DNA from: an uncultured bacterium
GTDB lineage: Bacteria > Patescibacteriota > Minisyncoccia > Phycocordibacterales > CAIRYW01
NCBI GenBank assembly: GCA_963766885.1
Contig: CAVYBO010000002.1
Location: 365,521 to 429,520 of the forward strand
DNA: 64,000 nt
Direction of reading: 5' to 3'
The notes under the pieces: generated by a model
Databases searched by the model: none
The model's input: the letters and a program-made list of their open reading frames with translations, nothing else
Told to the model about the DNA's origin: nothing
Made by a program: the position numbers and the translations under genes
In this document: positions 1 to 64,000 of the stretch, piece by piece
Position numbering within the stretch: position 1 is the stretch's first letter
Layout of the letters: each line of letters starts with the position of its first letter

Positions 1-923
<923 letters not shown>

Positions 924-927
924 AGAT

Positions 928-1860
928 CTATTTTAGCATTTTCAAAATTTCTTTGGCATCAGCAATCATAGACAAAGCTGTCGGTTCTGGACCTGCTCCA
1001 GGACCAGAAACACTATACAAACTTTCACCTTCTTTTATATAAAGCACATTATTTACTCCTTCTGGAAAATCCAGAACAAAATTTTTAATATTAAAAATTC
1101 CTGCATATATAAACCAGTCCTTAATTTGATATTTTAATCCATCTATAAAATCACCATTCTCAACTTTAGCCATTAAAAACAAAAATCTATACTCTTTTGG
1201 ATTTGAAATGGCTTTTTCGATTATTTGATGTGATATCTCTTTTGGATTTTCAAATTTTATCCAAAGATTAGCGGTATTTGCAATAATGATTGCTTTTCTA
1301 TATAAATCAGAAAGTTCGGTATTTATAATCTCAGTAAACGTTTTTGCATCTGGTTCAGAATATTTATTTTCTAAAATATCTTTTATTACAAGTTCTTTTG
1401 TGGCTCCTTCTGATAATCTTGAAAAGATATAATTAAGCGTGCCGTTTACAACTCCTGTGACACTTGAAATATTTTCTTTATTTCTGCTGTTTAGATACTT
1501 AAGCATCCTAGTGCCTCCGCCAACTGTTGCATTATAGCCGATACTTTTAAGATTAGACTGGAGTTTCTCAAAATATTCTGAAAGAGCACCTTTTTCACAT
1601 GTCACAACTGGAATATTTTTCTCTACACAATATCTAATATACTCAAAAGAAATATCAGCTAAAGATGTTGGAACAGCAATAAAAACAATATCAGCGGCAA
1701 TATATTTTTTCCATTCTGAAATGGAATTTACTCTTTTGCCTTCTCTATCCAAAATATCTTTACTGGTGAGTACAAAATCCACAGACCAGCCAATTCTCTT
1801 TATCTGCTTTTGAAGCTCTTTGCCTATTGAACCATTTCCAATAACTATTGTTTTTATCAC
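928..1860 (-). CDS. homoserine dehydrogenase-like NAD(P)-binding dehydrogenase
   Basis: The N-terminus has the Rossmann motif VIGNGSIG, and the C-terminus has a GPGAGPEPTA motif typical of homoserine dehydrogenase. Confidence 0.55.
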   Translation of the reverse strand: MIKTIVIGNGSIGKELQKQIKRIGWSVDFVLTSKDILDREGKRVNSISEWKKYIAADIVFIAVPTSLADISFEYIRYCVEKNIPVVTCEKGALSEYFEKLQSNLKSIGYNATVGGGTRMLKYLNSRNKENISSVTGVVNGTLNYIFSRLSEGATKELVIKDILENKYSEPDAKTFTEIINTELSDLYRKAIIIANTANLWIKFENPKEISHQIIEKAISNPKEYRFLFLMAKVENGDFIDGLKYQIKDWFIYAGIFNIKNFVLDFPEGVNNVLYIKEGESLYSVSGPGAGPEPTALSMIADAKEILKMLK

Positions 1861-1899
1861 AAAAAAATTATAACAAAGAGTATTTTAATACCTCAGGCA

Positions 1900-2925
1900 T
1901 TATTCAGCGGCAGGAGTTTCCTTTTTTTCTTCAGGCTGCTTTTTTTGGCTATGAGTATGTCCGTCCACTTCGTAGTTCGTGTTTTGAGCTTCAAAAAAGT
2001 TAACTAGCTCAAATACATCTGTTGCTGTGGACATCCATTTGGCCGGGTTGGTTGCATTGTAATATTTTTGGAGCCCCAATTCTTCAAGTCGTCTATCTGC
2101 CACATATTGAACGTATTGATTAACATAATCGGCATTTAATCCGAGAATCCCATTTGGAAAAAGATCTTTATTATATGCTGTTTCCTTGTCTACGCCTTCA
2201 ATGATTAAGTCTCTAATCTCATTTGCAAATTCTTCTGTCAAAAGCTCGCTATTTTCTTCAAGAATATTGTGAACAAGGTTGATTCCAAACTTTAGGTGAA
2301 GCGATTCATCGCGAAGCACCCAGTTGATCATTGAGCCAAAATTCCGAAGCTGGTTTCGCTGACGGAAAGAAAGCGCCACCATAAATCCTGAATAAAACCA
2401 GGTTCCTTCCATGACAATGTTTACTGCAACTAAGTTTCGGATGAATTCTTTTTTGCCTTCAGTGCTTTCAATATCAAGTTTGGTGCTTGTCATCTTTTTG
2501 AAATGCCTCATTATGTACTCTTCCTTTGCCTGCATTGAAGGAGTTTCAAGATGGATTTTGTAGACAGAGTCCCTGTCAAAAGGAAAAGTCTCCAAAACAT
2601 ACTCGAAAGCCACGCAATGATTGGCTTCTTCCCACATCTGCTTGGCAAGATAAAGATGGCATTCCGGAGATTTCAGATATGGATAAACTCCCAAGGCAAG
2701 CACGCGGTTTACAATAAGCTCTGCGGGATTAAAAAAAGCCATAACAAACTTTACAGCGTGTTTTTCATCTTCAGTCATCTTGGTCCAGTCTTCTAAGTCT
2801 TCTTTTAGAGCAATTTCGTGTGGAAACCAGGTGTTTCGAACAGCCTGGTTATACAAATCATAAGCCCACTGATAGCGGATTGGATGCAAATTTACGTCCT
2901 CTGGTTCGGCTTTTCCTAAAAGCAT
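1900..2925 (-). CDS. nrdB: ribonucleotide reductase class I beta subunit
   Basis: It has the R2 ferritin-like di-iron ligand region (EEANHCVAFEY, VNIVMEGTWFYSGF) and is immediately downstream of nrdA. Confidence 0.9.
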   Translation of the reverse strand: MLLGKAEPEDVNLHPIRYQWAYDLYNQAVRNTWFPHEIALKEDLEDWTKMTEDEKHAVKFVMAFFNPAELIVNRVLALGVYPYLKSPECHLYLAKQMWEEANHCVAFEYVLETFPFDRDSVYKIHLETPSMQAKEEYIMRHFKKMTSTKLDIESTEGKKEFIRNLVAVNIVMEGTWFYSGFMVALSFRQRNQLRNFGSMINWVLRDESLHLKFGINLVHNILEENSELLTEEFANEIRDLIIEGVDKETAYNKDLFPNGILGLNADYVNQYVQYVADRRLEELGLQKYYNATNPAKWMSTATDVFELVNFFEAQNTNYEVDGHTHSQKKQPEEKKETPAAE

Positions 2926-2963
2926 ATTTTCTAAAACTATTTAATTTGTAATGAATTGTTATT

Positions 2964-5624
2964 CTACTGGCAAGAATCGCATTGGGCAAGTTCTGCGGGA
3001 TCTGTTGGACAAGTCTTTGAATCGGTCATAATAACATTTGGTCTTGAAGGCATTGCGGCCTGCACTGGCACTGCAACTTTTTCTTTCTGTTTCTCTTTTG
3101 GATTTTCTTTCTCTGGTTTTATTTGAGCCTCTAAAGATTCCGAAGAAATTTTAGCCTTAGATTCTTTTTCTGGTTCTATGTCAAGACTCTTTTGAAGCGG
3201 CATATTGAAAGACTGCGGCGCTATATCGCTTTTGAATCTGACCGCTGCAAATCCCACTCGGCCCATTTGCTTTGACTTATTGACAGCAACAGTAGACTGC
3301 TCGGCGGTGTGTCTTGGTTTCATGTGCAGATAATACGTAGACTTGAGTCCTTTCTCCCAAGCTGTTGAATAAATACTCATCGCCTCATCAATATCCCTGC
3401 TTTGAAGGTACATATTTCTGGAAATCGCCTGATCCATCCATTTTTGAGCGCGCGCGGCAACTTCAATGAACGCATAAGGAGAAGTGGTAAAAGAAGTTTT
3501 GTAAATATTTTTTATGTGGTCTGGAATTCCTTCTATGGCCGAAATATCACCTTGATTTTCAATAATCAAATCTCTTGTCTCTTCCCAAATTCCCATGTTC
3601 TTTAAGTCTCGCACAAGATTATGATTGATATCAAGATATTTTCCTGAAATTTTATTTCTAGAAAAAGCTTGGGTAAATCTAGGATCAATTCCCGGAGTTG
3701 TTCCTGCCACAAGTCCTATATTTGCATTCGGCGCAATTGCCATAAGAGTTGCATTTCGGATGCCTCTTTTCACTTTCGCTCGAAGCACATCCCAGTTGAG
3801 CCCTTTATGCTTGCTTTCTCGAGAAACCGTTATTTTTTCATCTCTATCTTTTTCTAATTTGGCGATTGAATCAAAAGGTACCAAGCCTTTGGACCATTCC
3901 GAGCCTTTAAAATTATTATAAGCACCTCGATCTTGCGCCAGGTTTGCGCTCTCATCAATTGCCATGTAGCTTATGAATTCAAAAATCCTGTCTGCAAAGT
4001 CATAAGCGTATTCGCTATCATACGCCAAGCCGAGCCTCTCTATAGAATCAGCAAAGCCCATCACTCCAAGCCCTACCGCTCGATTTTGTTTGTCAGAGCG
4101 GTCCGCTTCGGGAATCGGAGATTTATTGATATCAATCAGGTTATCTAGCTGATGAACTGCCAAACGCACGCTTTCTTCCAGTTTGCCCCAGTTTATCTCT
4201 TTGTCCTTTATATGTGCTGGCAGGTTGATAGAAGTAAGGTTGCAAACCGCTACATTGTCTTTATCTTGTGGAAGGCAGATTTCAGTACAAAGATTAGACA
4301 TGTGAATAGTCCCAGTATTGTTATTTAGAGCCCTTAAATTGATGGTGTCCTTCCATACAATCCAAGGATGGGATGTTGTTTGAAGTGCAACCAGTATTTG
4401 CCTATATTGCTCTTGGGCTGGCACTTTTTTGAAAGTGCGCATTTTGCCCGCATCAGCAAGTTCTGCATACTCTTTGTATCTTTTGCTAAAAGCTGCGCCA
4501 TAAAGTTCGTTTAGGTCAGGAACATCTGCCGGATCAAACATGTACCAGGAATCGCCGCTTTTCACTCTCTTCATAAACTCATCAGAAACATAAGCGGCAG
4601 TATTTGCAGTTCTCATTCTAAGATAATCGTCTCCAGCATTGTGCTTCCAGTCAATGAATTCTGGAAAATCCAAGTGCCAGTTTTCCATATAGAAACAAAG
4701 CGCGCCCTTTTTCTTTCCACCTCTTTGAATTGCGCGAATTGCGGTATCAATAACTTTTGCAAAAGTTGTCGGTCCGGTTGAAACTCCGCCGAAGTTTGAT
4801 TTGAGCGGTGAACCTGATGCGCGAAGTTTTGTGATTGATGCGCCAAGTCCGCCAGAACCTTTTGACAAAAGCATCACATCAGAAACTGATTTGGCGATAT
4901 GCTCCATATTGTCGTGAATCTCCAAAAGAAAACAATTTGAAAGCGCCGGACGCGTTGTGCCTGCGCCAAGATTTGTTGATCCTGCCGCAATATATTCAAG
5001 CTTGGACATTTTGTTGTAAAACTTGATTGCCCACAAAGTCGGATCTTTTTCGTGGTAAGCAAGTCCCATCGCAACTCTCATAAAAAGAAATTGTGGAGTT
5101 TCAATTGTGCCTTGCTTCATATCCCGAATTGAATATCTGTTCATCAATCCATCAAGACCAGAATAAATAAACAGTTCGTCGCGCTCGGGCTTCAGCGCGT
5201 CTGCAATCTTTTCCAGATTATATTTATCGGCCATATCAGGATGAAGCCTTTTGTCCTTTATGCCGTCCTTTATATAAGAAAGAAAAGCCGCGCGGTGCTT
5301 TTGTTTGAAATCATCAAAGTCATCTTTGTCATATTCGCCGATAACCTTTCTATATACTGTTTTTAATAAGAGTCGTGTAGCAACTTTATCGTATTCTATG
5401 TCCTCTTTGATGTTTTGGATTGCGGTATTGATAGTCGCTTTGTCCAATTCGTCAGTAGTAATGCCATCATACAGAGTCAGTTGTGTTTCGGTAGCAATTT
5501 GAGTAACCATTGAGATTGGATCGAGCATCCCCTGGCACGCGCGTTCTATTGATCGGTTGATTTTATCTGCGTTGAAAGGCACTTTTGTGCCGTCGTGCTT
5601 GGTGATTGAGATTCCATTACTCAT
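2964..5624 (-). CDS. nrdA: ribonucleotide reductase class I alpha subunit, with ATP cone
   Basis: It has an N-terminal ATP cone (ITKHDGTKVPFNADKINRSIERAC), the active-site motif SNLCTEI and C-terminal redox cysteines (CPTDPAELAQCDSC). A K/E/P-rich linker of about 60 aa precedes the C-terminal cysteines. Confidence 0.9.
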   Translation of the reverse strand: MSNGISITKHDGTKVPFNADKINRSIERACQGMLDPISMVTQIATETQLTLYDGITTDELDKATINTAIQNIKEDIEYDKVATRLLLKTVYRKVIGEYDKDDFDDFKQKHRAAFLSYIKDGIKDKRLHPDMADKYNLEKIADALKPERDELFIYSGLDGLMNRYSIRDMKQGTIETPQFLFMRVAMGLAYHEKDPTLWAIKFYNKMSKLEYIAAGSTNLGAGTTRPALSNCFLLEIHDNMEHIAKSVSDVMLLSKGSGGLGASITKLRASGSPLKSNFGGVSTGPTTFAKVIDTAIRAIQRGGKKKGALCFYMENWHLDFPEFIDWKHNAGDDYLRMRTANTAAYVSDEFMKRVKSGDSWYMFDPADVPDLNELYGAAFSKRYKEYAELADAGKMRTFKKVPAQEQYRQILVALQTTSHPWIVWKDTINLRALNNNTGTIHMSNLCTEICLPQDKDNVAVCNLTSINLPAHIKDKEINWGKLEESVRLAVHQLDNLIDINKSPIPEADRSDKQNRAVGLGVMGFADSIERLGLAYDSEYAYDFADRIFEFISYMAIDESANLAQDRGAYNNFKGSEWSKGLVPFDSIAKLEKDRDEKITVSRESKHKGLNWDVLRAKVKRGIRNATLMAIAPNANIGLVAGTTPGIDPRFTQAFSRNKISGKYLDINHNLVRDLKNMGIWEETRDLIIENQGDISAIEGIPDHIKNIYKTSFTTSPYAFIEVAARAQKWMDQAISRNMYLQSRDIDEAMSIYSTAWEKGLKSTYYLHMKPRHTAEQSTVAVNKSKQMGRVGFAAVRFKSDIAPQSFNMPLQKSLDIEPEKESKAKISSESLEAQIKPEKENPKEKQKEKVAVPVQAAMPSRPNVIMTDSKTCPTDPAELAQCDSCQ

Positions 5625-5875
5625 AGTTTTTATAATATTTATTTTTTAAGCTTTCTAAAATATGAAATTAAATTTACACCAGTAATTTTACACCTTTTTA
5701 AAAAGCAAAACAGGTGGAAAAGTGTTTTCTAAGAGCTTGAAAACAAAATTATCGAAATGTGAATAGCTAGTTTTTTTGACTGCATTTTAAAGCCAAAATT
5801 TAAAGACATTTTAGCTATTTTTCTTTTGATGAGTCATCAGTTTACTGCCGTCTATATTGAGAAAAGCTATTCTTA

Positions 5876-6199
5876 TTATATTGTCGCACCCTCTTCTGTG
5901 AATTCCTTGGGTTTCTTTGCTACAAGAGTAAAGAATTCTGAGTTATTATCCGCACCTTGAAATCCTGACCATGTGCCGATTACTTTTTCATCTGGTTTAA
6001 GATTAATTGCCGCATCCATTCGTGTGTCATCAATTGAACCCGCATATTTAGCCACCCTAAATTCAGTCGTTCCTTCATTCAAAGAATCCTGAATCTTAGA
6101 TCTCATTTTTTCTACGTCCTTAGGATCTGCGTCACCGCAATATTCAGCCACTATATCGTCTACAGTTATCTCTCCTGGATTTTCAAATTGATTTGCCAT
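5876..6199 (-). CDS. hypothetical protein
   Basis: It is a 107-aa ORF with coding-like composition and no recognisable motif. Confidence 0.35.
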   Translation of the reverse strand: MANQFENPGEITVDDIVAEYCGDADPKDVEKMRSKIQDSLNEGTTEFRVAKYAGSIDDTRMDAAINLKPDEKVIGTWSGFQGADNNSEFFTLVAKKPKEFTEEGATI

Positions 6200-6258
6200 A
6201 TATTTTTATTACCTTTTTAATACTTTAATAATAAGCTTGGTATTAAATATGTCAAAGG

Positions 6259-6627
6259 TTAGCTTAGTCTCTCTTTGACTCTCTCCACCATTTCTTTGAG
6301 CTTGATATCGGATTTGATTATGTATTCGCTTGCTCCGTATTCGGCCGCTTCAGCGATTTTATCCATGTTGTTTACATTTGTCAGAATAATGACTTTTACG
6401 GTTGACCCCCAAAAATCTTCTCTAAGTTTTTTTAGAGTGGTAGTGCCGTCCATAACCGGCATCAAAAGATCGAGAAGAATAATATCGGGATGTTTTTCCA
6501 GAGCAAGCTTAAGAGCTTGTTCTCCGTCCGCTGCTTCCATGACCTCAAATCCTTCTTCCTGAAACTTGATTGCGAGCGGCTTTCGGATTGTGAACTCGTC
6601 TTCGACAATAAGAATAGTTTTATTCAT
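6259..6627 (-). CDS. response regulator, receiver domain only
   Basis: It has CheY-like receiver signatures: ILIVEDE, DIILLDLLMP, and a conserved K near the C-terminus. Confidence 0.8.
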   Translation of the reverse strand: MNKTILIVEDEFTIRKPLAIKFQEEGFEVMEAADGEQALKLALEKHPDIILLDLLMPVMDGTTTLKKLREDFWGSTVKVIILTNVNNMDKIAEAAEYGASEYIIKSDIKLKEMVERVKERLS

Positions 6628-6636
6628 GATAATAGA

Positions 6637-7581
6637 TTAACTTAATAAATTACCCTCCTTTTTAACCGAATTTCTTATTGGAATTATAGCATAAAAGGTA
6701 GTGCCCACGTTTTCAGTAGATTCAAAGCGGATTTCACCGCCAATGGCCTGCAAAACAGAATGTGTAAGATAAAGCCCCAGACCGTTTCCATCCGATGACA
6801 GGTTGAGGGCGTTTTTGGCGCGATACATTTTGCTGAAAATTTTTGACATTTCCTCTTTTGGAATTCCGATTCCCGTATCGCTTACGGCAATGCATATTGT
6901 TTTGCTGTCTAGGACAGAAAATGAAACCGTAACCTTGCCTTTGCGGTTGGTATATTTCAGGGCATTTGAAATAAGGTTCTGGACAACTATTCTAAGCAAT
7001 TCCGGATCCACAAGCGCAATAGGCAGTTTTTCCTTTTCCTGAAATGATATGGCAATTTCCTTTTCCACCGCTTGCGGGCGAAAGTCTTCAGCAATTTTTT
7101 TACAAAGGACCTCTATATCAGTTTCCTTGGGTTTGATAGCCAGCTTGCCAAGCTCAACCCGCGAGACATTGAGCAATGAATTGACTAGCTTGATCATTCT
7201 TTCATTGGCTTCATAAATGGACTGCGCATATTGATCCCTTGATTCTGAATAAAGATTTTTCGAATCCAAGAGAAGCTCTGTATACCATTTGACCGCAGTT
7301 GCCGGAGTCCGCAATTGGTGAGAAGCAATTGAGACGAATTCTGTTTGCGATTTCTCAATCTCTTCCATATCTATTTTGTTTTGGCGGATTCTTTTGGAAA
7401 TTAAATAAATTATTATCAAAAAAAGAATTATTACGACACTTGCTAGTTGTACTATTATGTCCAAAGGATCAGCGCCCTTGTACATAACCATCACAATCGA
7501 AGCGTAAGCAGAAACTGCAGCAAGTAAAATAGCAACTGCCGCAAGTTTTCTAATATATGAAAAAATCGACGAAGAGTTCAT
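6637..7581 (-). CDS. sensor histidine kinase
   Basis: It has N-terminal transmembrane helices, an H-box (SHQLRTPATAV), a G1 box (DTGIGIP) and a G2 box (GNGLGLYL). Confidence 0.85.
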   Translation of the reverse strand: MNSSSIFSYIRKLAAVAILLAAVSAYASIVMVMYKGADPLDIIVQLASVVIILFLIIIYLISKRIRQNKIDMEEIEKSQTEFVSIASHQLRTPATAVKWYTELLLDSKNLYSESRDQYAQSIYEANERMIKLVNSLLNVSRVELGKLAIKPKETDIEVLCKKIAEDFRPQAVEKEIAISFQEKEKLPIALVDPELLRIVVQNLISNALKYTNRKGKVTVSFSVLDSKTICIAVSDTGIGIPKEEMSKIFSKMYRAKNALNLSSDGNGLGLYLTHSVLQAIGGEIRFESTENVGTTFYAIIPIRNSVKKEGNLLS

Positions 7582-7621
7582 GAAATAATTGTATCATTTA
7601 GATACCTCAAGAATAAATAAT

Positions 7622-7695
7622 GCGCGCCCTCGTGGACGCTGTTGGAACCAGAATAAGAGAACACAACGGGTATATTTTCATTGCAGACCTGAAAG
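7622..7695. repeat. 74-nt intergenic repeat, copy A (diverged at a few positions)
   Basis: It reads gcgcgccctcgtggacgctgttggaaccagaataagagaac...cattgcaga and is shared with 8779-8852 and 9935-10008. Confidence 0.9.
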
Positions 7696-7711
7696 AAAAA
7701 ATAATTCTAAA

Positions 7712-8080
7712 CTAAAAAATGTCGGTCACTCGAGACATTGCGGTTTGGTCCATCTCCGCATCATTATAATTATCAATGTGGGTCCCGATGCACAGCAACA
7801 CAATAACGGTTCCTTTTACAGCAAACCACATTCTGGGAAACTGGTTTGGACGTAATCCAGAATTAGGTACCACAAGCTCAATCTTCCACATTGTCCAAAT
7901 AGCATTCTGTGTTATACGATGTAATTTTGCAGGAGCAATAACTTGTTTAGGGTTTGTGGGATTAAATTGCACTTCGCACAATCGTTGAAATATAGATATA
8001 CCATCATCAATTTGTGAAAACCGCCGCTTAAATGCGGCGATTTCTTTTTGAATACCGTCGTGATAGATAAACTCGATCAT
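7712..8080 (-). CDS. hypothetical protein, possible toxin partner of the upstream Panacea-domain protein
   Basis: It is a 122-aa ORF overlapping the upstream gene by 4 nt. There is no motif match, so the toxin role is inferred from context only. Confidence 0.4.
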   Translation of the reverse strand: MIEFIYHDGIQKEIAAFKRRFSQIDDGISIFQRLCEVQFNPTNPKQVIAPAKLHRITQNAIWTMWKIELVVPNSGLRPNQFPRMWFAVKGTVIVLLCIGTHIDNYNDAEMDQTAMSRVTDIF

Positions 8081-8577
8081 AAATCACTAAAATCAGTACC
8101 ACGATAGAAAGCAAGTTCATACGGGATTTCTTCTCTTAACTCTGTTCCAATGTAAGGAGCTTCGGCGTGAGATAATTCCTCTAACTGTTTACCGTTGAGA
8201 TGACCATACCTCAAAACAATTCTGTCGAGCATTTTTTTTTCTTCTTCATCAAGAGATGATGGTCCCGCGTCTTCAACACAACGATAAACTTCCGTAGGAT
8301 TATATCCTTGGCTACCATCAACCCTTTCAACAGTAATGGTTTTTTTCTTTGCCATATCAGCAGTTACTTCATCAAGCGCAATTGGGAACGGCCCCATTGG
8401 AAGCGCGCGATATACATCTCCAGTTATTGATTTCTGGTTTTTTTCATAAAAATCAAAATCAGCAAAATATAACAATTTCGCTAATTTTTTCTTGCCTCGC
8501 ACTTCACCACCTAATTTTTTACACAAATAAGCAATGGTACTCTGATACTTTTTTTGATTTGAAGTAGATATCACCAT
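8077..8577 (-). CDS. Panacea (DUF4065) domain protein, antitoxin-like
   Basis: KLAKLLYFADFDFYEKNQKSITGDVYRALPMGPFP matches the Panacea/SocA-type core (KLxKLLYFAD...GP). Confidence 0.55.
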   Translation of the reverse strand: MVISTSNQKKYQSTIAYLCKKLGGEVRGKKKLAKLLYFADFDFYEKNQKSITGDVYRALPMGPFPIALDEVTADMAKKKTITVERVDGSQGYNPTEVYRCVEDAGPSSLDEEEKKMLDRIVLRYGHLNGKQLEELSHAEAPYIGTELREEIPYELAFYRGTDFSDL

Positions 8578-8778
8578 ATATATAATTATTATAACAGATT
8601 GGGGAGCACATCAATAAAGACGCTATCCCCACCCTTATTATTACGATAAAACAAGGATATTTGATGCTAAAAACGAAAAACACCCATATAGGATGTCTTT
8701 CACGTTTAGTATACATATTTTATAGAGAAAACTGGCTATATGTCAATTTGAAAGGTACCCCTTTCGGGGCTTTTTCTT

Positions 8779-8852
8779 GCGCGCCCTCGTGGACGCTGTT
8801 GGAACCAGAATAAGAGAACATAACGGTTATATTTTCATTGCAGATTTGAAGG
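8779..8852. repeat. 74-nt intergenic repeat, copy B
   Basis: It is identical to copy C over about 74 nt and is preceded by a cccctttcgggg hairpin. Confidence 0.9.
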
Positions 8853-8967
8853 AAAAGATAAATGAAAATATAAATACCAGATTTTAAAGACGAAAGGCAC
8901 CCATTTAGGATGCCTCTCACGTTTAGTACAGAATATTATATATGAAACTTTTGATAACTAAAGTGGA

Positions 8968-9882
8968 TTAAGAACTAACACCACCTCCAGTGATTGTGAA
9001 ATTAACCGAATTGCTGGTTGTGCCGTTGCTTGTTACAGAAACCTGATAGACACCAGAAGCAGAATTACCAACAAAAATATTTGAGAGAGTGAAGATAAGT
9101 TGGTTGCTATCAACTATTGGTTGACCAACGAGCCATCCTACTACTTTGCCATTTTGACTAAAGTTCACGGTACTGTTTGTGCTAAAGCCACTACCATAAA
9201 TTGTTACCTTTGTACCAGAAGTCCCAGAAGTTGTTGACAGGGAGGATATAGATGGTTGAGTTGAAACTGAATTACCTACAACTTTTAATGAATAAGAAGC
9301 ACTCGTACCTAAACTGTTTGTAATATAGAGATTATAATTTCCAGCAAGTAGGGCTGGGCTATCTGGTACAGCAAGATTTAAAGATGTTCCATTTGCACTT
9401 GCCCACTCTAGATAAGATGTATTTCCCGAGCTAGAAACAAGATACACGTTAACTATATTGCTTAAGTTTTGTCCATACACATTATCAGTAGATGTTGCAC
9501 CGAATGTATTTGATAGGGATGTAATAACTGGTATAGAAGAGGACGTAGTTTGTGTTGAGCCAGAACCCAATACCCCATCTGCATTACAATGAGGAGGATT
9601 GGTTGCACCGTTATAACAAGCCGCTGGAGTTGAACCCTGCTGTGCAAGTAAAGTTTGCAACTCTGCTTCAAGCTGTTGGAGAAGTTGTGTAATGAGCTGA
9701 ATAATTTGCTGTTTTGTAGAAGCCGCAGTAGAAGCACTTACACTTTGTGCAAACACAGGAGAGAAAACTGCTAAAGACAGAAGTCCGACACCCAAGAAAG
9801 AAATATATTTTTTCATATTTGATAATAATTTAGTAATGTAGTAATTATACACTACTGCCCTACAAAACATATCTCGGTTCAA
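8968..9882 (-). CDS. secreted Ser/Thr-rich surface protein
   Basis: It has a signal peptide (MKKYISFLGVGLLSLAVFSPVFA), a Q/L-rich helical segment and an S/T/N-rich low-complexity region. Its 5' ~190 nt are nearly identical to those of 13306-14865. Confidence 0.6.
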   Translation of the reverse strand: MNRDMFCRAVVYNYYITKLLSNMKKYISFLGVGLLSLAVFSPVFAQSVSASTAASTKQQIIQLITQLLQQLEAELQTLLAQQGSTPAACYNGATNPPHCNADGVLGSGSTQTTSSSIPVITSLSNTFGATSTDNVYGQNLSNIVNVYLVSSSGNTSYLEWASANGTSLNLAVPDSPALLAGNYNLYITNSLGTSASYSLKVVGNSVSTQPSISSLSTTSGTSGTKVTIYGSGFSTNSTVNFSQNGKVVGWLVGQPIVDSNQLIFTLSNIFVGNSASGVYQVSVTSNGTTSNSVNFTITGGGVSS

Positions 9883-9934
9883 GTCCCTAAATGGTGTGAA
9901 CTTTTTATCCTTATTTTACTTAACAAAAACCGAT

Positions 9935-10008
9935 GCGCGCCCTCGTGGACGCTGTTGGAACCAGAATAAGAGAACATAACGGTTATATTTTCATTGCAGA
10001 TTTGAAGA
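9935..10008. repeat. 74-nt intergenic repeat, copy C
   Basis: It is identical to copy B and is preceded by caaaaaccgatgcgcg, a junction also found at 14931-14950. Confidence 0.9.
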
Positions 10009-10037
10009 ATAAGTGTGAAGCGATTACAATGTAGTAT

Positions 10038-10664
10038 ATGAAAACTTTTGCTTTTATTGATGCATCAAACTTATTTTATGGAGGAGAGAAAAGTCTCGGC
10101 TGGAAAATTGATTACAAGAAACTTTTGGAATACTTGAAAGAAAAATATAGTGCAGAGAAAGTTTTTTACTTCGGTGGCGTTGAGATACACGACTTTCCAT
10201 ACGACTACCAGACAGAAGATACGGTGCCGATAGAAAAGCTGGACAAGCATCTTGCAGATTTGCTGAAAAACAAAGGAGAAGAACTTGATGAAGCAACTAT
10301 CTTGCTCATTGGCAGACATCTGAAGAGGGTGCAGTTTTACAGAAAGCTCCAAGAGTTCGGTTATACCCTATTTCTTAAACCAGTAAAGCTATACGACCAA
10401 GATGATGGAACCACAAAAAGAAAAGCTAACTGCGATGTTGATATGGCTTTCCACTTGATGAAAGAAAAACATAATTTTACCAGAGCCGTTGTTCTATCGG
10501 GAGATGGAGACTTTCTGCCAGTGCTGAAACACCTCAAGGAAGTTGGCAAAGATGTCTTGATATTAGGCAGAGGTCCAAGAACAGCAAAAGAAATAAAACA
10601 ATTTGCAGGAGATAAGTTTTTAGACTTCACTCGTCTTCAGCACAAGCTATTTTTTAATAAATAA
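10038..10664 (+). CDS. NYN-domain (LabA-like) protein, putative RNase
   Basis: It has an AFIDASNL N-terminus and a conserved acidic core (VVLSGDGDF), typical of NYN/PIN-like domains. Confidence 0.65.
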   Translation: MKTFAFIDASNLFYGGEKSLGWKIDYKKLLEYLKEKYSAEKVFYFGGVEIHDFPYDYQTEDTVPIEKLDKHLADLLKNKGEELDEATILLIGRHLKRVQFYRKLQEFGYTLFLKPVKLYDQDDGTTKRKANCDVDMAFHLMKEKHNFTRAVVLSGDGDFLPVLKHLKEVGKDVLILGRGPRTAKEIKQFAGDKFLDFTRLQHKLFFNK

Positions 10665-10743
10665 AACAGACGGCACCTGCGAAAGATGCCAGTCCACGTT
10701 TAGTGCATTTAGTATATACGATATTTGGCGTATGTAAAGTGCA

Positions 10744-11432
10744 TTAAAACTCCTGGACCATAGGTATATCGCTTACAAAATTCTCAACCTTTTTGGTTAC
10801 CGTTTTTGTATTACCATGCTTTAAAAGCCCAATGTAATATTGCACCGTCTCGGGCTTCCCTGCTTTGTTTTTGATATTTCTAAACATTCTTTTTTTGGTG
10901 ACTGTTCTAATAATCCTGTTGTCCGGAAAATGCACCCACCCCAGAAAATCAATACCACTTCTGGATGAACATCTAACGACTCGTCAATTTTAATGCCGAT
11001 TTGTTTTGCCATTTCTTTAGTAAATTTTTTACCAATCTCGCTATGAAAATAGCCGAGCGTACGACAAATATCAATTCTTTCTGTTTCCGAAAGAGATTCC
11101 CATACGTCCATCATCATATCGCCCTCAATATATTCATACCCATACATTTTTGGTTTTTCGGAAACAAAAATTACACGAGGTATAGGAACAGAAAGACCTA
11201 TTTTATACAGTTGTTGAATAACGACAGCTTCTATCGCCAAATCATTTTGTTCTTGCAACTCTTTGTCGTTTCCTTGTTCTTTGACAATATACTTACTCTT
11301 GTCAGAAGTTTCTATATAATAAGCATTGTTACAATAGCCTTTGCCTTTTAATACAAACTTTGTAATTGCTTTACGTAAAAGTTCTTGAATTTTAACTTTG
11401 AGTTCATCTTCAGTGGCTGAATTATTTTCCAT
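10744..11432 (-). pseudogene. aminoglycoside/choline-kinase-like phosphotransferase, frameshifted
   Basis: It has a kinase N-lobe (KGKGYCNNAYYIETSDKSKYIVKE) and a Brenner-like DVHPEVVLI motif. The reading frame breaks near 10935-10960 and continues as IDFLGWVHFPDN in another frame (ORFs 10821-11432 and 10744-10935). Confidence 0.4.
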
Positions 11433-11444
11433 ACTAAAAATAGT

Positions 11445-11570
11445 ATCAGGTTAGAACTGAAAAGTCTAAGGGAAATAAGGATTTATTGAAGAAATCTACT
11501 GATGGGCGACGTAGTAGAGGATGTTAGAACTGTTTTTGAGAGGTTGAATGATATGAGTATTTATATTCCT
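11445..11570. repeat. ~125-nt repeat, copy 1, abutting the start codon of the phosphotransferase pseudogene
   Basis: It shares two identical blocks with 13113-13245: tatcaggttagaactga (17 nt) and tgatgggcgacgtagtagaggatgttagaactgtttttgagagg (44 nt). Confidence 0.85.
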
Positions 11571-12112
11571 AACTTGTCAGCCATCAAAATATCGTAACCA
11601 ACCATAACCCTGTCTTCCTTTTTGATTCCAAATTTTTCTAGAAACGAGAAGAGTTCATTGAAGACAACTTCATCATCTTCATCAGACATTTTTTCCACTT
11701 CTATGAAATCTCCCAATCCTTCTACTTCATCAATACAGATTTCATAATTATTAAAATTTGCTTTTCTTCTTTTCTTGTTTAGCTCCATAGCTTTTTTATA
11801 ACCCATAAGTTCAATCATTTCAGAGGTAATTTTTGCATCACTAACCACAACTTCTTTTTCCAATTTTGATAGATTATTTTTCATTGAACCTTGTGGCTTT
11901 TTTACGGTAAAAAGAACTTTATCTTTCGTAACTCTAATCCTTGCAAACACAGCTCCATCTGGATAATCGGCATATTTTTCAGAATAGTTTATGAAGACAG
12001 AATCATTTTGTATGACTTCAATACCAAAAGGAATCCCCTCTTTTTCAAAGGTTTTAATGAGATTTTCCTTATCTTGAATTTTTGCTTTTACCTCTATTTC
12101 TTTTATTGGCAT
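11561..12112 (-). CDS. CYTH-domain protein (class IV adenylate cyclase / triphosphate tunnel metalloenzyme family)
   Basis: It has the N-terminal EIEVKAKI signature (ExExK), downstream R/K residues, and the expected ~180-aa size. Confidence 0.65.
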   Translation of the reverse strand: MPIKEIEVKAKIQDKENLIKTFEKEGIPFGIEVIQNDSVFINYSEKYADYPDGAVFARIRVTKDKVLFTVKKPQGSMKNNLSKLEKEVVVSDAKITSEMIELMGYKKAMELNKKRRKANFNNYEICIDEVEGLGDFIEVEKMSDEDDEVVFNELFSFLEKFGIKKEDRVMVGYDILMADKLGI

Positions 12113-12121
12113 AATAAATTT

Positions 12122-12667
12122 TTATTTTTTAATATCAACTAAAATAAATTTAACAACTTCTTCTGAAGAAAATTCTGTGGTATCAAATACTTTTCCTAGG
12201 TCATACCTGTTTTCTTTCCAAGTTTTCAGGTTATTTTCAATTCTTTCTTTTGTTAGGGGTATTTTTCCTGGAGTGTCTGGCCTGACGTGTGCCCTTTCCC
12301 TTAATACTTCTATTGGGGCTTCTAACTGATAGAAATGTAAATCTGTTCTAAATTCATTAGCTAGGTTTATATATGGCTCAACATATTCTTTTTTCCAGAA
12401 TCCCTGTTCTATTAGTACATTGCAACCCTGTTCAAGAAATGTTTTTGCCATTGAAAGCATTACTTTACTTATAAGACCATTATCTTCATTATTTCTCTCA
12501 AAATCAGAAAGAAACCATTTGATTTTATCCATACTGAGTAAAGCTGTTCTCGGAAGTTTTGGATGAAGTATAGAAGCGATTGTAGTTTTACCAGCACCCA
12601 TTGGTCCTTCTAGAATTATTACAAATTGCTTTTTCATATTAGCGGTTTTATATTTTCTCTTATCCAA
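12122..12667 (-). CDS. P-loop kinase (AAA_33 / zeta-toxin / chloramphenicol-phosphotransferase-like)
   Basis: It has a Walker A motif (GPMGAGKTT), is about 180 aa, and has a small lid region. Confidence 0.6.
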   Translation of the reverse strand: MDKRKYKTANMKKQFVIILEGPMGAGKTTIASILHPKLPRTALLSMDKIKWFLSDFERNNEDNGLISKVMLSMAKTFLEQGCNVLIEQGFWKKEYVEPYINLANEFRTDLHFYQLEAPIEVLRERAHVRPDTPGKIPLTKERIENNLKTWKENRYDLGKVFDTTEFSSEEVVKFILVDIKK

Positions 12668-13104
12668 GCACCTTTCTTTTCCTTGTATTCTTCGCGACTC
12701 AAGCCAGAAAGACCTCTTTTAAATTCTTCGTATCTTTTTCTTAATTCTTCATTTCCACGAAGCACTTCAATAATTCCCCTATGCTTATCTATATTATTAT
12801 TTTCTGGAGACATTATTTGAACGGCTACCTCAACATTTTCTACCATTATTTTTAAGAAAGAAGTTTCATCCACTACAGGACCTTGTCTGTATCCGTGTTG
12901 CACAAGAATTTGAGAATCTTCTTCAATATGTTCACTTATGACCATTATGTCTAGTTCAGGTCTACCAGTCATAGGTACAGCCATAGCTCCAACAGCTTCA
13001 ACGTGTGAATCTGGAAGTAGAGCTTTTATTTCTTCTAATTTTTCTTGCTGTATGCGAAAAATTTCTTCAGATGGTTCTACTATCGTTTCAATTCTATTTT
13101 TCAT
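12634..13104 (-). CDS. GrpB (UPF0157) family nucleotidyltransferase-fold protein
   Basis: VEAVGAMAVPMTGRPELDIMV matches the GrpB core (HIGSTAVPGLAAKPIIDI). Confidence 0.6.
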   Translation of the reverse strand: MKNRIETIVEPSEEIFRIQQEKLEEIKALLPDSHVEAVGAMAVPMTGRPELDIMVISEHIEEDSQILVQHGYRQGPVVDETSFLKIMVENVEVAVQIMSPENNNIDKHRGIIEVLRGNEELRKRYEEFKRGLSGLSREEYKEKKGAWIRENIKPLI

Positions 13105-13112
13105 ACCAAAAG

Positions 13113-13245
13113 TATATCAGGTTAGAACTGATTTTACAGCCTAAATAAAGGGTATTATTTATGAAATTCTTTGATGGGCGACGTAGTAGAGGATGTTAGA
13201 ACTGTTTTTGAGAGGAGGAATGATGCGACAATCTATATTCCGACA
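13113..13245. repeat. ~125-nt repeat, copy 2, abutting the start codon of the GrpB gene
   Basis: See copy 1. The two copies are direct repeats flanking the CYTH / kinase / GrpB trio. Confidence 0.85.
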
Positions 13246-13305
13246 TTTTACCCTATACCTGAACTCACTAAATATTAGATATTAGAACCAATTTAAATAA
13301 TTAGA

Positions 13306-14865
13306 CTAACAGGAATACTTACATTGAGTAGGTGTTAAAACTGAAAGATAAAGCAAATTATTAATTGATACCCCATCATTACTTACTCCAACGCTTACAT
13401 TTCCGTAGCCATAGGAAGCCCCTAGATTAGAAACAGTAAAAGTTAAAGTGGTGCCATTACTAGACACTGATGTCGGTGTAATTTTTTGTCCAGTAAGACC
13501 ATTGATATATATCGCTGTTGAACCATTAAACCCAGAGCCGGTTATTGTAATGTTTGTTGACCCATTGAATGGAACCGTCGTTGTTGATAATGAATATATT
13601 GGAGGATTTGTTGAACTTTGATTTTGTCCTGGGTTGCTAATAGTAAAGTAATTATCACTGTAATCAAAAGGTCCTTCAGCCATCATACTTTGTGGAGGAT
13701 AACCCTCTATTAAAAATTTAAACTGATTTTGATTATCAACGTTTTTTAATGTATATGGACCTCCTGAATAGTTTTGAATATAAGCACTTAGCGATACATT
13801 TGGAATATTCCAGGTGTAGCTTCCAGTATTGTTTGTAGTCACACTTTGGTCAGGTATTACTGCTTGATCCTCATTACCAGCAACTAAGGTAATTCTGACT
13901 TGTGAATAAGCGGAGTTAAAAGCTGGAGATGCATTCCAAGTTATATTGTAAGTATTTCCTTTAATTAAGTTCTCGCCTCCATTAGGTGAAGTAATTGTAA
14001 TAGATGGGGTTTGATTTTGTGTTGAACCAGAAACTGTAAAAGGATACTGATTACTCTTTAATCCATAAATATTTTCAACCTCAACATTGTATTGTCCTGG
14101 GAGTGTGCTGTTTGGAACTGAAAATGAAAACTGGGTATCGCTTGTGGGTTCCCCAGAAGGATTATTTGTTGAAACGTCTGTAATAACAGCACCAGTAGAA
14201 GCATTTAACAAATGTATTTCAATTCCACCATTAACAGAAAATCCTGTTCCATAAACCGTTATAGAACTTCCCATACCAAACTTTGTGCTGTCAACATAGG
14301 CAGTATTTGGAGAGATTGAAGTTATCGTAGGTGCTACTGATGTAGGTGTTCCAGAAATTATTGAGAAAATGCCGCTTTGAGCGCCTACCTCTCCACCTGG
14401 ACTCAATGCTCCGCAATTTCCAACAGCAACAGAATAAGAACCACTTGGTATACTTGAATCAACTATCCAAGAATAATTACCACTGTTAGAAATAGCGTTT
14501 GCTATTGTTTTAACTGAAGTATTATTTGAAAGTAGATTGATTGAGATATTTGGACAAAGTAAATTAGAAGATGTCCATGTAATGTTGTATGTCTGGCCTG
14601 CTGTTAATTGACTTCCTGCAGTTGGACTAATAACAGTAATGGAAGGTTGGGTTGAAGTTGTTGTGGTTGTCGTCTGAGTTGAACCTTGCTGTCCCAACAA
14701 AGTCTGCAACTCCGCTTCAAGTTGTTGGAGAAGTTGAGTTATAAGCTGAATAATTTCTTGTTTAGTAGAAGCTGCAGTAGAAGCACTTACACTTTGAGCA
14801 AATACTGGAGAGATGACAACAAGAGAAAGCAAACCGACACCGAGAAGAGAAATATATTTTTTCAT
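13306..14865 (-). CDS. secreted Ser/Thr-rich surface protein, paralog of 8968-9882
   Basis: It has the same signal peptide and QQLEAELQTLL module. It has a long S/T/N-rich C-terminal region ending in CKYSC. Confidence 0.6.
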   Translation of the reverse strand: MKKYISLLGVGLLSLVVISPVFAQSVSASTAASTKQEIIQLITQLLQQLEAELQTLLGQQGSTQTTTTTTSTQPSITVISPTAGSQLTAGQTYNITWTSSNLLCPNISINLLSNNTSVKTIANAISNSGNYSWIVDSSIPSGSYSVAVGNCGALSPGGEVGAQSGIFSIISGTPTSVAPTITSISPNTAYVDSTKFGMGSSITVYGTGFSVNGGIEIHLLNASTGAVITDVSTNNPSGEPTSDTQFSFSVPNSTLPGQYNVEVENIYGLKSNQYPFTVSGSTQNQTPSITITSPNGGENLIKGNTYNITWNASPAFNSAYSQVRITLVAGNEDQAVIPDQSVTTNNTGSYTWNIPNVSLSAYIQNYSGGPYTLKNVDNQNQFKFLIEGYPPQSMMAEGPFDYSDNYFTISNPGQNQSSTNPPIYSLSTTTVPFNGSTNITITGSGFNGSTAIYINGLTGQKITPTSVSSNGTTLTFTVSNLGASYGYGNVSVGVSNDGVSINNLLYLSVLTPTQCKYSC

Positions 14866-14945
14866 TTATTTAATTTAATACCCGACTGATAATAGGTGTA
14901 TTATACCCCCCCGTTGTTATAAACAATAACAACAAAAACCGATGC

Positions 14946-14961
14946 GCGAGTGGCGGGAATC
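14946..14961. repeat. 16-nt duplicate of the tRNA-Asp 3' end (att-like scar)
   Basis: tgcgcgagtggcggga is identical to 15117-15132. Confidence 0.8.
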
Positions 14962-15118
14962 TTTCCCTCGACTAAAATTTTCTCGTCAGAAAATTTTGTC
15001 TGGGCACCGACTCGCGGTTTTGGCTACTGCCCAAACATCGCTCCGCCGTTCAAGTACCTAAAAAAGCTCCGCTTTTTTCACTCGTGCAAACCAAAAGCCC
15101 CTTTCGGGGCTTTGTCTG

Positions 15119-15192
15119 CGCGAGTGGCGGGACTTGAACCCGTAACCTCTGCCGTGACAGGGCAGCGCTCTAACCAGTTGAGCTACACCCGC
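15119..15192 (-). tRNA. tRNA-Asp (GTC)
   Basis: It folds as a cloverleaf with a 7-bp acceptor stem, anticodon loop CTGTCAC and T-loop TTCAAGT. Confidence 0.9.
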
Positions 15193-15271
15193 AATTTTGC
15201 AATTGCGTTTGATGATAATAGCAAAAATTTGAGAAAAATGAAGCTTTATCCAAAATCAAGCAAAAAAAATC

Positions 15272-15291
15272 GAGAGCATGTGCTCTCTTTT
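15272..15291 (-). terminator. intrinsic terminator
   Basis: A palindrome (gagagcatgtgctctc) followed by a T-run on the minus strand, just 3' of ORF 15296-15580. Confidence 0.6.
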
Positions 15292-15295
15292 GAAA

Positions 15296-15580
15296 TCAAT
15301 TCGTGGAATGGCCAGATAGCGCCAAAACAAACAATCCGATCACCATACCCAGCACAAGGATGATGACCAACACAACCGCGGCCCATTGCATTAGGGAAAA
15401 CCCGCAGAGATCTTCCTTCTTTTGACGTATGGACGAATCAGTTATGAATATGAAAGGTTTGTAATCATTACCGTCCTTCACAATGGGGTGATCATCGTGC
15501 GGGCATTTTCTCGCTGTTTCGGAAATATCAATCTTTCCCGTATCAATGCGGCTCCCTCTATTGCTAAATATTCTGTTCAT
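15296..15580 (-). CDS. small membrane protein, hypothetical
   Basis: It is 94 aa with a C-terminal transmembrane helix and its own terminator. Confidence 0.4.
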   Translation of the reverse strand: MNRIFSNRGSRIDTGKIDISETARKCPHDDHPIVKDGNDYKPFIFITDSSIRQKKEDLCGFSLMQWAAVVLVIILVLGMVIGLFVLALSGHSTN

Positions 15581-16046
15581 AAAAAACTCTTTACTTTAGA
15601 ATCTATAACCAGACGACGTCTTTGTCAACAAAAAATTACTTTATGTCCCACTCTAGTCTCAAAATTTATAGAACAAGACCCCATAAGGATTCTTGGGAGA
15701 TTTTTAGTATTTCAAACTGAAGGGTCTCGGTCTGGGGTTATTTTACAAAATTTGGAACAAAATGGAACACGCCATTGGCACTTAGAAGAAGTGATATGTA
15801 CCGCATGAAAGAGCAGATCAAAGCCGAGATGGAACGGCACAAGAAATTTGAGTCAAGTTTGCTTGGAGTGAAGAGCAAAGCGATAAAGGTGGCTAATATT
15901 GATATCCGAAATTATGCCAAGTACATACTGCGTGACGGATCAGCGTTTGAGAAACGACAACTGCTGTCGTGTTTGAGAAGTAGGATACAGATGAGTAATG
16001 GACGGATTCAAATGGAGTGATTAGTTTAGCGAACAATTAACAATTT

Positions 16047-17648
16047 TTATGCGTAGTTAATCGTTGGCTCACTATACTTACTTGGAGGTGAAAATCTGTT
16101 AAATTTTTCAACCGCCTGATCAAGTTCTCTTTTTATTACTTTATATCTATCGTAAAGCTCTTGATCATCTGGAGATAATTTTTCTTCTTCCTTTTCTTCC
16201 TCAAGAAGAAGTCTCATTTTCTCTATAAGATCTGCCACGGTCATTGTTCCAGCAATTTGAGAATGGTCTAAGTTTAAGGAATCCAAATCTGCTGCTTTGC
16301 CCAATTTCTTATAGATAAGATCTTTGGTTGACTCATCTCGTTTGTATCGCTCCTCTGCTTCTTTTTCTCCTCTTCTCAACTCATCGTGTTTTTCTCTAAT
16401 TTGAACGGTCAGAGCATCCACAGCTTCCTTAATTTCTTGAGCCTTTTTCTTTTTATTGAAAAACCCAGGCTCTTCTGAGAGTTTTTGTCTCCTCGCTTCT
16501 TCAAGTGCTGGGATTTCTTCCTCCTTTATCTTACGATTGGATTCATATATATTTTTTCTCTCTTCTTCAAGTTTTGGAATACTAATACTTAAATATTCCC
16601 CCTTACCACTTTTGGAAACATCAACCTTTATCTCAAGCTTAGCGTGAGCGTTATGATAAACCTGTGCAGAAATAATGTCGTGCTTTGCTTCCTCTCTGAG
16701 CTTTTTTCTTGCAGAAATAGCTTCCTCTGTCCTTTCTATTTCAGATATCTGTGGATTTGCATTTCTAAAATGCATTACTTTCAATGAAGACCAGTCCGCA
16801 TCAACTACTAAAGGTAAAGCTGTAAGTTGGCTATTGAGTTCTTTAGTATCTCTTCTCCAATGCCCCGGCGGGATGGTTGTTCCTTGTTCTTGTTCCAATT
16901 TTTGTTTTGTTATAATCCTTGTTCCTTGTTCCAATATTGCACTCTTTACAAAACTTTCATCACCAAAACGTTCAGCGTCATTGACATCTATTGGCTTAAC
17001 AGTAGATGGTCTGGGAGGATAAGCTACGTTATAGCGTACCGAAGCAGGATCAAATTTTTCTTCAATTCTTTTTTTAGTTTTTTCTTTATCTGCTGCTATA
17101 GCTTCAGGAGTTTGGCTAGTCAGTCTATCAATTTCTGATTGGAGCACCTCAACCCGTTTTTGAACTACAGCTACAAAATAGTCCAATTCGCTTTGGGAGT
17201 CTTCTTTACTAATCTCAGCTTCTTCATTTATGGTTTCAACTTCTTTTCTGGCTTTTCTTTTTGTTTCTTTTAGAGTGGCAACTTTTTCATGAGTTGCTAC
17301 TTTTGTTTGCTTATATTCAGCTATTTCTTTTTCATCAGAAAAATCCTCTGAAGAAAGAAAATCTTTCGGCTCATTTATACCCAAAGCCTGCAAGGTAGGA
17401 GCATACTTTACATGGAGTTCTTGAAAGAGTGCTCGTTTTTTTCTCTGATCAGCCACCGATTCTGACATAGATGCTTTTTGAGATTTCAAATCTCCAAGCA
17501 ATGCACCCAATCTTTCTTTTTCTAAAGTTAAGCTGCTTATCTGTTCCCGAAGTTTCCCCTCTGCTTCTCTTTCTTCTTTTTCCCTCTCCCTTTTCTGATC
17601 TTCTTCAAGAGCATGTCGCTTTCTTCTTAATGCATCCTCTAAAGCCAT
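16047..17648 (-). CDS. coiled-coil protein, E/K-rich, hypothetical
   Basis: It is 533 aa, highly charged and heptad-like throughout, with no enzymatic motif. Confidence 0.55.
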   Translation of the reverse strand: MALEDALRRKRHALEEDQKREREKEEREAEGKLREQISSLTLEKERLGALLGDLKSQKASMSESVADQRKKRALFQELHVKYAPTLQALGINEPKDFLSSEDFSDEKEIAEYKQTKVATHEKVATLKETKRKARKEVETINEEAEISKEDSQSELDYFVAVVQKRVEVLQSEIDRLTSQTPEAIAADKEKTKKRIEEKFDPASVRYNVAYPPRPSTVKPIDVNDAERFGDESFVKSAILEQGTRIITKQKLEQEQGTTIPPGHWRRDTKELNSQLTALPLVVDADWSSLKVMHFRNANPQISEIERTEEAISARKKLREEAKHDIISAQVYHNAHAKLEIKVDVSKSGKGEYLSISIPKLEEERKNIYESNRKIKEEEIPALEEARRQKLSEEPGFFNKKKKAQEIKEAVDALTVQIREKHDELRRGEKEAEERYKRDESTKDLIYKKLGKAADLDSLNLDHSQIAGTMTVADLIEKMRLLLEEEKEEEKLSPDDQELYDRYKVIKRELDQAVEKFNRFSPPSKYSEPTINYA

Positions 17649-17796
17649 AGTGATTTGATTAAGCTAATATATCTAAAGTATACTTTAGATAAGATAATTT
17701 TTAAAGCGAAAATATAGATAATTTTTTTCGATCCCTAAAAAGGTCGTGCTTGACAACCTCGAAAAAAGCCTGTGTTTAGGCTCTCCGATAGGTCTC

Positions 17797-17830
17797 ACTG
17801 TGTTGTGTTGGAGGTGGGGATCGAACCCAC
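17797..17830 (-). other. orphan tRNA 3' fragment (T-arm plus acceptor 3' strand)
   Basis: The reverse complement reads GTGGGTTCGATCCCCACCTCCAAC, 17 nt beyond the 3' end of tRNA-Met. There is no matching 5' half. Confidence 0.6.
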
Positions 17831-17847
17831 AACTTTCTTATTTTCTG

Positions 17848-17921
17848 TGCCGAAGGTGAGAGTTGAACTCACGACCTGGCGCTTATGAAACGCCCGCTCT
17901 AACCACCTGAGCTACCTCGGC
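17848..17921 (-). tRNA. tRNA-Met/Ile2 (CAT)
   Basis: It folds as a cloverleaf with acceptor GCCGAGG/CCTTCGGC, anticodon loop TTCATAA and T-loop TTCAACT. Confidence 0.85.
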
Positions 17922-18588
17922 AAATTATCGCACTAATTATACCTAAAATTTTATACTGATAATCTGAACTTCTTGATACGCTTAACCTCAACACACCATG
18001 ATAAGAATTGTGATTATCGTAAATCTTTTTACGCGATGTTTTAACATAATAAGTATTTCCAAATGAGCTAGTAGGTAATCCTAGCAAATCAGACCAAAAT
18101 TTCAAAACCAAACCAATCCTATATTTATGGATCTGATTGATTTGAACAACTGGCTTAATCCGCTTTTTTGGTATCAACAAAATTTTAATCAGATATGTAT
18201 AGATAATTTTTATCATTCTGGGATCAGAATTTACAAACATAAATCTGCTTTCCGTCTTAGCACCCTCCGCCCAATAAAGTGCAGCACTCACAAGCTCCAA
18301 CTCTCGTCTTGATATTTTTTTAAATTTATCCATTCCTTCTTTTTTAAAAAAATCAACCCTCTCTTGTTTTTTCTTTCTATTCCTGTCAGCCCCAATGATT
18401 CGTCCTCTATTTCTTCCGTCAATACTATTTTGAATTAAAATTTCTTTTTGCTTTTGAGTCAAAACAACCGAACGAGACCAGAGACTTACGGTACTTTTGG
18501 AAATATTCAAATGTTTTGCAATAGAAGGCATACTCATACCCTTTTGCCTGAGTTTCATAACTTTATTTTTTAATATAAAATTAGACAT
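17899..18588 (-). CDS. HTH-domain protein, possibly a degenerate LAGLIDADG-like homing-endonuclease fold
   Basis: It has an N-terminal HTH (MSMPSIAKHLNISKSTVSLW). The C-terminal half has a LYWAEGAK...FMFVNSDPRMIKIIYTYL pattern reminiscent of LAGLIDADG modules. Its 3' end overlaps tRNA-Met by about 22 nt. Confidence 0.35.
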   Translation of the reverse strand: MSNFILKNKVMKLRQKGMSMPSIAKHLNISKSTVSLWSRSVVLTQKQKEILIQNSIDGRNRGRIIGADRNRKKKQERVDFFKKEGMDKFKKISRRELELVSAALYWAEGAKTESRFMFVNSDPRMIKIIYTYLIKILLIPKKRIKPVVQINQIHKYRIGLVLKFWSDLLGLPTSSFGNTYYVKTSRKKIYDNHNSYHGVLRLSVSRSSDYQYKILGIISAIICRGSSGG

Positions 18589-18769
18589 TGTGCATATATT
18601 ACCATATATTGTAGGTATATTAATCTTGCAATATATAAAGAAATGTGGATAATATTAAGATTCTGAATAGGATTCAGAATTCACAGCGGGGTGGAGGAGC
18701 AGTACCTCGTCAGGCTCATAACCTGAAGGCCCGGGCGCACATCCCGGCCCCGCAACAAGTAAAAGATCG

Positions 18770-19453
18770 CTAGATAAAATAAAACTCCTGAAAAACTTTT
18801 TTGAAGTCGGTAATTGCCTTTTCCGCTTCTTCCTTTGAAAGTCTGAACGCGCTGCCTTCATGAGCAATTTTATTTCTGAGTTTGTGGGCGCTCCAAGCAT
18901 TATCCAAAGTATGAAAATCAGCCTTATCAATCTGTTTTAATTTTTCTGCAATCCCCTCACCCTCGTAGCCCATCTTTGTAAGCATTTCATCTAAAATTAT
19001 ATCAGCGTCAACAATAGCAAGCTTCCAATCGTTTGGTTCAAAAGAATTTATTTTTGATTCTATATCTTGCCATCTTTTATTTGGACCACGATTTACTATC
19101 TGAATCTCATTATGGCGCACATCAGTATTATGAGCATCCGTATCAGCATCTCCGTGTCCGCCGTGACTATACAAAAGTTCAGAAACTTTGACGCTAAAAT
19201 AAATCGCTCCGCCCAAAAACGCAAGTGATATAAAAACAGAAGCAATTTGAACTGAATTGAAAATGGTTTCAAATATGTCCGCAGCGCTTGGAAAATTGGA
19301 AAAATTTATGCCAGCACCATTTAAGAAGTTACCAATAAAGCCGATGCCAGCCAAAAGAAGAAGAACCCAGAAAAGCACTTCAAAGACCGCGTTGTTCCCA
19401 GCACCGGAGCTTTCACTCCCTCCTCCCCCTTCTGATTTTTTCTCTTCTGCCAT
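18770..19453 (-). CDS. membrane-anchored protein with a HEPN-like (Rx4-6H) C-terminal domain
   Basis: It has an N-terminal Gly-rich segment plus two transmembrane helices. The C-terminal AHKLRNKIAHEG fits the HEPN/DUF4145 Rx4HxG motif. Confidence 0.45.
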   Translation of the reverse strand: MAEEKKSEGGGGSESSGAGNNAVFEVLFWVLLLLAGIGFIGNFLNGAGINFSNFPSAADIFETIFNSVQIASVFISLAFLGGAIYFSVKVSELLYSHGGHGDADTDAHNTDVRHNEIQIVNRGPNKRWQDIESKINSFEPNDWKLAIVDADIILDEMLTKMGYEGEGIAEKLKQIDKADFHTLDNAWSAHKLRNKIAHEGSAFRLSKEEAEKAITDFKKVFQEFYFI

Positions 19454-19481
19454 ATTTGAATTTTAACACAATATGAAAGCT

Positions 19482-20904
19482 CTATGCAGAAAAATCTTTG
19501 CCGATTTCAAAAAGAATTTCATCCTGCATATACGGAGCAATCAACTGAATTGCAAGCGGCAAAGGCTTGTCAGCAGAAGAATTGGGCTCTGTAAATCCAG
19601 ATGGAATTGAAATTGCCGGAGAATAAATCAAATTCGCTGGCACAGTAAAAATATCTGCTAAATACATTTCTAGCGGGTCGCTTGTTTTTTCTCCAATTTT
19701 AAATGCTGGTGTTGGAGCTGTGGGCATCAAAACTGCATCTACTATTTCAAAAGCCTTGTCAAAATCCTGCTTGATTAGAGCGCGGACAATGTTTGCTTTG
19801 CCATAATATGCATCGTAATATCCGGCAGAAAGAACATATGTTCCCAAAAGAATTCTTCGGCGCACTTCTTTGCCAAGCAATTGGCCTCGCGTTTTCATAT
19901 AATCCTGGAGTAAATTATCGCCTTCAACTAATGAACCGTAGCGCACTCCGTCGAATCGCGCCATGTTTGAAGAAATCTCAGCAAAATTAATTATGTAATA
20001 AGCTGCCAAAGAATAACTTAGATTTTTTAATTTAATATCGACAATCTCATAACCAAGATTTTGAAACTTTGAAACTCCGCTATTAAAAGATTTTAATACT
20101 TCTGAATCGATACCGCCTTGATTCATAAAGTCATATGGAACGCCAATTTTTTTCTTTAAAATAATTTTCTCTCTTGGAGATTCTTTGGACAGTCGAATCC
20201 ATTTCATCAAAGCCTTCAATCGCCTTAAACAAAATTTCTGCATCCTCAACTGTTCTTGCAATAGGTCCAATTTGATCAAATGATGAAACCGCTGCCATAA
20301 GTCCGTAACGAGACACTCTACCGTATGAAGGCTTCATTCCAACCACTCCGCAAAAAGCTGACGGCTGCCTAATTGATCCACCAGTATCGGAACCCAAAGC
20401 AACTAGCGCCATTTCTGAAGCAACAGCTGAAGCTGATCCACCAGAAGTTCCTCCAGGCACTCTGCTTGTATCGTTAGGATTCTTTGTAGTAACATATGCA
20501 GACTTTTCTGTTGACCCACCCATAGCAAACTCATCCATATTTGTGCGTCCCAAAAATACAGCTCCAGATTTTTTTAATTTTTCAATGACTGTCGCGTCAT
20601 ATGTGGCAACATAGTTTTCCAAAATTTTTGAAGCGGCAGAAACTTTTCTGCCTTTTATCAAAATATTATCTTTGACTGCAAGCGGAATTCCAAGCAGTTC
20701 TCCCTTCTCACCATTTTTTATTTTTCGGTCAGCTTCTTCCGCTTGATTGATGACATCGTCATAAATTTCCAAGTAAGCATTCAAATCAGAATTTTTGGCC
20801 TTGATTGCCTCAAGATAACTTTGTGCAAGTTGTACTGCCGTGATTTCTCGTGCATCAAGTTTTTTGCGCGCCTCTTTGATTGTTAGATTTTTGAGATCAA
20901 TCAT
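19482..20904 (-). CDS. gatA: Glu-tRNA(Gln) amidotransferase subunit A, interrupted by a +1 frameshift in a 7-nt homopolymer (20147-20153)
   Basis: The N-terminal ORF 20131-20904 carries the amidase signature (GGSSGGSAAAVA-like GGTSGGSASAVAS). The C-terminal ORF 19482-20279 carries ADIFTVPANLIYSPAISIP. Removing one A/T from the run restores FKEKIGVPYDF. Confidence 0.8.
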
Positions 20905-21185
20905 TAGATTACTTTTTTGACTTTTACAAAATTATCATCGCGTTTCGGCGCCGAAGAAAGCAGTGTTTCTGTTTCCAAACATGATTCATTTGCTTTATCA
21001 TCCTCTTGCAAATTGTTATAAATTTCTGGACCAGGAATATTCTCATTGCCCGCAATCGCAGAATCGATGCTTCCCACATATTGAAGTATGGCTCCAATCT
21101 CATTAGCCACGCTTTCCAGCTCGGCATCCGTTACCTCCAATCGCGCCAAATTTAAAAGCTTTTTTACATCATCTTTTGAAATCAT
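20904..21185 (-). CDS. gatC: Glu-tRNA(Gln) amidotransferase subunit C
   Basis: ISKDDVKKLLNLARLEVTDAELE is the typical GatC N-terminus. Its stop overlaps the gatA start. Confidence 0.85.
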   Translation of the reverse strand: MISKDDVKKLLNLARLEVTDAELESVANEIGAILQYVGSIDSAIAGNENIPGPEIYNNLQEDDKANESCLETETLLSSAPKRDDNFVKVKKVI

Positions 21186-21208
21186 GGAAAGAGTATACCA
21201 AATATGGC

Positions 21209-23817
<2,609 letters not shown>

Positions 23818-23837
<20 letters not shown>

Positions 23838-24417
23838 ATAAAACTTCGCTAAGTGTAAATGTCCTTGTGCCGCTGTAAAGCTGTCCTCCAGACCAAGATA
23901 TTGTGGCTGTTACCAGCGCCTCATCATTGCTTCCATTGTATGGAGTTGTAACCGTTATAAGTCTGCTGAATTTTGACTGCGAAACGTCTAGATCGCCTGT
24001 AGACTCATAAGAATATAATCCTGTATCACTATTATAATTTAAATATCCGCAAGGATTACTGCTGCCAGAATTACCGCAAGCGGAGATGGGATCTACACGG
24101 CTACCTATGGATAATTGGTACAAATCAAGCTTACATCCCGGACTTTCTGCATCTGGATCATTGGCGCACATAGAAAACTCTGGCGGCCAGCCGCTAGTAT
24201 TATCGCCAAAATACATATCTCTTTTATTTCTTAAATATTCAATTCCTTCCTGCGCCAAATAATACGCCGTAATCTCATCTCTGGCATAAAAGGCTGCAAA
24301 AAGCGATTTGGCGGCAATCTGCATTGGGCCGACAATTGAAAGTAGGAGTATGGTAATTGCAACCATAACCTCTATCAAAGTAAACGCTTTTTTATTTTTT
24401 TTAAAAAAATTTTTCAT
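23818..24417 (-). CDS. minor pilin / pseudopilin (prepilin-type N-terminal methylation domain)
   Basis: It has the KGFTLIEVMVAITILLL class III signal. Confidence 0.75.
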
Positions 24418-24425
24418 TAAGATGA

Positions 24426-25052
24426 TTAAGATGTTGGCACATTTAGCTTTCTCTGGGAAATTAAAGTTTGGATGTTAAACTCCGATTGTTCTCCGCCATT
24501 TGTTGTAGACTTGGCCTGCAGAATCATAAGTATAAGCGGCTGCCGAGGTGGCTCACCACTTGACCAGGTTCCGGTATTTTGAATATAAAAATCTAGACGG
24601 TTTACTTTTATATTAGAAGAAGTCAGGTCCTGTGTAAGATCATTGTCCTCGTCAGTCTTTGTAATTACTCCGCGCGAAGTGTCTAGGGTATAAGTAATTT
24701 GATCTCCTGCTTGTGATGAAATTGTGGAAGTGAATGTTATTGATGTACAAGCATTTCCATCCGACACTCCCGCAGAACAAGAGTAGTTATATCCTGTTCT
24801 CAAATCCCTAACCATGCTTTCTACGGAAAAGTTCATGTTGTTTATAACATCATTAAGTGACTGAGCTTTTTTGTCCGCTCCCACTATAGCAACCACTGCT
24901 CCAATGGCAACCAAAACAACCAATGCAAAGATAGTAACAGCAACCATTATTTCAATCAGTGTAAAACCTTTTGTGTATTTTGTGTTTTTATTAAAAGTAA
25001 TCATATAAATTAAGAACCTGGGGAATAAGTGCCGTTTGTTCCTGCGCTGCAA
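24426..25052 (-). CDS. minor pilin / pseudopilin
   Basis: It has the KGFTLIEIMVAVTIFALVV signal. Confidence 0.75.
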   Translation of the reverse strand: MQRRNKRHLFPRFLIYMITFNKNTKYTKGFTLIEIMVAVTIFALVVLVAIGAVVAIVGADKKAQSLNDVINNMNFSVESMVRDLRTGYNYSCSAGVSDGNACTSITFTSTISSQAGDQITYTLDTSRGVITKTDEDNDLTQDLTSSNIKVNRLDFYIQNTGTWSSGEPPRQPLILMILQAKSTTNGGEQSEFNIQTLISQRKLNVPTS

Positions 25053-25831
25053 TCGTTTGCGCCGACAGGCTCAACAGCAATTTGTCCTATTTCATCAACC
25101 TTAACTACCCGGCATTTATCTCCAAGGGAAGACTGGATAACGATTATCGCACTGTCATAAGGGCTTGGTGAAACCGATGTGGTGTCAGGTGAGCTTATAT
25201 TTATGATTGCTTCAGGATCCGGCTTTAAAAATCCTATATTAAGCGAGCTATTAGGAGAGCCGATTTTTGCACTACCGACCCCATCGGAACATAAATACCC
25301 ACCACTTATTGTTGAATGAGCGCAAAATCTTCTTATTTTCTGTCCTTGATTTAAGGTAATGTTGTCTGTAATTGAATATTCGGAAAGATTTGGAGTATAA
25401 ACAAAAGGATAAAGTGTATTTCCATCTCCATCACTATATCCAATATCAGAGAATACATAAAAGCCGCTAATCATGGCGCCATTAGTGGTTGAAAAATTAG
25501 CGCCATAGCCAGAATCTCCAACCACAAGTCTATCCTTGGAAGCCGTCCCGTATACTTGAGCTTCTCTGATTGAAAGAGCCACCTCATAAGCTGCATCTGT
25601 TACCAGAATATCGCTTGAAAATTTGGACTGCTTGATCAAAACCACAGCCGTGATAATTACAACGATAGCCACCACCACAAGCATTTCAATCAGAGTAAAT
25701 CCTTTTTGTAAATTAAAAACATCTTTCCTCGAAAAGTACGGAAATCTTTTCTGCTGAAAAGTTTCCTCGTTCTCGCGCCGGCGCGCTGCGAAAGCCTTTT
25801 CTCGGAAATTGTTTTTAATTTTCTTTATCAT
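25010..25831 (-). CDS. minor pilin / pseudopilin (start codon uncertain)
   Basis: It has the KGFTLIEMLVVVAIVVI signal. The leader before the signal is unusually long, so a non-ATG start is likely. Confidence 0.65.
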   Translation of the reverse strand: MIKKIKNNFREKAFAARRRENEETFQQKRFPYFSRKDVFNLQKGFTLIEMLVVVAIVVIITAVVLIKQSKFSSDILVTDAAYEVALSIREAQVYGTASKDRLVVGDSGYGANFSTTNGAMISGFYVFSDIGYSDGDGNTLYPFVYTPNLSEYSITDNITLNQGQKIRRFCAHSTISGGYLCSDGVGSAKIGSPNSSLNIGFLKPDPEAIINISSPDTTSVSPSPYDSAIIVIQSSLGDKCRVVKVDEIGQIAVEPVGANDCSAGTNGTYSPGS

Positions 25832-26649
25832 ATAATCCCTTGAAAAATCAGAGTATTAAAATTGAAAATATCGGCATTAAACATAAAAGCGATATAAAAC
25901 CCCAAAATCATAAATGGGGCAAAGGATATCGCGCTGTTCATTTTGTATTTTTTTTCCATAATTCCGATTTTTTGGATTAAAAGCACAATAATTCCATAAA
26001 TCGCCCCCAACCAAAAAGCAAACGCTACGGCCGAAAAAGATCTGGCAATACCCAAAGCAAATCCCATTCCCAAAGCAAGCTTGCCGTCGCCAAACCCTAT
26101 CCACTTTCCGTTTGACATAATCCAAAGAGAAGAAAACCCAAAAAAAATAATTGGTCCTGCTAGGAGATTTAGAATCTGCGGATATGAAAAAATTGTTGAA
26201 ATATTGATAGTATAAATAAAATATAGAAAAGCTATAAAAGAAAAGGTGTATGACAGCGAATCCGGAATAATTTGATGCTTATAATCATAAACAGCGATTG
26301 CAATCAAAATAGAAAAAGCAAAATACCAAAAAGTTATGTCGAGAACATTTATGCTCGGCAGGTTATAAAACTTCAAAAATACAGAAACAAACGCAGCGCC
26401 CGCGATAAATTCCACAATTGGATACTGCGCGGATATTTTGGACCGGCAGCATCTGGACTTGCCCCCAAGAAACAGAAAACTTAAAATCGGAATCAGGTCG
26501 TAGCTTTTGATCTCCTTGCCGCAAGACATGCAAAACGATCTGCCCATAATTCCCTTGCCTGTGCCGATGCGCAAAATTACAACGTTAAGGAAACTGCCAA
26601 TGATAGTCCCTAGGGCGAAAACAATTATGCAAAGTAATAATTCCATCAA
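25828..26649 (-). CDS. pilD: prepilin peptidase (A24 family)
   Basis: It has an N-terminal CxxC...CC zinc motif, about 8 transmembrane helices, and a conserved GFGDGKL aspartate region. Confidence 0.8.
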   Translation of the reverse strand: MMELLLCIIVFALGTIIGSFLNVVILRIGTGKGIMGRSFCMSCGKEIKSYDLIPILSFLFLGGKSRCCRSKISAQYPIVEFIAGAAFVSVFLKFYNLPSINVLDITFWYFAFSILIAIAVYDYKHQIIPDSLSYTFSFIAFLYFIYTINISTIFSYPQILNLLAGPIIFFGFSSLWIMSNGKWIGFGDGKLALGMGFALGIARSFSAVAFAFWLGAIYGIIVLLIQKIGIMEKKYKMNSAISFAPFMILGFYIAFMFNADIFNFNTLIFQGII

Positions 26650-26812
26650 GAATAATTATACCACAGGGGTATTTCCAATTTCTAATTCGCTGCGCTCATA
26701 AGAAATTTAGGTTTAACACGAGGCTACTTCTTGTTCTCAGTAGTAACTGATACCCGAGAGCGGTACTAATTCACTATGTTTATAAGGAAACAAAGTCGTA
26801 CTATAAAAAATA

Positions 26813-27268
26813 TTATGGCCCTTCAACAGTGTATGTATCCTTTGGGTTGTTGGTTGTGCAAGGCAGATTGCTTGCCGTTACTTCCATAACTGCGCCAATA
26901 CAATAACTAGGCACCCCATTCGTAACAGTTAGCAAATAATCATAAGGTTGTTTGGTTGAAGGATCCGCTGGTACAGTTGGTGCACCCGAGCTAGTGTTAA
27001 AATAACTTTCAAATTTTGGATCATTATAAAGAGAATAGCCGGAAGCAATACTTCCGTCAGAATTTTCACTTGGAAACAGATAGTTATTATCTTGCCAATA
27101 ATTTTGAACTGCTTCGGACAGACTTTTCAAATCACCAAGTCTGTTTGAATCTCTGGCTTTGGCTTTTGAGCTTTCTAGAGATGTTAGAACCACAGCTGAT
27201 AAAATGCCAATGATTGCGATTACGACCATAATCTCTATTAATGTAAAACCTTTTTTATTCATTTTCAA
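26813..27268 (-). CDS. type IV pilin
   Basis: It has the KKGFTLIEIMVVIAIIGILSAVVL class III signal and N-terminal helix. Confidence 0.85.
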   Translation of the reverse strand: MKMNKKGFTLIEIMVVIAIIGILSAVVLTSLESSKAKARDSNRLGDLKSLSEAVQNYWQDNNYLFPSENSDGSIASGYSLYNDPKFESYFNTSSGAPTVPADPSTKQPYDYLLTVTNGVPSYCIGAVMEVTASNLPCTTNNPKDTYTVEGP

Positions 27269-27271
27269 ATT

Positions 27272-27664
27272 TTATTTGCAACTTGCCGTGTTAAAAGTGC
27301 AGGTGATTGTGTTTGATCCGTTGTTTGCAGCAAAGACATAATTTTCATTAGGAGCTAGCAATCCCGAAGTTCCAGAGGTGTAGTAGTAAAAAACAGTACT
27401 TGAAAGATTAGGCCAAGTACCAGGATCTCCCGCAAGACTGCAGATGCTGCCCCCTCCGATATTAACATTAGTCGGAGCTTGAACGGCCCCACCGTCAGCA
27501 TCGCAACTAACCAAAGTCGGCATTACACCTTCCATATCAGACATTGCTGCCGCTCTTTTTGCTTTTGCTGTTGCGCTTGTAAGAGATGTAAGCACGATAG
27601 CTGACAAAATACCGATAATTGCGATTACCACTAGAAGTTCGATAAGAGTGAATCCTTCTTTCAT
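27272..27664 (-). CDS. type IV pilin
   Basis: It has the KEGFTLIELLVVIAIIGILSAIVLTSLTSATAKA signal. Its 5' ~100 nt are nearly identical to the pilin at 29615-30028. Confidence 0.85.
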   Translation of the reverse strand: MKEGFTLIELLVVIAIIGILSAIVLTSLTSATAKAKRAAAMSDMEGVMPTLVSCDADGGAVQAPTNVNIGGGSICSLAGDPGTWPNLSSTVFYYYTSGTSGLLAPNENYVFAANNGSNTITCTFNTASCK

Positions 27665-27747
27665 ATTCCGTAATTATAGACTGGCTAAACTTAAAAACAA
27701 AATGTGAATAAAGTGCCATACATTACGTAATCTGCTAAACTAATGCG

Positions 27748-29568
27748 GTGGAAGAATCGGTTTTAAAGAAATATCTTTTATGGTTGGGACCTATAATAAT
27801 TATAGTTACTTTTGTATCCTTAGCACATTTTACATGGAATACCTGGGCTGACCCTGTGGTTGATTTTGGACGAGAGGTGTATGTGCCTTGGCAGCTTAGC
27901 CAAGGAGCCGTCCTTTACAAAGACATTGCATATTTTAACGGTCCTATTTCTCCATATTTTAATGCATTAATTTTCAAAATATTCGGACCAAGCCTCCGAA
28001 CACTATTTATTACAAATCTTACACTTCTTGCAGTCTTTATTGTATTAGTCTGGAATCTTCTAAAATCTTTAGCCAACCGATTGACTGCATTTATTGGAAT
28101 AATGGTGACACTTTGTATTTTCTCTTTCGGTCAAGCGCTTGGAATAAGTAACTACAATTTTATCGCTCCATATTCCCATGAGATAACACACGGAATAATT
28201 TTATGCGTTGCAATGATTCTTTTGCTTCAAAAATGGCAAGCCAAAATGCAGGACAAATGGCTTATAGCAGCAGGTTTTTTTGCAGGCTTAGCATTTCTAA
28301 CTAAACCGGAAATAGCCTTATCAGCTCTGGTTGTGGGGGTTTGTTCAATTTTTCTCGCCTATTTTGTAAACAAAAAAGCAAAATCAGAAATTTTGCGATA
28401 CTTTGGAATATTTTTTGGTGCAGCGTTGGTACCAATTGTTATCTCCGCTCTCATTCTCTCAACACAAATGCCTTTTGTTGATGCTATCAGTGGAGTTTTA
28501 AATCCGTGGACTGGATTATTTCAATATAAAGTTTCGTCTCTTGTCTTTTATCAAGATAAAATCGGATTAAACGACCCAGTTGGAAATATCTGGACAATGG
28601 TGATAGAAACATTTAAGTGGATACTCATATTTCTACCAGCCTTTGCGTTATCTCTAATATCAAAATATGAAGATTTCATATCGCAAAATAAATCAGGTAA
28701 ATTATTTATAAAATATTCTGTGTTGATTGCCGCTGTAATATATATATTGTTATTTTATTTTATAACAAAGGATATAAACTGGTTTGAAATCGCAAGACCT
28801 CTTCCATTTTTATTAATCGCAATTTTGATATGGCTTTTTGTTTGCCTGCAAAATCCCAATAAAAGAGACTACTCCTTAAAAATGATTCCTTTTGTTTTAT
28901 TTGCTTTATTTATGATCTCAAAAATAATCCTTAATGCCGATTTAACTGATTACGGATTTACTCTAGCTCTTCCAGCAACTCTGGTTTTTATAATTACGTT
29001 TACATATTTGATCCCAAATGAGTTAGAAATGCATTCAATGAATAAAAACATATTAATTGCTACTACTTCGGTTATTTTAATATTCACTTGTTGTGTTTAT
29101 ATCTACATAACAGCTACACACATTTCTCAAAAAAAATATATTGTTGGGGAAGGGGTAAATTCTTTTAGAGCAGATTACAGAGGAGCTTTTGTAGAAGCAG
29201 CTAGAAAAAAAATCCTTGATCTAGATAACTCAACTTCAACACTCGCCGTTTTACCTGAGGGAGTAATGCTTAATTTTCTAACTGGCGAAAAGAATTCAAC
29301 ACCTTATGTTACTCTTATGCCACCAGAGATGATACTTTTTGGAGAAAATAATATACTAAATTCATTTGAGAAAAACCCTCCAGACAAAATATTATTAATT
29401 CATATTGATACTAGCGAATATGGATATCCGTTTTTTGGGCAAGAGTATTACGGAGTAGGAATAATGGATTGGATAAAATCAACTTATAATCCACTAGGAA
29501 CTTTTGGCGATAAGCCTTTGGTTAGCGGATCGACTTTTGGGATAGAAATTTTACAAAAGAAAAATTAA
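27748..29568 (+). CDS. polytopic membrane protein, GT-C-like glycosyltransferase candidate (ArnT/PMT-like)
   Basis: It has about 12 transmembrane helices and a C-terminal soluble domain. The first loop motif DPVVDFGREVY resembles the DE(G)RY acidic motif of GT-C enzymes. Confidence 0.45.
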   Translation: MEESVLKKYLLWLGPIIIIVTFVSLAHFTWNTWADPVVDFGREVYVPWQLSQGAVLYKDIAYFNGPISPYFNALIFKIFGPSLRTLFITNLTLLAVFIVLVWNLLKSLANRLTAFIGIMVTLCIFSFGQALGISNYNFIAPYSHEITHGIILCVAMILLLQKWQAKMQDKWLIAAGFFAGLAFLTKPEIALSALVVGVCSIFLAYFVNKKAKSEILRYFGIFFGAALVPIVISALILSTQMPFVDAISGVLNPWTGLFQYKVSSLVFYQDKIGLNDPVGNIWTMVIETFKWILIFLPAFALSLISKYEDFISQNKSGKLFIKYSVLIAAVIYILLFYFITKDINWFEIARPLPFLLIAILIWLFVCLQNPNKRDYSLKMIPFVLFALFMISKIILNADLTDYGFTLALPATLVFIITFTYLIPNELEMHSMNKNILIATTSVILIFTCCVYIYITATHISQKKYIVGEGVNSFRADYRGAFVEAARKKILDLDNSTSTLAVLPEGVMLNFLTGEKNSTPYVTLMPPEMILFGENNILNSFEKNPPDKILLIHIDTSEYGYPFFGQEYYGVGIMDWIKSTYNPLGTFGDKPLVSGSTFGIEILQKKN

Positions 29569-29595
29569 AAAGCCCCTATTAAGGGGCTTTTTAAT
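29567..29595. terminator. bidirectional intrinsic terminator
   Basis: aaaagcccctattaaggggcttttt sits between convergent genes. Confidence 0.75.
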
Positions 29596-29614
29596 TTTTG
29601 AGCAATTTTTAAAT

Positions 29615-30028
29615 TTAACTACAAACCGTAGTGTTGAAGTTACAAACAATATTGGTCTGTCCACTTGGTCCCACAGCATTGAACTGATAATTTCCATTTT
29701 GGATACTAAGACCTCCTGAGTAACCATTATAACTCCAACCAGTTGTAAGAGCTGGCCAAGTTGCAGTATGACCAGGAGCAAGAGTAGTATTAGCAGAGCC
29801 TTGCGTGCAAATATTACCACTAACAGTAGGGGCTGCATTGTTGACTACATACATACTATCACCATCACAACTTTCTAACTCAGGCATTACACCTTCCATT
29901 GTAGAAAGTGCTGCGGCTCTTCTAGCTTTTGCTGTTGCGCTTGTAAGAGATGTAAGCACGATAGCTGACAAAATACCGATAATTGCGATTACCACGAGAA
30001 GTTCGATGAGTGTAAAACCTTTTTTCAT
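29615..30028 (-). CDS. type IV pilin
   Basis: It has the KKGFTLIELLVVIAIIGILSAIVLTSLTSATAKA signal. Confidence 0.85.
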   Translation of the reverse strand: MKKGFTLIELLVVIAIIGILSAIVLTSLTSATAKARRAAALSTMEGVMPELESCDGDSMYVVNNAAPTVSGNICTQGSANTTLAPGHTATWPALTTGWSYNGYSGGLSIQNGNYQFNAVGPSGQTNIVCNFNTTVCS

Positions 30029-30120
30029 ATAAATGCGATCTAAAAACTTAATAATGATTAACTTGCTTATAATTATACACTAATTGAAAGAATACAATGT
30101 TTGATTGTGGATAACTAAAA

Positions 30121-31890
30121 TCAGCTTTTGATTTCATAGATATAGTAATAGCCGCTTTCCGTATAGACTTTTTTAAATTCTCCGCTTAAATCCAAAACAT
30201 CATTTAAAGCCAGATAATCTTTTGATGTGACAATGTATTTTGACTTAAAATCATCCTCCAAAACTTTTTTGATTTGCTTGCCTTCGTTCACAAAATAGCT
30301 TTTGTTTTTTAATGGATTGTTCAAAGCCAGTTCGGAAGCATCATCCTCACTTGGGCAATTTTCTGTGGAGCAAACATATCCATTGCTTCCAATATGAATC
30401 CACAGCCAATAAAGCTTTGGACTGTAGTTGTATAAAAATCTCGGCTCTAATCCTGCAATGTAATTGTTGTATGGATCGTTGTAATAGAGCTGCGGAAACC
30501 AATCCCAAGTGACATTAAAAATTATATCCCCTTTATTTGTATGAGTCTCAAGCCAATTTCCGATTTCTGAAAAAGTATAAGGGGGCGCTCCAGACGCAAG
30601 CATCTGATCCAAACTTACAAAATTGGCAACAAAAAGATAAATCGAAACGCATATTATGGCTGCAAACTGGCTTTGTTTGATATATTTTTTTGTTATTGAA
30701 ATATAAGAAAGTGTGTAATCAAACACCAAGACAACATAAAGACCGACAAAGAACACGAAGAAGTCATTAAACCTTGTGCTGGCTGCAATTGTCCCCAAAA
30801 AAAACAAGAGCGTCAGAGTAAAAAGCGTGCCCCTCAAGACATTTCTGTTATCCTTTGCCGATAAAGCCGCCTCATCCAGATCTTCATTGCCTCTTAAATA
30901 TAAATACTGCCCTATTTCAATAAATACGGCTATTATCATAAATACAAACATAAACGCATTGTCTTTAATAAAATCAAAAAAATTCATAGGGTAAAGTTCG
31001 CTTCCTTCCTGAATATTCACTTTCTTCCCCAAAATAGTATCTACATAAATTTTAAAAATATTGTCGTACGAATAAAGCAAGAAATTTGATCCTGCCAGAT
31101 AGCAGACCGCAATTGCCAGAGCTGTGCCTCCAAGCATCGCCCAAAGCAGAGAAAACTGAGGTTTATTTTTATAAAACGCTTCAAAAACCAGGTAGACAGG
31201 CACAATAATTATTGGAAAGAAAAACGTTGCGCTGTGCCAGAGAACATAAACGAAACTCAATACAAAAACCCAAAGCCACTTTTTCTTGTGGCACGCCAAA
31301 AGCATAAGCATCAGTATTGCGGGAGCCAAAGCGTAAGGACGAGAGAGTAGAAATCTCCAAATGCTTGAATATCCGGTAAAAGCAAATACAAACAGAGTCC
31401 AAAGAAATGCGTATTTGATTGAAAATTTTTTTATACACCAATACAAAACCGCAAAAATCAGTGACGCCGCAAAAACGGCATAAAGTTTTATTCCCAAAAA
31501 CAATGGCTGAATATACGTAAACGGAATAATAGCCAAATAAAAAAGAAAATTATGATAAAGGAAGTAGCTTTTATTTATGACAATCTTTGAAAAGTAAATT
31601 GCTGTAAAATTTTTAAAGGCGTTAATCAACCCATCGTCTCGAACCACTTGGGCAAAGCGAAAATGGAAAAAATGGTCATCGCTTGTGACCAAAGTAACCA
31701 CTGAAAAATATACAACATCGAAACAAATAAAAAATAAGCTGAAAACAAGTAGAAATTGAATATACGGATGGTCAAGAAGAAACTGGTAGGATCTTTTTAA
31801 AAAAGTTTTTAGGTCTTCATAAATGTCTCTGCTCATATTGCCCAAATACTGTTTATTGAATATTTTATTCATTGATACAAAATTTACCAT
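30121..31890 (-). CDS. polytopic membrane protein, second GT-C-like glycosyltransferase candidate
   Basis: It has about 13 transmembrane helices, an acidic first-loop motif (SDDHFFHFRFAQ) and a C-terminal soluble domain of about 150 aa. Confidence 0.4.
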   Translation of the reverse strand: MVNFVSMNKIFNKQYLGNMSRDIYEDLKTFLKRSYQFLLDHPYIQFLLVFSLFFICFDVVYFSVVTLVTSDDHFFHFRFAQVVRDDGLINAFKNFTAIYFSKIVINKSYFLYHNFLFYLAIIPFTYIQPLFLGIKLYAVFAASLIFAVLYWCIKKFSIKYAFLWTLFVFAFTGYSSIWRFLLSRPYALAPAILMLMLLACHKKKWLWVFVLSFVYVLWHSATFFFPIIIVPVYLVFEAFYKNKPQFSLLWAMLGGTALAIAVCYLAGSNFLLYSYDNIFKIYVDTILGKKVNIQEGSELYPMNFFDFIKDNAFMFVFMIIAVFIEIGQYLYLRGNEDLDEAALSAKDNRNVLRGTLFTLTLLFFLGTIAASTRFNDFFVFFVGLYVVLVFDYTLSYISITKKYIKQSQFAAIICVSIYLFVANFVSLDQMLASGAPPYTFSEIGNWLETHTNKGDIIFNVTWDWFPQLYYNDPYNNYIAGLEPRFLYNYSPKLYWLWIHIGSNGYVCSTENCPSEDDASELALNNPLKNKSYFVNEGKQIKKVLEDDFKSKYIVTSKDYLALNDVLDLSGEFKKVYTESGYYYIYEIKS

Positions 31891-31956
31891 ACATCCATAA
31901 AAACAGAAAACCCTCCGCCTGGGCGAAGGGTTTTGGTTTTAAAATCTATAAAAGAT

Positions 31957-32325
31957 TTAGCAAGGGTTAGTGTAAGTTACGCCAGACTGTGTGACATATC
32001 CAGTACCGCAAGCGCTAATGACATCACTAGCAAGAGCGTTGAATCCTACGTTGAACGTCTGATTTCCTGTTGAACCGCAATCTTGAGTCACTATATTTCC
32101 ATTATCATGAGTTGGAGTGCTTGGAACATCAGTGTTAGCAATGTTTGCTGAATCGCAAACTGTGATAAGAGATGGCTGAACTGATGAAAGTTCGCTTTTA
32201 AAAGCAGCAATTTTTGCCTTTGATCTTGCGCCGTTTAGAGAAGTAAGGACAACAGCAGACAAGATACCGATGATTGCAATCACAACTAGAAGTTCGATAA
32301 GTGTAAAACCTTTATTTTTTGACAT
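31957..32325 (-). CDS. type IV pilin
   Basis: It has the NKGFTLIELLVVIAIIGILSAVVLTSL signal. Confidence 0.85.
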   Translation of the reverse strand: MSKNKGFTLIELLVVIAIIGILSAVVLTSLNGARSKAKIAAFKSELSSVQPSLITVCDSANIANTDVPSTPTHDNGNIVTQDCGSTGNQTFNVGFNALASDVISACGTGYVTQSGVTYTNPC

Positions 32326-32467
32326 TTTCTTATAATAAATTCTTTTAATATGTGCCGCTTAGTTCGACGAAGCGGTTGTTTTCTTTGACCCTCGATTTTT
32401 CAAGGTATTAATAATTATATCAGTAAATTAATATTTAAAAGCCCGGGGTGTGGAAAAGTCCCAATAT

Positions 32468-33671
32468 TTATATTGACGAAGAAAGGTTGTAAATTGGAAT
32501 CAAAACCGAAGCCAAAAGAAAAGCTACGCCGAATCCCAAAACAACAATCATCACAGGCTCAATCAAATCCACCAAAGTATCCACCGAGTTGACGACTTCT
32601 CTTTCATAAAATCTGGCTAAGGTCTCAAGCATTCTGCCAAGTTCTCCTGTTTCTTCTCCGACTTTCACCATTTGGATGATAATGCCAGGCATTTCCGGAT
32701 GCAATGCAAAAGCATCAGAAAGGGTGCTGCCGGACTTTACCCTTTCAAGAGCATCAAGTAAAACCGTCCTATACACCTTACTGTCCACCACTTCGGCTGT
32801 AAGCTCTAACACTCTAATCATCGGCACGCCGGCAGAAAGGAGTGTGTTCATGTTGTCAGAAATTCTGGATAAATAAAGTTTCTTGTAGAGATTGCCGATA
32901 TACGGCGTGTTGATTTGGAATTCAGAAATGGCCATACTTCCACTTTCTGTCTTGTTGTATCTGTCTATAACATAAATCAATATAATGACAGCGATCAAAA
33001 TAAATAGACCATAATCTCTTACAACATTACTTATATCAATCACAATCTGGGTATATACAGGTATCGGTTGGCCAGAATCAGTGATTATAGAAGTAATTTT
33101 TGGAATAACTACCGTAAGCATTATGCTCATAACCAAAATACAGGTAAAGATGACAAACGCCGGATATATCAATGCGTTTTTTGCTTTTGAAGAAATTGCA
33201 TAGCTTCTATCCAAATAGTCTGCCAAATAAGTGAAAGTCTGATCAAGCTTGCCGCTTTCTTCTCCGGCGCGCACCATGTTTATATAAAAAGTGCTGAAAA
33301 CTTTTGGGTGCTTGGACATAGCTTTGGAAATTGACGTTCCACCCTGGATATCACTAGCAACTTCAGCCAAAACATCTCCCAAGGACTGCACTCTCGCTTT
33401 GTTCTGAAAGAATTCTAAAAACTCTGAGAGCTGAAACCTGAGCAGAAAAAAGAGTGGCTATCTGGCGGGAAACGATAACCAGGTCTCTGTTTTTAACATA
33501 GCTAAAAATGTTGAATTTTTTGTTTAGAAAACCAGAATTTGCTTCCTTGATCGTTGCAATAACTAATCCGCGCTTTTGAAGCGAAGTTATGGCAATATCC
33601 ACAGAAGAAGCGTCAATTGACCCCTCGCTTTCTTGGCCGTCTTTGTCTATGACTTTATATTTGAAAAGCAT
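32468..33671 (-). CDS. pilC: type IV pilus inner-membrane platform protein (GspF family), interrupted by a 1-nt frameshift near 33388-33393
   Basis: The N-terminal piece (33363-33671, RQIATLFSAQVSALRVFRIL) plus the C-terminal piece (32468-33391, two T2SSF repeats) sum to about 409 aa. The frames join at SEQSE|QSLGDV. Confidence 0.8.
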
Positions 33672-33692
33672 TTTAAATCAGTTATATTAAGA

Positions 33693-34754
33693 TTAAATCA
33701 TTCTTTCAAGCGCTTTAGGCTTAAAGGCAAACTTGTACGCATTTTCTATGCTGATTTCTCCGGCGCGCACCAAATCAGCAAGGCATCTGTTCATGTCAAC
33801 CATTCCCTGCTCCATGCTTGTTTCAATAACAGTATCTATTTCGTGAACTCTTTTTTCTCGTATCAAATTGGCCACAGCATCGTTTGCAATCATAAGCTCA
33901 TAAGCGGGAATTCTTCCTCCTGAAACTCTCGGCACAAGCCTCTGAGAAAACACCGCTAAAAGCGAACTGGCAAGTTGAATTCTGATTTGTTCCTGCTGAT
34001 CAGAAGGAAAAGAGTCAATGATTCTATCAATTGTTTGAGCCGCGTTGTTGGTATGAAGGGTCGAAAGCACAAGATGTCCTGTTTCCGCGGCGGTGACAGC
34101 AGCAGACATTGTTTCTGGATCGCGCATTTCTCCAACCACAATAACGTTTACATCTTCCCGAAGAGTGGAAATCAAAGCGCTATGAAAATTATTGGTGTCT
34201 ATTTTGACTTCTCTTTGATCTATAATGGATTTTTTCTGCTCAAAAGTGTATTCGATTGGATCTTCAATTGTCACAATATGTTCTGCTCTTTCTTGATTTA
34301 TTAATTCTGTCATTGAAGCAAGAGTTGTTGTTTTGCCCTGCCCGACCGGTCCCACTACCAAGAAAAATCCCTGTTTTCTTCTGGCAAAATCGCCGATAGC
34401 GCTTGGAATTTTAAGATCTTCGAGGGTTTTTATTACTTTTGGAATGAGCCTTAGGGCGATTGAGATGTGTCCCTGTTGAAAGAAGGCGTTGCCCCTAAAC
34501 CTTGCCGAGTTTTTGTATTCGTAAGAAAAATCAATTTCTTTGTTTTTTTGAAACATATCATAGAATTCCGCTGAAATAAGTTGTTTTAGAATTCCTCTGG
34601 TATCATCGCCGGAAAGCATTTCTTTTTTAAGAAGCGGAACAAGGGCTCCAGAAATTCTTATCATCGGATGCCTTCTTTCAGATACGTGCAAATCGGAGGC
34701 GTTTTCCCTTATGACTGTTTCTATTAAATCTTCTAGTTCTTTGTTGTAATCCAT
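33693..34754 (-). CDS. pilT: twitching-motility ATPase
   Basis: It has Walker A (GPVGQGKTTTLASM), Asp-box and His-box motifs and is about 350 aa. Confidence 0.85.
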   Translation of the reverse strand: MDYNKELEDLIETVIRENASDLHVSERRHPMIRISGALVPLLKKEMLSGDDTRGILKQLISAEFYDMFQKNKEIDFSYEYKNSARFRGNAFFQQGHISIALRLIPKVIKTLEDLKIPSAIGDFARRKQGFFLVVGPVGQGKTTTLASMTELINQERAEHIVTIEDPIEYTFEQKKSIIDQREVKIDTNNFHSALISTLREDVNVIVVGEMRDPETMSAAVTAAETGHLVLSTLHTNNAAQTIDRIIDSFPSDQQEQIRIQLASSLLAVFSQRLVPRVSGGRIPAYELMIANDAVANLIREKRVHEIDTVIETSMEQGMVDMNRCLADLVRAGEISIENAYKFAFKPKALERMI

Positions 34755-34759
34755 TTGTA

Positions 34760-35167
34760 TTATTTTTTATCTTTTTCTTCAGTAATCCTAAGAACCTCTT
34801 TTAAAACTTCTGACGGTATCGTAGTCGCTTTGACTATAAATCCGTCAACATTCAGCTTTTGCGCCCTATCAATATCGCTTGGCTGACCTTGGTTGGAAAG
34901 AATAATGACTGTGGTATTGGGTATAAGATTTTCTTTGCGAATTGTTTCCAAAAGCTCCATACCGTCCATTCCAGGCATCACAACATCTAAAAGCAAAATA
35001 TCTGGGCTCAATCCTGTACGAAATTTGTCTAGAGCTTCCTCAGCAGATTGAATAGCTTGAACTCCCATTCCTTCTTTGGTGAATTTCATTGAATACATAT
35101 TTAAAAGGAACTTATCATCATCCACCAAAACTATTGAATATTTATTCTTTACTTTGTTATCGTCCAT
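34760..35167 (-). CDS. response regulator, receiver domain only (PilH-like, within the pilus operon)
   Basis: It has VLVDDD, ILLLDVVMPGMDG and a conserved K. Confidence 0.75.
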   Translation of the reverse strand: MDDNKVKNKYSIVLVDDDKFLLNMYSMKFTKEGMGVQAIQSAEEALDKFRTGLSPDILLLDVVMPGMDGMELLETIRKENLIPNTTVIILSNQGQPSDIDRAQKLNVDGFIVKATTIPSEVLKEVLRITEEKDKK

Positions 35168-35202
35168 TACTATTTAATTATAACATCAAATTTATGCAAA
35201 TT

Positions 35203-36926
35203 TTATGCCAGAGTGCTTATTTCTTCAAAAGGAATTTGATGATCAAGGGCTTTGATGATTGCGTCTTCTTTCATTGTGAGCATTCCCTCTTTTCTAACTA
35301 CTTTCCAAATTTCAGTTTCAACAGGACTTGCAAGAATAACACTTTCCAATTCTCTACTCATTTTAAAAACTTCAAAGACAGCTAGCCTTCCGTGAGTGCC
35401 CTTAGGACACTCAGTAGTGGGTGTCGCCTCAAGCACCGTTCTCTTTTTTGACAAATCGATTTTAGAATCTTGAGGTAAATCCACAAACTGTTTGTCTATC
35501 ATTACTTGAATACTTCCTTCTACAGGGATCTCTTTGGCACCTTCAGGACATATTTTTGCAACAAGACGCTGCGCCATAGATAAAATCAAAGTCGGAGCGA
35601 TAAGATATGGGTCGATGCCCATATCCACAAGTCTTGGAATTACGCCGATTGCATCGTTGGTGTGAATTGTCGAAAATACAAGGTGACCAGTAAGCGCGGC
35701 CTGGATTGCAAGAGCTGCGGTTTCCTTATCTCTGATTTCTCCAACCATGATTATATCCGGATCTTGACGAAGTGTGGTACGCAACCCATTGGCAAAGGTA
35801 TAGTCTATCTCCGGTCTGATTTGCGATTGGCTCATTCCTTCAATGCTGTATTCCACAGGATCTTCCAAAGAAAGCACGTTATTGGATTCTTTATCTACTT
35901 CTTCTATCATGGAATACAGCGTTGTGGTTTTTCCAGATCCCGTAGGCCCAGAAATCAAAATCAATCCGTAAGGCTTGTGAATGGCTTCTTTTACTAATTC
36001 CATATTTCTTGGCGATAAATCCAGATCCTTCAAAGATTTAACACCTCTTGAGTCTGGTCCAAAATTCTCATCACAACCTTTTCTCCATAATATGTTGGAA
36101 ATGTTGAAACACGAAAATCAATTTTTCTACCGTCAATTCTTGCGCTGAATCTGCCGTCTTGAGGCTTTCTTTTTTCATCAAGCTTCATATCAGATAGAAT
36201 TTTTATTCTTGCCACAACAGCATTGAGAACTTTTGCAGGTAAAATAAGCGATGTGTGCAAAACGCCGTCCAACCTGAATCTAACTCTGACCTTATCAGCC
36301 ATTGGCTCTACATGCACATCAGACGCTTCACCTTCGATGGCATAACGAAGAATTGTGGCAACAATTTTTTTAACTGGCGCATCTTCTATAATATTTACAG
36401 AATTTATTTTTTTGCCGACTTCCTCGTCCTTAATATTGACCATCTCTCTTTCTTCGTCTGAAAGATCATCTTCTAATTCAGAAAGAGCTTTTGTGACTTC
36501 TCCAGATAGACCTTTGTAAGAAAGCATGGCTTTTTCATAGTCCTCCTTTGAAATAAGGAAAATTTTATAAGGAACATTGTTTTTTGAGGTAATGAAGTTA
36601 ATCGCGTCGCGGGCATCCAGATTTTCCGGGTCTACTACTCCAACTTCGAGAGCGCCGGCTTTTAAGTCTAAGGGCAGTATTTTGTAATAGTTTGCAGAGT
36701 CTTCTGGAATAAACTTCAAAATTTCCATCGGTATATTAGGGCTAGACAAGACTCTGGTCGGCACACTCATATATTGACCTTTAGCTTCAAGAATGTCTTT
36801 ACTGCTTACTCCGTATGATTTTAAAATATCTTCAAGTTGTTGGGGTGAAGCGGCTTCTGATTGTGCTTTTTTTGCGTCTTCAGAGGTTATTACCCCCTTT
36901 TTTAAAAGAATAGTTAAAAAATCCAT
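35203..36926 (-). CDS. pilB: type IV pilus assembly ATPase (GspE family), interrupted by a 1-nt indel in an A/T run (36032-36034)
   Basis: The N-terminal ORF has the GSPII_E N-domain and ends in RILDQTQEVLNL. The C-terminal ORF has EAIHKPYGLILISGPTGSGKTTT. Adding one T restores EVLNLLKDLDLSPRN. Confidence 0.85.
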
Positions 36927-36928
36927 TG

Positions 36929-37327
36929 CTATTGATTAGTTTGCGAATTAAGAGAAGGTGTTGAAGTGCTAGAAACCGTCTCCTCTGAAAGTCCTAAGTC
37001 TTCAACTGTTGAAGATCCAGCATTCATACCCTCAACTGGAGCAAACGGATCATCTCTTTGCTTGTCCTCTGGAATAATCGTCTGACCAAAATCCTTAAGA
37101 GAAGCATACTCTTGGTCATCAAAAAATGTTGTATCGAATTGAATATTTTGCACCTGCAAAAGAAGTGGTAAAAAATCAGCTAGGTCTGGATTGTCTGTTG
37201 TTGTGGTAACTGAGACAGCATCCGTACTGCCGTTATTTTTGAAAAACATATTATAAAAAATGAAACCCACCGCTAAAATTGCGATAATAATTATGGGTAT
37301 TTTAAATTTTTGAAATAAGTCTTTCAT
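36929..37327 (-). CDS. pilus assembly accessory protein (PilP-like?), hypothetical
   Basis: It has an N-terminal transmembrane anchor and an S/T-rich tail. It sits between pilO and pilB. Confidence 0.4.
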   Translation of the reverse strand: MKDLFQKFKIPIIIIAILAVGFIFYNMFFKNNGSTDAVSVTTTTDNPDLADFLPLLLQVQNIQFDTTFFDDQEYASLKDFGQTIIPEDKQRDDPFAPVEGMNAGSSTVEDLGLSEETVSSTSTPSLNSQTNQ

Positions 37328-37328
37328 T

Positions 37329-37880
37329 TTATTTTAGCCAATATGTTCTTATGTTTACTAAATAATCATAAGCAGTCCCGGTATTAGGAGATTGAAAATC
37401 AACACCTATAACATCGACAACCCTGAGACTCTGCTCTAAATCCTCTAAAAATGCGACGAAGCTCTGGTAACTTCCGGTAACCTCAAAAGAAAGCACAAGG
37501 GATCCGACAGGGTCAGTATTTGGACCAAGAGTGGCTTGTCCGCTTATATTGTTGGAAACATCTTGATTCTGTATTTTTATATTTCGCAGTGACATTCCGT
37601 GATTCCTTGCGATGCCGTTCATATCAAGGGCCAGCTGAACGTTGTCAACATCATCAGGCAAAAGCTTAACTATTGCATCCAAATCTGCCGGACTAAAACT
37701 GTTGTATTCTGATTCCAACTGCTTTCTTTTATTAAGAATTTGTACAGATTTGTCCAGAGCAGCATTTAAACTACTGACTTGAGAACTGACACTTTTTATA
37801 GCCTGATACTGAGGATTTGTAACAGCCAGAAAAATCCCGATTGATGCAATTAAAATTAAAATTGGAACTATTGTTTTCAT
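37329..37880 (-). CDS. pilO: type IV pilus assembly protein PilO-like
   Basis: It has a single N-terminal transmembrane helix, a coiled segment and a periplasmic domain. The gene order pilM-pilN-pilO supports the call. Confidence 0.6.
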   Translation of the reverse strand: MKTIVPILILIASIGIFLAVTNPQYQAIKSVSSQVSSLNAALDKSVQILNKRKQLESEYNSFSPADLDAIVKLLPDDVDNVQLALDMNGIARNHGMSLRNIKIQNQDVSNNISGQATLGPNTDPVGSLVLSFEVTGSYQSFVAFLEDLEQSLRVVDVIGVDFQSPNTGTAYDYLVNIRTYWLK

Positions 37881-38608
37881 TGCGATTGGATTTGATTATT
37901 TGAAGAGCTGTTAGTGTCTGTTTGGCTCTGAGTGGTGCTTGAATCTGAATTTGTATCTGTACTTGAGACACTCTGACTTAAATCTGTAACTGTACTTGAA
38001 GCGTCCTGATTTTGATCAGTAGCATAAGCGCTTAGATTGTTTTTATACAACAAGAAACTTGGATCAATGTTGGCACTGAAATCAAAAACCACATTTCCTG
38101 ACTTATCAAGATTTAGATTGGAGAATACAACATTCCTAAAGGCTGGGTCGTTTGAAAATACTTTAGCCTGATATGCCAGAGAATTATAAGATGCTGCCAA
38201 GCCAGACATCTGGACAGCAATTGACCCTGTATTGTCAGTACCATATTTTAAGTTCAAAAACTGAACTGACTTCAAAGTGTCATTGTCCAGAAGATTAAAA
38301 AGGGCTGAAATTGATACATGATTTTCCAATAGAGAACTTGCATTAGTAAAACGGCTGTTTAGCCTTGCGTACTCCTTTATAGTGTCCGGCTCAAAAGCAT
38401 TTTCATTTTTTTCCAGATCATTTTGAATAGATGCCACTTCGCTCAAGAGATACTGGTGCCACGCATAAGTGCCCGCTGCCACTACCACGCTTAATATAAG
38501 GATAATAATTGAAATAAAACTAAGAAAGCTCCCTTCCCTGTGAGGGCCTGAGATTGGCTTATCAAGAGACGTCTTTGGTATAAAAGTATTTTGAAAATTT
38601 GTTTCCAC
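37877..38608 (-). CDS. pilN: type IV pilus assembly protein PilN-like
   Basis: It has a single transmembrane helix and a coiled segment, and is translationally coupled between pilM and pilO. Confidence 0.6.
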   Translation of the reverse strand: METNFQNTFIPKTSLDKPISGPHREGSFLSFISIIILILSVVVAAGTYAWHQYLLSEVASIQNDLEKNENAFEPDTIKEYARLNSRFTNASSLLENHVSISALFNLLDNDTLKSVQFLNLKYGTDNTGSIAVQMSGLAASYNSLAYQAKVFSNDPAFRNVVFSNLNLDKSGNVVFDFSANIDPSFLLYKNNLSAYATDQNQDASSTVTDLSQSVSSTDTNSDSSTTQSQTDTNSSSNNQIQSQ

Positions 38609-38691
38609 TTCTCTTATATTCTAACCCCTAATCAAAATTCTGTGTAGAGCAAACTGTGCACATCTTTAGAATTTAATAGTTTAAATTATGA

Positions 38692-39807
38692 TTACATAAA
38701 TTCCTGAAGCTTGCGCAAGGCAATACCGGCAGCAACGGCAAAATCCAAACCGCTTTCTTTGAGAATATCAGCAAGAAACGCCGGCACTTCAATTTTGCCA
38801 AAAGCATCCCCCATAACAACCTGTGTTTGGAACTTGGATTTTGCAAAATCTATAAAACCACTCATAGCAACTCCGCCGCCAGTTAGAAATACCTTTGATA
38901 CCGCTTTGTGGGTTTTTTTCTCATAAAAAAGCATAAAGCTTCCCGCTTCTGAAAAAACGTAATCTAGAGTGAGAGACACTATGTCATAAATGCTTTTTTC
39001 TTCTTCTTTGTTCAGAGTCCCCATGTTTCTTTTGATTTTTTCCGCCTTCTCCATGGAAACTTGGTAGCCTTGGGAAATGGCGGAAGTGATATCCTGAGAG
39101 CCTTTGTTTATTATGTGCGACTGCTTGACTATACCTCTTTCAACTATATAAAGTTTTGTTGCTGCGGCGCCCATGTCAAAAATCATAACTGTGTTTATTT
39201 CGTGCTCAATAATAGAACGGATTGTTGCAAACATTTCTATTTCAAAAAAACTTGTCGCAAGTCCCGCGCCTTTGACTACTGAATTATAATTGTTCAAAAC
39301 TTCATTATGGATTGAAACAATCAAAACTTCTGTTTTGTCTGATTTGATCGGCTCTTCGTCGCCCGGAGAAGCAAAGCTTCGAGGCTCCTCTTTTGGAATT
39401 ATCCACCAATCCATTGCAACTTCGCTTATCGGCACAGGAATATATTTTCTGGCTTCAAGCGGCACCATCTTGTTCAGTTCGTTTTGAGAAAGATTCGGCA
39501 TTTCAATTATTGAAACTAAGCTGGCGCGCAAAGGAATAGCGATACCGGCGTTTGCTGTAGTGACATTCGCTTCCTTCATCAAATCTCTTATGATCTCGCT
39601 TACCTTTTCCTGTGGAAGTGTTGCAGCTTGGCCAATTGTCACTCCGGCATAAGGACCTATAGCGAGACTTCCGTAAGTTTTTAGAATCGCTTTGCCTTTT
39701 GATTTGGCAACCTGGACGATTTTTATAGCCGAAGACCCAATGTCAACTCCGATTACGTTCGTGTCTGCGTGGTTGAACTTAAGTATGTTACTTAAAAAAT
39801 TATTCAT
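38692..39807 (-). CDS. pilM: type IV pilus assembly ATPase-fold protein PilM
   Basis: It has the actin-like fold signatures VIGVDIGSSAIKIV and FDMGAAATKL. Confidence 0.8.
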   Translation of the reverse strand: MNNFLSNILKFNHADTNVIGVDIGSSAIKIVQVAKSKGKAILKTYGSLAIGPYAGVTIGQAATLPQEKVSEIIRDLMKEANVTTANAGIAIPLRASLVSIIEMPNLSQNELNKMVPLEARKYIPVPISEVAMDWWIIPKEEPRSFASPGDEEPIKSDKTEVLIVSIHNEVLNNYNSVVKGAGLATSFFEIEMFATIRSIIEHEINTVMIFDMGAAATKLYIVERGIVKQSHIINKGSQDITSAISQGYQVSMEKAEKIKRNMGTLNKEEEKSIYDIVSLTLDYVFSEAGSFMLFYEKKTHKAVSKVFLTGGGVAMSGFIDFAKSKFQTQVVMGDAFGKIEVPAFLADILKESGLDFAVAAGIALRKLQEFM

Positions 39808-39834
39808 AAAATATAGTAATATAGAGATTATATC

Positions 39835-40518
39835 ATGATGGATCGGATCTTCTTTAAAATTCTATCATTTTTTCAGGATTGTTATGAAGAGTATCTTTTT
39901 CAAAAAAGCCCACTGGCAATCAGGCTTGAAAAATTCCAAAGCCAGGATTGGCTTGCTCTTCTTTCTCCCTTAGAAAAAAATAATGTCTTGAGTTTTTTTT
40001 CCTATGAAAACAAAGAAATACACGAGGCCATAAGAGAAATAAAATATTCCAGAAACAAAAAAATTCTTGTTTCTTTGGCTGATTTTTGCGCAGATATGCT
40101 TTTATCTTTTTTGGAAGATGATATAAATTTTGGTTCGGATTCAAAAATTGTTTTTGTTTCGGTGCCGAGCCATAAAAAAAGTTTGCAAGAAAAAGGATTC
40201 AACCAAGCAGAAGATCTGAGTAAAGAAATTTCCAAAAAATTTGCAATTCCATCGCAAATGAATAAAAATATTTTAAAGAAAATTAAGTACACCAAGCACC
40301 AGACAAATCTTTCCAGAAATGAAAGACTAAAAAATCTGCATCAGGCGTTCATCGCAGAAATTCCCGAAGAAATTAAGGTCGAAATCGACAAAACATTTTT
40401 TATCGTCATAGACGATGTCTCCACCACTGGAAGCACAATGCGCGAAAGCCGGCGCGTGCTTCGCCGCGCCGGCGCAAAACATATTCTTTGTTTTTCTATC
40501 GCCCGAAGCGGAGAGTAA
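39835..40518 (+). CDS. comF: ComF-family phosphoribosyltransferase-domain competence protein
   Basis: IVIDDVSTTGSTMRESRRVLRRAGAK is the PRTase motif typical of ComFC. It is adjacent to the pilus locus. Confidence 0.7.
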   Translation: MMDRIFFKILSFFQDCYEEYLFQKSPLAIRLEKFQSQDWLALLSPLEKNNVLSFFSYENKEIHEAIREIKYSRNKKILVSLADFCADMLLSFLEDDINFGSDSKIVFVSVPSHKKSLQEKGFNQAEDLSKEISKKFAIPSQMNKNILKKIKYTKHQTNLSRNERLKNLHQAFIAEIPEEIKVEIDKTFFIVIDDVSTTGSTMRESRRVLRRAGAKHILCFSIARSGE

Positions 40519-40845
40519 CTATTTAACTTCCTCCCACACCCCTCTTTCAGAGTTATAGACAGCAACTTTGTCACCACCTATAGCCATATCATTTTCATAA
40601 TAAACTTTGTGTATAGCAGTTTCTGAAGCTTGATTTTGATTTGGAAATCTTCCTTTTCTCATATATTCATATTGAGTAATTTCTCCAGGATTTTCTCCTT
40701 CAACTTTTGCTTCAAGTAAATAAAGCCCTCCTTCGTCAGATAATTCACGAACCAGAGTGGTGTTTTCTGCGAATAGTCCAATAGCTTCCATTACTTCTTC
40801 TTTTGTCGGAATACGTTCTGGTCCTTTTTCAATTGGGTTTTCCAT
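40519..40845 (-). CDS. hypothetical protein
   Basis: It is a 108-aa ORF with no recognisable motif. Confidence 0.35.
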   Translation of the reverse strand: MENPIEKGPERIPTKEEVMEAIGLFAENTTLVRELSDEGGLYLLEAKVEGENPGEITQYEYMRKGRFPNQNQASETAIHKVYYENDMAIGGDKVAVYNSERGVWEEVK

Positions 40846-40868
40846 TATTCTATTATAGCGCAGTTAAA

Positions 40869-41456
40869 TCACCCGTTATTATTCTTCAAAAACAATTTCA
40901 CAATCAGATAAATGGCAATAGCTACAATAACAATCCAGCCCAAAATTTCCAAAACGTCAGAATAGCTTTCTGAGAACACGCCGAGATAATATCCAAGGGT
41001 TATAAAAAATACGATGTTGATTATGTTTCCAACAATATCAATAAATACAAAAACTTTTGCCGGTACTTCAGTCAACCCCGCCAAGAAATTTATAACCACC
41101 CCAGGCGTGCCGGTAAAGCGAGTTAGGAAAATTGTCATCTTGGAATGAGCATTAAAAAAATCTTCAATCTTTGCCAGAATTGAAAATTTTCTCATACGCT
41201 CTTTGGTGATTATTTTATTTCCCCAAATTCTTGTGACAGAAAAAGCAGAAATATCTCCTAAACAATTGCTTATGAGTCCAACCACAAAAAGCGTCTCAAC
41301 ATTAAAGTATCCTTGGCTTGCAAACGTGCCAGCAGCCATAAATAAAGTGTTGGAAGGAAGCGGCAGTAGAAAACTAGAAAGCAAAATAACCACAAATACT
41401 GTTACATACTTGTACAGGAGCAGATATGAGAGCAGTGTTGTGACAATATAATCCAT
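40869..41456 (-). CDS. DedA/TVP38 family membrane protein
   Basis: It has an LPLPSNTLFMAAG-type motif and a ~190-aa multi-transmembrane profile. Confidence 0.6.
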   Translation of the reverse strand: MDYIVTTLLSYLLLYKYVTVFVVILLSSFLLPLPSNTLFMAAGTFASQGYFNVETLFVVGLISNCLGDISAFSVTRIWGNKIITKERMRKFSILAKIEDFFNAHSKMTIFLTRFTGTPGVVINFLAGLTEVPAKVFVFIDIVGNIINIVFFITLGYYLGVFSESYSDVLEILGWIVIVAIAIYLIVKLFLKNNNG

Positions 41457-41465
41457 CAGCAGTAT

Positions 41466-41858
41466 TTAGGTTTTAGAAGAAAAATACTGCCTGACAGCTG
41501 CTCTTACCGTATTTGTAAATATGGTTCCTGTTTTGCCAATTGATTTTGCATATTTAACAATGACAATATTAGGATATTTTGGATTAGAAATATGCAAAGC
41601 ATTTTTCAAATAATTGTTTGGCAATTTGAAAGAGATATTTATGTAATTGAATGTCATCCATGGCTCAATATAAATGACATCTGCTGCATTAAGGGGTTTT
41701 TGGCTCGCTAAGTTTTGCAGCTGCAATTTTTCGGTGTTTATTATTCCCTGATTTCTTATCTCAAAATATTGTTCAGCTAATAATCCAAAAAGAATAATAA
41801 GCACAAGAAGCAGAATCAAAAGCAGCGCTTTGGCAATCTGTTTTGGTCGGATATTCAT
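41466..41858 (-). CDS. membrane-anchored hypothetical protein
   Basis: It is 130 aa with an N-terminal transmembrane helix. Confidence 0.4.
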   Translation of the reverse strand: MNIRPKQIAKALLLILLLVLIILFGLLAEQYFEIRNQGIINTEKLQLQNLASQKPLNAADVIYIEPWMTFNYINISFKLPNNYLKNALHISNPKYPNIVIVKYAKSIGKTGTIFTNTVRAAVRQYFSSKT

Positions 41859-41924
41859 AATGTCTAATTATAACATTATGAAAATAGAAAAAGATGAGGT
41901 TTTATGATAATCTGTCAAAACCTT

Positions 41925-42013
41925 GGAGACGTGTCAGAGCGGTCGAATGTGCATCTTTGCTAAAGATGTAGGGGCTTCAAAACCCCTCGCGGGTTCGAAT
42001 CCCGCCGTCTCCG
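41925..42013 (+). tRNA. tRNA-Ser (GCT), class II
   Basis: It has acceptor GGAGACG/CGTCTCC, anticodon loop TTGCTAA, a long variable arm, T-loop TTCGAAT and discriminator G. Confidence 0.85.
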
Positions 42014-42155
42014 AAAAGACTGATTCTGATATATTTTATATCAGAATCTGGCTTTGGGACGCCGATTCGAAAGACGCAGACGCGACGGCGTCGAGCCGGG
42101 GTCGCAGAAATTTTCAGCAGAAAATCATCTGTGACCGAATCCCACTGTGATTATT

Positions 42156-42245
42156 GGAGAGATGGATGAGTGGTTTAAATCAGCAGTTTACTAAACTGCC
42201 GAGCCTTAACAGGCTCCGAGGGTTCGAATCCCTCTCTCTCCGCCA
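42156..42245 (+). tRNA. class II Ser-like tRNA with an unusual anticodon loop (TTACTAA, nominal anticodon ACT); CCA is encoded
   Basis: It has acceptor GGAGAGA/TCTCTCC, D-loop GAGTGGTTTAA, anticodon stem GCAGT/ACTGC, a long variable arm, T-loop TTCGAAT and discriminator G followed by CCA. Confidence 0.65.
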
Positions 42246-42250
42246 AGCCT

Positions 42251-43939
42251 TTATTTTATATACTTGTACTTCTGTTGCATCAAAAGAGCCCAAGATCCTA
42301 TTTGATTTATAAGATTTAGATTTTGAGAGATTGACCATCCAGAATAATGACCGTTGTTTGAACAGCTATTTGTAGTTACAGGATTATAATTAAGCCAAGG
42401 CTGGAATATTATACCGTCTGATACTCCGTTGCCTGTGCCCGTGGCGTTACTTGTCGCGTTGTACGGACCGCTTTTATCTCCCCACCAGTTGTTAGAAAGA
42501 TTATATGATGATCCCGGATTTGCAATTGCTCCCATTCCATTAAACTCAATGCTGTTGTTAGATACTGCAAGAGTTGTATTATCGATCGGATATATTCCAA
42601 AAGCACTGTTTGTTATCTGGCTGTACTGCAGATTAATACTATTGTTTGAGTAGCTGCTATCGCCGAAACTAGTAATTCCGCCGAGCGAACAGTTTTCAAT
42701 CGTGATGTTCTTTGCTGTTACCGCCGCTTGATTAAAAGCCACAATTCCGTATCCTCCGGTATTGATTGTTGTCGATTGAATAGTTGTAGAAGCGTTATCA
42801 AATATATTAATACCGCTATTTGAAGAACCGAAATTGCTTATAGTACTGTTTTTTATGTTTAGATTGCTGCTGTTGAAAGCATCAATAGCATCTCCAGAAA
42901 CAGCATTAATTGTGAGCGCGTTTGCATTGAGCGCACTATTGTCCCACACCTGTAACGCAGTGCTTCCATTTACGATGTTTTCTATTTCCGTGTTTGTCAG
43001 ATTAACGCTTGCGTTATTAAATGCCTGAAGAGAAACTCCGTTAAATACAGTATTCTGGTTTGTTCCGTAACCTAAACTCGCCGCGGTAGAAAGCGTACCG
43101 CCGTCGATGGTAATAAAGTTGCCGCCTGAAGATCCTTGGATGGTTACACCTGGATTAATGGTTAATGTTTTTCCAGATGATACTGTTGGATTTGAAAGAA
43201 GAATATAAGGGCCATCTCCGGATGCAAAAGAATAATTAATGCCATAGACATCACCAGTTAAACCAATACCGTTGTTTGTGTTATTAGAAAAACTGTTTGA
43301 GCTATGGGTAAATTGCGTGGAATAGTTGACCATCGCAGGCTGATTGTTGTTTGAGAAGCTGTTGCTATTCAACTGTAAGCTGCCACCGCTTGCAGAAATA
43401 CTAGTGCTGTCATTAGGAAAATTAGAATTGTTCACTGAAAGCGATGCATTTGATGATGATAACGCAGAATTAGCATAGCGCATTTCTACGCCATTGAATG
43501 CGCCGCTTGACTGATTTTCAAAAACAATACCTTTATATGATCCAATATTAGGAGTGCTCGTTGAATTTACTCCATTTGAAGCGAGCGTAGAGTCTTCTAT
43601 GGAAGTAAAGTATGTCTTTGTGCATAGTCCAATATTCAGTATGCTGCAAGTTAGAATATTTAATAAATTATTACTGCTGCCTGCAACAACCGAGCCGTAT
43701 ACATCAATCTCTGTCCCGTCACCAAACTGTACAACCACTCCGGGATTGATAGTGAGTTTCGCATTATTCGCAACTTGAATAGTGTTGGAGATAATATAAG
43801 GGCTTCCATTATTCGTCCAAGCAGTATTGCTTGTAATGTTACTCGAGACAATTGTTGACGCCTGCGAATAAAAAAAGGGAAACATGATAAATGAAACTGC
43901 GAAAATAAATTTTGCTGCTTTTTGATTTTTATATTTCAT
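42251..43939 (-). CDS. secreted right-handed beta-helix repeat protein (pectate-lyase-like fold)
   Basis: It has a signal peptide and many N-x-x-(I/V/L) and G/S/N-rich parallel beta-helix repeats. Confidence 0.6.
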   Translation of the reverse strand: MKYKNQKAAKFIFAVSFIMFPFFYSQASTIVSSNITSNTAWTNNGSPYIISNTIQVANNAKLTINPGVVVQFGDGTEIDVYGSVVAGSSNNLLNILTCSILNIGLCTKTYFTSIEDSTLASNGVNSTSTPNIGSYKGIVFENQSSGAFNGVEMRYANSALSSSNASLSVNNSNFPNDSTSISASGGSLQLNSNSFSNNNQPAMVNYSTQFTHSSNSFSNNTNNGIGLTGDVYGINYSFASGDGPYILLSNPTVSSGKTLTINPGVTIQGSSGGNFITIDGGTLSTAASLGYGTNQNTVFNGVSLQAFNNASVNLTNTEIENIVNGSTALQVWDNSALNANALTINAVSGDAIDAFNSSNLNIKNSTISNFGSSNSGINIFDNASTTIQSTTINTGGYGIVAFNQAAVTAKNITIENCSLGGITSFGDSSYSNNSINLQYSQITNSAFGIYPIDNTTLAVSNNSIEFNGMGAIANPGSSYNLSNNWWGDKSGPYNATSNATGTGNGVSDGIIFQPWLNYNPVTTNSCSNNGHYSGWSISQNLNLINQIGSWALLMQQKYKYIK

Positions 43940-44029
43940 ATAAAGTAATTATACACTCCTAATTTTTGGGCGCAAAACTACAATAACAAACAAAAAATCC
44001 AACTTAAAATAAGTTGGATTTTTTCGATC

Positions 44030-44140
44030 TCTCACAAGGCAACAGCGCCGGCGAGATCGGAACGCCGGCGGTGTTGCATTACGAGCTATCGAGGGTCGCC
44101 TTGAAAACCAAGATAATTCGCCTGCCCTTAGATACGGTAC
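44030..44140 (+). other. GC-rich structured element, candidate cis-regulatory RNA or ncRNA
   Basis: caacagcgccggcg...cgccggcggtgttg forms a 14-bp stem. Local GC is far above the genome background. It is upstream of the operon starting at 44229. Confidence 0.35.
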
Positions 44141-44228
44141 CTATTTTAATCTTGGTGCACAATTTCAGTAGAATCTAGTATTACGATTTCAATTTCTTCA
44201 ATTGCGTATGTCTATTCTATAATGAAGC

Positions 44229-45635
44229 ATGCTTCTTGAGCAAGCCAAAAAAATAGTGTTTGAAAAAAGGCCAGCTTTTGGCCAAATTTACACAAAATAC
44301 AAGGACAAAAAGTGGGTTGAGTATATCAAACAAAACCACATACGAAACTCACAATTAAAAAATGAGCCTGAATTTAGGGCTATTTTTAATAAAATAGTTT
44401 CAGATTTGCTTGGTAAAGATAAGGCGGATAGAGCTTGGAACAGCCTTAAAAAAACAGGGTTTGCCTCTACTGCAGACCACCACGGACTGCTTTGCCATCC
44501 CTTTTTTTCAAATATGGCAATCGCCAGATCAAGTCCGCTTGTTTCAGACAAAGCCGATTTTCAAATCACCTTTAGTGTCGGCGGGGTTTCTCCTACCAAT
44601 TCTTCATTCCCACGCTCCGTATTTTTTCATAACAAAAATCTAGAATTGGAAAAAATACATTTAATATCACTCGCACACAGACAAAGACCGCTTTATGGAA
44701 TTCCGGCGATATCTAAAAATGATTTGGTAAAGATAAAAGATCATATTTTCTTGGAAAATATTTCCAAATCCGGCAAAACAAGATTTATAAATTTTATAGA
44801 AAAATCATTGTGTGACAAAAATATATGGAAGCAGAAAAGATTTTGCGAACAGCTAACAATTATAAACAATATTTGGTGGCAGGAAATTTTTGGACAGGAA
44901 CGTGGAGAGCTTTTGTATCTTGAAGCGGAAGAAATTATAAAAAGTGTTTTGATCGAACATATAAGCAAAAAAGAAATTCTTTCGGAAATATTTTTTGATA
45001 AAGAGAGAAGAGACTTGTATATTCAAAATTTTGAGAATATTTCAGGAGCGCATAATTCCAATGACAAAACAGGTTCAGTACTTTTTTGGCTAATTGACCA
45101 AAAAAAAAACAAAAGAAAGGTATTATTTTTAAATGGAGAGCTCTTGGAAACTTTGGATGGAGAAAAAATAGAGCTTTCGCCAGAAAAAATTTTGGAAGGA
45201 TTAGAAAATTATTCATTGATGCCAAGCATGGCGCTTTGTTATTCTATACTCGCCTTCTACTATGGAATTACACTTGGCGGAGGATTCTCCCAAATCCAAT
45301 ATTTGGCAGAGATGAAAAAATCCTGGAATAAGGTGTTTCCTGAGTTTCAGAATAATACAGAAAATGTGCGGACGGATGTTTTTTCTGGCGAAGTTGTAAT
45401 TGCCGGCAGCTTTTCAAATGAAGAAAGCAGACCCGCAACATTGGCTGATTTTTTGGTCCACACAAAAAATGCCGAGGAAGCAAATCTGCTCGCCGAAAAA
45501 GCCTTAGACAAAACTACAATCGGAGAAAGCATTGATGCTATGATGTATGAACTTTTGGAAATTATCTCCGGAGAATACGTAGAAATTGATAATCTGCCAA
45601 AAGCTCACAAAACCTTAAATGTCTCTCAAAATTAA
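44229..45635 (+). CDS. hypothetical protein (468 aa)
   Basis: It is a long ORF with coding composition, and its stop overlaps the next gene's start. Confidence 0.5.
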   Translation: MLLEQAKKIVFEKRPAFGQIYTKYKDKKWVEYIKQNHIRNSQLKNEPEFRAIFNKIVSDLLGKDKADRAWNSLKKTGFASTADHHGLLCHPFFSNMAIARSSPLVSDKADFQITFSVGGVSPTNSSFPRSVFFHNKNLELEKIHLISLAHRQRPLYGIPAISKNDLVKIKDHIFLENISKSGKTRFINFIEKSLCDKNIWKQKRFCEQLTIINNIWWQEIFGQERGELLYLEAEEIIKSVLIEHISKKEILSEIFFDKERRDLYIQNFENISGAHNSNDKTGSVLFWLIDQKKNKRKVLFLNGELLETLDGEKIELSPEKILEGLENYSLMPSMALCYSILAFYYGITLGGGFSQIQYLAEMKKSWNKVFPEFQNNTENVRTDVFSGEVVIAGSFSNEESRPATLADFLVHTKNAEEANLLAEKALDKTTIGESIDAMMYELLEIISGEYVEIDNLPKAHKTLNVSQN

Positions 45636-46815
45636 AACTGAAAATCTAGATAAAAAAAAGTGTCTTTATTGCGGCAATAATCCCGTCAATCATGATTATG
45701 TTTTTTGGGCGCAGACTATGGATGTGTTCTTTTCTCCGATTACAAACTTTACTGCTTTTCTTCAAAACGCCCTGACGTTCAAGATCGCCAAAACAATAGC
45801 CACCCCTTACGTATTTTTATTTAATACCGTCGGAATGCTCAAATTTAATAAAGATCGGACAAAAGCAAACACTGAAAGATCCCAGGTCATCTGGAAAGAA
45901 GCAGATGCGCGAGGCATACGGATGGAGCAATTTGTTATTTTAGGCAAGAGTGTTGAGCAATACAGGGCAAAAATAAATAACGAATGGTTTTATTTTGAAA
46001 GCCTGCCTATCCCTCCGCAAATGCATTCTAAAAGTTATGCTTGGATGGATGACAAAGGTGTTTTAAAAAAGAAACTGCTCAAGGCTGGAATCTCTACGCC
46101 AAAAGGCGGACGGGTCACAAATTTCAAAGATACTCTGAAAATTTTTGAGGAAATCCGAAAACCAGTAATCGTCAAACCTGTTGTCGGCTCGCGCGGCAGG
46201 CACACTACGACTTTTATTTACACTATCGATGATTTGAAGTACGGATTTTTTGTGGCCAAAGAACTTTGTTACTTTGTTGTTGTTGAAGAGCATTTGCTCG
46301 GCAGTGTCTATCGCGGCACGTATGTGGGAGGAGAAATCGTCGGAATCCTTCGCGGCGATCCGCCAAGAATTACCGGCGATGGCAAAAAAAATATCGCGGA
46401 ACTTATTGAAGAAAAAAATAAAAACAAACACGAAAAAGTTAAAGATGTTTTAATAGACAAAAAAACTGAAGCGTTTTTAAAAAGGCAAAACCTAAATCTT
46501 GATTCTGTTTTGCCTCAAGGAAAGACTATTGATCTCTCGGAAAAAATCGGGCTTTCTTATGGAGGCAACGCTGTGGAAATGATAAACAAAACTCATCCAA
46601 AAATTCTTGAGGAACTAAAGCGCGCCGGAGATCTGCTTGGCGCGCCCATTGTAGGCTTTGATTTTATTGTTGATGACCCAACCACAGACCCAACTGGTAA
46701 GCATTGGGGAATAATTGAAGCCAATTCCCTGCCGTTTATAAACCTGCATCATTTTCCTCTTGAAGGAGAGCCTCAAAACGTAGCTGGCAAAGTATGGGAT
46801 TTGTGGAAGAAATAA
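45619..46815 (+). CDS. ATP-grasp family ligase (cyanophycin-synthetase/RimK-like)
   Basis: PVIVKPVVGSRGRHTTTFIYTIDDL and GAPIVGFDFIVDD...GIIEANSLP are ATP-grasp core motifs. Confidence 0.6.
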   Translation: MSLKIKTENLDKKKCLYCGNNPVNHDYVFWAQTMDVFFSPITNFTAFLQNALTFKIAKTIATPYVFLFNTVGMLKFNKDRTKANTERSQVIWKEADARGIRMEQFVILGKSVEQYRAKINNEWFYFESLPIPPQMHSKSYAWMDDKGVLKKKLLKAGISTPKGGRVTNFKDTLKIFEEIRKPVIVKPVVGSRGRHTTTFIYTIDDLKYGFFVAKELCYFVVVEEHLLGSVYRGTYVGGEIVGILRGDPPRITGDGKKNIAELIEEKNKNKHEKVKDVLIDKKTEAFLKRQNLNLDSVLPQGKTIDLSEKIGLSYGGNAVEMINKTHPKILEELKRAGDLLGAPIVGFDFIVDDPTTDPTGKHWGIIEANSLPFINLHHFPLEGEPQNVAGKVWDLWKK

Positions 46816-46826
46816 AATATAGAAAA

Positions 46827-47156
46827 TTAATACGCCCTTGAGTGCAGATTCCATTTTATGGTACGCGCCAAGTCAAACATCACAGAAACTAAAACTGCAA
46901 CAAAAACCAACAGAGCGATTTGAACCACAAAGCGAGTATGGATAAAAGCCACAGAAATGTAATTTGCGTAATAAACAGGATCTCTAAAAGTAGAAAACAT
47001 ATTTTCAAAAACATTTTTTATTGAAACGAGTAAAGTGATTGCGGCAAAGCTGAAGATAAGCACAAAAACTTTAATTCCTGTCGGGCTCAAAACCTCCTGC
47101 ACAAAATGAAGTATTTTCACCCGAAACATTATTTTGTTTTTCATTTCTTCATTCAT
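46827..47156 (-). CDS. small membrane protein, putative anti-sigma factor
   Basis: It has two transmembrane helices and lies immediately downstream of the ECF sigma gene. Confidence 0.35.
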   Translation of the reverse strand: MNEEMKNKIMFRVKILHFVQEVLSPTGIKVFVLIFSFAAITLLVSIKNVFENMFSTFRDPVYYANYISVAFIHTRFVVQIALLVFVAVLVSVMFDLARTIKWNLHSRAY

Positions 47157-47161
47157 AATTT

Positions 47162-47749
47162 TTATTCTAAATTGCCTTCAGAAGCAATTACGCTTCTAAG
47201 CATTGTTTTGGCGCGATGAATCCGCACTCGCACAGCACCTTCGGAAATTCCCTCTTTTTTTGCAATTTCTTTGTGTGATATTCCAAACAGAAAATGCCTC
47301 TCCAATACATTCCTAAACTTTATTGGCAATTTTGAAAGACGAACCAAAAACTCCTCCATTACATAATGCTTTTCTATTTCCTCTTCGCCTTTATGGTCGC
47401 GGAGCACGGACTCCATTTCTTCAGAAATCAGCATCGTGTTCGCTCTGCGTTTTTTGTTTTTCTGATAAAGAGTAAAGCAGTGATTAATCAAAATTTTGTA
47501 CGCCCATGATGAAAAGCTGGCGCCTTCCTGCCTTTTGAATCTTTTGGCAGCCACATAAATTTTGACAAACGCGTCCTGAACAGCGTCTATGGCATCATCA
47601 GAATTTCTCAAGACCGAAACGGCCTTTCTCAAAAACTGCATCTCGTAGCGATCAATTAGCAAAGCAAAGACATCCGGCTCACTTTGAGAGAGCAAAAGCA
47701 GCTCTTCGTCTTTTAGATTATTCAGAGTTGATTCGTCCAACATATTCAT
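47162..47749 (-). CDS. RNA polymerase sigma-70 family (ECF-type) sigma factor
   Basis: It has region 2 (DAFVKIYVAAKRFKRQEGASFSSWAYKILINH) and a region 4 HTH (ISHKEIAKKEGISEGAVRVRIHRAK). Confidence 0.75.
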   Translation of the reverse strand: MNMLDESTLNNLKDEELLLLSQSEPDVFALLIDRYEMQFLRKAVSVLRNSDDAIDAVQDAFVKIYVAAKRFKRQEGASFSSWAYKILINHCFTLYQKNKKRRANTMLISEEMESVLRDHKGEEEIEKHYVMEEFLVRLSKLPIKFRNVLERHFLFGISHKEIAKKEGISEGAVRVRIHRAKTMLRSVIASEGNLE

Positions 47750-47809
47750 CGTTTCATATTATAACTCCAAAAAAGATAAGTTGTTACAAAAATAAGGAGT
47801 ACTGACTCC

Positions 47810-48751
47810 TTAGCGAATTATTTTTGCAAGCCTAGCATACGCATTTGCGCGGAATAGATTATGTTCCCTTCTGGATGAAAACAATTTCTTGTCCCATCCA
47901 AAATAAAGATCTTCAAAGTAATCTATTAAAAATCTTCCCGCAAGCTCGTAGGTTATCAGAGAAGTTGCTTTAATGGCAGTATCCCTAGATATAACATTTT
48001 CAGCTCGGAGGTTGTATGCCGAAAGAGCAATATCGAACTTCTTGGAATCAAAACCGTAATCTGCTGTTTTTGACCAACTTCGTAATGCGTCGCCCAAATC
48101 GGTTAAAACATTTCCTAACATCACCGTATCCAGATCTATGATTGCTATGACAAGTCCATTTTGATTAAACAAGAAGTTGTTCCACTTTGGATCTCCGTGT
48201 ATAAGTTGGAGATTAAATGATCCAAGATCAATTCCCATTATTCCTACAGATATTGTTTTACCCAGTCCAGCTATATTCGTTTCGCGAACATAATCATCGA
48301 CTTTATTTGCAACAAAAAAGGCATCATGGAAATGATCCGTAACGATGGCCTTTGGAACAAATTTATGTGATGCCAAAGCTTTGTGGAACTCAGCAAGAAA
48401 TCCCGCTGCACTCTCTAAGCTCGCTTTTGACTGTCTTGCTTCCAAATTTGGAATATAATAAATCATTCTCCATCTTTGGTCGGTGTCCAAAAAAGAAAGT
48501 TCATCATCTTCGGTACGCTTGATGGATGGCACGAGTAAGCCTTTTGCATTGCAAACTTTAGATACTTCTACCCATGTTTCTAAAACTGCTGGATTAATGC
48601 TTGCATTCATACTTTGCAAGATGAATAGCGGCCGATGATTTTTTAGAATCAGATAAGTTGAGTTCACTATTCCACCCGAAATCGGTTTGATCTCATAGAG
48701 TCCGCTAGTGATGCCGAAAGCTTTTAGTACGTTTGAAAGGTTCTTATTCAT
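47810..48751 (-). CDS. phosphotransferase (APH/choline-kinase family)
   Basis: It has a Brenner motif (LIHGDPKWNNFLF) and an IIDLD motif. Confidence 0.7.
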   Translation of the reverse strand: MNKNLSNVLKAFGITSGLYEIKPISGGIVNSTYLILKNHRPLFILQSMNASINPAVLETWVEVSKVCNAKGLLVPSIKRTEDDELSFLDTDQRWRMIYYIPNLEARQSKASLESAAGFLAEFHKALASHKFVPKAIVTDHFHDAFFVANKVDDYVRETNIAGLGKTISVGIMGIDLGSFNLQLIHGDPKWNNFLFNQNGLVIAIIDLDTVMLGNVLTDLGDALRSWSKTADYGFDSKKFDIALSAYNLRAENVISRDTAIKATSLITYELAGRFLIDYFEDLYFGWDKKLFSSRREHNLFRANAYARLAKIIR

Positions 48752-48828
48752 TTCTACTTATATAACCAAAAGAAGTCGAAAATATTACAAAGATTTTACT
48801 TATTAAAAATATCGTTTATAATATTTTC

Positions 48829-49227
48829 ATGTCTAAAGAAAAAAAATACCTAATCGGCGGAGGGGTAGCAGTTCTTATAATTGTCGTTGGATTATTTTTT
48901 CTTCAAAACGCCAGCCAACCAGGACCAAGCAAACTAGACAGCTTTGCAAAGTGTATTGCAAATAGCGGTGCCAAATTCTACGGCGCATTCTGGTGTCCTC
49001 ATTGTGCCGCTCAAAAAAGCGAGTTCGGCAGCGCGGTGCAGTATCTACCTTATATTGAATGTTCAAACCCTGACGGCCTCTCGCAGGATAAAACCTGCAA
49101 CGCTGTTGGAATCCAATCCTATCCAACATGGGTCATTAAAGGCGCTACCACAACTGGTGTGCAAACTTTAGATCAGCTCTCAGAAGAAACCGGCTGTCAA
49201 CTTCCTTCAACGGCAGCTCAGCAATAA
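48829..49227 (+). CDS. membrane-anchored thioredoxin-fold thiol-disulfide oxidoreductase
   Basis: It has an N-terminal transmembrane helix and a WCPHC active site. Confidence 0.7.
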   Translation: MSKEKKYLIGGGVAVLIIVVGLFFLQNASQPGPSKLDSFAKCIANSGAKFYGAFWCPHCAAQKSEFGSAVQYLPYIECSNPDGLSQDKTCNAVGIQSYPTWVIKGATTTGVQTLDQLSEETGCQLPSTAAQQ

Positions 49228-49270
49228 TATTATTTGACAGCCGTTTCTTTTGCCTGTATTTTGATTTTGT

Positions 49271-49693
49271 ATGTACAATTTACCTGTTATTTTACAATAT
49301 CTGTGGGCGTTGTTTTGGTCCAAGTTTCTGGGTCCTTATCAAACTGACGAAGAAAAAATTCAGACGACTCTACGCGAGCTTCTTCTTGAGCTGGTCAGAC
49401 TGAAGGAAATTGATATTGGCGATGCTTCCCCTGAAGGAGACTCAATAGCCAAGGAACATTTCAAACATTTGGTGGAACTGCAACTCCAAAGCCACAGAAC
49501 GTGCCACCTTTTGTGCGAGAAGCTTTACAAGCTTCTCGACGAAGAGGTGATTCCCACAACTGGCGGTTGCAGGCTAGATACGTGGCTTCTGTGCCACTTC
49601 AAAGAAAACCCCGAGGATTTACCCACCCAGAGAATGGTGAAAGTAGCCAAAGACCATTGGCAACCAGAATTTCATCATGCTGCCACCGTTTAA
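49271..49693 (+). CDS. hypothetical protein
   Basis: It is a 140-aa ORF with no motif. Confidence 0.35.
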   Translation: MYNLPVILQYLWALFWSKFLGPYQTDEEKIQTTLRELLLELVRLKEIDIGDASPEGDSIAKEHFKHLVELQLQSHRTCHLLCEKLYKLLDEEVIPTTGGCRLDTWLLCHFKENPEDLPTQRMVKVAKDHWQPEFHHAATV

Positions 49694-49731
49694 TTACAGG
49701 TGGCAATTTTTTTATCTGTTAAAATATCCTG

Positions 49732-51999
49732 ATGGGACAAGATTTAATTTCTTTTTTTAAAAAACTAACAGACAACCAAAAGCAAGCGCTTCAAAAAATG
49801 CGGCTCAAAACTTTGCGCGATTTGCTCTATCACTTCCCCACAAGATACGGCGGCACAGAAAAAGCAGTATTGATTTCTGCACTTCAACCAAAAATGCAAG
49901 CCACGATTTTTGGCAAAATTTCTAAAATAAAAATCAAAAAAACTTTCCGCACTCGGATTCCAATGACTGAAGCGACAATTTCTGATGATACAGATTCTGT
50001 CAAGGCTGTTTGGTTTAATCAGACATACATCGGCAGAATGTTTCAGGAAGAGAGCTTGGTGAGAATCGAAGGAATTGTTTCCGAAAATAAATCAGGTTTG
50101 TTTTTCTCCAATCCGCATATAGAAAAAGTTTCCAAAATTCCAGAAATTGTTGGGGATTCGCTTTTTGGCGAAGACGGCGAAGAGCACTCGTTGTATCCAG
50201 TCTATCAGGAATCCAAAGGCATAACCTCAAACTGGATTTATCACGCGTTAAATAAAATTTTTGCTTCAGAATTTTTTCAAAAAATTGAAGATCCACTTCC
50301 TCAAGAAATACTTCAGAAATACAGCCTGCCTTCCCTCAAAACAGCGCTTGTTTGGATACACACACCAAAAAAATCAGACGATGCGCTGGCAGCCAGAAAA
50401 CGTTTTGCTTTTGAAGAAGTTTTTTTTATCCAGCTACAAAATGAGATAGAAAGGAAGAAACAGAAAAAAGAAAAGTCGTTTGTTATTGATACCAAAGCAA
50501 TCGAACCTGAAATAAAAGATTTTGTCCAAAGGTTTCCCTTTTCTTTGACGCTGGCGCAAGAAAAAACCACTGCAGAAATTTTGAAAGATTTATCAAAGCC
50601 ATATCCGATGTCTCGCCTGCTTGAAGGCGACGTTGGCAGCGGCAAAACAGCTGTGGCAGCTACTACGGCGTTTGCAATCGTCGAAGGAGGTAAACCGACG
50701 GTGTCACAGGCGACTTCGCCAACGGCGAACGAAGACTGTGATCCGGAGGTTATCAAGCCTCAGAGTTACGCGCTTCGTTTTGCTCCGCAAAAGTCGCGCG
50801 TAACGTCTTCGGCTTTCACCGGTCCGCTTCAAGTCGCATACATGGCACCCACAGAAATTTTGGCAAAGCAGCACTTTGAATCCTTTATAAAGCTTTTCAG
50901 GCACCTGCCGATTTCAATCGGACTTATCACAGGCTCAGGTTGCAGAAAATTCCCATCCAAAGTCTCACCAAACGGCTGGACAAATATTTCTCGCAATCAA
51001 TTCCTCAAATGGGTTTCAAACGGTGAGATTTCAATTATCATAGGCACCCACGCTTTGATTCAAGAATCTGTAAAATTCAGAAACCTGGCTCTTGCAATCA
51101 TAGACGAACAGCATCGCTTTGGCACCCGAAGCCGCCAAAAAATCACCAAAAAAGATCCTCGGATTCCCCACCTGCTTTCAATGACTGCCACTCCGATTCC
51201 CCGCACGCTTGCTTTGACGATTTACGGAGACCTAGATTTGTCGCTACTTGATGAACTGCCTGAAGGCAGGCAAAAAACCAAAACAGAAATTGTCTTGCCA
51301 AATGAGCGGGAAAAAGTTTACGAAAAAATAAAATCAGAAATAAATTCCGGCAGACAGGCTTATGTCATTTGTCCCAAAATCAACGCTCCGGAACTAGGGC
51401 AAGAAAACATCATCAATTCAAAATCAGTCAAAGAAGAAGCCAAAAGATTAAAGAAATTTATTTTTCCGGAATTTGAAATCGGCACAATGCACGGCAAAAT
51501 GACTCCAACCGAAAAAGATAAAACTATGGAGAAATTTGAAGCGGGCAAAATTGATATTTTAGTTGCCACGTCTGTAGTGGAAGTCGGAGTAAATGTGCCA
51601 AACGCCACAATGATAATTATTGAGGGCGCGGAGCGTTTTGGACTGGCGCAGCTTCACCAGCTGCGGGGACGCGTGCAAAGAAGCGAGAAAGAATCTTTTT
51701 GTTTTGTGTTTACCGAAAGTGAAAGTGAAAAGACACTTCAGCGTCTAAAAGCATTAGAGACAGCAAGAAACGGATTTGAACTTTCCGAACTTGATCTCAA
51801 ACTCCGCGGTGCAGGAGAACTCTCTGGCGGCAAACAATGGGGACTCTCCGACTTGGCGATGGAAGCGATAAAAAATATCAAAATGGTGGAAGCAGCCCGC
51901 TTGGAGGCCAAAGAAATTGTTGCCAAAAACAGCAATCTCAAAAACTATCCTTTTCTTGCAAAAGTGATAGAAAACAAAAAAGAAGTGCATTTTGAATAG
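49732..51999 (+). CDS. recG: ATP-dependent DNA helicase RecG, with a ~45-aa GC-rich in-frame insertion after Walker A
   Basis: It has the wedge domain (LRDLLYHFPTRYGG), Walker A (GDVGSGKTAVA), DEQHRFG and helicase C motifs. Confidence 0.85.
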   Translation: MGQDLISFFKKLTDNQKQALQKMRLKTLRDLLYHFPTRYGGTEKAVLISALQPKMQATIFGKISKIKIKKTFRTRIPMTEATISDDTDSVKAVWFNQTYIGRMFQEESLVRIEGIVSENKSGLFFSNPHIEKVSKIPEIVGDSLFGEDGEEHSLYPVYQESKGITSNWIYHALNKIFASEFFQKIEDPLPQEILQKYSLPSLKTALVWIHTPKKSDDALAARKRFAFEEVFFIQLQNEIERKKQKKEKSFVIDTKAIEPEIKDFVQRFPFSLTLAQEKTTAEILKDLSKPYPMSRLLEGDVGSGKTAVAATTAFAIVEGGKPTVSQATSPTANEDCDPEVIKPQSYALRFAPQKSRVTSSAFTGPLQVAYMAPTEILAKQHFESFIKLFRHLPISIGLITGSGCRKFPSKVSPNGWTNISRNQFLKWVSNGEISIIIGTHALIQESVKFRNLALAIIDEQHRFGTRSRQKITKKDPRIPHLLSMTATPIPRTLALTIYGDLDLSLLDELPEGRQKTKTEIVLPNEREKVYEKIKSEINSGRQAYVICPKINAPELGQENIINSKSVKEEAKRLKKFIFPEFEIGTMHGKMTPTEKDKTMEKFEAGKIDILVATSVVEVGVNVPNATMIIIEGAERFGLAQLHQLRGRVQRSEKESFCFVFTESESEKTLQRLKALETARNGFELSELDLKLRGAGELSGGKQWGLSDLAMEAIKNIKMVEAARLEAKEIVAKNSNLKNYPFLAKVIENKKEVHFE

Positions 52000-52043
52000 A
52001 TTTTTATTGTTCAAAAAAGTGTGCTATCTTACTTATTCTTGCA

Positions 52044-52889
52044 ATGAAAATATTAAGAAAAATATTTAAAATTTTAGTCTATATATTCGCCGCTTTGGGC
52101 TTTATTTTTGTGGCTGTTTATTTTGCAGTTAAGTTTCATCTCACAGACACCTCTGGAATTATAGACAATCAATTTATTCAAGGAGTTGGTTACGTGCTTC
52201 CTGGAAATACCGAAGCAAATTATTCTACAACCACTCCGCCTTGGGTAAATGATCCTGAATATCAAGCGCTCAAAGTTTCCATCTCCAAAGATGCAAATAT
52301 TATAACTGGCGTATCGGCAATCACTGGCGTGCCAGCGCGCCTTATTGTTATGCCACTTTTTGTAGAGCAAATGAGGCTTTATTATTCCGAACGCGAAACG
52401 TTCAAACAATTTTTCCAACCTTTGAACATTCTTGGCGCCCAATCTCAATTTTCTTGGGGAATTATGGGTTTCAAAGAAATGACAGCGGAAGAAATAGAAA
52501 ACGATCTCAAAAATCCTACTTCTCCAGACTATCTTGGTGTTCAATATGCGCATCTGCTTGATTTTGATTCTACAGATCCAATTAACATTAGTATTGACCG
52601 CTTCCAGCGTCTAACCAGCAGCACCGATCATTATTACAGCTATCTTTATGCTGCTTTGTATATAAAAGAAATAGAAACCCAGTGGAAAGCTGCTGGATTT
52701 GATATTTCAAAGAGACCAGAAATTATAGCAACGCTCTACAACATCGGCTTTGATCATTCCAAACCAAACGCCAATCCGCAAGTCGGCGGCGCAGAAATTG
52801 ATATTGATGCATTCAAATACAGCTTCGGCGGCCTCGGCGGCCAATTCTACTATTCAAACGAGCTTACGAATCTGTTTCCGAAAACTTAA
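52044..52889 (+). CDS. membrane-anchored hypothetical protein
   Basis: It is 281 aa with an N-terminal transmembrane helix. Confidence 0.45.
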   Translation: MKILRKIFKILVYIFAALGFIFVAVYFAVKFHLTDTSGIIDNQFIQGVGYVLPGNTEANYSTTTPPWVNDPEYQALKVSISKDANIITGVSAITGVPARLIVMPLFVEQMRLYYSERETFKQFFQPLNILGAQSQFSWGIMGFKEMTAEEIENDLKNPTSPDYLGVQYAHLLDFDSTDPINISIDRFQRLTSSTDHYYSYLYAALYIKEIETQWKAAGFDISKRPEIIATLYNIGFDHSKPNANPQVGGAEIDIDAFKYSFGGLGGQFYYSNELTNLFPKT

Positions 52890-52926
52890 ACCAGAATAGC
52901 CTTATAAAATAAGCTCTTTTTCATAT

Positions 52927-52954
52927 TTGACATTTCCCCTAAAAGTGATATAAT
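52927..52954 (+). promoter_or_regulatory. near-consensus sigma70 promoter
   Basis: TTGACA, a 16-nt spacer, then TATAAT, followed by a GAGGA Shine-Dalgarno ahead of ATG 53017. Confidence 0.6.
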
Positions 52955-53016
52955 ATTACTCGAACGGTGGGGAATGACTCTTCACCAAAAAACCAAGATC
53001 TTTGAGGAACAAACCT

Positions 53017-53382
53017 ATGAATGAAAACCTGTACGCCATTGTCGCCCTGCTCATTCTGAGCCTGGTGATCACCCTGATCCGTTTGCCGTTTAGCGAAGAA
53101 AAGCGCGGGCGGCTGAAATGCTATGGCATCGGGGTACTGCTCGTATCCCTGGTCATAGGCATGTACTACTTCGCTGGATGGTTCACCCATCTGTCGTGGG
53201 TAGAACATTTCATGCCCGACCATATCGCAAGCATCATCGACGGCATCTGCGCGATTGTTGGCATATTTGCGGCGCTTCTGTACTTCGTCTGTATGTTCGG
53301 ATGGATCATCGGCGCCGGAATGTGCATCTTCTTCGCGCCGCTGGCTGACGACTTCAGCATCTGGAGTGAATTCAGCAGGTAG
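53017..53382 (+). CDS. small 4-transmembrane protein encoded in GC-rich, enterobacterial-style codons (foreign cassette)
   Basis: It has CTG-rich codon usage and GC around 52% against a background near 33%. It has a GAGGA Shine-Dalgarno and an intrinsic terminator. Confidence 0.55.
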   Translation: MNENLYAIVALLILSLVITLIRLPFSEEKRGRLKCYGIGVLLVSLVIGMYYFAGWFTHLSWVEHFMPDHIASIIDGICAIVGIFAALLYFVCMFGWIIGAGMCIFFAPLADDFSIWSEFSR

Positions 53383-53419
53383 CTGACCGAACCGTTTGAA
53401 GGAGTTCCTAAACCTTCTT

Positions 53420-53456
53420 CCCCGTTTTGCATTACGCAAGCGGGGTGTTTTTTATT
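53420..53456 (+). terminator. intrinsic terminator
   Basis: ccccgttttgcattacgcaagcgggg followed by a T-run. Confidence 0.8.
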
Positions 53457-53476
53457 TTCAAATTATAAAACCCAAG

Positions 53477-53497
53477 CTATGCGTGTGGAGGGGCTCG
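53477..53497. repeat. 20-nt duplicate of the tRNA-Ile 3' end (att-like)
   Basis: tatgcgtgtggaggggctcg is identical to 53618-53638. Confidence 0.8.
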
Positions 53498-53619
53498 GTC
53501 ACAGATAAATTTCTGCTGAAATTTTCTTCGACCCCACCTCGCGCCGTCGCGCTCCGGCTTTCGAGCCGACTAACGCTTTGCTTCGCAAAGCTAGTCAGCG
53601 CATACTCGCTTCGCTCGTA

Positions 53620-53692
53620 TGCGTGTGGAGGGGCTCGAACCCCCGACCGGACGAGTATAAGTCGTCTGCTCTACCAACTGAGCTACACACGC
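53620..53692 (-). tRNA. tRNA-Ile (TAT)
   Basis: It has a perfect acceptor GCGTGTG/CACACGC, anticodon loop CTTATAC and T-loop TTCGAGC. Confidence 0.8.
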
Positions 53693-53737
53693 GCAAAAAG
53701 AATATTATAGCAAAATAGCTCTTTTATCAATTTAATA

Positions 53738-55669
53738 TTACGCCACAATGTCCGCAGCTGCTGGATCAATCACCTTTTTCTTTTTGAGAGTTATTCCAAA
53801 AGGCACGATTATTTTTTCGTACTCTTCCATTTCGATCACTTCAACTTCAACAAGCTTTTTGGCAAGGACATCCAAGAGAGTTTTGTATTGATTCAAAATG
53901 TCTTGTGCTTGTTGCATAGCATTGTGCATTATTGCAGAAACTTCAGTGTCAATTTCATCGCCAACTTTTTCAGAATATTCTTTGTCGCTCACTCCCTGGC
54001 CAAAAAGCACTTTGCCTCCAGAGCCTTCAAGCGCCACAGGGCCAAGTTTGTCGCTCATTCCGTATTTGGTAACCATATCGCGAGCCAAAGCTGTAGATAC
54101 CTGCAAATCATTTGATGGGCCGGTTGTGATGTCTCCAAAAATCATTTTCTCTGCAACATATCCGCCCAAAGAAACCGCGATGTCATCAAGGAATTCTTTT
54201 TTGGATTGCATTCTTTTGTCTTCAATTGGAAGTTTGAGCATGTATCCTGCAGCGCGGCCTCGGGAAATAATTGAGATTTTGTGCACAGGATCAGAATATG
54301 GCAAGACACTGGCCAAGATTGCATGGCCTGCTTCGTGGTAGGCGGTGATTTCTTTTTCTTTCATTGAAAGAATATGACTTCGGCGTTCTGGACCAAGCAT
54401 TACCTTTTCAATTGATCTAATCAGATCAAACTGGGCAACCTTTTTGCGATTTTCACGCGCTGCCAGAATCGCCCCTTCGTTCATCAAAGAATACAAATCC
54501 GCTCCTGAAAATCCCGGCGTTCTCTCGGCAATCAATCCCAAATTTATATCTTCGCCAAAAGGCTTGCCTCTGGAATGAATCTTCAAAATATCTTCTCTGT
54601 CTTTTCTGTCTGGCAAATCAATCACCACTCTTCTATCAAATCTTCCTGGACGCAAAAGTGCAGGATCCAAAACATCAGGCCTGTTGGTGGCTGCCATGAT
54701 AATTACTTTTTCGTTTGGCTCAAAACCGTCCATCTCCACAAGAATTTGGTTTAGAGTCTGTTCTCTTTCATCGTTTCCTCCGCCAACTCCCGTGCCTCGC
54801 ACTCTTCCAACAGCGTCAATTTCATCAATAAATATAATTGCCGGGGCTGCAGTCTTGGCAAGTTTGAATAAATCTCGCACACGCGACGCGCCAACTCCCA
54901 CAAACATTTCCACAAATTCTGAACCGGAAATCGAGAAGAAAGAAACATTGGCTTCTCCGGCAACGGCTCGGGCAAGCAAAGTTTTGCCAGTTCCAGGCGC
55001 GCCCATCAAAAGAATTCCTTTGGGAATGCGCGCGCCGATTTCAATAAATTTTTTCGGATTTTTGAGAAAGTCTACAATTTCAAGCAGTTCTTCTTTGGCT
55101 TCCTTTGCTCCAGCAACATCGTTAAATGTTACGCGTTGTTTTTTGTCATCTGGATCAGTGATTCTGGCACGCGATTGTCCAAAAGAAAACGCCTGCATGC
55201 CGGCACCTTTGACTTGGCGAGAAAGATACCAGATTAAAAGCAGTGTAAAGACTAGCGGCAAAAGAATTGGCCCGATAATCGTTTCAAACCAATATGCAAA
55301 TCCGGAACCTGTGGTCACACTGATTGCCACTTTGGACATTTGATCTGCGGTAACACCAAACTTTGAAAGCGAATCCGTCAAAGAACTTTCGTCTTCTTTT
55401 TGGGAAGTTTTCTCAGTGCCATCTCTGTATGTCAAAATCAAGCCGCTGTCTGAAACGTCAACGCTTTTGATTTTTCCGCTTTCTATGTCAGTTGCCACTT
55501 GTGTCAGACTGATTTCGGTTTTTGGAGAATAATAGTCTGAGATATAAGAGTATGAAGCCACCAAAATGCCCAAAAAAAGGATTACAATTATAATATTGCG
55601 AAAAAACTCCCCTTTTACAGGCGGTAGATTCTTCTTTTTGTTATTTTTTGGACTTTTCTGATTATCCAT
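53738..55669 (-). CDS. ftsH: ATP-dependent zinc metalloprotease FtsH
   Basis: It has an N-terminal transmembrane region, an AAA module (GAPGTGKT) and the HEAGHA zinc motif. Confidence 0.9.
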
Positions 55670-55741
55670 TTATTACGCTCATTATATACATACTAGACGT
55701 TTAGTAAAGATTAATCTCTCAGAAATGCTAAAATAATATTT

Positions 55742-56185
55742 ATGGATTTGGTCAAAAACAAAAAAGCCTTTTTCAACTATGAAATTCTCCAGGAATTTGA
55801 AGCTGGAGTGGAACTTTTGGGCTTGGAAGCCAAATCCATCCGAGCCGGTCAAGGCAATCTTGAAGGAGCGTTTGTGACAGTGCGCGGAAGTGAGGTTTTT
55901 TTGATTGGCTCAGATATTCCCGCCTTTCAACCCAAGAACGCGCCTCCATCGTATGAAAGGACACGGAATCGCAAGCTTCTTTTGACAAAACAGGAGATCC
56001 AAAAGCTGTCTGTAGAATCAGAAAACAAAGGGTTGACAATAGTGCCTATTTCGTTTTATAATAAAGGACACAAATTGAAGCTTCGCTTGGCAATAGCCAA
56101 AGGAAAGAAAAAGTTTGATAAAAGACAGTCAATCAAAAAGCGAGATACTGACAAAGAAATTAGAAGAACTTTGAAAAATCAATAG
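55742..56185 (+). CDS. smpB: SsrA-binding protein
   Basis: FNYEILQEFEAGVELLGLEAKSIRAG is the canonical SmpB N-terminus. Confidence 0.85.
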   Translation: MDLVKNKKAFFNYEILQEFEAGVELLGLEAKSIRAGQGNLEGAFVTVRGSEVFLIGSDIPAFQPKNAPPSYERTRNRKLLLTKQEIQKLSVESENKGLTIVPISFYNKGHKLKLRLAIAKGKKKFDKRQSIKKRDTDKEIRRTLKNQ

Positions 56186-56207
56186 CATCCAAAGAAACAA
56201 ATGTTGT

Positions 56208-56245
56208 CCCCCGAAAATTTTGAAAGCTTTCAAAATTTTCGGGGG
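56208..56245 (+). terminator. perfect 19-bp-arm palindrome between smpB and ssrA
   Basis: cccccgaaaattttgaaagctttcaaaattttcggggg. Its 3' arm overlaps the tmRNA 5' end. Confidence 0.6.
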
Positions 56246-56636
56246 ATGCTTGGCATAGACATTTGAAATTTCTTTGCTGTGCGCAATAGAGAATTCTCGA
56301 AATCTCTTAAACTCTCGAGAAAACTCAAGTGCTAAAGCACAGAAAGTCGCTTCTCCATATTTTGGAGCAAACGATTTCGCATTCGCTTTTGCTAGAGCGT
56401 AAGCTCGCAAACCGGATGCCATCCTTCCAGTTCCCTTCTCTCGAATTGGACAGGGTGTTATAAGATGAGAATAAGCTTGCGGATTTCTTCGCCCGCAAGA
56501 CAAAAATCTTAGAAGATCGAAAATAATGCGTTTCGTTTTGCTTTGAGCATTATTTTTTAAATTTCAAGCAAAAACACATTGCGTAGAGTCATCAAAGAAA
56601 CTCATTTGCACGCGGGTTCGATTCCCGCCATCTCCA
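56242..56636 (+). ncRNA. ssrA: tmRNA (ssrA)
   Basis: The 5' GGGGATG pairs with the 3' CATCTCC. The 3' end is tRNA-like (T-arm GCGGGTTCGATTCCCGC). A candidate tag ORF reads GCA AAC GAT TTC GCA TTC GCT TTT GCT AGA GCG TAA (ANDFAFAFARA*). It lies directly downstream of smpB. Confidence 0.7.
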
Positions 56637-57334
56637 CACTACAGGAATATTTCTCCTCAAATTTAGTTTATACATTGGTAACAAATAGTTTCGAGAGGTT
56701 CTAACCGTCACTTTTAAGCCATAATCGAAAACTATACAGTTTATAGACCAATTCTAATTGGAGCTTATTCTGTCTGCTTTAAAGAGGTTCTAACCAAAAC
56801 AAAGTCATAATCAAATATATTGTGTATAACGGCACTTGACTAACTTATACAAAAAGTATAAGCTTAGTAGGTACTTTGAAAAATCAAGGCAACTGGATAG
56901 TCATTAAAGACGGTTATTTCAGGCAGAATAAAAACTGCCTCAACTTTCCTCTATAGGTACTAGTAGGAAAAGAAAATTCACCGGCACATCTGTGCATTAA
57001 TGTCTCTATTTACAAGGCTCATATATTTTTGGTCATAAGCTCAATTGATTCATGGCGTGTCAATGTCGTGTCATCTTTGCGAGTCAGGAATTTTTTTTGG
57101 TCAGAATTGGATGGGATAATTATAGAGATAGTTATATGGTAGGGGTTACTCAACGATCGAATGGTCAGTGAGTTTCACAACAAAACGCTACCACCGAAAC
57201 AAATGACCATTCAATCTGCGAGTCACCAATTAATAGAAAGAATTAATTCCCAAATAAACAAAATATGAAAAATTATTGGTATTCGTCACACAACAGTATT
57301 GCTTTGAGCGTTTTGTATGTAAGGGAGGCAAATT

Positions 57335-57412
57335 ATGGTAAGACAGCATCTAATCCGAATTCTCCAGATTTTAGTCTGGATTTTAAGGATTGTTCTGGAC
57401 ATCATAAGCTAG
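57335..57412 (+). CDS. small hydrophobic ORF (25 aa) with a strong Shine-Dalgarno; candidate leader or small peptide
   Basis: AAGGGAGG sits 6 nt before the ATG. The peptide is MVRQHLIRILQILVWILRIVLDIIS. The complement of the Shine-Dalgarno (gcctccctt) lies right at its stop. Confidence 0.3.
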   Translation: MVRQHLIRILQILVWILRIVLDIIS

Positions 57413-57437
57413 CCTCCCTTTAATCGTATTCTATATT

Positions 57438-57761
57438 ATGAACAACTTTCAAGATTTACTAAAAAAAATAAGAAATAAAGCTGACCTGACTCAAGAAGAT
57501 TTAGCAAAAGCTCTTGGAGTTTCAACTGTACTTATTTCTATGATTGAAACGGGACAAAAACAAGTTTCGAGAAATTTTATTGAAAACCTAGCTGAAAAAT
57601 TATCAGTTCATCCTAGTTCAATCACACCTTTCTCGTTTATTGAAAAAGATATGGATATCAAAAAGCTTTCAGCTCTTGAGCGAAACTTAATTAAAGCTGG
57701 AAGTAAATTCCAAGATTATTTAATTACTACGAAAGCGAAAAAACTAAGAGAGTATGTCTAA
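57438..57761 (+). CDS. XRE-family (Cro/C1-type) HTH transcriptional regulator
   Basis: It has the HTH LTQEDLAKALGVSTVLISMIETGQ. Its stop overlaps the RT start, indicating translational coupling. Confidence 0.75.
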   Translation: MNNFQDLLKKIRNKADLTQEDLAKALGVSTVLISMIETGQKQVSRNFIENLAEKLSVHPSSITPFSFIEKDMDIKKLSALERNLIKAGSKFQDYLITTKAKKLREYV

Positions 57762-58764
57762 CAACAAGCGCTACCCGAACATCTCTATACGAAGTAAAAA
57801 CGAAATTGCAAAACGTATTTCGTCATCCTCTTTTTCTAAAAATGAAGCGTTAGATTTAATTAATGATGTTATTAAAAATTTTGACAGCTATTGGTATGAC
57901 AGTAAACGTTCCGAACCTGAAAAAAATAAATATGTAAGAAGCGCTGCAAAATCTCCTAAACTTAAAAAGCTTCTTGAGCTTATAAATGCAAAAATCCTTA
58001 CTCCGTATGATTATTTAATACCAGAATTTATTTATGGAGGAATTTCAAGAAGGAATAATATTCAAGCCGCTTATCACTTACTCGGCAACCAGCGAAATCG
58101 CACATTACTTAAGTTAGACGTGCAAAGCTTTTTTGAACAGATTACAAAAGAAAGGGTTTTCCACTTCTTTAATAATAAATCTCAATGCACTGTCGAAGCA
58201 TCAAATTTACTTGCTAAGTTCTGTTGTGTACCACGTGGTCCTAAAAATTCAGGGTCAACTGATATTATTCTTGCACGTGGCTTCGCAACTTCTTCTAGAC
58301 TTGCTGTATGGTGTAATCTCGATACTTTCGAACATTTGAATTGGAAAATTAAAAAGAAACTAAAAGGACACGACGCGCAAGTAGCAATATATGTCGACGA
58401 CATAGGAATTAGTGCAAGCAAAGTAAGTATTGAACAAATGGAAACTGCAAAAGAATTGGCTATAAATATATTGGAGAAAAGTGATTATAATCAATCTTTA
58501 CCCGTACATAGAGATGCTCGGAAAAACAAGATTATTCAATTTAATAAAGGTGCTGAACACTTAGGAATAAAACTTGGTAGAACCAAGTTAACACTTGGTA
58601 ACAAATCACGATCAAAAATAGATAAAATCAAAGAAGCAATCAAAGAAGCGGAAACAGAAAATGAAAAAAATACTTTGAGAGAAAAATATAAAGCTCATCA
58701 TCGCTATAGACAACAAGTAAAGAATATCGCGGTTATTAAAGATATAAGAAAAAAATATGACTAA
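57754..58764 (+). CDS. reverse transcriptase (compact, retron/defense-RT-like)
   Basis: It has RT motifs: YGGISRRNNIQAAYHL (motif 2, NAxxH-like), LLKLDVQSFFEQI (motif A), VPRGPKNSGS (motif B region), IYVDDIGIS (motif C, YxDD) and HLGIKLG (motif 7). Confidence 0.75.
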   Translation: MSNNKRYPNISIRSKNEIAKRISSSSFSKNEALDLINDVIKNFDSYWYDSKRSEPEKNKYVRSAAKSPKLKKLLELINAKILTPYDYLIPEFIYGGISRRNNIQAAYHLLGNQRNRTLLKLDVQSFFEQITKERVFHFFNNKSQCTVEASNLLAKFCCVPRGPKNSGSTDIILARGFATSSRLAVWCNLDTFEHLNWKIKKKLKGHDAQVAIYVDDIGISASKVSIEQMETAKELAINILEKSDYNQSLPVHRDARKNKIIQFNKGAEHLGIKLGRTKLTLGNKSRSKIDKIKEAIKEAETENEKNTLREKYKAHHRYRQQVKNIAVIKDIRKKYD

Positions 58765-58822
58765 AAATATTATAAAAATACTTAGTGCGCTAGCATTGAT
58801 TAGTCTCATCTTTTTGTACACT

Positions 58823-59947
58823 GTACTTCCCCCATTTCATCAGACACTAACCTTGTTAGCTGAATTGTATTCTCGAGCCGACGAAAGTGCAAATTGCACG
58901 GGTGACATTTTGAGGGCGGTATGAATCCTGGTGTTGTTGTAAATGTAAATTGTTTGGTAAATAGCGAACACCAGCTCTCCCAATGTTTTGAATCGGGAAG
59001 AATCCCCAAGATCAATTTTGAATTTGTCGTAGAAAGATTCCTGGTACCCATTCTCCCACGGACAACCTGGAGCAGAACGAGAAATCAATACCCCGACGGT
59101 CTGCAGCGCCTGAATGAACACCTCCGAGTTGTATTCACTGCCGTTGTCAGAGTGGAAAATTTTTGGTCTGGGATTATTTTGAAGAGCCGACATGAATGAT
59201 GCTAAAACCAATTGAACAGCATGGGTGGTGTATACTGACAACCCAACAATTTTTCTGGTGAACAAATCTTCGACTGTAGCCACATAGATGGTTTTGTTTT
59301 CAAAGGGTATGCGGGTGAAGTCTGTCACCCAGATATGATTTTCATATTGGGTAAATAACTTTGATATTCTTCGATTTTTTCCATCTTCTACCACGTCTGC
59401 GATATGCCTTGATACCGAAAAGTTTCATCACTCGTTCAATCGGTTTGTGGTTTCTTTTGAGGGCAAGGGCGATGCGTGGAGAACCATATGAAGGATGCTC
59501 TCTGAGAACTTCTTCAATCTGACATTTTAGTTCCCAATCTTTGTCAGGTTTCTTTGGTTTGTAGTAGAGAGTGCTGCGGGAGATCCCAAGCTCTCTGGCC
59601 CGAAGAGTTTTGGGAGTCTCACTATTTTCTTTCAATTCTTTTTTTGGGTTTCTGAGAGCTTTAGAGTAATTTCTCCAACTAACTGAAGCAGTTGAGCATT
59701 TTCTCGCTTGAGTTTAATTACCTCTGAAAGAGTTGGCTGACCTTTGGTTTTCTTGGCTATCCACCCATATATGGTGACATCGCTGATGCCATGCTCTTTG
59801 GCTGCTTGGACTACACTGATACCATCATTCTTGATTCTGTTAATAATCTGCTCCTTTATTTCAGGGGCTATTTTTTGTCTTTTCATATGCTTGTATATTA
59901 GCTTCTAATTATACAAGGTTGGTGTATGAAATTTGGGGGGAGGGCCA
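58823..59947 (-). mobile_element. IS3-family insertion sequence with a degenerate orfB
   Basis: Its imperfect terminal inverted repeats are tgtacttcccccatttcat...ccttgt and acaagg...atgaaatttggggggagggcca. orfA (59632-59886) is an HTH transposase. orfB is split (59342-59635 and 58840-59394) and carries the DDE motifs HSDNGSEY and PWENG. Confidence 0.75.
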
Positions 59948-59972
59948 TTGCTTGATGATGGGTACATATTAC

Positions 59973-60428
59973 TTAGAAAGATTCAGTAAAGTCAGCAGGG
60001 TTAAAAATATCAGCAAAATCTTTTGTTTGTCCGCAGAGTTCTGTATTTTTTAGTTGTTCTTTTGAGAAAAACTCTAGCTTCTCACATTCTTCTGACGGAG
60101 TAAAATCAAGATTTTCTAATTCTATTCGGTAAGCCACCACAAAGGAATAATACCAACCTAATTTGCGCGCATTGTTCTCAAATCTGTGTGGCCACACGTA
60201 CACTGGGGAGTCTGATATTTTTGTAACTTTTAATCCCATCTCTTCTTTTATTTCTCTTTTGAAACCAGATTTTATGTCTTCACCAAAATCTAGACCTCCG
60301 CCCGGTAATTCCCATTTTCCGCCCAATTCTTTTGATTCAAGGGCTAAAAGAACCTTACCATCTCTAACGCAGAGACCTTTGATCGTAACTCTATAGAAAT
60401 TGTCTGGGAATCTTTCCGAGTGTTCCAT
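59973..60428 (-). CDS. NUDIX hydrolase
   Basis: It has a Nudix box: GGGLDFGEDIKSGFKREIKEEMGL. Confidence 0.7.
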   Translation of the reverse strand: MEHSERFPDNFYRVTIKGLCVRDGKVLLALESKELGGKWELPGGGLDFGEDIKSGFKREIKEEMGLKVTKISDSPVYVWPHRFENNARKLGWYYSFVVAYRIELENLDFTPSEECEKLEFFSKEQLKNTELCGQTKDFADIFNPADFTESF

Positions 60429-60678
60429 GTTAGTAGGATTAGTATACCAAAACCAATATTGTTTTATAGCTTTGCTCCTTTGTTTTTAGCGTATATACTT
60501 ATTTCACAACCAAATATTCCGAAGACCTAACCCTTGAAAACCTCAAGGCACGGTCACAAATCGACGTGAATAAAAAACCTATCATTAGGGCGTTCACGTC
60601 GTTATACAGGGAAACTTGTATAGGAGCTTCGGCTCCCCTAGTGGTAGGCTTTTTGTTTCTCCACTAGGACACACGATT

Positions 60679-61290
60679 ATGTATAACGATGTCTTAGAAC
60701 AAATAACTGAAGACTATTTCAAATCAAAGGGATATTTTACTTTGCATAATGTTCCGTATTCTCTTTCAAAACAAACTGCTTCAGATATTGATGTCATTGG
60801 CATTCACCCTACAAAGAAAGATATCTCAAAAGTCATTGTCGTCAGTTGCAAGTCTTGGGATTCAGGAGTCGATCTCAAAGCATTGTTAAATTTGATAAAG
60901 GCAGCGCCAGACAAAAAGATAAAAACAGGAGTGATGCGATTGGAGAGATTCAAAGAAGTGATAAACAAAGAGTGGATCACTGCTCTCAAAGCTAAAGTGT
61001 TTGAACTCACAGGACAGAAGAAATTTAAACTATATTTTTCTGCAACTAAATATAAAAATCTTGATTTAAAAAATCAGTTTATTGAATATTGCAAATCCAC
61101 ACTTACTGACTGCCCTGTCGAACTCATTTCTCTTGAAGAAATGTTGTTGGATATGCAAAAACAAATCAAAGACAATAAATCTAAAAGTCCTCTAAAGTCT
61201 TACTCTGCTCGTATTATTCAACTTATCAACCAGAGCGGAGGTGAAATTTTGTATTCAGGAGAGATTTACAAATCAAAAGGTCTGAGATAA
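60679..61290 (+). CDS. hypothetical protein, possible PD-(D/E)xK nuclease fold (Hjc/Mrr-like)
   Basis: SDIDVIGIHP...KVIVVSCKSW resembles the PD...(E/S)xK core. The start was chosen at the internal ATG at 60679. Confidence 0.35.
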   Translation: MYNDVLEQITEDYFKSKGYFTLHNVPYSLSKQTASDIDVIGIHPTKKDISKVIVVSCKSWDSGVDLKALLNLIKAAPDKKIKTGVMRLERFKEVINKEWITALKAKVFELTGQKKFKLYFSATKYKNLDLKNQFIEYCKSTLTDCPVELISLEEMLLDMQKQIKDNKSKSPLKSYSARIIQLINQSGGEILYSGEIYKSKGLR

Positions 61291-61324
61291 AAGTGTGATG
61301 TTTATAAGTTAATTTAAAAATCAT

Positions 61325-61516
61325 ATGAATGAATTAGGAGGAATATTAGTAGGAGTGATATTAATAGCAATCGTTGGATCTATATATTTTACTCCTACAA
61401 TCTATGCTTATCATGCCAATCATAAAAACAAAGAAGCTATTTTTATTCTAAATCTGCTTCTCGGTTGGACAGTTTTGGGGTGGATTGGAGCTTTGATCTG
61501 GTCTGCTACAAAATAA
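61325..61516 (+). CDS. superinfection-immunity (Imm-like) small membrane protein
   Basis: IFILNLLLGWTVLGWIGALIWS matches the conserved LNLFLGWTGIGWI..LIW core of T4 Imm-type proteins. It has two transmembrane helices. Confidence 0.55.
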   Translation: MNELGGILVGVILIAIVGSIYFTPTIYAYHANHKNKEAIFILNLLLGWTVLGWIGALIWSATK

Positions 61517-61563
61517 AAAACCCACTGGAGATCGGAGCCAGTGGATCTTTGTAATTATATATC

Positions 61564-62076
61564 TTACGCTATCTTTTTCAAATATTTTGGAAACACTTTA
61601 TAAAAATTCTCTGTTTCTGGGAGCATCCATTTAAAACAGTCTTGCCATTGTTCTTCATTATTTTGGAGAGGTTTCTTTTGAATAGTTAGAGTGGCTCTGC
61701 TTACCCACATACTTGGGATGTTTCTCCACTTTAATTTCTTTCCCAAATCTTTTTCAATATCTGCTCTGTGTTTTTTTAGTTTAAAGTAAAACTTTGGGTT
61801 CTCTGGAATAGACAGTTCTATTTCGCATATTCCTTTTCGCAGAAAGACTTTAGAAGCTATATGTGCTTCTTTTTTATTAAGCTTGATATTCATGAAGTGA
61901 TAGGGTTGGCTTTTTGGCAGTTTTAGCTTTGTTTTGTTTAACTTTGCGTATTTCTTGAAATCAGTCCAAAACTTAAGTTGTTTCTTTTTGTGTATTTCTC
62001 TTTCTTCTTTTGTGAATATCCTCCTTGCCATATATGGAGATATCTTAACATAGCGGTTTTGTGGAGTTATAAACAT
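61564..62076 (-). CDS. hypothetical protein (DUF4268-like?)
   Basis: It is 170 aa and K-rich. It has weak resemblance to proteins encoded near restriction-modification systems. Confidence 0.3.
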   Translation of the reverse strand: MFITPQNRYVKISPYMARRIFTKEEREIHKKKQLKFWTDFKKYAKLNKTKLKLPKSQPYHFMNIKLNKKEAHIASKVFLRKGICEIELSIPENPKFYFKLKKHRADIEKDLGKKLKWRNIPSMWVSRATLTIQKKPLQNNEEQWQDCFKWMLPETENFYKVFPKYLKKIA

Positions 62077-62125
62077 CTATTCTAACCAGAGATGCTAAAA
62101 GATTAATGATATAATTTAGACATCA

Positions 62126-63394
62126 ATGGTTGTTCAAATAAAGAAAAAAAGAGATAAATATCTAAGAAAAGATGACTTCTCTTGGGATTATCGTGGTGAG
62201 AAAACAAAATCATATACTCACGGAATTCATACCTACCCAGCTATGTTTATCCCTCAAGTTGCTAGGAGACTTTTAGAAAAATATAGTAAAGAAGGTGATA
62301 CTATCTGTGATATTTTTTGTGGTTCTGGAACTGCATTAGTTGAAAGTAAACTCTTAGGAAGAAATGCTTATGGCATTGATCTTAATCCTCTAGCAATTTT
62401 TTTAGCAAAAGCAAAAACAACACCAATCAATCCAATTGTCCTGAATCACACATATGCAAAATTATTAAAAAATATTTCAGAAATTGAGGAAAGTAATTTG
62501 ATAAAGCCAGATTTTAAAAACATAGATTTTTGGTTTAAAGAAAAAGTCATTACTCAATTATCAAAAATCAATAAAGCGATAGGACAGATTCACGATGAAA
62601 GTGTTCGTAACTTTATTACAGTTGGGTTTAGTGAAACTGTCAGACACTCATCAAACACTAAAACTCATGAGTTCAAGTTAGTAAGAAACAAAGGAGAGAA
62701 GTTAGAAAATCATGATCCTGATGTTCTGGGTATTTTCAAAAAGTTTACAGAAAGAAATATTGCGGGCATGACAGAATTTTATAGGGACACTAGCTCTAGT
62801 TGGATAAAAGCAATTTATGGGGACTCTTCTAAAGATAATGATATAAAATCTTCTTCTATTGATCTGATCATAACTTCTCCACCATATGGTGATAGCAGAA
62901 CAACTGTGGCATATGGACAATTCTCGAGACTATCATCACAATGGATTAACATATTTGAAAATCCAAATGACGCTTCTGGTGTAGATAACAAGTTACTTGG
63001 TGGTAAAGCGACAAAAACATTAATTCATTCTCTAGCCTCTAAGAAGTTAGCTGAGTCACTTGAAAAAATTGCGTCTCAAGATGAGACTCGGGCAAGAGAT
63101 GTTTTAAGTTTTAATATCGGCTTAAATGATTGCTTAAAACAAGCCCACAGAATTCTAAAACCAAAAAAGTATTTCTGTCTTGTTATAGGTAATAGACAAG
63201 TAAAACAAGTAAGAATCCCGACAGATTTCATTATTGTAGAATTAGCTCAAGCTATCGGCTTCTCGTGTGAAGAAATAATCGTGAGAAATATCCCCGGAAA
63301 AAGAATGCCTATGAAGAATTCTCCAACAAATAAGATTGGTGCACTTGAAGAGACAATGAACAAAGAAAGTATAGTGGTGCTGAAGAAAATCTAA
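62126..63394 (+). CDS. type II DNA methyltransferase (N6-adenine or N4-cytosine, alpha-class order)
   Basis: It has motif I (DIFCGSGTALVE) and motif IV (IITSPPYGD). Confidence 0.8.
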   Translation: MVVQIKKKRDKYLRKDDFSWDYRGEKTKSYTHGIHTYPAMFIPQVARRLLEKYSKEGDTICDIFCGSGTALVESKLLGRNAYGIDLNPLAIFLAKAKTTPINPIVLNHTYAKLLKNISEIEESNLIKPDFKNIDFWFKEKVITQLSKINKAIGQIHDESVRNFITVGFSETVRHSSNTKTHEFKLVRNKGEKLENHDPDVLGIFKKFTERNIAGMTEFYRDTSSSWIKAIYGDSSKDNDIKSSSIDLIITSPPYGDSRTTVAYGQFSRLSSQWINIFENPNDASGVDNKLLGGKATKTLIHSLASKKLAESLEKIASQDETRARDVLSFNIGLNDCLKQAHRILKPKKYFCLVIGNRQVKQVRIPTDFIIVELAQAIGFSCEEIIVRNIPGKRMPMKNSPTNKIGALEETMNKESIVVLKKI

Positions 63395-64000
63395 ATAATT
63401 TGACTATATTCATCAAATATATGAAGAAAGTCTCTTTTGCTAATTCTAAAACCCGTACCATGATCATGGTATTTTCCTTTATTCTTCCCGCTTCTGTATA
63501 CTCCAATTCTAATATCAATTTTTAGTTTATCTTCTTCAATAGCTTTCTTAAACTTTTTTATATTCAAACCTGACAGAAGAAATGCTTCGGTATAATGGAA
63601 TTCTTCATTCACCGATTTTTTCTCTCCCCTAGTTTCAGCAAAGACAAGTAGTATTTTATCCGATTTAGTTTTTAGAATGTCATTAAAAATACTTACTGGC
63701 CAACATGCTTCGATTTTATGATTATTTTCTAATATTAATTTATCATCAGTAAATTTAATTCTAAGGCCTTGATTATTCGTACGAGAACCGTACATAGTAG
63801 AGTGTAAATTATATTCACCATGAATATCTAAATATTTGTTTTTCTCAAAAAGTACCTTATTCACACCACGGGGCACAGGAGATTTTGTTGCTATGGTAAG
63901 CATACTATCGGATCCGATTCTTTTTGATTTTAACTCAATTTCACCAACATCAGGTACTTGAAGATTATTTTCCGGTATACCTAAGAGATCTTCGAGTGTT
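63391..64000 (-). CDS. type II restriction endonuclease, partial (continues beyond the window end)
   Basis: It is convergent with the methyltransferase and overlaps its 3' end by 4 nt. The upstream in-frame extension contains PDVGEIELK (PD...ExK). Confidence 0.5.
   Translation of the reverse strand, partial: TLEDLLGIPENNLQVPDVGEIELKSKRIGSDSMLTIATKSPVPRGVNKVLFEKNKYLDIHGEYNLHSTMYGSRTNNQGLRIKFTDDKLILENNHKIEACWPVSIFNDILKTKSDKILLVFAETRGEKKSVNEEFHYTEAFLLSGLNIKKFKKAIEEDKLKIDIRIGVYRSGKNKGKYHDHGTGFRISKRDFLHIFDEYSQII

Follow-up and report, generated by a model that had tools for sequence, protein, structure and literature searches.

A GC-rich pair of inverted hairpin modules lies in frame in recG of a Paceibacteria (CPR) genome, at a loop where relatives carry other inserts

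REPINs, or BIMEs, are pairs of inverted REP sequences that are mobilised by RAYT transposases. GC-rich hairpins known as GC clusters are found in the AT-rich mitochondrial genome of yeast, and GC-rich hairpins also occur in the bypass elements of some mitochondria. Rickettsia palindromic elements (RPEs) are palindromic elements of ~100-150 bp that lie in frame in unrelated, often conserved genes, where they are translated into extra segments compatible with the protein fold (PMC10969869). Long coding palindromes are likewise known inside translated mitochondrial genes of Nematomorpha (PMC6649704), and template-switch mutations can produce perfect stems in one step, multi-base compensatory changes and inverted copies of nearby sequence (PMC8794818; PMC8604942). 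Here, we analysed a GC-rich insert in the recG gene of a member of the Paceibacteria (CPR), located on a stretch of 64,000 nucleotides (hereafter the window), and compared it with these systems and with the corresponding loci of relatives.

The 755-aa product of the host open reading frame is RecG, based on matches to the solved structures from T. maritima (1GM5, E=4.6e-122) and E. coli (9WM0, E=1e-92). Both alignments break at residue ~312-321 and restart at 364-366, so that residues 322-365 (nt 50695-50826) have no counterpart in either solved RecG and constitute 44 extra amino acids between Walker A and motif Ia. The reading frame is kept and there are zero stop codons, which confirms the in-frame insertion between these motifs that had been proposed in a first-pass annotation; the flanking RecG sequence quoted there also matches the translation exactly (GDVGSGKTAVAATTAFAIVEG ... 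QVAYMAPTEILAKQH). Borders were set against the basal loop of the organism's own clade, RPKGQNFGNL, which places the inserted DNA proper between 'KP' (equivalent to the clade's 'RP') and 'FTGPL' (equivalent to 'FGNL'), with a net gain over the basal loop of 37 aa (Table 1). AlphaFold pLDDT values are below 50 for residues 323-361, which lie between a confident helix (305-319) and a strand (367-372). This model supports the placement of the insert in a predicted disordered surface loop of RecG helicase domain 1, where the 39 codons are presumably translated as a floppy linker.

Table 1. Position of the recG insert, its parts and the neighbouring helicase motifs in the window.
Feature	Position (nt)	Strand	Basis
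recG coding sequence (755 aa), host gene of the insert	49732..51999	+	ORF list; RecG structure matches; homologs annotated RecG of Paceibacteria/Parcubacteria
Walker A / motif I codons (GDVGSGKT), shortly 5' of the insert	50626..50649	+	Sequence and translation; invariant in 58 aligned RecG proteins
Inserted DNA proper, 117 nt = 39 codons (TVSQATSPTANEDCDPEVIKPQSYALRFAPQKSRVTSSA)	50698..50814	+	Alignment with 120 RecG homologs and 86 loci; GC; pLDDT
Motif Ia codons (AYMAPTEILA), shortly 3' of the insert	50836..50865	+	Sequence; invariant A369-A378 in RecG alignment; strand 367-372 in model
Hairpin module H1, imperfect ~50-nt palindrome with internal loop	50697..50746	+	Minimum-free-energy fold; alignment and consensus structure with H2
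Hairpin module H2, inverted copy of H1	50757..50813	-	Gap-free alignment; nhmmer; covariance model
H1 conserved core GCGACTT-N11-AACGAAG	50710..50734	+	Pattern search
H2 conserved core GCGACTT-N11-AACGAAG	50773..50797	-	Pattern search

The base composition of this region differs from that of its surroundings, with a GC content of 57.2% in 50686-50830 compared to 41.9% for recG (40.9% without the insert) and 37.8% for the window. The GC contrast described earlier therefore holds for the insert, which stands out at ~57%, but the host had been misjudged as a '~33% GC gene'. Only 0.15% of 145-nt segments are equally GC-rich, the others being tRNAs and an island at 53.0-53.45 kb. Across codon positions the GC of the insert is flat (0.57/0.59/0.59), compared with 0.49/0.35/0.39 in the rest of recG, and its GC3 exceeds that of every 44-codon stretch elsewhere in the gene. 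Amino-acid composition does not account for a GC3 that equals GC1 and GC2.

Two hairpin modules of ~50 nt, H1 and H2, make up the insert; they are inverted copies of each other and share an identical 7+7-nt core. The stretch folds at -60.6 kcal/mol (z=-4.2), as none of 200 dinucleotide shuffles does, and is the structural outlier of recG, with z about -4.7 versus |z|<2.6 elsewhere in the gene. Its minimum-free-energy fold comprises two hairpins and a closing stem; the terminal arms 50692-50716 and 50791-50815 are 72% complementary, and the internal inverted repeats that had been noticed at first reading are present as arms 50765-50780 and 50789-50804. In a gap-free alignment, H1 and the reverse complement of H2 are identical at 28/50 positions, compared to 14.6 +/- 3.2 in structure-preserving randomisations (P about 7e-4) and to only 14/50 when both modules are read in direct orientation. 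In addition, nhmmer matches the insert to its own reverse complement (E=8.5e-6), and covariance-model scores are strand-specific for both H1 (75 bits on the + strand vs 11 bits on the - strand) and H2 (78 bits on the - strand vs 20 bits on the + strand). The stems of the two modules differ by compensated changes only, with eight of 18 pairs changed on both sides and none broken. The core pattern GCGACTT-N11-AACGAAG has two occurrences in the window, both within the insert and on opposite strands, and none is expected in 100 shuffles. The first-pass description of a 'structured' insertion 'tolerated in a loop' is thus borne out by a fold that beats shuffles and by the low pLDDT of residues 323-361.

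Compared by features, the insert resembles RPEs: it is 117-132 nt long, folds as a palindrome, is in frame and open, and lies in a surface loop. However, RPEs are multi-copy elements of Rickettsia, numbering 44 in R. conorii, that encode a conserved peptide, whereas the window insert is represented by one known copy with two inverted hairpin modules, encodes a peptide without homolog and resides in a Paceibacteria host. Similar to REPINs, it combines two inverted imperfect-palindrome modules, a short spacer and a short conserved motif beside variable stems. Unlike this intragenic element, which is the only copy in 64 kb and has modules that are 56% identical, REPINs are extragenic and RAYT-dependent, with near-identical REPs in tens to hundreds of copies; a scan of six neighbouring ORFs against Pfam gave no obvious RAYT candidate. 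Terminal inverted repeats as in MITEs are present (arms 72% complementary, modules inverted copies), but a direct target-site duplication was not found at the insert ends. The signature of template switching (quasipalindromes) is seen in the relatives L084 and, plausibly, L064, whereas no local template was found for the window insert in its 300-400 nt flanks, its GC is foreign to the genome and non-sister lineages share homologous inserts. The presence of inverted repeats or GC-rich hairpins inside translated genes of AT-rich genomes is shared with the mitochondria of Nematomorpha and yeast, which are organelles as opposed to a CPR bacterium; furthermore, both arms of the Nematomorpha palindromes encode conserved protein parts, whereas the palindrome in the window adds a segment, predicted to be disordered, that orthologs lack.

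The RecG loop is an insertion hot spot in these bacteria, and the inserts of relatives are hairpin-like, patchily distributed and structurally conserved. Extra residues are found at this loop in 23/77 Paceibacteria species-representative genomes, and its length, from GSGKT to AYMxPTE, ranges from 30 to 75 residues across the clade; no insert is present in 53/86 loci and 149/193 proteins. Alignment with orthologs had been suggested as a check on the insertion, and it established that no ortholog carries the insert of the window, but also that lineage-specific insertions are general at this site. All of the ~30 inserts at the same RecG site in other genomes are in frame and open, including the P0044 insert, which is present on 10 contigs from several sources. 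Among the inserts of at least 8 aa (n=12), five are more stably folded than 97.5% of the windows of the same length in the gene that carries them. These five include the L003 insert, a perfect palindrome with a 21-bp stem (z=-10.6), and that of L001, which forms two perfect hairpins; the inserts of L019, L027, L069 and L054 are without hairpin signal. Each insert family has its own unique sequence and the families are unrelated in sequence and shape. A small native inverted repeat is often formed by the codons on either side of the site (Pro-Lys ... Phe-Gly, CCNAAA...TTTGGN).

Each of two insert types is shared by lineages that are not sisters, and the sisters of these lineages have RPKGQNFGNL, the exact empty site. 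P0010/L003 and P0122/L089 carry the first type, of which P0129 and P0008 have degraded versions, and P0044/L001 and P0132/L092 carry the second. Unpaired segments are identical between the homologous inserts, and compensatory changes keep their hairpins intact. Identical blocks of 15 nt and 11 nt are common to L001 and L092, compared with a gene-wide identity of only 42% at third codon positions, and the inserts of L003 and L089 match at 11/15 third positions (50% gene-wide). In the recG of L091, an in-frame PD-(D/E)XK (GxxExxY) domain lies between arrays of an 11-nt unit. This unit is also present as a solo copy, as an intergenic copy and, in another loop, as a ~100-nt insert with the arrangement TIR-spacer-TIR (TIR, terminal inverted repeat). 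The locus demonstrates that recG in this group does hold genuine multi-copy inverted-repeat elements in frame.

Sequences inserted at two further loci suggest copying of adjacent DNA. In L084, the inserted GGCCGTTTGCAGA reproduces exactly, as reverse complement, the native TCTGCAAACGGCC that lies 10 nt downstream, and L064 carries a 32-nt zero-spacer perfect palindrome, the left arm of which plausibly encodes native PTPSLA. The L084 insert, and plausibly that of L064, would accordingly be inverted copies of adjacent native sequence, which points to generation in place over transposition. The window insert showed no significant direct or inverted match to its 300-400 nt flanks (P about 0.09-0.6 vs shuffles), and the inserts of L001, L003, L037 and L087 showed none to their flanking sequence either. 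Walker A codons were considered as a source of H1, with a 17/22 similarity that is not significant (P about 0.09).

Searches of the 64-kb window with blastn, nhmmer and a covariance model with filters off detected no second copy of the element or its modules; blastn-short and nhmmer matched only the insert itself and its own reverse complement, and a 60-mer of the insert with up to three mismatches gave only the self-match. The core GCGACTT-N11-AACGAAG is absent from 88 loci of relatives, and the H1+H2 covariance model returned nothing below E=0.19 in the window (filters off) and 86 loci of relatives (~441 kb, default filters). Exact 19-22-mers of the insert had zero matches in genome, metagenome and viral collections, and since not even the self-match was returned, the window's own genome lies outside the scanned collections. 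The absence of further copies is weak evidence, because the search of this genome covered 64 kb of 596 kb. An exact scan of metagenomes with the L003 palindrome arm also gave zero matches. Phage records yielded only chance 33-nt blastn matches to GC-rich mycobacteriophages (E=0.5) and plasmids none, and the two phmmer matches of the 48-aa peptide among 1.84 billion representatives, both to repeat proteins, are spurious. We found no convincing target-site duplication flanking the insert (reading 50686-50830), where a 4-nt ACCG repeat would break the frame, and no homolog of the GxxExxY nuclease in the window. The best Rfam matches to the insert (E-values 0.48 and 3.4) are to irrelevant families and none reaches the gathering score, which leaves the suggestion of an 'RNA element embedded in coding sequence' unsupported; nevertheless, a role at the nucleic-acid level could apply because the hairpins seem to be conserved as structures. 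The suggestion that the insertion is 'mobile' found no second copy in the searched data to back it, but is plausible since relatives carry patchy homologous hairpin inserts and, in L091, a multi-copy element.

Overall, the insert is more suggestive of palindromic DNA, selfish or self-made, than of an ordinary loop. We tentatively propose an in-frame palindromic element similar to RPEs and to other miniature inverted-repeat elements known from within genes, and give this slightly less than an even chance. This proposal is supported by the foreign composition without a coding pattern (57% GC, flat over codon positions), by the inverted-repeat-element architecture, by the location in a predicted disordered loop, by the hairpins among the inserts at this hot spot, by the homologous inserts of non-sister lineages with their compensated stems, by the multi-copy element of L091 and by the precedent of RPEs. 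It is opposed by the absence of a second copy in the searched data, of a shared peptide, of a target-site duplication and of a GxxExxY homolog in the window, as well as by the in-place signature of L084 and plausibly L064. If correct, the window copy would have arrived by transposition or homing instead of being built in place. The main rival, which we regard as possible though somewhat unlikely, is that replication template switching or snap-back synthesis built the insert in place, with the nascent strand copying itself or the opposite strand. A second inverted duplication would then have doubled the hairpin, later switches between arms would keep the stems paired, and the loop would merely tolerate the result. 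Such a process is documented to create perfect stems and multi-base compensatory changes (PMC8794818), and would fit the inverted copy of nearby native sequence in L084 (exact) and plausibly in L064, the uniqueness of each insert family, the small native inverted repeat that CCNAAA...TTTGGN often forms, and the hierarchy of the window element, with hairpins inside an inverted duplication. However, neither the window insert nor those of L001, L003, L037 and L087 have a significant flanking match, the insert has 57% GC in a 38% GC genome, and independent origins in place cannot give the same sequence in non-sister lineages, for which many precise losses would be needed.

Compensated pairing, both of H1 with H2 and between orthologous inserts of distant lineages, and synonymous sites that are more conserved in inserts than gene-wide would also be consistent with a host-beneficial cis-acting structure in recG mRNA or DNA (a pause, processing or stability signal) that is kept by host selection. 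We consider this improbable, since it has no Rfam family, the inserts at the site have neither sequence nor shape in common, compensatory change can be mimicked by copying from arm to arm (PMC8794818), and sister lineages do without, as do 53/86 loci and 149/193 proteins of the clade. Ordinary lineage-specific expansion of the loop, with hairpins and GC as by-products of a Pro/Ser/Thr/Ala-rich linker, is disfavoured and has a similarly small probability in our assessment. It would agree with the range of 30 to 75 residues across the clade, with the predicted disorder of the window peptide and with the four inserts without hairpin signal (L019, L027, L069, L054), but not with a GC3 as high as GC1 and GC2, a fold z of -4.2 to -4.7, the inverted-module relation (P about 7e-4) or the enrichment of hairpins among large inserts (5/12 below the 2.5% tail). 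Finally, the sequence stems from a metagenome-assembled genome, and GC-rich hairpins are also a feature of mitochondrial bypass elements, which could indicate an artefact of assembly or a segment that the finished protein lacks, such as an intron, an intein or a translationally bypassed stretch. Either is very improbable, as the insert is exactly 39 codons long, stop-free and located at the insertion hot spot of the clade, the ~30 inserts of other genomes are also in frame and open, and the P0044 insert is found on 10 contigs of several sources. Moreover, 117 nt is far too small for a group I or II intron or an intein, and there is no Rfam intron match, no intein-sized ORF and no intein junction residues.

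According to the proposed origin as an RPE-like element, palindromic DNA of non-coding origin, composed of two inverted ~50-nt hairpin modules with a conserved core, would have landed in frame in a permissive disordered loop of RecG. Selfish hairpin elements would survive in an essential-type gene only if they are a multiple of three in length, stop-free and in a loop. The hairpins may be the part that matters to the element, via recognition as folded DNA or RNA, which would account for the retention of pairing and of the core motif despite drift of the stems. More speculatively, and with a rather low probability, Paceibacteria may harbour an undescribed class of small hairpin elements with a core particular to each family and covarying stems. 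These would move from lineage to lineage into shared permissive loops of recG and other conserved genes, and their translation would yield disordered linkers. They could possibly be mobilised in trans by in-frame PD-(D/E)XK (GxxExxY) nucleases, like the one that inverted repeats flank in the recG of relatives, and the window insert would be a decayed, still structure-constrained member.

If the inserts are selfish hairpin elements, CPR bacteria would be a second, unrelated case beside Rickettsia in which very small genomes let palindromic DNA colonise conserved genes in frame, providing a direct route for the growth of protein loops. If they are made by template switching, the RecG loop would provide a natural record of this type of mutation in uncultured bacteria. 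In both cases, a single RecG site displays, across hundreds of genomes, perfect palindromes that are young, others that have decayed and sites that are exactly empty, so that direct tests of how coding palindromes originate and what becomes of them are possible. The insert also cautions against taking every GC-rich structured stretch within a CPR gene for an RNA gene.

Further structured stretches inside genes of the window (at 21.7, 25.7, 35.8 and 11.1 kb) were inspected and are unconvincing as inserts. Long perfect intergenic palindromes of these genomes were also considered as products of the same process, and are ordinary bidirectional terminators with A- and T-tracts.

The RecG encoded in the window aligns with two solved structures, 1GM5 of the T. 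maritima protein (E=4.6e-122) and 9WM0 of the E. coli protein (E=1e-92), and because both alignments break at residue ~312-321 and restart at 364-366, ~44 residues (322-365, nt 50695-50826) have no counterpart in either structure. These residues follow the helix after Walker A and precede motif Ia. Homologs assign the organism to Paceibacteria/Parcubacteria, within the candidate phyla radiation (CPR), and its closest RecG homolog, only 68-72% identical, is without the insert. The amino-acid context quoted in the first-pass annotation is exact in sequence and translation, and the inverted repeat it described is present. The GC contrast between insert and gene also holds, but the gene is not ~33% GC: 50686-50830 has 57.2% GC, against 41.9% for recG and 37.8% for the window, and only 0.15% of 145-nt windows in the 64 kb are equally GC-rich. 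By codon position the insert is flat (0.57/0.59/0.59, versus 0.49/0.35/0.39 in the remaining recG), and its GC3 is higher than in any other 44-codon window of recG, which amino-acid composition cannot explain. The predicted RNA fold of the stretch (-60.6 kcal/mol, z=-4.2) was equalled in stability by none of 200 shuffles, the minus strand folds similarly, and the insert is the sole strongly structured stretch along recG (z about -4.7, versus |z|<2.6 elsewhere in the gene).

With its boundaries set against the clade's usual loop (...T-T-R-P-K-G-Q-N-F-G-N-L-Q), the insert consists of two hairpins, H1 and H2, separated by 10 nt. H2 repeats H1 in inverted orientation: in a gap-free comparison, 28/50 bases match between H1 and the reverse complement of H2, whereas randomisations preserving the pairs and composition of each hairpin gave 14.6 +/- 3.2 (P about 7e-4) and the direct orientation has 14/50 bases in common. 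nhmmer likewise matches the insert to its own reverse complement (E=8.5e-6). The 7-nt blocks GCGACTT and AACGAAG around the internal loop are identical in both hairpins, and 8 of the 18 stem pairs differ, each time on both sides, with no pair broken. The pattern GCGACTT-N8-20-AACGAAG, for which the chance expectation is none, occurs twice in the window, both times within the insert and on opposite strands.

An AlphaFold model of this RecG (58 homologs, mean pLDDT 76) places residues 323-361 in coil with pLDDT below 50, between a confident helix (305-319) and a confident strand (367-372). The insert is thus predicted to protrude as a disordered segment where the first helix of RecA-like domain 1 ends, and the structural modelling suggested in the first-pass annotation locates it in a loop. 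Translation of the insert would be expected, because its length is exactly 39 codons, it has no stop and all other inserts at the site are in frame and open.

Features of the window's recG and of the recG loci of relatives (L handles; the corresponding RecG proteins carry P handles); positions in relatives refer to the locus named
Feature	Position	Strand	Description
recG	49732-51999	+	755-aa RecG
Walker A	50626-50649	+	GDVGSGKT; upstream of unmatched residues
Inserted DNA	50698-50814	+	117 nt, 39 codons, between 'KP' and 'FTGPL'
H1 hairpin	50697-50746		~50-nt imperfect hairpin
H2 hairpin	50757-50813		~50-nt imperfect hairpin
Motif Ia strand	50836-50865	+	AYMAPTEILA; downstream of unmatched residues
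L003 (P0010)	1974-2020		perfect palindrome, 21-bp arms, 5-nt loop, z=-10.6
L001 (P0044)	3089-3154		two perfect hairpins, 9 and 8 bp, z=-4.6
L032			long imperfect hairpin, z=-3.3
L037			perfect stem, 9 bp
L087, L004, L005			weaker hairpins
L064	3046-3077		32-nt perfect palindrome, zero spacer, in-frame insert in another RecG loop
L084	1841-1877		perfect palindrome, 15-bp stem, in-frame insert in another RecG loop
L084	2482-2517		13-nt insert arm, exact reverse complement of adjacent native codons
L091 (P0129)	2094-2131, 2694-2731, 3140-3193, 3420-3521, 4106-4154		sites of domain/repeat feature
L038	3708-3721		further ACGCRGACARA copy, after recG

The loop is a recurrent site of insertion. Over 86 loci the GSGKT-AYMxPTE distance was 38 residues in 53 loci, below that in 3 and above it in all others; the basal length is found in 149/193 RecG proteins. 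Between 4 and 26 extra residues, nearly always directly after the Arg-Pro codons, are present in 23/77 (30%) parsed species-representative genomes, and the window's insert is the longest observed there (+37). Hairpins recur among these inserts: 5 of the 12 with at least 8 aa fold better than 97.5% of same-length windows from their own gene, and hairpin signal is absent from those of L019, L027, L069 and L054. A +6-residue variant, RPFDxAQGKPQ, occurs in similar forms in L020, L039, L050, L056, L084 and P0024; its carriers otherwise group with empty-site relatives, L056 being the sole carrier among 9 close relatives, a distribution that suggests exchange or recurrent origin.

Two of the hairpin inserts are shared. 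At the position of the L003 palindrome, L089 (P0122) carries a homologous insert, and P0129 and P0008 carry degraded versions; a homolog of the L001 insert is found in L092 (P0132). The carriers of homologous inserts do not come out as sisters in the topology of a neighbour-joining RecG tree, and the site is exactly empty in the lineages that are their sisters (P0009, P0015, P0130, P0027). Although 58% of third codon positions differ between L001 and L092 over the whole gene, their inserts share identical unpaired blocks of 15 and 11 nt; synonymous sites are saturated between carriers of homologous hairpin inserts, yet the unpaired blocks are identical. Both hairpins are retained despite inner-stem changes on both sides, with 3 compensated pairs in hairpin 2 by computed count and 3 more in hairpin 1 by manual structural reading of the folds. 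Within the L003/L089 palindrome, 11/15 third positions agree, versus 50% gene-wide. An unmistakable repeat family is found in L091, where inverted arrays of the 11-nt unit ACGCRGACARA flank an in-frame PD-(D/E)XK 'GxxExxY' domain (PF13366; ~150 aa) that separates RecG motifs II and III. Shorter in-frame inserts built of this unit lie in other RecG loops, among them a ~100-nt inverted-repeat insert in L091, which also has a solo copy and one just after the stop codon. The in-frame GxxExxY domain is carried by some Taylorbacteria-like relatives (P0124, P0127, P0129).

We consider it highly likely that the insert is a palindromic sequence, non-coding in character, which a disordered, insertion-prone surface loop tolerates and which is very probably translated, and that it is not a known RNA family, intron, intein or artefact. 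How it arose is less certain. A selfish hairpin element resembling Rickettsia palindromic elements (RPE) or miniature inverted-repeat elements (MITE) is our tentative preference, since the insert combines foreign composition with an inverted two-module architecture and a conserved core, homologous inserts are structurally conserved and patchy against exact empty sites, and the recG of a relative contains a proven multi-copy element. The leading alternative, template switching in place with later copying between the arms, is possible but less probable. Template switching is known to generate perfect stems as well as compensatory changes spanning several bases (PMC8794818) and would likewise yield compensated stems, and two relatives provide direct evidence: in L084 the inserted GGCCGTTTGCAGA is an exact reverse-complement match to TCTGCAAACGGCC, a native stretch lying 10 nt downstream, and in the zero-spacer palindrome of L064 the left arm plausibly encodes native residues, both patterns being signatures of replication template switching. 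However, this route leaves the GC content of the insert and the inserts common to non-sister lineages unexplained, and no template is detectable within 300-400 nt on either strand for the window's insert or for those of L001, L003, L037 and L087. That the structure benefits the host, as mRNA or DNA, seems improbable, and we regard ordinary expansion of the loop as equally doubtful.

The insert is RPE-like in its size and palindromic fold, in being inserted in frame and in lying in a surface loop (PMC10969869). RPE are further defined by dispersal in multiple copies, with one copy of the window's element seen in the 64 kb covered, and by a peptide shared between copies, which was looked for and not found for this insert. 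Its two inverted imperfect palindromes recall REPIN/BIME (paired inverted REP sequences), from which it differs in being intragenic and single within the 64 kb. It is also unlike the coding palindromes of Nematomorpha mitochondria, where both arms encode conserved protein (PMC6649704). A limited literature search found no description of in-frame palindromic inserts in CPR genes. Looking for the sequence elsewhere, as the first-pass annotation had proposed, yielded no further copy in the window, the relatives' loci or sequence collections lacking the source genome. This absence is weak evidence, because the source genome was covered over 64 kb of a 596-kb contig and the collections gave not even a self-match.

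The window has just one further GC-rich anomaly, near 53 kb, where an exact 20-nt direct repeat (53478-53497 and 53618-53637), one copy of which forms the 3' end of a tRNA gene (53620-53692, minus strand), adjoins an ORF (53002-53382, plus strand; 126 aa, membrane-like, 55% GC, own terminator, no Pfam match); together they look like what is left of a small island that integrated at the tRNA gene. Directly upstream of recG, a hypothetical ORF (49271-49693, plus strand; 140 aa, no Pfam match) contains a coding palindrome (49505-49549; 10-bp perfect apical stem, 21-nt arms 81% complementary) encoding HLLCEKL-Y-KLLDEEV. A 20-bp perfect palindrome (56207-56246) adjoins the tmRNA gene (56242-56639) and overlaps its 5' end. 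The ~1.1 kb downstream of that gene (56640-57750) has no ORF of at least 110 aa and no Rfam match at gathering score, and contains inverted-repeat arms (57144-57167/57204-57227) and a low-energy window (57321-57440). A LOOT RNA (RF03000, 72 bits) lies at 60524-60636. Finally, the arms of a 15-nt inverted repeat (35841-35855/35910-35924, 93% complementary) within an ORF on the minus strand (35203-36033) encode GKTTTLYS and EDPVEYSIE, both conserved motifs of a protein resembling secretion ATPases; the repeat may be fortuitous, or it may be a coding palindrome within conserved sequence.

Follow-up and report, generated by a model that had tools for sequence, protein, structure and literature searches.

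The 64,000-nt stretch of DNA analyzed here (the window) is part of the chromosome of a member of the Parcubacteria (Patescibacteria/CPR) with a tiny genome and carries, in this order, recG, a gene for a 281-aa protein, tRNA-Ile(UAU), ftsH, smpB, and the tmRNA gene. The stretch next to tRNA-Ile that a sequence-only reading had described as a single foreign cassette consists of two separate things, an expression unit at 52927 to 53458 and the tRNA-Ile(UAU) gene with a trailer element, which we call X, at 53478 to 53692. That reading had placed about 700 bp of roughly 50% GC in a genome of about 33% GC. The segment at 53000 to 53692 is indeed the GC-richest 700-nt stretch of the window (52.7%), but the window as a whole has a GC content of 37.8%, and the GC-rich part is not one block. 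When sub-segments were measured, it resolved into the open reading frame (ORF) (53.3%) and the repeat copy, spacer, and tRNA (55 to 65%), with a 27%-GC linker between them. The tRNA and the structured element X account for about one-third of the supposedly foreign GC-rich stretch.

The expression unit reads toward tRNA-Ile on the forward strand, and its signals were found as previously described. Its sigma-70 promoter (52927 to 52954, + strand) has TTGACA (52927 to 52932), a 16-nt spacer, and TATAAT (52949 to 52954), thus matching the consensus at 12 of 12 positions, and additionally an extended −10 element, with TG at 52946 to 52947 (TGaTATAAT). A GAGGA Shine-Dalgarno sequence (53004 to 53008, + strand), read directly from the sequence, is located 8 nt 5′ of the ATG at 53017. 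The ORF (53017 to 53382, + strand) is assigned to a small membrane protein of 121 aa by sequence, composition, and hydropathy; its hydrophobic segments (residues 1 to 27, 33 to 57, and 68 to 110) give three to four predicted transmembrane helices, where the earlier count had been four. An intrinsic terminator follows at 53420 to 53458 (+ strand), consisting of the hairpin CCCCGuuuuGC/GCaaGCGGGG and a T-run; the hairpin itself (53420 to 53445; −14.5 kcal/mol) is followed by TGTTTTTTATTTT. Both the promoter and the terminator were called purely as consensus matches (16- to 18-nt spacing; GC-rich hairpin and T-run), from which we infer that the 121-aa gene may be transcribed independently. The window contains two perfect sigma-70 sites where 0.04 would be expected; besides that of the cassette, there is TTGACA-N18-TATAAT at 56033 to 56062, ahead of the native tmRNA gene. 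Because this native gene also has a perfect promoter, the promoter of the cassette is no mark of an enterobacterial origin.

Four proteins, 29 to 35% identical to the 121-aa protein, were the only relatives found. A phmmer search of 1.84e9 representatives gave three true matches and a profile search one more, so that the family has 5 members in 5.8e9 proteins; a word-index protein search with the ORF returned only the self-match. The orphan family shares the motif RLPFSEExxGRLKxYGxG and a C-terminal DDxxIW, with R22, L23, F25, S26, E28, R32, L33, K34, G37, and G39 invariant, and since this motif is kept in homologues of such low identity, the protein is real. No family was found for it in Pfam, NCBIfam, PHROG, or PADLOC: PADLOC gave no match, those in PHROGs and NCBIfam had E values of 0.1 or worse, the sole Pfam match (TMEM164) reached 13 bits against a cut-off of 25, and the best holin match had an E value of 0.27. 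A CmpB-like (PF06541) 122-aa protein encoded at the equivalent place in a related locus (L013) was considered as a homologue and rejected (BLASTP E = 2.1). The AlphaFold2 model built from a 4-sequence alignment was poor (pLDDT, 60; pTM, 0.33). Our best guess is that the product serves as an accessory inner-membrane protein of an islet.

The ORF is set apart from the window by its composition. Its GC3 was 0.74, versus 0.33 ± 0.057 (maximum, 0.42) in 37 long window ORFs, i.e., about 7 standard deviations above, and it uses CTG for 11 of 15 Leu, ATC for 11 of 16 Ile, and TTC for 9 of 11 Phe, which bears out the CTG-rich, foreign-looking codons reported earlier. The two homologues with readable contigs both lie in low-GC DNA and are both GC enriched relative to their contig. 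One homologue had a GC3 of 0.53, compared with 0.31 to 0.35 in the adjacent ribosomal-protein and infC genes (infC/rpmI compared). The gene for P0124 lies 250 nt 3′ of tmRNA and has its own near-consensus promoter and terminator, and the low-GC contig of one homologue carries smpB-tmRNA, as the window does. The neighbors of the homologues P0122 and P0124 had no counterparts within the window.

The place that the gene occupies varies among relatives. tRNA-Ile adjoins the 281-aa gene in 36 related loci, and between this gene and the 3′ end of tRNA-Ile there are anywhere from 3 nt to 1.7 kb in relatives, with unrelated genes filling the slot. Several loci have only 3 to 10 nt there and another (L002) has 54 nt between its 290-aa gene and tRNA-Ile, giving empty sites for comparison. 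The 121-aa gene was absent from the syntenic slot in all relatives examined. In L013, several partial copies of the tRNA-Ile 3′ end are arrayed in the slot, each after a conserved module of about 45 nt, with the 122-aa gene between two of them.

These observations bear on where the gene came from. A native gene whose C-ending, CTG-rich codons result from selection for high expression, and not from a foreign origin, would be in keeping with its preference for GAA/AAA and, among two-fold pyrimidine codons, for those ending in C, a pattern seen in translationally optimal sets, with its very strong predicted promoter, and with the GC3 enrichment of the family in all three contigs with readable DNA. 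However, we consider this improbable, given the low GC3 of the ribosomal-protein and infC genes beside the homologue, the GC3 of 0.42 or less in every other window ORF measured, the lack of the gene from the slot in relatives, and the rarity of the family.

An assembly chimera, contamination, or an engineered or cloned fragment, for which the sequence-only reading had also allowed, could account for the abrupt shift in composition, for codons resembling the E. coli optimal set (CTG, ATC, TTC, GAA, and GAC), and for a promoter and a terminator that match the consensus perfectly. The evidence against such an origin is of several kinds, and we regard it as barely credible. In blastn searches (word size 11) of 5,426 E. 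coli genomes, 72,556 plasmids, and 50,697 phage records, the tRNA part of the segment alone found matches, and homologues with readable DNA occurred only in low-GC contigs, which speaks against an enterobacterial or vector source as well as against a cloned fragment. An independently built Logan contig was 100% identical over 51438 to 53685 and likewise runs from recG into the tRNA; this contig, which ends within the tRNA and possibly derives from the reads of the same sample, stands for assembly-independent continuity and not for a biological replicate. The GC-rich part also holds an exact copy of the genome's own, lineage-specific tRNA-Ile 3′ end together with X, a type of element of which the window has two further copies. 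Finally, the same gene layout was found with homologues in other environmental contigs, and the window has a second perfect promoter of native origin.

Because the composition of the ORF is foreign and the slot is empty in relatives, horizontal acquisition beside tRNA-Ile is the best reading for the 121-aa gene. The high-GC donor proposed earlier is deduced from composition only, as neither a donor lineage nor a high-GC homologue was found. The gene most likely came from within the same phylum, either from a member with a higher GC content or from a pool of mobile genes that circulates there, since all relatives with readable DNA combine a low-GC contig with a GC-enriched gene. The timing of the insertion is loose, because the nearest relatives with readable DNA are only 53 to 69% identical in the neighboring protein.

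The tRNA-Ile gene itself (53620 to 53692, − strand; anticodon UAU; Rfam tRNA, 70 bits) is native. As noted earlier, its 3′ end is duplicated 120 nt away: the exact 20-nt direct repeat TATGCGTGTGGAGGGGCTCG, comprising the last 18 nt of the tRNA and 2 trailer nt, lies at 53618 to 53637 and at 53478 to 53497, making 2 copies versus 0.01 expected by chance. The downstream copy, S3 (53478 to 53497, − strand), forms the 3′ end of X. The suggestion that this repeat is an att boundary of the cassette did not hold, as it encloses only the 120-nt structured element, which is found behind other tRNAs, too, where no cassette is present, and leaves the ORF outside. No third copy was found in the window with up to 3 mismatches, and none near the 281-aa gene or at 52890 to 52926, beyond the ORF. 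We also found no 3′-end copies behind the two tRNA-Met genes and the tmRNA gene of the window.

X was found to be a non-coding trailer of about 140 nt here, the elements ranging from 80 to 175 nt. Along the tRNA strand, 5′ to 3′, it consists of a hairpin in which the last tRNA nucleotides take part, anti-tRNA segments, two covarying hairpins, and the copy of the tRNA 3′ end. The first hairpin, H1, has the loop CGAGCGAAGCGAG (53606 to 53619, − strand), its stem being formed with the last tRNA nucleotides. The anti-tRNA segments (53560 to 53605, − strand) are "a," GTATGCG (53599 to 53605), complementary to the tRNA 3′ end and trailer, and "t," GGCTCGAA (53560 to 53567), complementary to the T-loop/T-stem, with a GCGAAGC-tipped hairpin between them. 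The core (53498 to 53565, − strand) comprises the hairpins P1 (GCGC-GACG-GCGC) and P2 (GGTCGaAGAAAATTTC-AGCA-GAAATTTATCTGTGACC) with the linker GAGgtGGGG, and is defined by covariation and by a match to the covariance model (CM) R1 at 53487 to 53565 (81 bits). The copy had initially been taken for a T-arm into which a hairpin was inserted; this reading was dropped in favor of the order S1/anti-S/core/S3 after more copies had been aligned.

Two further copies lie in the window, one 3′ of tRNA-Ser(GCT) (42066 to 42146, + strand; CM, 100.6 bits) and a divergent one 3′ of tRNA-Asp (14954 to 15054, − strand; nhmmer E = 1e-13), the latter followed by a 15/16 copy of the tRNA-Asp 3′ end at about 14945 to 14960. 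The three window copies are strongly divergent, and the flanks of each derive from the local tRNA. By nhmmer and CM searches, X was found behind tRNA-Ile, tRNA-Asp, tRNA-Ser, and tmRNA and, besides the window, behind tRNA/tmRNA genes in at least 7 related contigs, always on the tRNA strand and 23 to 73 nt past the 3′ end. Only about 12 copies are known. In one of these loci (L028), a different promoter-bearing gene follows directly after X. A cmscan against Rfam 15 with E values up to 5 to 10 (window 52800 to 53800 and 41900 to 42300; L016 3700 to 3980) returned only the tRNA and chance-level matches, and literature searches on elements of Patescibacteria that trail tRNAs or integrate yielded no relevant report.

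The structure of X is kept among its copies. In an alignment made with MAFFT only, 90% of the cells were paired and 7 of 15 pairs covaried, values reached by 0 to 1 of 500 shuffles. In the CM alignment, which is fitted to the model, 94% of the cells were paired, 13 of 20 pairs showed compensatory changes, and a G.U pair was invariant in 10 of 10 copies. P2 had 12 G.U versus 4 A.C cells. The segment just 5′ of the core can form 7 to 12 bp with the tRNA 3′ end in all nine copies (at least 8 bp in eight). An automated test of whether the anti-tRNA segment pairs with the downstream copy gave a weak result and was wrongly anchored in part, and we do not claim a general closing helix.

We considered several readings of these data. 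A tyrosine-recombinase island in the 3′ end of tRNA-Ile, with the 20-nt repeats as attL and attR and the ORF as its cargo or as the relic of an earlier tandem integration with a decayed distal att, seems rather unlikely. The repeat does begin in the T-loop and extend 2 nt beyond the tRNA, as identity blocks of tRNA-targeting integrases typically do; similar duplications occur at tRNA-Asp, tRNA-Ser, and tmRNA, which are classical integration targets; and both the variable slot and the L013 array with its 122-aa gene would fit. However, the repeats enclose 120 nt without an ORF and leave the cassette outside, no Phage_integrase domain was found in the 20 window ORFs scanned, and X is kept across genera while its copies in one genome diverge. 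X and the protein family were also absent from 2.9 million viral contigs, where two X-core patterns had zero matches and the 121-aa family no relative; of the L002/L013 module motifs, one had 0 matches there and the other 10 chance matches without extension. Segments complementary to the tRNA, such as those inside the element, are not known from attP arms.

X, including the 20-nt repeat, might instead be a cis-acting RNA in the tRNA 3′ trailer, whose anti-tRNA segment pairs with its own tRNA 3′ half or with the downstream copy to give a three-segment switch or a processing/stability signal for tRNA/tmRNA maturation, the ORF cassette being unrelated. The constant strand and the position 23 to 73 nt past the tRNA 3′ end argue for such a role, as do the covarying hairpins with their invariant G.U and the excess of G.U over A.C in P2. 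Moreover, in one locus (L083), the closing helix GGGAUUUG/CAAAUUCC still pairs via G.U despite divergence of the copy from the tRNA, and the X sequence is kept across contigs that share only about 50% identity with this genome in the neighboring 281-aa protein. However, the hairpin nearest the tRNA often has the form of a canonical terminator, U-run included (tRNA-Asp of the window, L042, and L051), so that transcripts may seldom reach X. Whereas some loci have a perfect downstream copy, in others it is reduced to 5 nt, resembling an insertion by-product and not a selected part, and X is absent behind the same tRNA in many relatives. We hold this role to be possible but doubtful.

Our tentative preference is that X is a small, non-autonomous insertion element that targets tRNA/tmRNA 3′ ends specifically and duplicates the target. 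A broader formulation, which we hold with somewhat less confidence, is that X represents an undescribed class of Patescibacteria elements for tRNA/tmRNA 3′ ends, modules of about 100 to 170 nt with antisense and sense copies of the host 3′ end around a two-hairpin core. Such elements could propagate via target duplication in both orientations, possibly by a trans-acting recombinase, reverse transcriptase, or RNA-guided protein, or could act as a read-through RNA switch, and may mark the spot where single-gene cassettes, the 121-aa gene among them, insert. A reverse transcriptase is encoded at 57754 to 58764 of the window.

The slot 3′ of tRNA-Ile is best seen as a recurrent insertion hot spot that holds two independent things here: X adjoins the tRNA, and the complete expression unit occupies the distal position, between X and the terminator of the 281-aa gene. 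The cassette may have been inserted by recombination at this hot spot rather than by integrase-mediated insertion with the 20-nt repeat as boundary; its boundaries showed no repeat, integrase, or transposase marks. Taken as a whole, the locus is probably explained by a horizontally acquired expression unit and an independent trailer element X in a tRNA-Ile hot spot.

On the gene-transfer side, the significance is modest: ultra-small CPR genomes still appear to gain complete single-gene expression units at hot spots beside tRNA genes and to retain them, and a tiny orphan membrane-protein family is defined that apparently travels as single-gene units. X is more interesting, as a covarying structure behind tRNA-Ile, tRNA-Asp, tRNA-Ser, and tmRNA that is absent from Rfam and was not found in the literature searched. 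If mobile, it would represent a new way to target tRNA genes; if an RNA switch, it would add a new layer of control to tRNA maturation in organisms with minimal RNA-processing machinery. For annotation, the locus is a warning that "att-like" tRNA repeats in such genomes need not bound islands.

Among known systems, the locus resembles integrase-type islands and islets at tRNA/tmRNA genes in having DNA of foreign composition 3′ of a tRNA, a direct repeat of about 18 to 20 nt from the tRNA end, and a variable slot, with tmRNA being used as well. It differs from them in that the repeat encloses a 120-nt non-coding element and not a gene, that an integrase is absent from the window ORFs scanned, that X carries tRNA-complementary segments and conserved hairpins, and that the only cargo is one gene, which brings its own promoter and terminator. 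An integron gene cassette is likewise a poor match, as a 12/12 promoter and a terminator accompany the ORF, no attC-like imperfect palindrome follows it, and no integrase was seen in the window ORFs scanned. X shares with CIMEs and MITE-like non-autonomous elements its small size (80 to 175 nt), its lack of coding capacity, the duplication of the target at its flanks, and its several copies per genome. However, its copies in one genome are divergent and not near-identical, its inverted and direct flanks come from the local tRNA and are not fixed terminal repeats, the duplication, at 15 to 20 nt, is not the short one of a MITE, and no helper recombinase was found. Guide RNAs, such as the omega/reRNA of TnpB and the tRNA-matching homing crRNA of type V-K CAST, have a scaffold followed by a 3′ segment of 16 to 20 nt identical to the target. 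X recalls this layout in that its scaffold ends in ...AUCUGUGAC, followed by 15 to 20 nt identical to the 3′ end of the adjacent tRNA, tens of nucleotides 3′ of the tRNA gene; unlike in guide RNAs, there is no TnpB, IscB, Cas12k, or transposase gene nearby and no similarity to such RNAs in Rfam, and the target-identical segment decays in many copies. As for the 121-aa protein, although it differs from holins and PF06541 CmpB-like proteins in having no significant Pfam, PHROG, PADLOC, or NCBIfam match, it resembles these and other small membrane proteins of phages and islets, such as superinfection-exclusion proteins, in its length of about 120 aa, its 3 to 4 transmembrane segments, and its stand-alone gene in a variable region.

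GC content reached 52.7% at 53000-53692, the richest 700-nt stretch of the window, compared with 37.8% for the window as a whole. A sequence-only reading had described this stretch as a single GC-rich cassette; its high GC holds, but it is not one block, since an AT-rich linker (22 nt, 27% GC) separates the open reading frame (ORF; 53.3%) from a repeat copy, spacer, and tRNA (55 to 65%). Every element listed in that reading was found: a TTGACA-16-TATAAT promoter with an upstream TG (scoring 12/12), a GAGGA Shine-Dalgarno 8 nt 5′ of the ATG at 53017, a 121-aa ORF (53017-53382, plus strand; hydrophobic residues 1-27, 33-57, and 68-110), a terminator hairpin (53420-45, -14.5 kcal/mol) followed by a T-run, a tRNA-Ile(UAU) on the minus strand (53620-53692), and an exact 20-nt direct repeat (53478-97 and 53618-37; 2 copies versus 0.01 expected by chance).

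The GC-rich stretch is not a chimera or a construct. A Logan contig from run ERR11630394 was 100% identical to window 51438-53685; it begins in recG, crosses the cassette and the repeat, and ends within the tRNA, which argues against an assembly chimera. An enterobacterial or vector origin was likewise unsupported: when E. coli genomes, plasmids, and phages were searched, the tRNA alone gave matches and the cassette DNA gave none. The GC-rich part holds an exact copy of the genome's own tRNA-Ile 3′ end, and the acceptor stem of this tRNA is unlike those of relatives. A second perfect promoter, TTGACA-N18-TATAAT at 56033-56062 (+), falls inside the smpB 3′ end, ~180 nt upstream of tmRNA, and probably drives that gene; because it precedes a native gene, consensus promoters are at home in this genome.

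The 121-aa gene is real and compositionally foreign. Its GC3 was 0.74, versus 0.33 ± 0.057 (maximum, 0.42) in 37 long window ORFs, and CTG made up 11 of its 15 Leu codons, versus 9% in the window; ATC (11/16 Ile) and TTC (9/11 Phe) prevailed as well. Searched exhaustively with phmmer, 1.84e9 representatives yielded three distant relatives, and a profile search added a fourth (122 to 127 aa, 29 to 35% identity). The core RL.FS.E...RLK..G.G is invariant among them, as is a C-terminal D...W, and this conservation establishes that the plus frame, not a 166-aa antisense ORF, is coding. No fitting family was found in Pfam, NCBIfam, PHROG, or PADLOC, a scan of viral contigs found no encoded relatives, and the AlphaFold model was too low in quality for use. 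DNA could be read for two relatives, P0122 and P0124; their contigs, leaving the gene aside, had 36 to 39% GC, and here too the gene was GC-enriched (GC3, 0.53 to 0.64); infC and rpmI adjoining a homologue had a GC3 of 0.31 to 0.35. P0122 has a TTGACT-17-TATAAT promoter. P0124 is situated 250 nt away on the 3′ side of a tmRNA gene and comes with a terminator and a TTGACT-17-TATCAT promoter of its own. At the P0124 locus (L096, 519-2402), 141-aa and 86-aa genes with GC3 of 0.54 and 0.49 also lie by the tmRNA among neighbors of 0.29 to 0.35, suggesting a multigene islet. At P0126, an 88-aa gene is followed by infC and rpmI, an arrangement common to the P0124 locus. Since high-GC relatives of the host lineage exist, such as L022 (locus GC, 59.6%), a donor inside the same phylum is plausible but unproven.

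The 20-nt repeat had been taken for an att-like boundary of the cassette. However, its two copies span just 120 nt beside the tRNA, with the ORF beyond the distal copy, and no third copy was found. A classical integrase island carrying the 121-aa ORF falls short on two defining points: the cargo is not enclosed by the repeats, and no integrase domain was found among the 20 window ORFs scanned. Partial copies of a tRNA's own 3′ end also lie 77 to 174 nt downstream of the window tRNA-Asp, the L002 tRNA-Ser, and the L013 and L018 tRNA-Ile. The repeat belongs to a recurring structured element, here called X, rather than to the cassette. We first saw X by reading the tRNA-Ile 3′ flanks of L042, L016, and L051 and then used nhmmer and a covariance model, which gave ~12 copies from 0.59 Mb of related DNA. 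X was found behind tRNA-Ile (window, L016, L028, L042, L051, and L086), tRNA-Ser (window 42066-42146 and L083), tRNA-Asp (window about 14954-15054), and tmRNA (L051, 8319-8429), beside a tRNA-Ile 5′ fragment (L053), and without an adjoining tRNA (L079). It started 23 to 73 nt past a same-strand tRNA in 9/9 seed copies. X matched no Rfam family, and two core patterns had zero matches in viral contigs.

On the tRNA strand, X follows the order S1, H1, S1-complementary segments, core, and S3. S1 is the 3′ end of the RNA gene, and H1 is a hairpin, often a canonical terminator, whose stem may include the last tRNA nucleotides. Of the complementary segments, "a" can pair with the acceptor end and "t" with the T-stem and T-loop; in 9/9 copies the best such helix spans 7 to 12 bp. 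The core reads ...GAAAGrCGsAG-P1-CGAGyCGGGGTCGC-P2-AUCyGUGAC. S3, a direct copy of S1, matched it at 20/20 positions for the window tRNA-Ile and 15/16 for both the window tRNA-Asp and the L051 tmRNA; it was degenerate at the window tRNA-Ser, L042, and L083 and shrunk to GACAA in L016, L028, and L086. At the tRNA-Asp (14945-15117, minus strand), a canonical terminator comes first after the tRNA, then a divergent X and the 15/16 copy, the layout seen at tRNA-Ile. The X at 42066-42146 lies between tRNA-Ser(GCT) and, 140 nt past it, a second tRNA-Ser with an encoded CCA and the unusual anticodon ACT (42156-42245, plus strand; called by Aragorn and scoring 56 bits against the Rfam tRNA model). In L053 (2027-2150, minus strand), the first ~24 nt of tRNA-Ile (acceptor 5′ strand and D-arm; a pseudo-tRNA) directly precede X, and an intact tRNA-Ile lies 23 nt further downstream.

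In a plain MAFFT alignment, 90% of P2 cells were paired, with compensatory changes at 7/15 pairs; in the model-fitted alignment, P1 and P2 were 94% paired, with 13/20 pairs compensatory and one G.U invariant in 10/10 copies. G.U outnumbered A.C in P2 cells (12 versus 4), which points to the tRNA-sense strand. This strand-specific covariation, together with conservation across genera, would fit a cis-acting read-through RNA, which we keep as a serious but less likely reading. Some copies have long, clean tRNA pieces and others only eroded ones, whereas the core is conserved throughout, suggesting that these sense and antisense pieces are made at insertion and erode later. This pattern favors a small insertion element with specificity for the 3′ ends of tRNA and tmRNA genes, a reading we hold tentatively, at somewhat below even chances.

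The slot beside tRNA-Ile is surrounded by recG, a 281-aa protein gene (relatives in Parcubacteria, Nomurabacteria, Paceibacterota, or Patescibacteria), ftsH, smpB, and tmRNA. L002, from the closest GTDB relative, keeps the order recG, a 290-aa gene, tRNA-Ile(-), ftsH, and smpB, with 54 nt only between the 290-aa gene and the tRNA-Ile 3′ end. None of the relatives is close, the nearest having 69% identity in the protein neighboring the cassette. The slot is variable among relatives: across the 36 loci with this tRNA, the gap 3′ of it ranges from 3 nt to 1.7 kb, and the contents are unrelated (a DnaJ-like protein, a BD-FAE hydrolase, an HTH protein, membrane proteins, and orphans). Insertions thus recur at this slot, a hot spot, and the window's 730 nt count as inserted sequence when set against the empty site. 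Recombination in the spacer on the far side of X may have brought in the cassette. In L028, a different promoter-bearing 153-aa gene sits at the same place immediately beyond X, suggesting that the spot just past X is favored for insertion. A type IV pilus/competence-type cluster at ~25000-40000 (PilM, three T2SSE ATPases, T2SSF, prepilin peptidase, and an N-methyl pilin-like protein) is relevant to DNA uptake as a possible way in for this gene. The tRNA-Ile(UAU) itself is kept beside the 281-aa gene across the clade in either orientation (36 related loci and window 53620-53692), which implies that AUA is decoded by a UAU tRNA in these bacteria.

L002 and L013 carry a module that resembles X yet is distinct. 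In L013 (2041-3150), at least four copies of the tRNA-Ile 3′ end, partial or degenerate, are arrayed behind that tRNA; a conserved ~45-nt module (TCCAATCGGGGTACTGACCCTGTAAGGGTCGAGAT) stands before three of the copies, and a 122-aa CmpB-like (PF06541) gene lies between two of them. In L002, this module lies behind tRNA-Ser. Covarying variable-stem hairpins with the conserved loop GAGCG(A/C)AGCGA, containing a GCGAAGC mini-hairpin, occur at window ~26675-26710 (-), just after tmRNA in L096-L099, and at L002 ~225-250; one lies upstream of a prepilin-peptidase gene, away from any tRNA. About 0.8 kb 3′ of the window tmRNA gene, the gene of a 107-aa HTH_3 protein runs into the start of one for a 336-aa protein with an RVT_1 (reverse-transcriptase) domain (57438-58764, plus strand), preceded by ~800 nt (56638-57437) free of ORFs and bearing short direct repeats (GAGGTTCTAACC, twice). 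The arrangement resembles a retron or defense-RT locus flanking tmRNA.

What the first reader, a model, noticed from the sequence alone, without database searches (positions are those of the whole stretch)
56637..60428. Island at the 3' end of ssrA: structured non-coding DNA, a small ORF, a coupled HTH–reverse transcriptase operon (retron-like), a decayed IS3 and a NUDIX gene
Features seen directly in the sequence:
- Directly 3' of the tmRNA there is ~800 nt with no ORF, unusual for this compact genome. It contains several strong stem-loops (e.g. AATGGTCA...GTTTC...GAAAC...TGACCATT at 57158-57210, aggcag/ctgcct at 56920-56940, gcacatctgtgc at ~56983).
- A 25-codon hydrophobic ORF follows, with a perfect Shine-Dalgarno.
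- An XRE-type HTH gene then overlaps by 8 nt the start of a 336-aa reverse transcriptase carrying all RT motifs (NAxxH-like motif 2, motif A LDVQSFF, YVDD).

Interpretation: a compact RT with no fused nuclease/maturase/CRISPR context, translationally coupled to a small HTH protein and preceded by structured RNA, is the architecture expected for a retron or another defense-associated RT (HTH-associated retron families have been described). tmRNA genes are classic island-integration sites. An IS3 copy is inserted immediately after the RT stop, separating it from a convergent NUDIX gene, so the original effector complement may be disrupted. An RT system of this kind in a Patescibacteria-like genome would be new.
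Basis: partly seen in the sequence, partly recalled or inferred. Interest (0 to 1): 0.8.

Follow-up and report, generated by a model that had tools for sequence, protein, structure and literature searches.

The report
Type VI retron beside the tmRNA gene
This is an intact type VI retron, a known reverse-transcriptase anti-phage system, made of a structured RNA that locks up a 25-residue toxin gene, a small DNA-binding protein and the reverse transcriptase, sitting in a variable gene island directly after the tmRNA gene of a Patescibacteria-type genome; it is a new member of a known kind.

Summary
The HTH and RT best match the PADLOC type VI retron models (HTH_VI 4e-16; RT_VI 6.5e-31, ahead of RT_IV and RT_V). 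PDB profile hits are retron Ec86/Ec83 RTs only. Sixty-seven species-level genomes, nearly all Patescibacteria, carry the RT, and 61 have the HTH gene directly upstream.

The "non-coding" DNA at about 56870-57437 is the retron's hybrid RNA. It has a long-range a1/a2-like duplex, covarying hairpins, a variable domain and a loop-to-linker pseudoknot. A Shine-Dalgarno/anti-Shine-Dalgarno helix closes around the 25-codon ORF (97% paired in 53 loci, every pair with compensatory changes).

That ORF is conserved in 55 of 58 loci with a coding-type substitution pattern. It is the likely small-protein (SP) toxin, much shorter than the described 55-79-aa SPs.

Related genomes lose similarity exactly at the tmRNA 3' end, so the island reading holds. 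The IS3 and NUDIX genes are bystanders, and the retron's effector complement is intact.

Type VI retrons from candidate-phyla bacteria are already catalogued (Retron-Cle1), so the claimed novelty fails. Extras: a DnaA box at the retron promoter and an overlapping second reading frame.

The parts
56242..56637 (+). tmRNA gene (ssrA). It is context, not part of the retron, and marks the left border of the variable island.
   Evidence: ARAGORN and Rfam RF00023 at 97.8 bits. Nucleotide similarity to two related genomes (L069, L071) runs from recG through ftsH, smpB and ssrA and stops at 56637.
56821..56829 (+). DnaA-box-like 9-mer TGTGTATAA, one mismatch from TGTGGATAA, 5 nt upstream of the -35 box.
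   Evidence: Conserved column block in A2 and A4. Of 19 exact DnaA 9-mers in 458 kb of related loci, 16 lie 520-720 nt upstream of the HTH start, in either orientation.
56835..56862 (+). Putative promoter: -35 TTGACT (56835-40), a 16-nt spacer and -10 TATAAG (56857-62). The near-invariant palindrome TATAC-N5-GTATA (56846-60) is a candidate operator for the HTH protein.
   Evidence: TAC and GTAT are invariant in 19 loci, and the block is conserved in 36 loci by nhmmer. Promoter and operator roles are inferred; the consensus scan did not call it.
56870..57437 (+). Hybrid RNA (hyRNA) of the retron: an msr-msd-like structured part plus the SP coding sequence. The 5' end is inferred from the promoter.
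   Evidence: nhmmer conservation from about 56810 to 57437 in 13 or more loci. MFE fold z = -4.0. Covariation.
56884..56895 (+). P1 5' strand (a1-like), which pairs with 57294-57307.
   Evidence: The best inter-segment duplex falls in the same place in all 19 loci tested, with different sequences, and its 3' strand abuts the pseudoknot strand in 17 of 19 (1 nt off in two). It is also present in the MFE fold.
56921..56940 (+). P2 hairpin (AGGCAG / CTGCCT).
   Evidence: 91% of cells paired; 4 of 6 pairs have changes on both sides.
56945..56970 (+). P3 hairpin (pyrimidine run CTTTCCTCT / AGGAAAAG).
   Evidence: Present in the MFE fold. Alignment support is inconclusive: 49% paired, with register problems.
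56996..57140 (+). Variable domain, mostly one long imperfect hairpin. One of two candidates for the reverse-transcription template (msd).
   Evidence: Not alignable between loci. It is 98-290 nt in relatives and usually dominated by one long hairpin, with 17 of 18 fold z-scores between -0.3 and -3.9 and one at -4.6. The template role is inferred by analogy with SL3 of Retron-Sen3.
57144..57227 (+). Conserved 84-nt hairpin P4-P5-P6. Its apical loop (57180-57188) forms the pseudoknot. It is the second candidate for the msd.
   Evidence: In 53 loci: P5 84% paired with 8 of 9 pairs compensatory; P4 70% with 7 of 8; P6 about 82%.
57294..57307 (+). P1 3' strand (a2-like).
57308..57316 (+). Pseudoknot 3' strand GCGTTTTGT, which pairs with loop ACAAAACGC at 57180-57188.
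   Evidence: 94-97% of cells paired in 53 loci, and all 9 pairs have changes on both sides. The same result holds in 19 loci.
57321..57329 (+). Shine-Dalgarno region of SP (AAGGGAGGC), sequestered by pairing with 57412-57420.
   Evidence: 90-97% paired in 53 loci, and all 9 pairs have compensatory changes.
57335..57412 (+). SP: a 25-aa hydrophobic, amphipathic peptide MVRQHLIRILQILVWILRIVLDIIS. It is the likely toxin/effector.
   Evidence: The same frame carries the motif LRI(I/L)xxIIxI(I/V)RI(L/I)xD(I/L)(I/L) in 55 of 58 loci. Codon-position entropy is 1.52/0.92/1.73. Seventeen of 25 residues are hydrophobic, and the hydrophobic moment is 0.61 against 0.38 for shuffles. Toxicity is inferred from Retron-Vpa2 and Retron-Sen3.
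57412..57420 (+). Anti-Shine-Dalgarno GCCTCCCTT, which overlaps the last base of the SP stop codon.
57438..57761 (+). Cro/C1 (XRE)-type HTH protein, 107 aa.
   Evidence: Pfam HTH_3 1.1e-12 and PADLOC HTH_VI 4.2e-16. It lies directly upstream of the RT in 61 of 67 loci. Its size fits the 91-110 aa of cluster 2_1.
57754..58764 (+). Retron reverse transcriptase, 336 aa, with YVDD. It overlaps the HTH gene by 8 nt.
   Evidence: PADLOC RT_VI 6.5e-31, covering 2-272 of 279 profile positions, against RT_IV 1.3e-18 and RT_V 8.5e-12. The PDB profile search hits only retron Ec86/Ec83 RTs. All invariant family residues are present.
58822..59947 (-). IS3-family insertion sequence, single copy in the window, with orfB broken. 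It is a bystander 57 nt past the RT stop.
   Evidence: HTH_Tnp_1, HTH_21 and rve fall in three ORFs. Imperfect terminal repeats with TG...CA ends. An independent assembly contig of the same locus breaks 26 nt inside it.
59973..60428 (-). NUDIX hydrolase gene. It is island cargo, not a retron component.
   Evidence: Pfam NUDIX 3e-13 and PADLOC PDC-S07 7e-12. No NUDIX gene lies next to the RT in relatives; there is one weak hit in 67 loci, upstream of the retron.

Best explanation
The locus is a complete type VI retron (SP-HTH-RT with a hybrid RNA) carried in a variable, low-GC island that starts at the 3' end of ssrA.

**Shown here**
- A conserved promoter region precedes an RNA of roughly 570 nt.
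- The RNA's 5' part pairs with a segment about 400 nt downstream (a1/a2-like duplex P1).
- That duplex encloses two small hairpins, a variable long-hairpin domain and a conserved 84-nt hairpin.
- The loop of that hairpin pairs with the 9 nt lying between P1 and the ribosome-binding site (a pseudoknot).
- The ribosome-binding site of the 25-codon SP gene pairs with the 9 nt at its stop codon, and the AUG pairs inside the coding sequence.
- So almost every base from 57294 to 57338 is held in long-range helices.

**Inferred from Retron-Vpa2 and Retron-Sen3**
- SP is a small hydrophobic toxin kept silent by this RNA lock.
- On phage infection the RT copies part of the RNA into single-stranded DNA. 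This opens the lock, SP is made, and the infected cell stops growing.

**My specific, untested proposal**
- Reverse transcription of the 84-nt hairpin breaks the pseudoknot next to the ribosome-binding site. Alternatively, the resulting DNA, whose loop has the same sequence as the pseudoknot's 3' strand, competes with it.
For: **Family**
- PADLOC HTH_VI 4.2e-16 and RT_VI 6.5e-31, clearly above the other retron types, Drt3a and the Cas-associated RT.
- The NCBIfam best hit is the retron St85 RT model.
- The PDB profile search hits only retron Ec86/Ec83 RTs.

**Conserved operon**
- 67 loci carry the RT and 61 have the HTH gene directly upstream, often with the same 8-nt overlap.

**RNA**
- In 53 loci 85.6% of cells are paired, against 35-46% when partners are slid.
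- The covariation score is 0.476 against about 0.09, and 0 of 500 shuffles reach it.
- All 9 pseudoknot pairs and all 9 SD/anti-SD pairs carry compensatory changes.
- The same holds on 19 loci that include the 5' domain.
- P1 was found without an alignment at the same place in all 19 loci.

**SP**
- It is conserved in 55 of 58 loci with a coding-type codon-position pattern and forms an amphipathic helix.

**Mechanistic precedent**
- Retron-Vpa2 has a hyRNA with msr-msd plus a translationally repressed SP. msDNA is needed for SP translation and is sufficient in trans, and the HTH represses reverse transcription.
- In Retron-Sen3 the SP is a toxin and the HTH an antitoxin.

**Island**
- Similarity to relatives ends at base 56637, and relatives carry different cargo there.
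- GC falls from 0.40-0.47 to 0.32-0.35.
Against: - Nothing here shows expression, msDNA or toxicity.
- The SP is 25 aa, against 55-79 aa for described SPs. It matches no family, so its equivalence rests on position, conservation and hydrophobic character.
- The six type VI retrons tested in E. coli, including the candidate-phyla one, gave no detectable msDNA.
- The two studied type VI retrons use different control logic, so the trigger and the step that releases SP cannot be read from sequence.
- The template region and the priming G are not identified.
- The P3 and P1c/d helices were not supported on the alignment.
- No Rfam family covers the RNA.
- The RT was not placed in a tree with reference type VI RTs.
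Confidence: 0.85

Rival explanations
1. Same type VI retron, but with Sen3-like logic. SP is made constitutively and is neutralised protein-to-protein by the HTH antitoxin. RT-made DNA is constitutive, and the trigger acts after translation.
For: Retron-Sen3 works this way. The HTH protein also resembles type II antitoxins: HipB, MqsA and HigA families hit weakly in NCBIfam and MqsA_antitoxin in Pfam.
Against: The SP ribosome-binding site and start codon sit in helices kept by compensatory changes in 53 loci. That argues for selection on translational closure, as in Vpa2. Sen3's ribosome-binding site is also predicted to be sequestered, so this is not decisive.
Confidence: 0.25
2. The small ORF is not translated. 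The region is only structured RNA, and the effector is something else in the island (NUDIX, the Mrr-like nuclease) or is absent.
For: The ORF is only 25 codons and has no family match. RNA helices overlap it, so some conservation is RNA-driven. One relative (L028) has an in-frame TGA.
Against: Codon position 2 is the most conserved and position 3 the least (0.92 against 1.73 bits), which fits a hydrophobic peptide under selection. An SD at the right spacing and a start codon (ATG, GTG or TTG) are kept in 55 of 58 loci, and in several lineages the frame extends N-terminally to 35-56 aa. NUDIX and Mrr genes do not travel with the RT.
Confidence: 0.08
3. The RT belongs to another class: group II intron maturase, DGR, Abi/UG/DRT or CRISPR-associated.
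For: There are weak secondary hits to Drt3a (6e-9) and to a Cas-associated RT model (4e-7). The Pfam RVT_1 score is only just above its cutoff.
Against: RT_VI scores 105.6 bits over nearly the whole model, against 33.6 bits for Drt3a. There is no group II intron RNA or other Rfam family. There is no template/variable repeat pair and no maturase, nuclease or Cas context. PDB hits are retron RTs only.
Confidence: 0.02
4. The retron is a decaying remnant, silenced by the neighbouring IS3 insertion.
For: An IS sits 57 nt after the RT stop and may have removed a terminator or other 3' element. The IS itself is broken.
Against: The promoter block, all supported helices, and the SP, HTH and RT genes are intact and keep every family-invariant residue. 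An independent assembly has the identical sequence.
Confidence: 0.07

Closest known systems
Retron-Vpa2 (type VI retron of Vibrio parahaemolyticus; Zhang et al., bioRxiv 10.1101/2025.10.22.683967)
   Same: Gene order is hyRNA(SP)-HTH-RT. One structured transcript carries both the retron RNA and the SP coding sequence. The SP ribosome-binding site and start codon are buried in helices, and long-range inverted repeats resemble a1/a2. The HTH is about 100 aa and the RT is compact.
   Different: SP is 25 aa here against 55 aa in Vpa2. The RNA is about 570 nt against about 470 nt. Here the ribosome-binding site pairs with the sequence at the SP stop codon, and a hairpin loop forms a pseudoknot beside it. 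Whether Vpa2 has these exact contacts could not be checked, because figures are not held. The host is a Patescibacteria-type genome. Triggers in Vpa2 are phage recombination proteins; nothing is known here.
Retron-Sen3 and the cl2075 lineage (Garcia-Rodriguez et al., bioRxiv 10.64898/2026.04.27.721009)
   Same: SP toxin, HTH antitoxin and RT. [quoted passage not shown]
   Different: Sen3's SP is 79 aa with two or three helices. Sen3 makes ssDNA constitutively and is controlled after translation. Its lineage is Beta- and Gammaproteobacteria. No sequence similarity of the SPs could be tested.
Retron-Cle1 / Mestre-729 (type VI retron of Candidatus Levybacteria, in the Khan et al. census)
   Same: A type VI retron from a candidate-phyla (Patescibacteria) bacterium, so the host range claimed as new is already on record.
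   Different: It was tested as RT plus ncRNA only in E. coli, with no msDNA detected. In the papers read here I found no description of its small ORF or full RNA.
hok/mok-type type I toxin mRNAs (from my own knowledge; not tested here)
   Same: A short hydrophobic peptide gene whose ribosome-binding site is closed by pairing with downstream mRNA sequence, and an overlapping second reading frame that starts upstream.
   Different: No antisense RNA is evident here. Release is expected to depend on a reverse transcriptase and an HTH protein. This is a resemblance only, with no homology.

Membership tests
Type VI retron (Mestre et al. 2020 classification) | The RT belongs to the type VI RT clade (clade 3 subgroup). 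| tested here: met
   The PADLOC RT_VI model is best at 6.5e-31 and 105.6 bits, covering 2-272 of 279 positions. Next are RT_IV at 65.4 bits and RT_V at 42.9 bits. This is by HMM score only; no tree with reference RTs was built.
Type VI retron (Mestre et al. 2020 classification) | A small (91-110 aa) Cro/C1-type HTH protein (cluster 2_1) lies upstream of, or overlaps, the RT gene. | tested here: met
   The protein is 107 aa with an 8-nt overlap. HTH_3 scores 1e-12 and PADLOC HTH_VI 4.2e-16. The pairing is kept in 61 of 67 loci.
Type VI retron (Mestre et al. 2020 classification) | A small accessory protein (SP) gene lies upstream of the HTH gene (SP-HTH-RT). | tested here: inconclusive
   A conserved, coding-pattern 21-31-codon ORF sits in the right place. 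However, it is far shorter than described SPs (55-79 aa) and matches no model.
Type VI retron (Mestre et al. 2020 classification) | A structured RNA carries the retron ncRNA and the SP coding sequence, with the SP ribosome-binding site sequestered and a1/a2-like inverted repeats (hyRNA). | tested here: met
   Covariation on 19 and 53 loci and an alignment-free P1 duplex. The published type VI covariance models were not available to run.
Type VI retron (Mestre et al. 2020 classification) | RT-dependent single-stranded DNA (msDNA) is made from the RNA. | not testable with these tools
   This needs an experiment. The template and priming nucleotide were not identified.
Type VI retron (Mestre et al. 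2020 classification) | Anti-phage defence through SP toxicity. | not testable with these tools
   Inferred from Vpa2 and Sen3.
Group II intron | Intron RNA domains surround the RT ORF, and the RT carries maturase/X and often endonuclease domains. | tested here: not met
   There is no group II intron Rfam hit in the window or at relaxed threshold upstream and in the first 47 nt of the RT gene (56600-57800). The RT is 336 aa with no extra domain. There are no intron RTs among the PDB hits.
Diversity-generating retroelement | A template repeat and a near-identical variable repeat in a target gene lie near the RT. | tested here: not met
   No direct repeat longer than 31 nt exists in 56200-64000, and none has the required identity.
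Integrase-borne genomic island at ssrA | A tyrosine or serine integrase next to ssrA and a direct repeat of the ssrA 3' end at the far border. | tested here: not met
   There is no integrase among the ORFs from 56638 to 64000 and no repeat of the ssrA 3' end in that stretch. The far border lies beyond the window. The variable-hotspot property itself is met.

The most novel reading that the evidence does not exclude
In this Patescibacteria clade, the retron RNA may be a lock that the reverse transcriptase itself opens. The loop of the conserved 84-nt hairpin holds the linker next to the toxin's ribosome-binding site in a pseudoknot. Copying that hairpin into DNA yields a molecule whose loop has the same sequence as the held linker. 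That DNA could displace the linker, in cis or in trans, and let a 25-residue mini-toxin be translated. This would give a base-pair-level explanation of the reported 'msDNA derepresses SP translation'. Two more layers may be added: a DnaA box at the promoter and a mok-like overlapping leader frame.
Probability: 0.2. Interest if true: 0.6.

Novelty: new member of a known kind. Interest (0 to 1): 0.4.

Why it matters
Type VI retrons are under active study, and only two have been dissected, with conflicting control logic. This clade offers three things.

- **Comparative depth:** more than 50 diverged copies give unusually clean covariation, which pins down which RNA contacts close the toxin's translation start.
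- **A minimal effector:** the toxin is only 21-31 residues, small enough to have been missed by gene callers.
- **Host context:** these are tiny, reduced genomes in which keeping an abortive-infection system is notable.

The helices named here are directly testable by compensatory mutation. As a discovery it is modest: the system type, its HTH-RT pairing and its presence in candidate-phyla bacteria are already published.

Tried and rejected
- **Rfam, relaxed threshold, 56600-57800:** found nothing beyond the tmRNA end, so no curated family covers the RNA.
- **Promoter/terminator consensus scan:** gave no more sites than shuffles and missed the conserved promoter block.
- **First mapping of P1 and P4 onto alignment A4:** scored poorly (46% and 21% paired). 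For P4, my coordinates were 2 nt off. For P1, a bulge shifts the register. P4 was re-tested correctly and P1 without an alignment.
- **52-codon ORF at 57265-57423 as the SP:** considered and rejected as the main product. In the overlap its third codon position is the most conserved, and U at SP position 2 makes stop codons impossible in that frame.
- **tblastn of the RT against plasmids:** gave only distant RTs at 25-29% identity, of no use for annotation transfer.
- **Repeated motif AGAGGTTCTAACC after the tmRNA:** not found at the equivalent place in relatives.
- **Supplements of the Vpa2 paper and of Mestre 2020:** held no reference sequences, so no direct comparison with Vpa2, Sen3 or Cle1 proteins was possible.
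- **One script timed out** and was rerun with fewer shuffles.

Full report
**1. What is in the sequence**

ARAGORN and Rfam place a tmRNA gene at 56242-56637. It sits directly after smpB (55742-56185) and ftsH.

The next 800 nt have no ORF longer than 52 codons. A 107-aa ORF follows at 57438-57761, then a 336-aa ORF at 57754-58764, overlapping it by 8 nt, ATGTCTAA.
- Pfam calls the first an XRE/Cro-type HTH (HTH_3, 1e-12).
- Pfam calls the second a reverse transcriptase (RVT_1, 2.8e-7).
- LDVQSFF and IYVDDIG are present.

Downstream on the minus strand lies an IS3-type element at 58822-59947, with TG...CA ends and imperfect terminal repeats.
- orfA (HTH_Tnp_1) is intact.
- orfB is split into an HTH_21 piece and an rve piece in different frames.

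A NUDIX gene follows at 59973-60428.

**2. Which reverse transcriptase**

Against PADLOC, the RT matches the type VI retron model best:
- RT_VI 6.5e-31, 105.6 bits, covering 2-272 of 279 positions.
- RT_IV 65.4 bits and RT_V 42.9 bits, the two types that literature reports as sisters of type VI.
- Drt3a 33.6 bits.

The HTH matches HTH_VI at 4.2e-16. NCBIfam's best model is the retron St85 RT, below its cutoff. A profile of 31 homologues matches only retron Ec86 and Ec83 RTs in the PDB.

The stated refuters do not apply:
- Rfam finds no group II intron RNA.
- There is no template/variable repeat pair.
- There is no fused or adjacent maturase, nuclease or Cas gene.

**3. Relatives**

The RT has 378 homologues at E <= 1e-5. 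The best 120 are 49-66% identical, and those that carry names are almost all candidate-phyla bacteria.

A scan of one genome per species found 67 loci, nearly all Patescibacteria: Paceibacterota, Saccharibacteria, Collierbacteria, Wolfebacteria, Doudnabacteria and others. In 61 of them the HTH gene lies directly upstream, often with the same 8-nt overlap. Four of the six exceptions lack upstream sequence.

**4. The 'non-coding' DNA is a conserved RNA**

nhmmer with the window's 800 nt finds nucleotide-level similarity in 13 or more loci, always over window positions about 56810-57437. A profile of the 5' part finds it in 36 loci at a constant distance from the HTH gene.

Alignments show, in order:
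- A DnaA-box-like 9-mer.
- A TTGAC(A/T) -35 box, a spacer containing the near-invariant palindrome TATAC-N5-GTATA, and a TATAAG-like -10.
- A 5' strand that pairs far downstream (P1).
- Hairpins P2 and P3.
- A domain of 98-290 nt that does not align but usually folds as one long hairpin.
- A conserved 84-nt hairpin (P4-P6).
- An A-rich linker.
- The P1 3' strand.
- Nine nucleotides complementary to the apical loop of the 84-nt hairpin.
- The Shine-Dalgarno sequence and the small ORF.
- At the ORF's stop codon, nine nucleotides complementary to the Shine-Dalgarno region.

**5. Test of the structure**

On 53 loci (3' domain):
- 85.6% of cells are standard pairs, against 35-46% when the 3' partners are slid by 1-3 columns.
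- The covariation score is 0.476 against 0.07-0.10, and no shuffle of 500 reaches any measure.
- The pseudoknot is 94-97% paired, and all nine pairs change on both sides. The window has ACAAAACGC/GCGTTTTGT where the consensus has CGGAACGCC/GGCGTTCCG.
- The SD/anti-SD helix is 90-97% paired, and all nine pairs are compensatory.
- P5 is 84% paired with 8 of 9 pairs compensatory.
- P4 is 70% paired with 7 of 8 pairs compensatory.

On 19 loci that include the 5' domain, P2 is 91% paired.

P1 could not be scored on fixed columns because of bulges. Without an alignment, the best duplex between the 5' segment and the segment upstream of the pseudoknot strand falls at the same place in all 19 loci. 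The sequences differ between loci, and the duplex abuts the pseudoknot strand in 17 of 19 loci and ends 1 nt short of it in two.

The single-sequence fold of 56866-57437 recovers P1, P2, P3, P5, P6 and the SD/anti-SD helix, with z = -4.0. P3 and the small hairpin after P1 remain unsupported on the alignment.

**6. The small ORF**

A short ORF in the same frame, ending 15-60 nt before the HTH start, is present in 55 of 58 loci.
- It starts with ATG in most, and with GTG or TTG in L012, L017 and L044.
- It is usually 21-31 codons, extended N-terminally to 34-56 codons in about eight loci.
- It carries the motif LRI(I/L)xxIIxI(I/V)RI(L/I)xD(I/L)(I/L).
- On a codon alignment the entropies at positions 1, 2 and 3 are 1.52, 0.92 and 1.73 bits. 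That is the signature of a hydrophobic peptide under purifying selection.
- The window's peptide has 17 hydrophobic residues out of 25. Its helical hydrophobic moment is 0.61 over 18 residues, against a shuffle mean of 0.38, and 3.9% of shuffles reach it.
- It matches no Pfam or PADLOC model.

A second frame (57265-57423 in the window) is open in nearly all loci. In the overlap its third position is the SP's second position, mostly U. Stops cannot arise there, and the variability pattern is the reverse of coding. Its conserved 'residues' coincide with the pseudoknot strand, the SD and the anti-SD. I treat it as a by-product, with one reservation recorded in section 9.

**7. What is known, and how this most likely works**

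Type VI retrons were defined as a clade-3 RT with a 91-110-aa Cro/C1 HTH protein and, in some, 75-79-aa auxiliary proteins (Mestre et al. 2020, PMC7736814). Two preprints dissect them.

In Retron-Vpa2:
- An RNA of about 470 nt (hyRNA) holds the msr-msd and a translationally repressed 55-aa toxin (SP).
- RT, HTH and RNA form a complex, and the HTH represses reverse transcription.
- msDNA appears on triggering by phage recombination proteins.
- msDNA is necessary for SP translation and sufficient in trans.

In Retron-Sen3:
- SP is a constitutively made toxin.
- HTH is its antitoxin.
- RecBCD inhibition is the trigger.

The window's locus has the same parts in the same order, and its RNA keeps the toxin's initiation region closed by three adjoining long-range helices. 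I therefore take the Vpa2-type translational lock as the most likely logic, at about 0.5 for that step. The Sen3-type logic is the main rival.

Steps shown here:
- Family assignment by HMM.
- The conserved operon.
- The RNA helices.
- Coding-type conservation of SP.

Steps inferred:
- Promoter and operator roles.
- Toxicity.
- msDNA synthesis.
- The trigger.
- Which domain is the template.

**8. Island**

SmpB homologues at 71-73% identity lead to related genomes with the same recG ... NT5C - ftsH - smpB - ssrA order.
- BLASTN similarity to two of them runs through ssrA and ends at window base 56637, the tmRNA 3' end.
- Beyond it each genome carries something different. One has a DNA methylase plus an HATPase_c_3 protein. 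Another has a beta-lactamase-like gene. A third has unknown ORFs. Shared genes (SET domain, cold-shock protein) then resume.
- In the window, GC drops from 0.40-0.47 to 0.32-0.35 from 56.6 kb to the end.
- The cargo after the retron is defence-flavoured. It comprises NUDIX (PDC-S07), an Mrr-like nuclease, DUF4268 (PDC-S11) and a type II methylase with an MvaI/BcnI-like endonuclease.

There is no integrase and no repeat of the ssrA end within the window, and the right border lies beyond base 64000. Related retron copies sit in many different contexts, several next to tRNA genes and one 2 kb from ssrA. The association is therefore with hotspots, not with ssrA as such.

**9. IS3, NUDIX and loose ends**

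The IS lies 57 nt after the RT stop and 25 nt from the NUDIX stop. It interrupts no retron part. An independent short assembly of the same locus is 100% identical over 56609-58847 and breaks 26 nt inside the IS. NUDIX does not accompany the RT elsewhere.

Unexplained items:
- The DnaA box. Sixteen of the 19 exact 9-mers in 458 kb of loci sit just upstream of the retron promoter.
- A strong Shine-Dalgarno in front of the overlapping -1 frame in Saccharibacteria-type and a few other loci. This recalls the mok leader of hok.
- Two direct repeats of about 45 nt between ssrA and the promoter.

**10. Verdict**

This is an intact type VI retron, so the finding is real but it is a new member of a known kind. 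The claim of novelty for Patescibacteria does not hold, because Retron-Cle1 from Candidatus Levybacteria is in the published census.

What this analysis adds:
- Identification of the 25-codon ORF as the probable mini-toxin of a large candidate-phyla clade.
- A base-pair-level map of the RNA lock, including a strongly covarying pseudoknot.
- The precise left border of the ssrA island.

Noticed in passing
window 56821-56829, and L010, L018-L020, L023, L025-L028, L030, L038, L047-L049, L055, L057, L058 about 500-720 nt upstream of their HTH genes: A DnaA-box 9-mer (TGTGGATAA/TTATCCACA; one mismatch in the window) sits just upstream of the retron promoter's -35 box, in either orientation. Sixteen of the 19 exact copies in 458 kb of related loci lie in that 200-nt zone. 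This suggests a link between retron expression and DnaA. I found no mention of it in the papers read.
   Followed up: partly
window 57265-57423 (+), and the equivalent frame in L009, L012, L017, L031, L039, L040, L042, L044, L050, L051, L060, L063, L067: An ORF of 47-61 codons in the -1 frame overlaps the whole SP gene and is open in almost all loci. In the overlap it looks non-coding. In Saccharibacteria-type and a few other loci, however, its ATG follows a strong GAAAGGAG Shine-Dalgarno. It could be a mok-like leader whose translation opens the SD/anti-SD helix.
   Followed up: partly
window 60524-60636 (+): Rfam LOOT RNA (RF03000) scores 72.3 bits against a gathering score of 46.4. It lies between the divergent NUDIX and Mrr-like genes and overlaps the mechanical TTG start of the latter, whose real start is probably the ATG about 60 nt further on.
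   Followed up: no
window 56692-56738 and 56781-56827: Two direct repeats of about 45 nt, with core AGAGGTTCTAACC at 56694 and 56783, lie in the unassigned 175 nt between the tmRNA and the retron promoter. They are absent from the equivalent place in related loci.
   Followed up: partly
window 60616-63903: The rest of the island is defence-flavoured. It holds an Mrr_cat nuclease-like gene, a 63-aa membrane protein, DUF4268 (PADLOC PDC-S11, matching only the C-terminal half of those models) and a type II N6/N4 methylase. The 170-aa MvaI/BcnI-like endonuclease lacks the first 65-80 positions of its family profiles, so it may be truncated.
   Followed up: no
window 53620-53692 (-), also L069 5579-5652 and L071 7182-7255: A tRNA-Ile with anticodon TAT (UAU) is conserved in the related genomes. 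From my own knowledge, this is an uncommon way for bacteria to read AUA.
   Followed up: no
window 42156-42245 (+): ARAGORN calls a tRNA-Ser with anticodon ACT next to a normal tRNA-Ser(GCT). This is an unusual anticodon and deserves a check.
   Followed up: no
window 56207-56246: A perfect 20+20-nt palindrome (TCCCCCGAAAATTTTGAAAG / CTTTCAAAATTTTCGGGGGA) spans the smpB-ssrA gap and the first bases of the tmRNA. Part of it is also conserved in L071.
   Followed up: no
L028 about 3580-3660: In this Paceibacterota locus the SP frame has an in-frame TGA after seven codons (MKFFRAL*ILLQVVRILRDLLC), while the rest of the peptide motif is kept. This could be a decayed copy, a sequencing error or read-through.
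   Followed up: no
L069 11135-14085, L071 11193-13568, and the contig of P0124: The ssrA 3' flank is a cargo hotspot in this lineage. Each related genome carries a different insert there before shared genes resume (SET-domain protein, cold-shock protein). The inserts are a DNA methylase with an HATPase_c_3 protein, a beta-lactamase-like gene, and unknown ORFs.
   Followed up: partly
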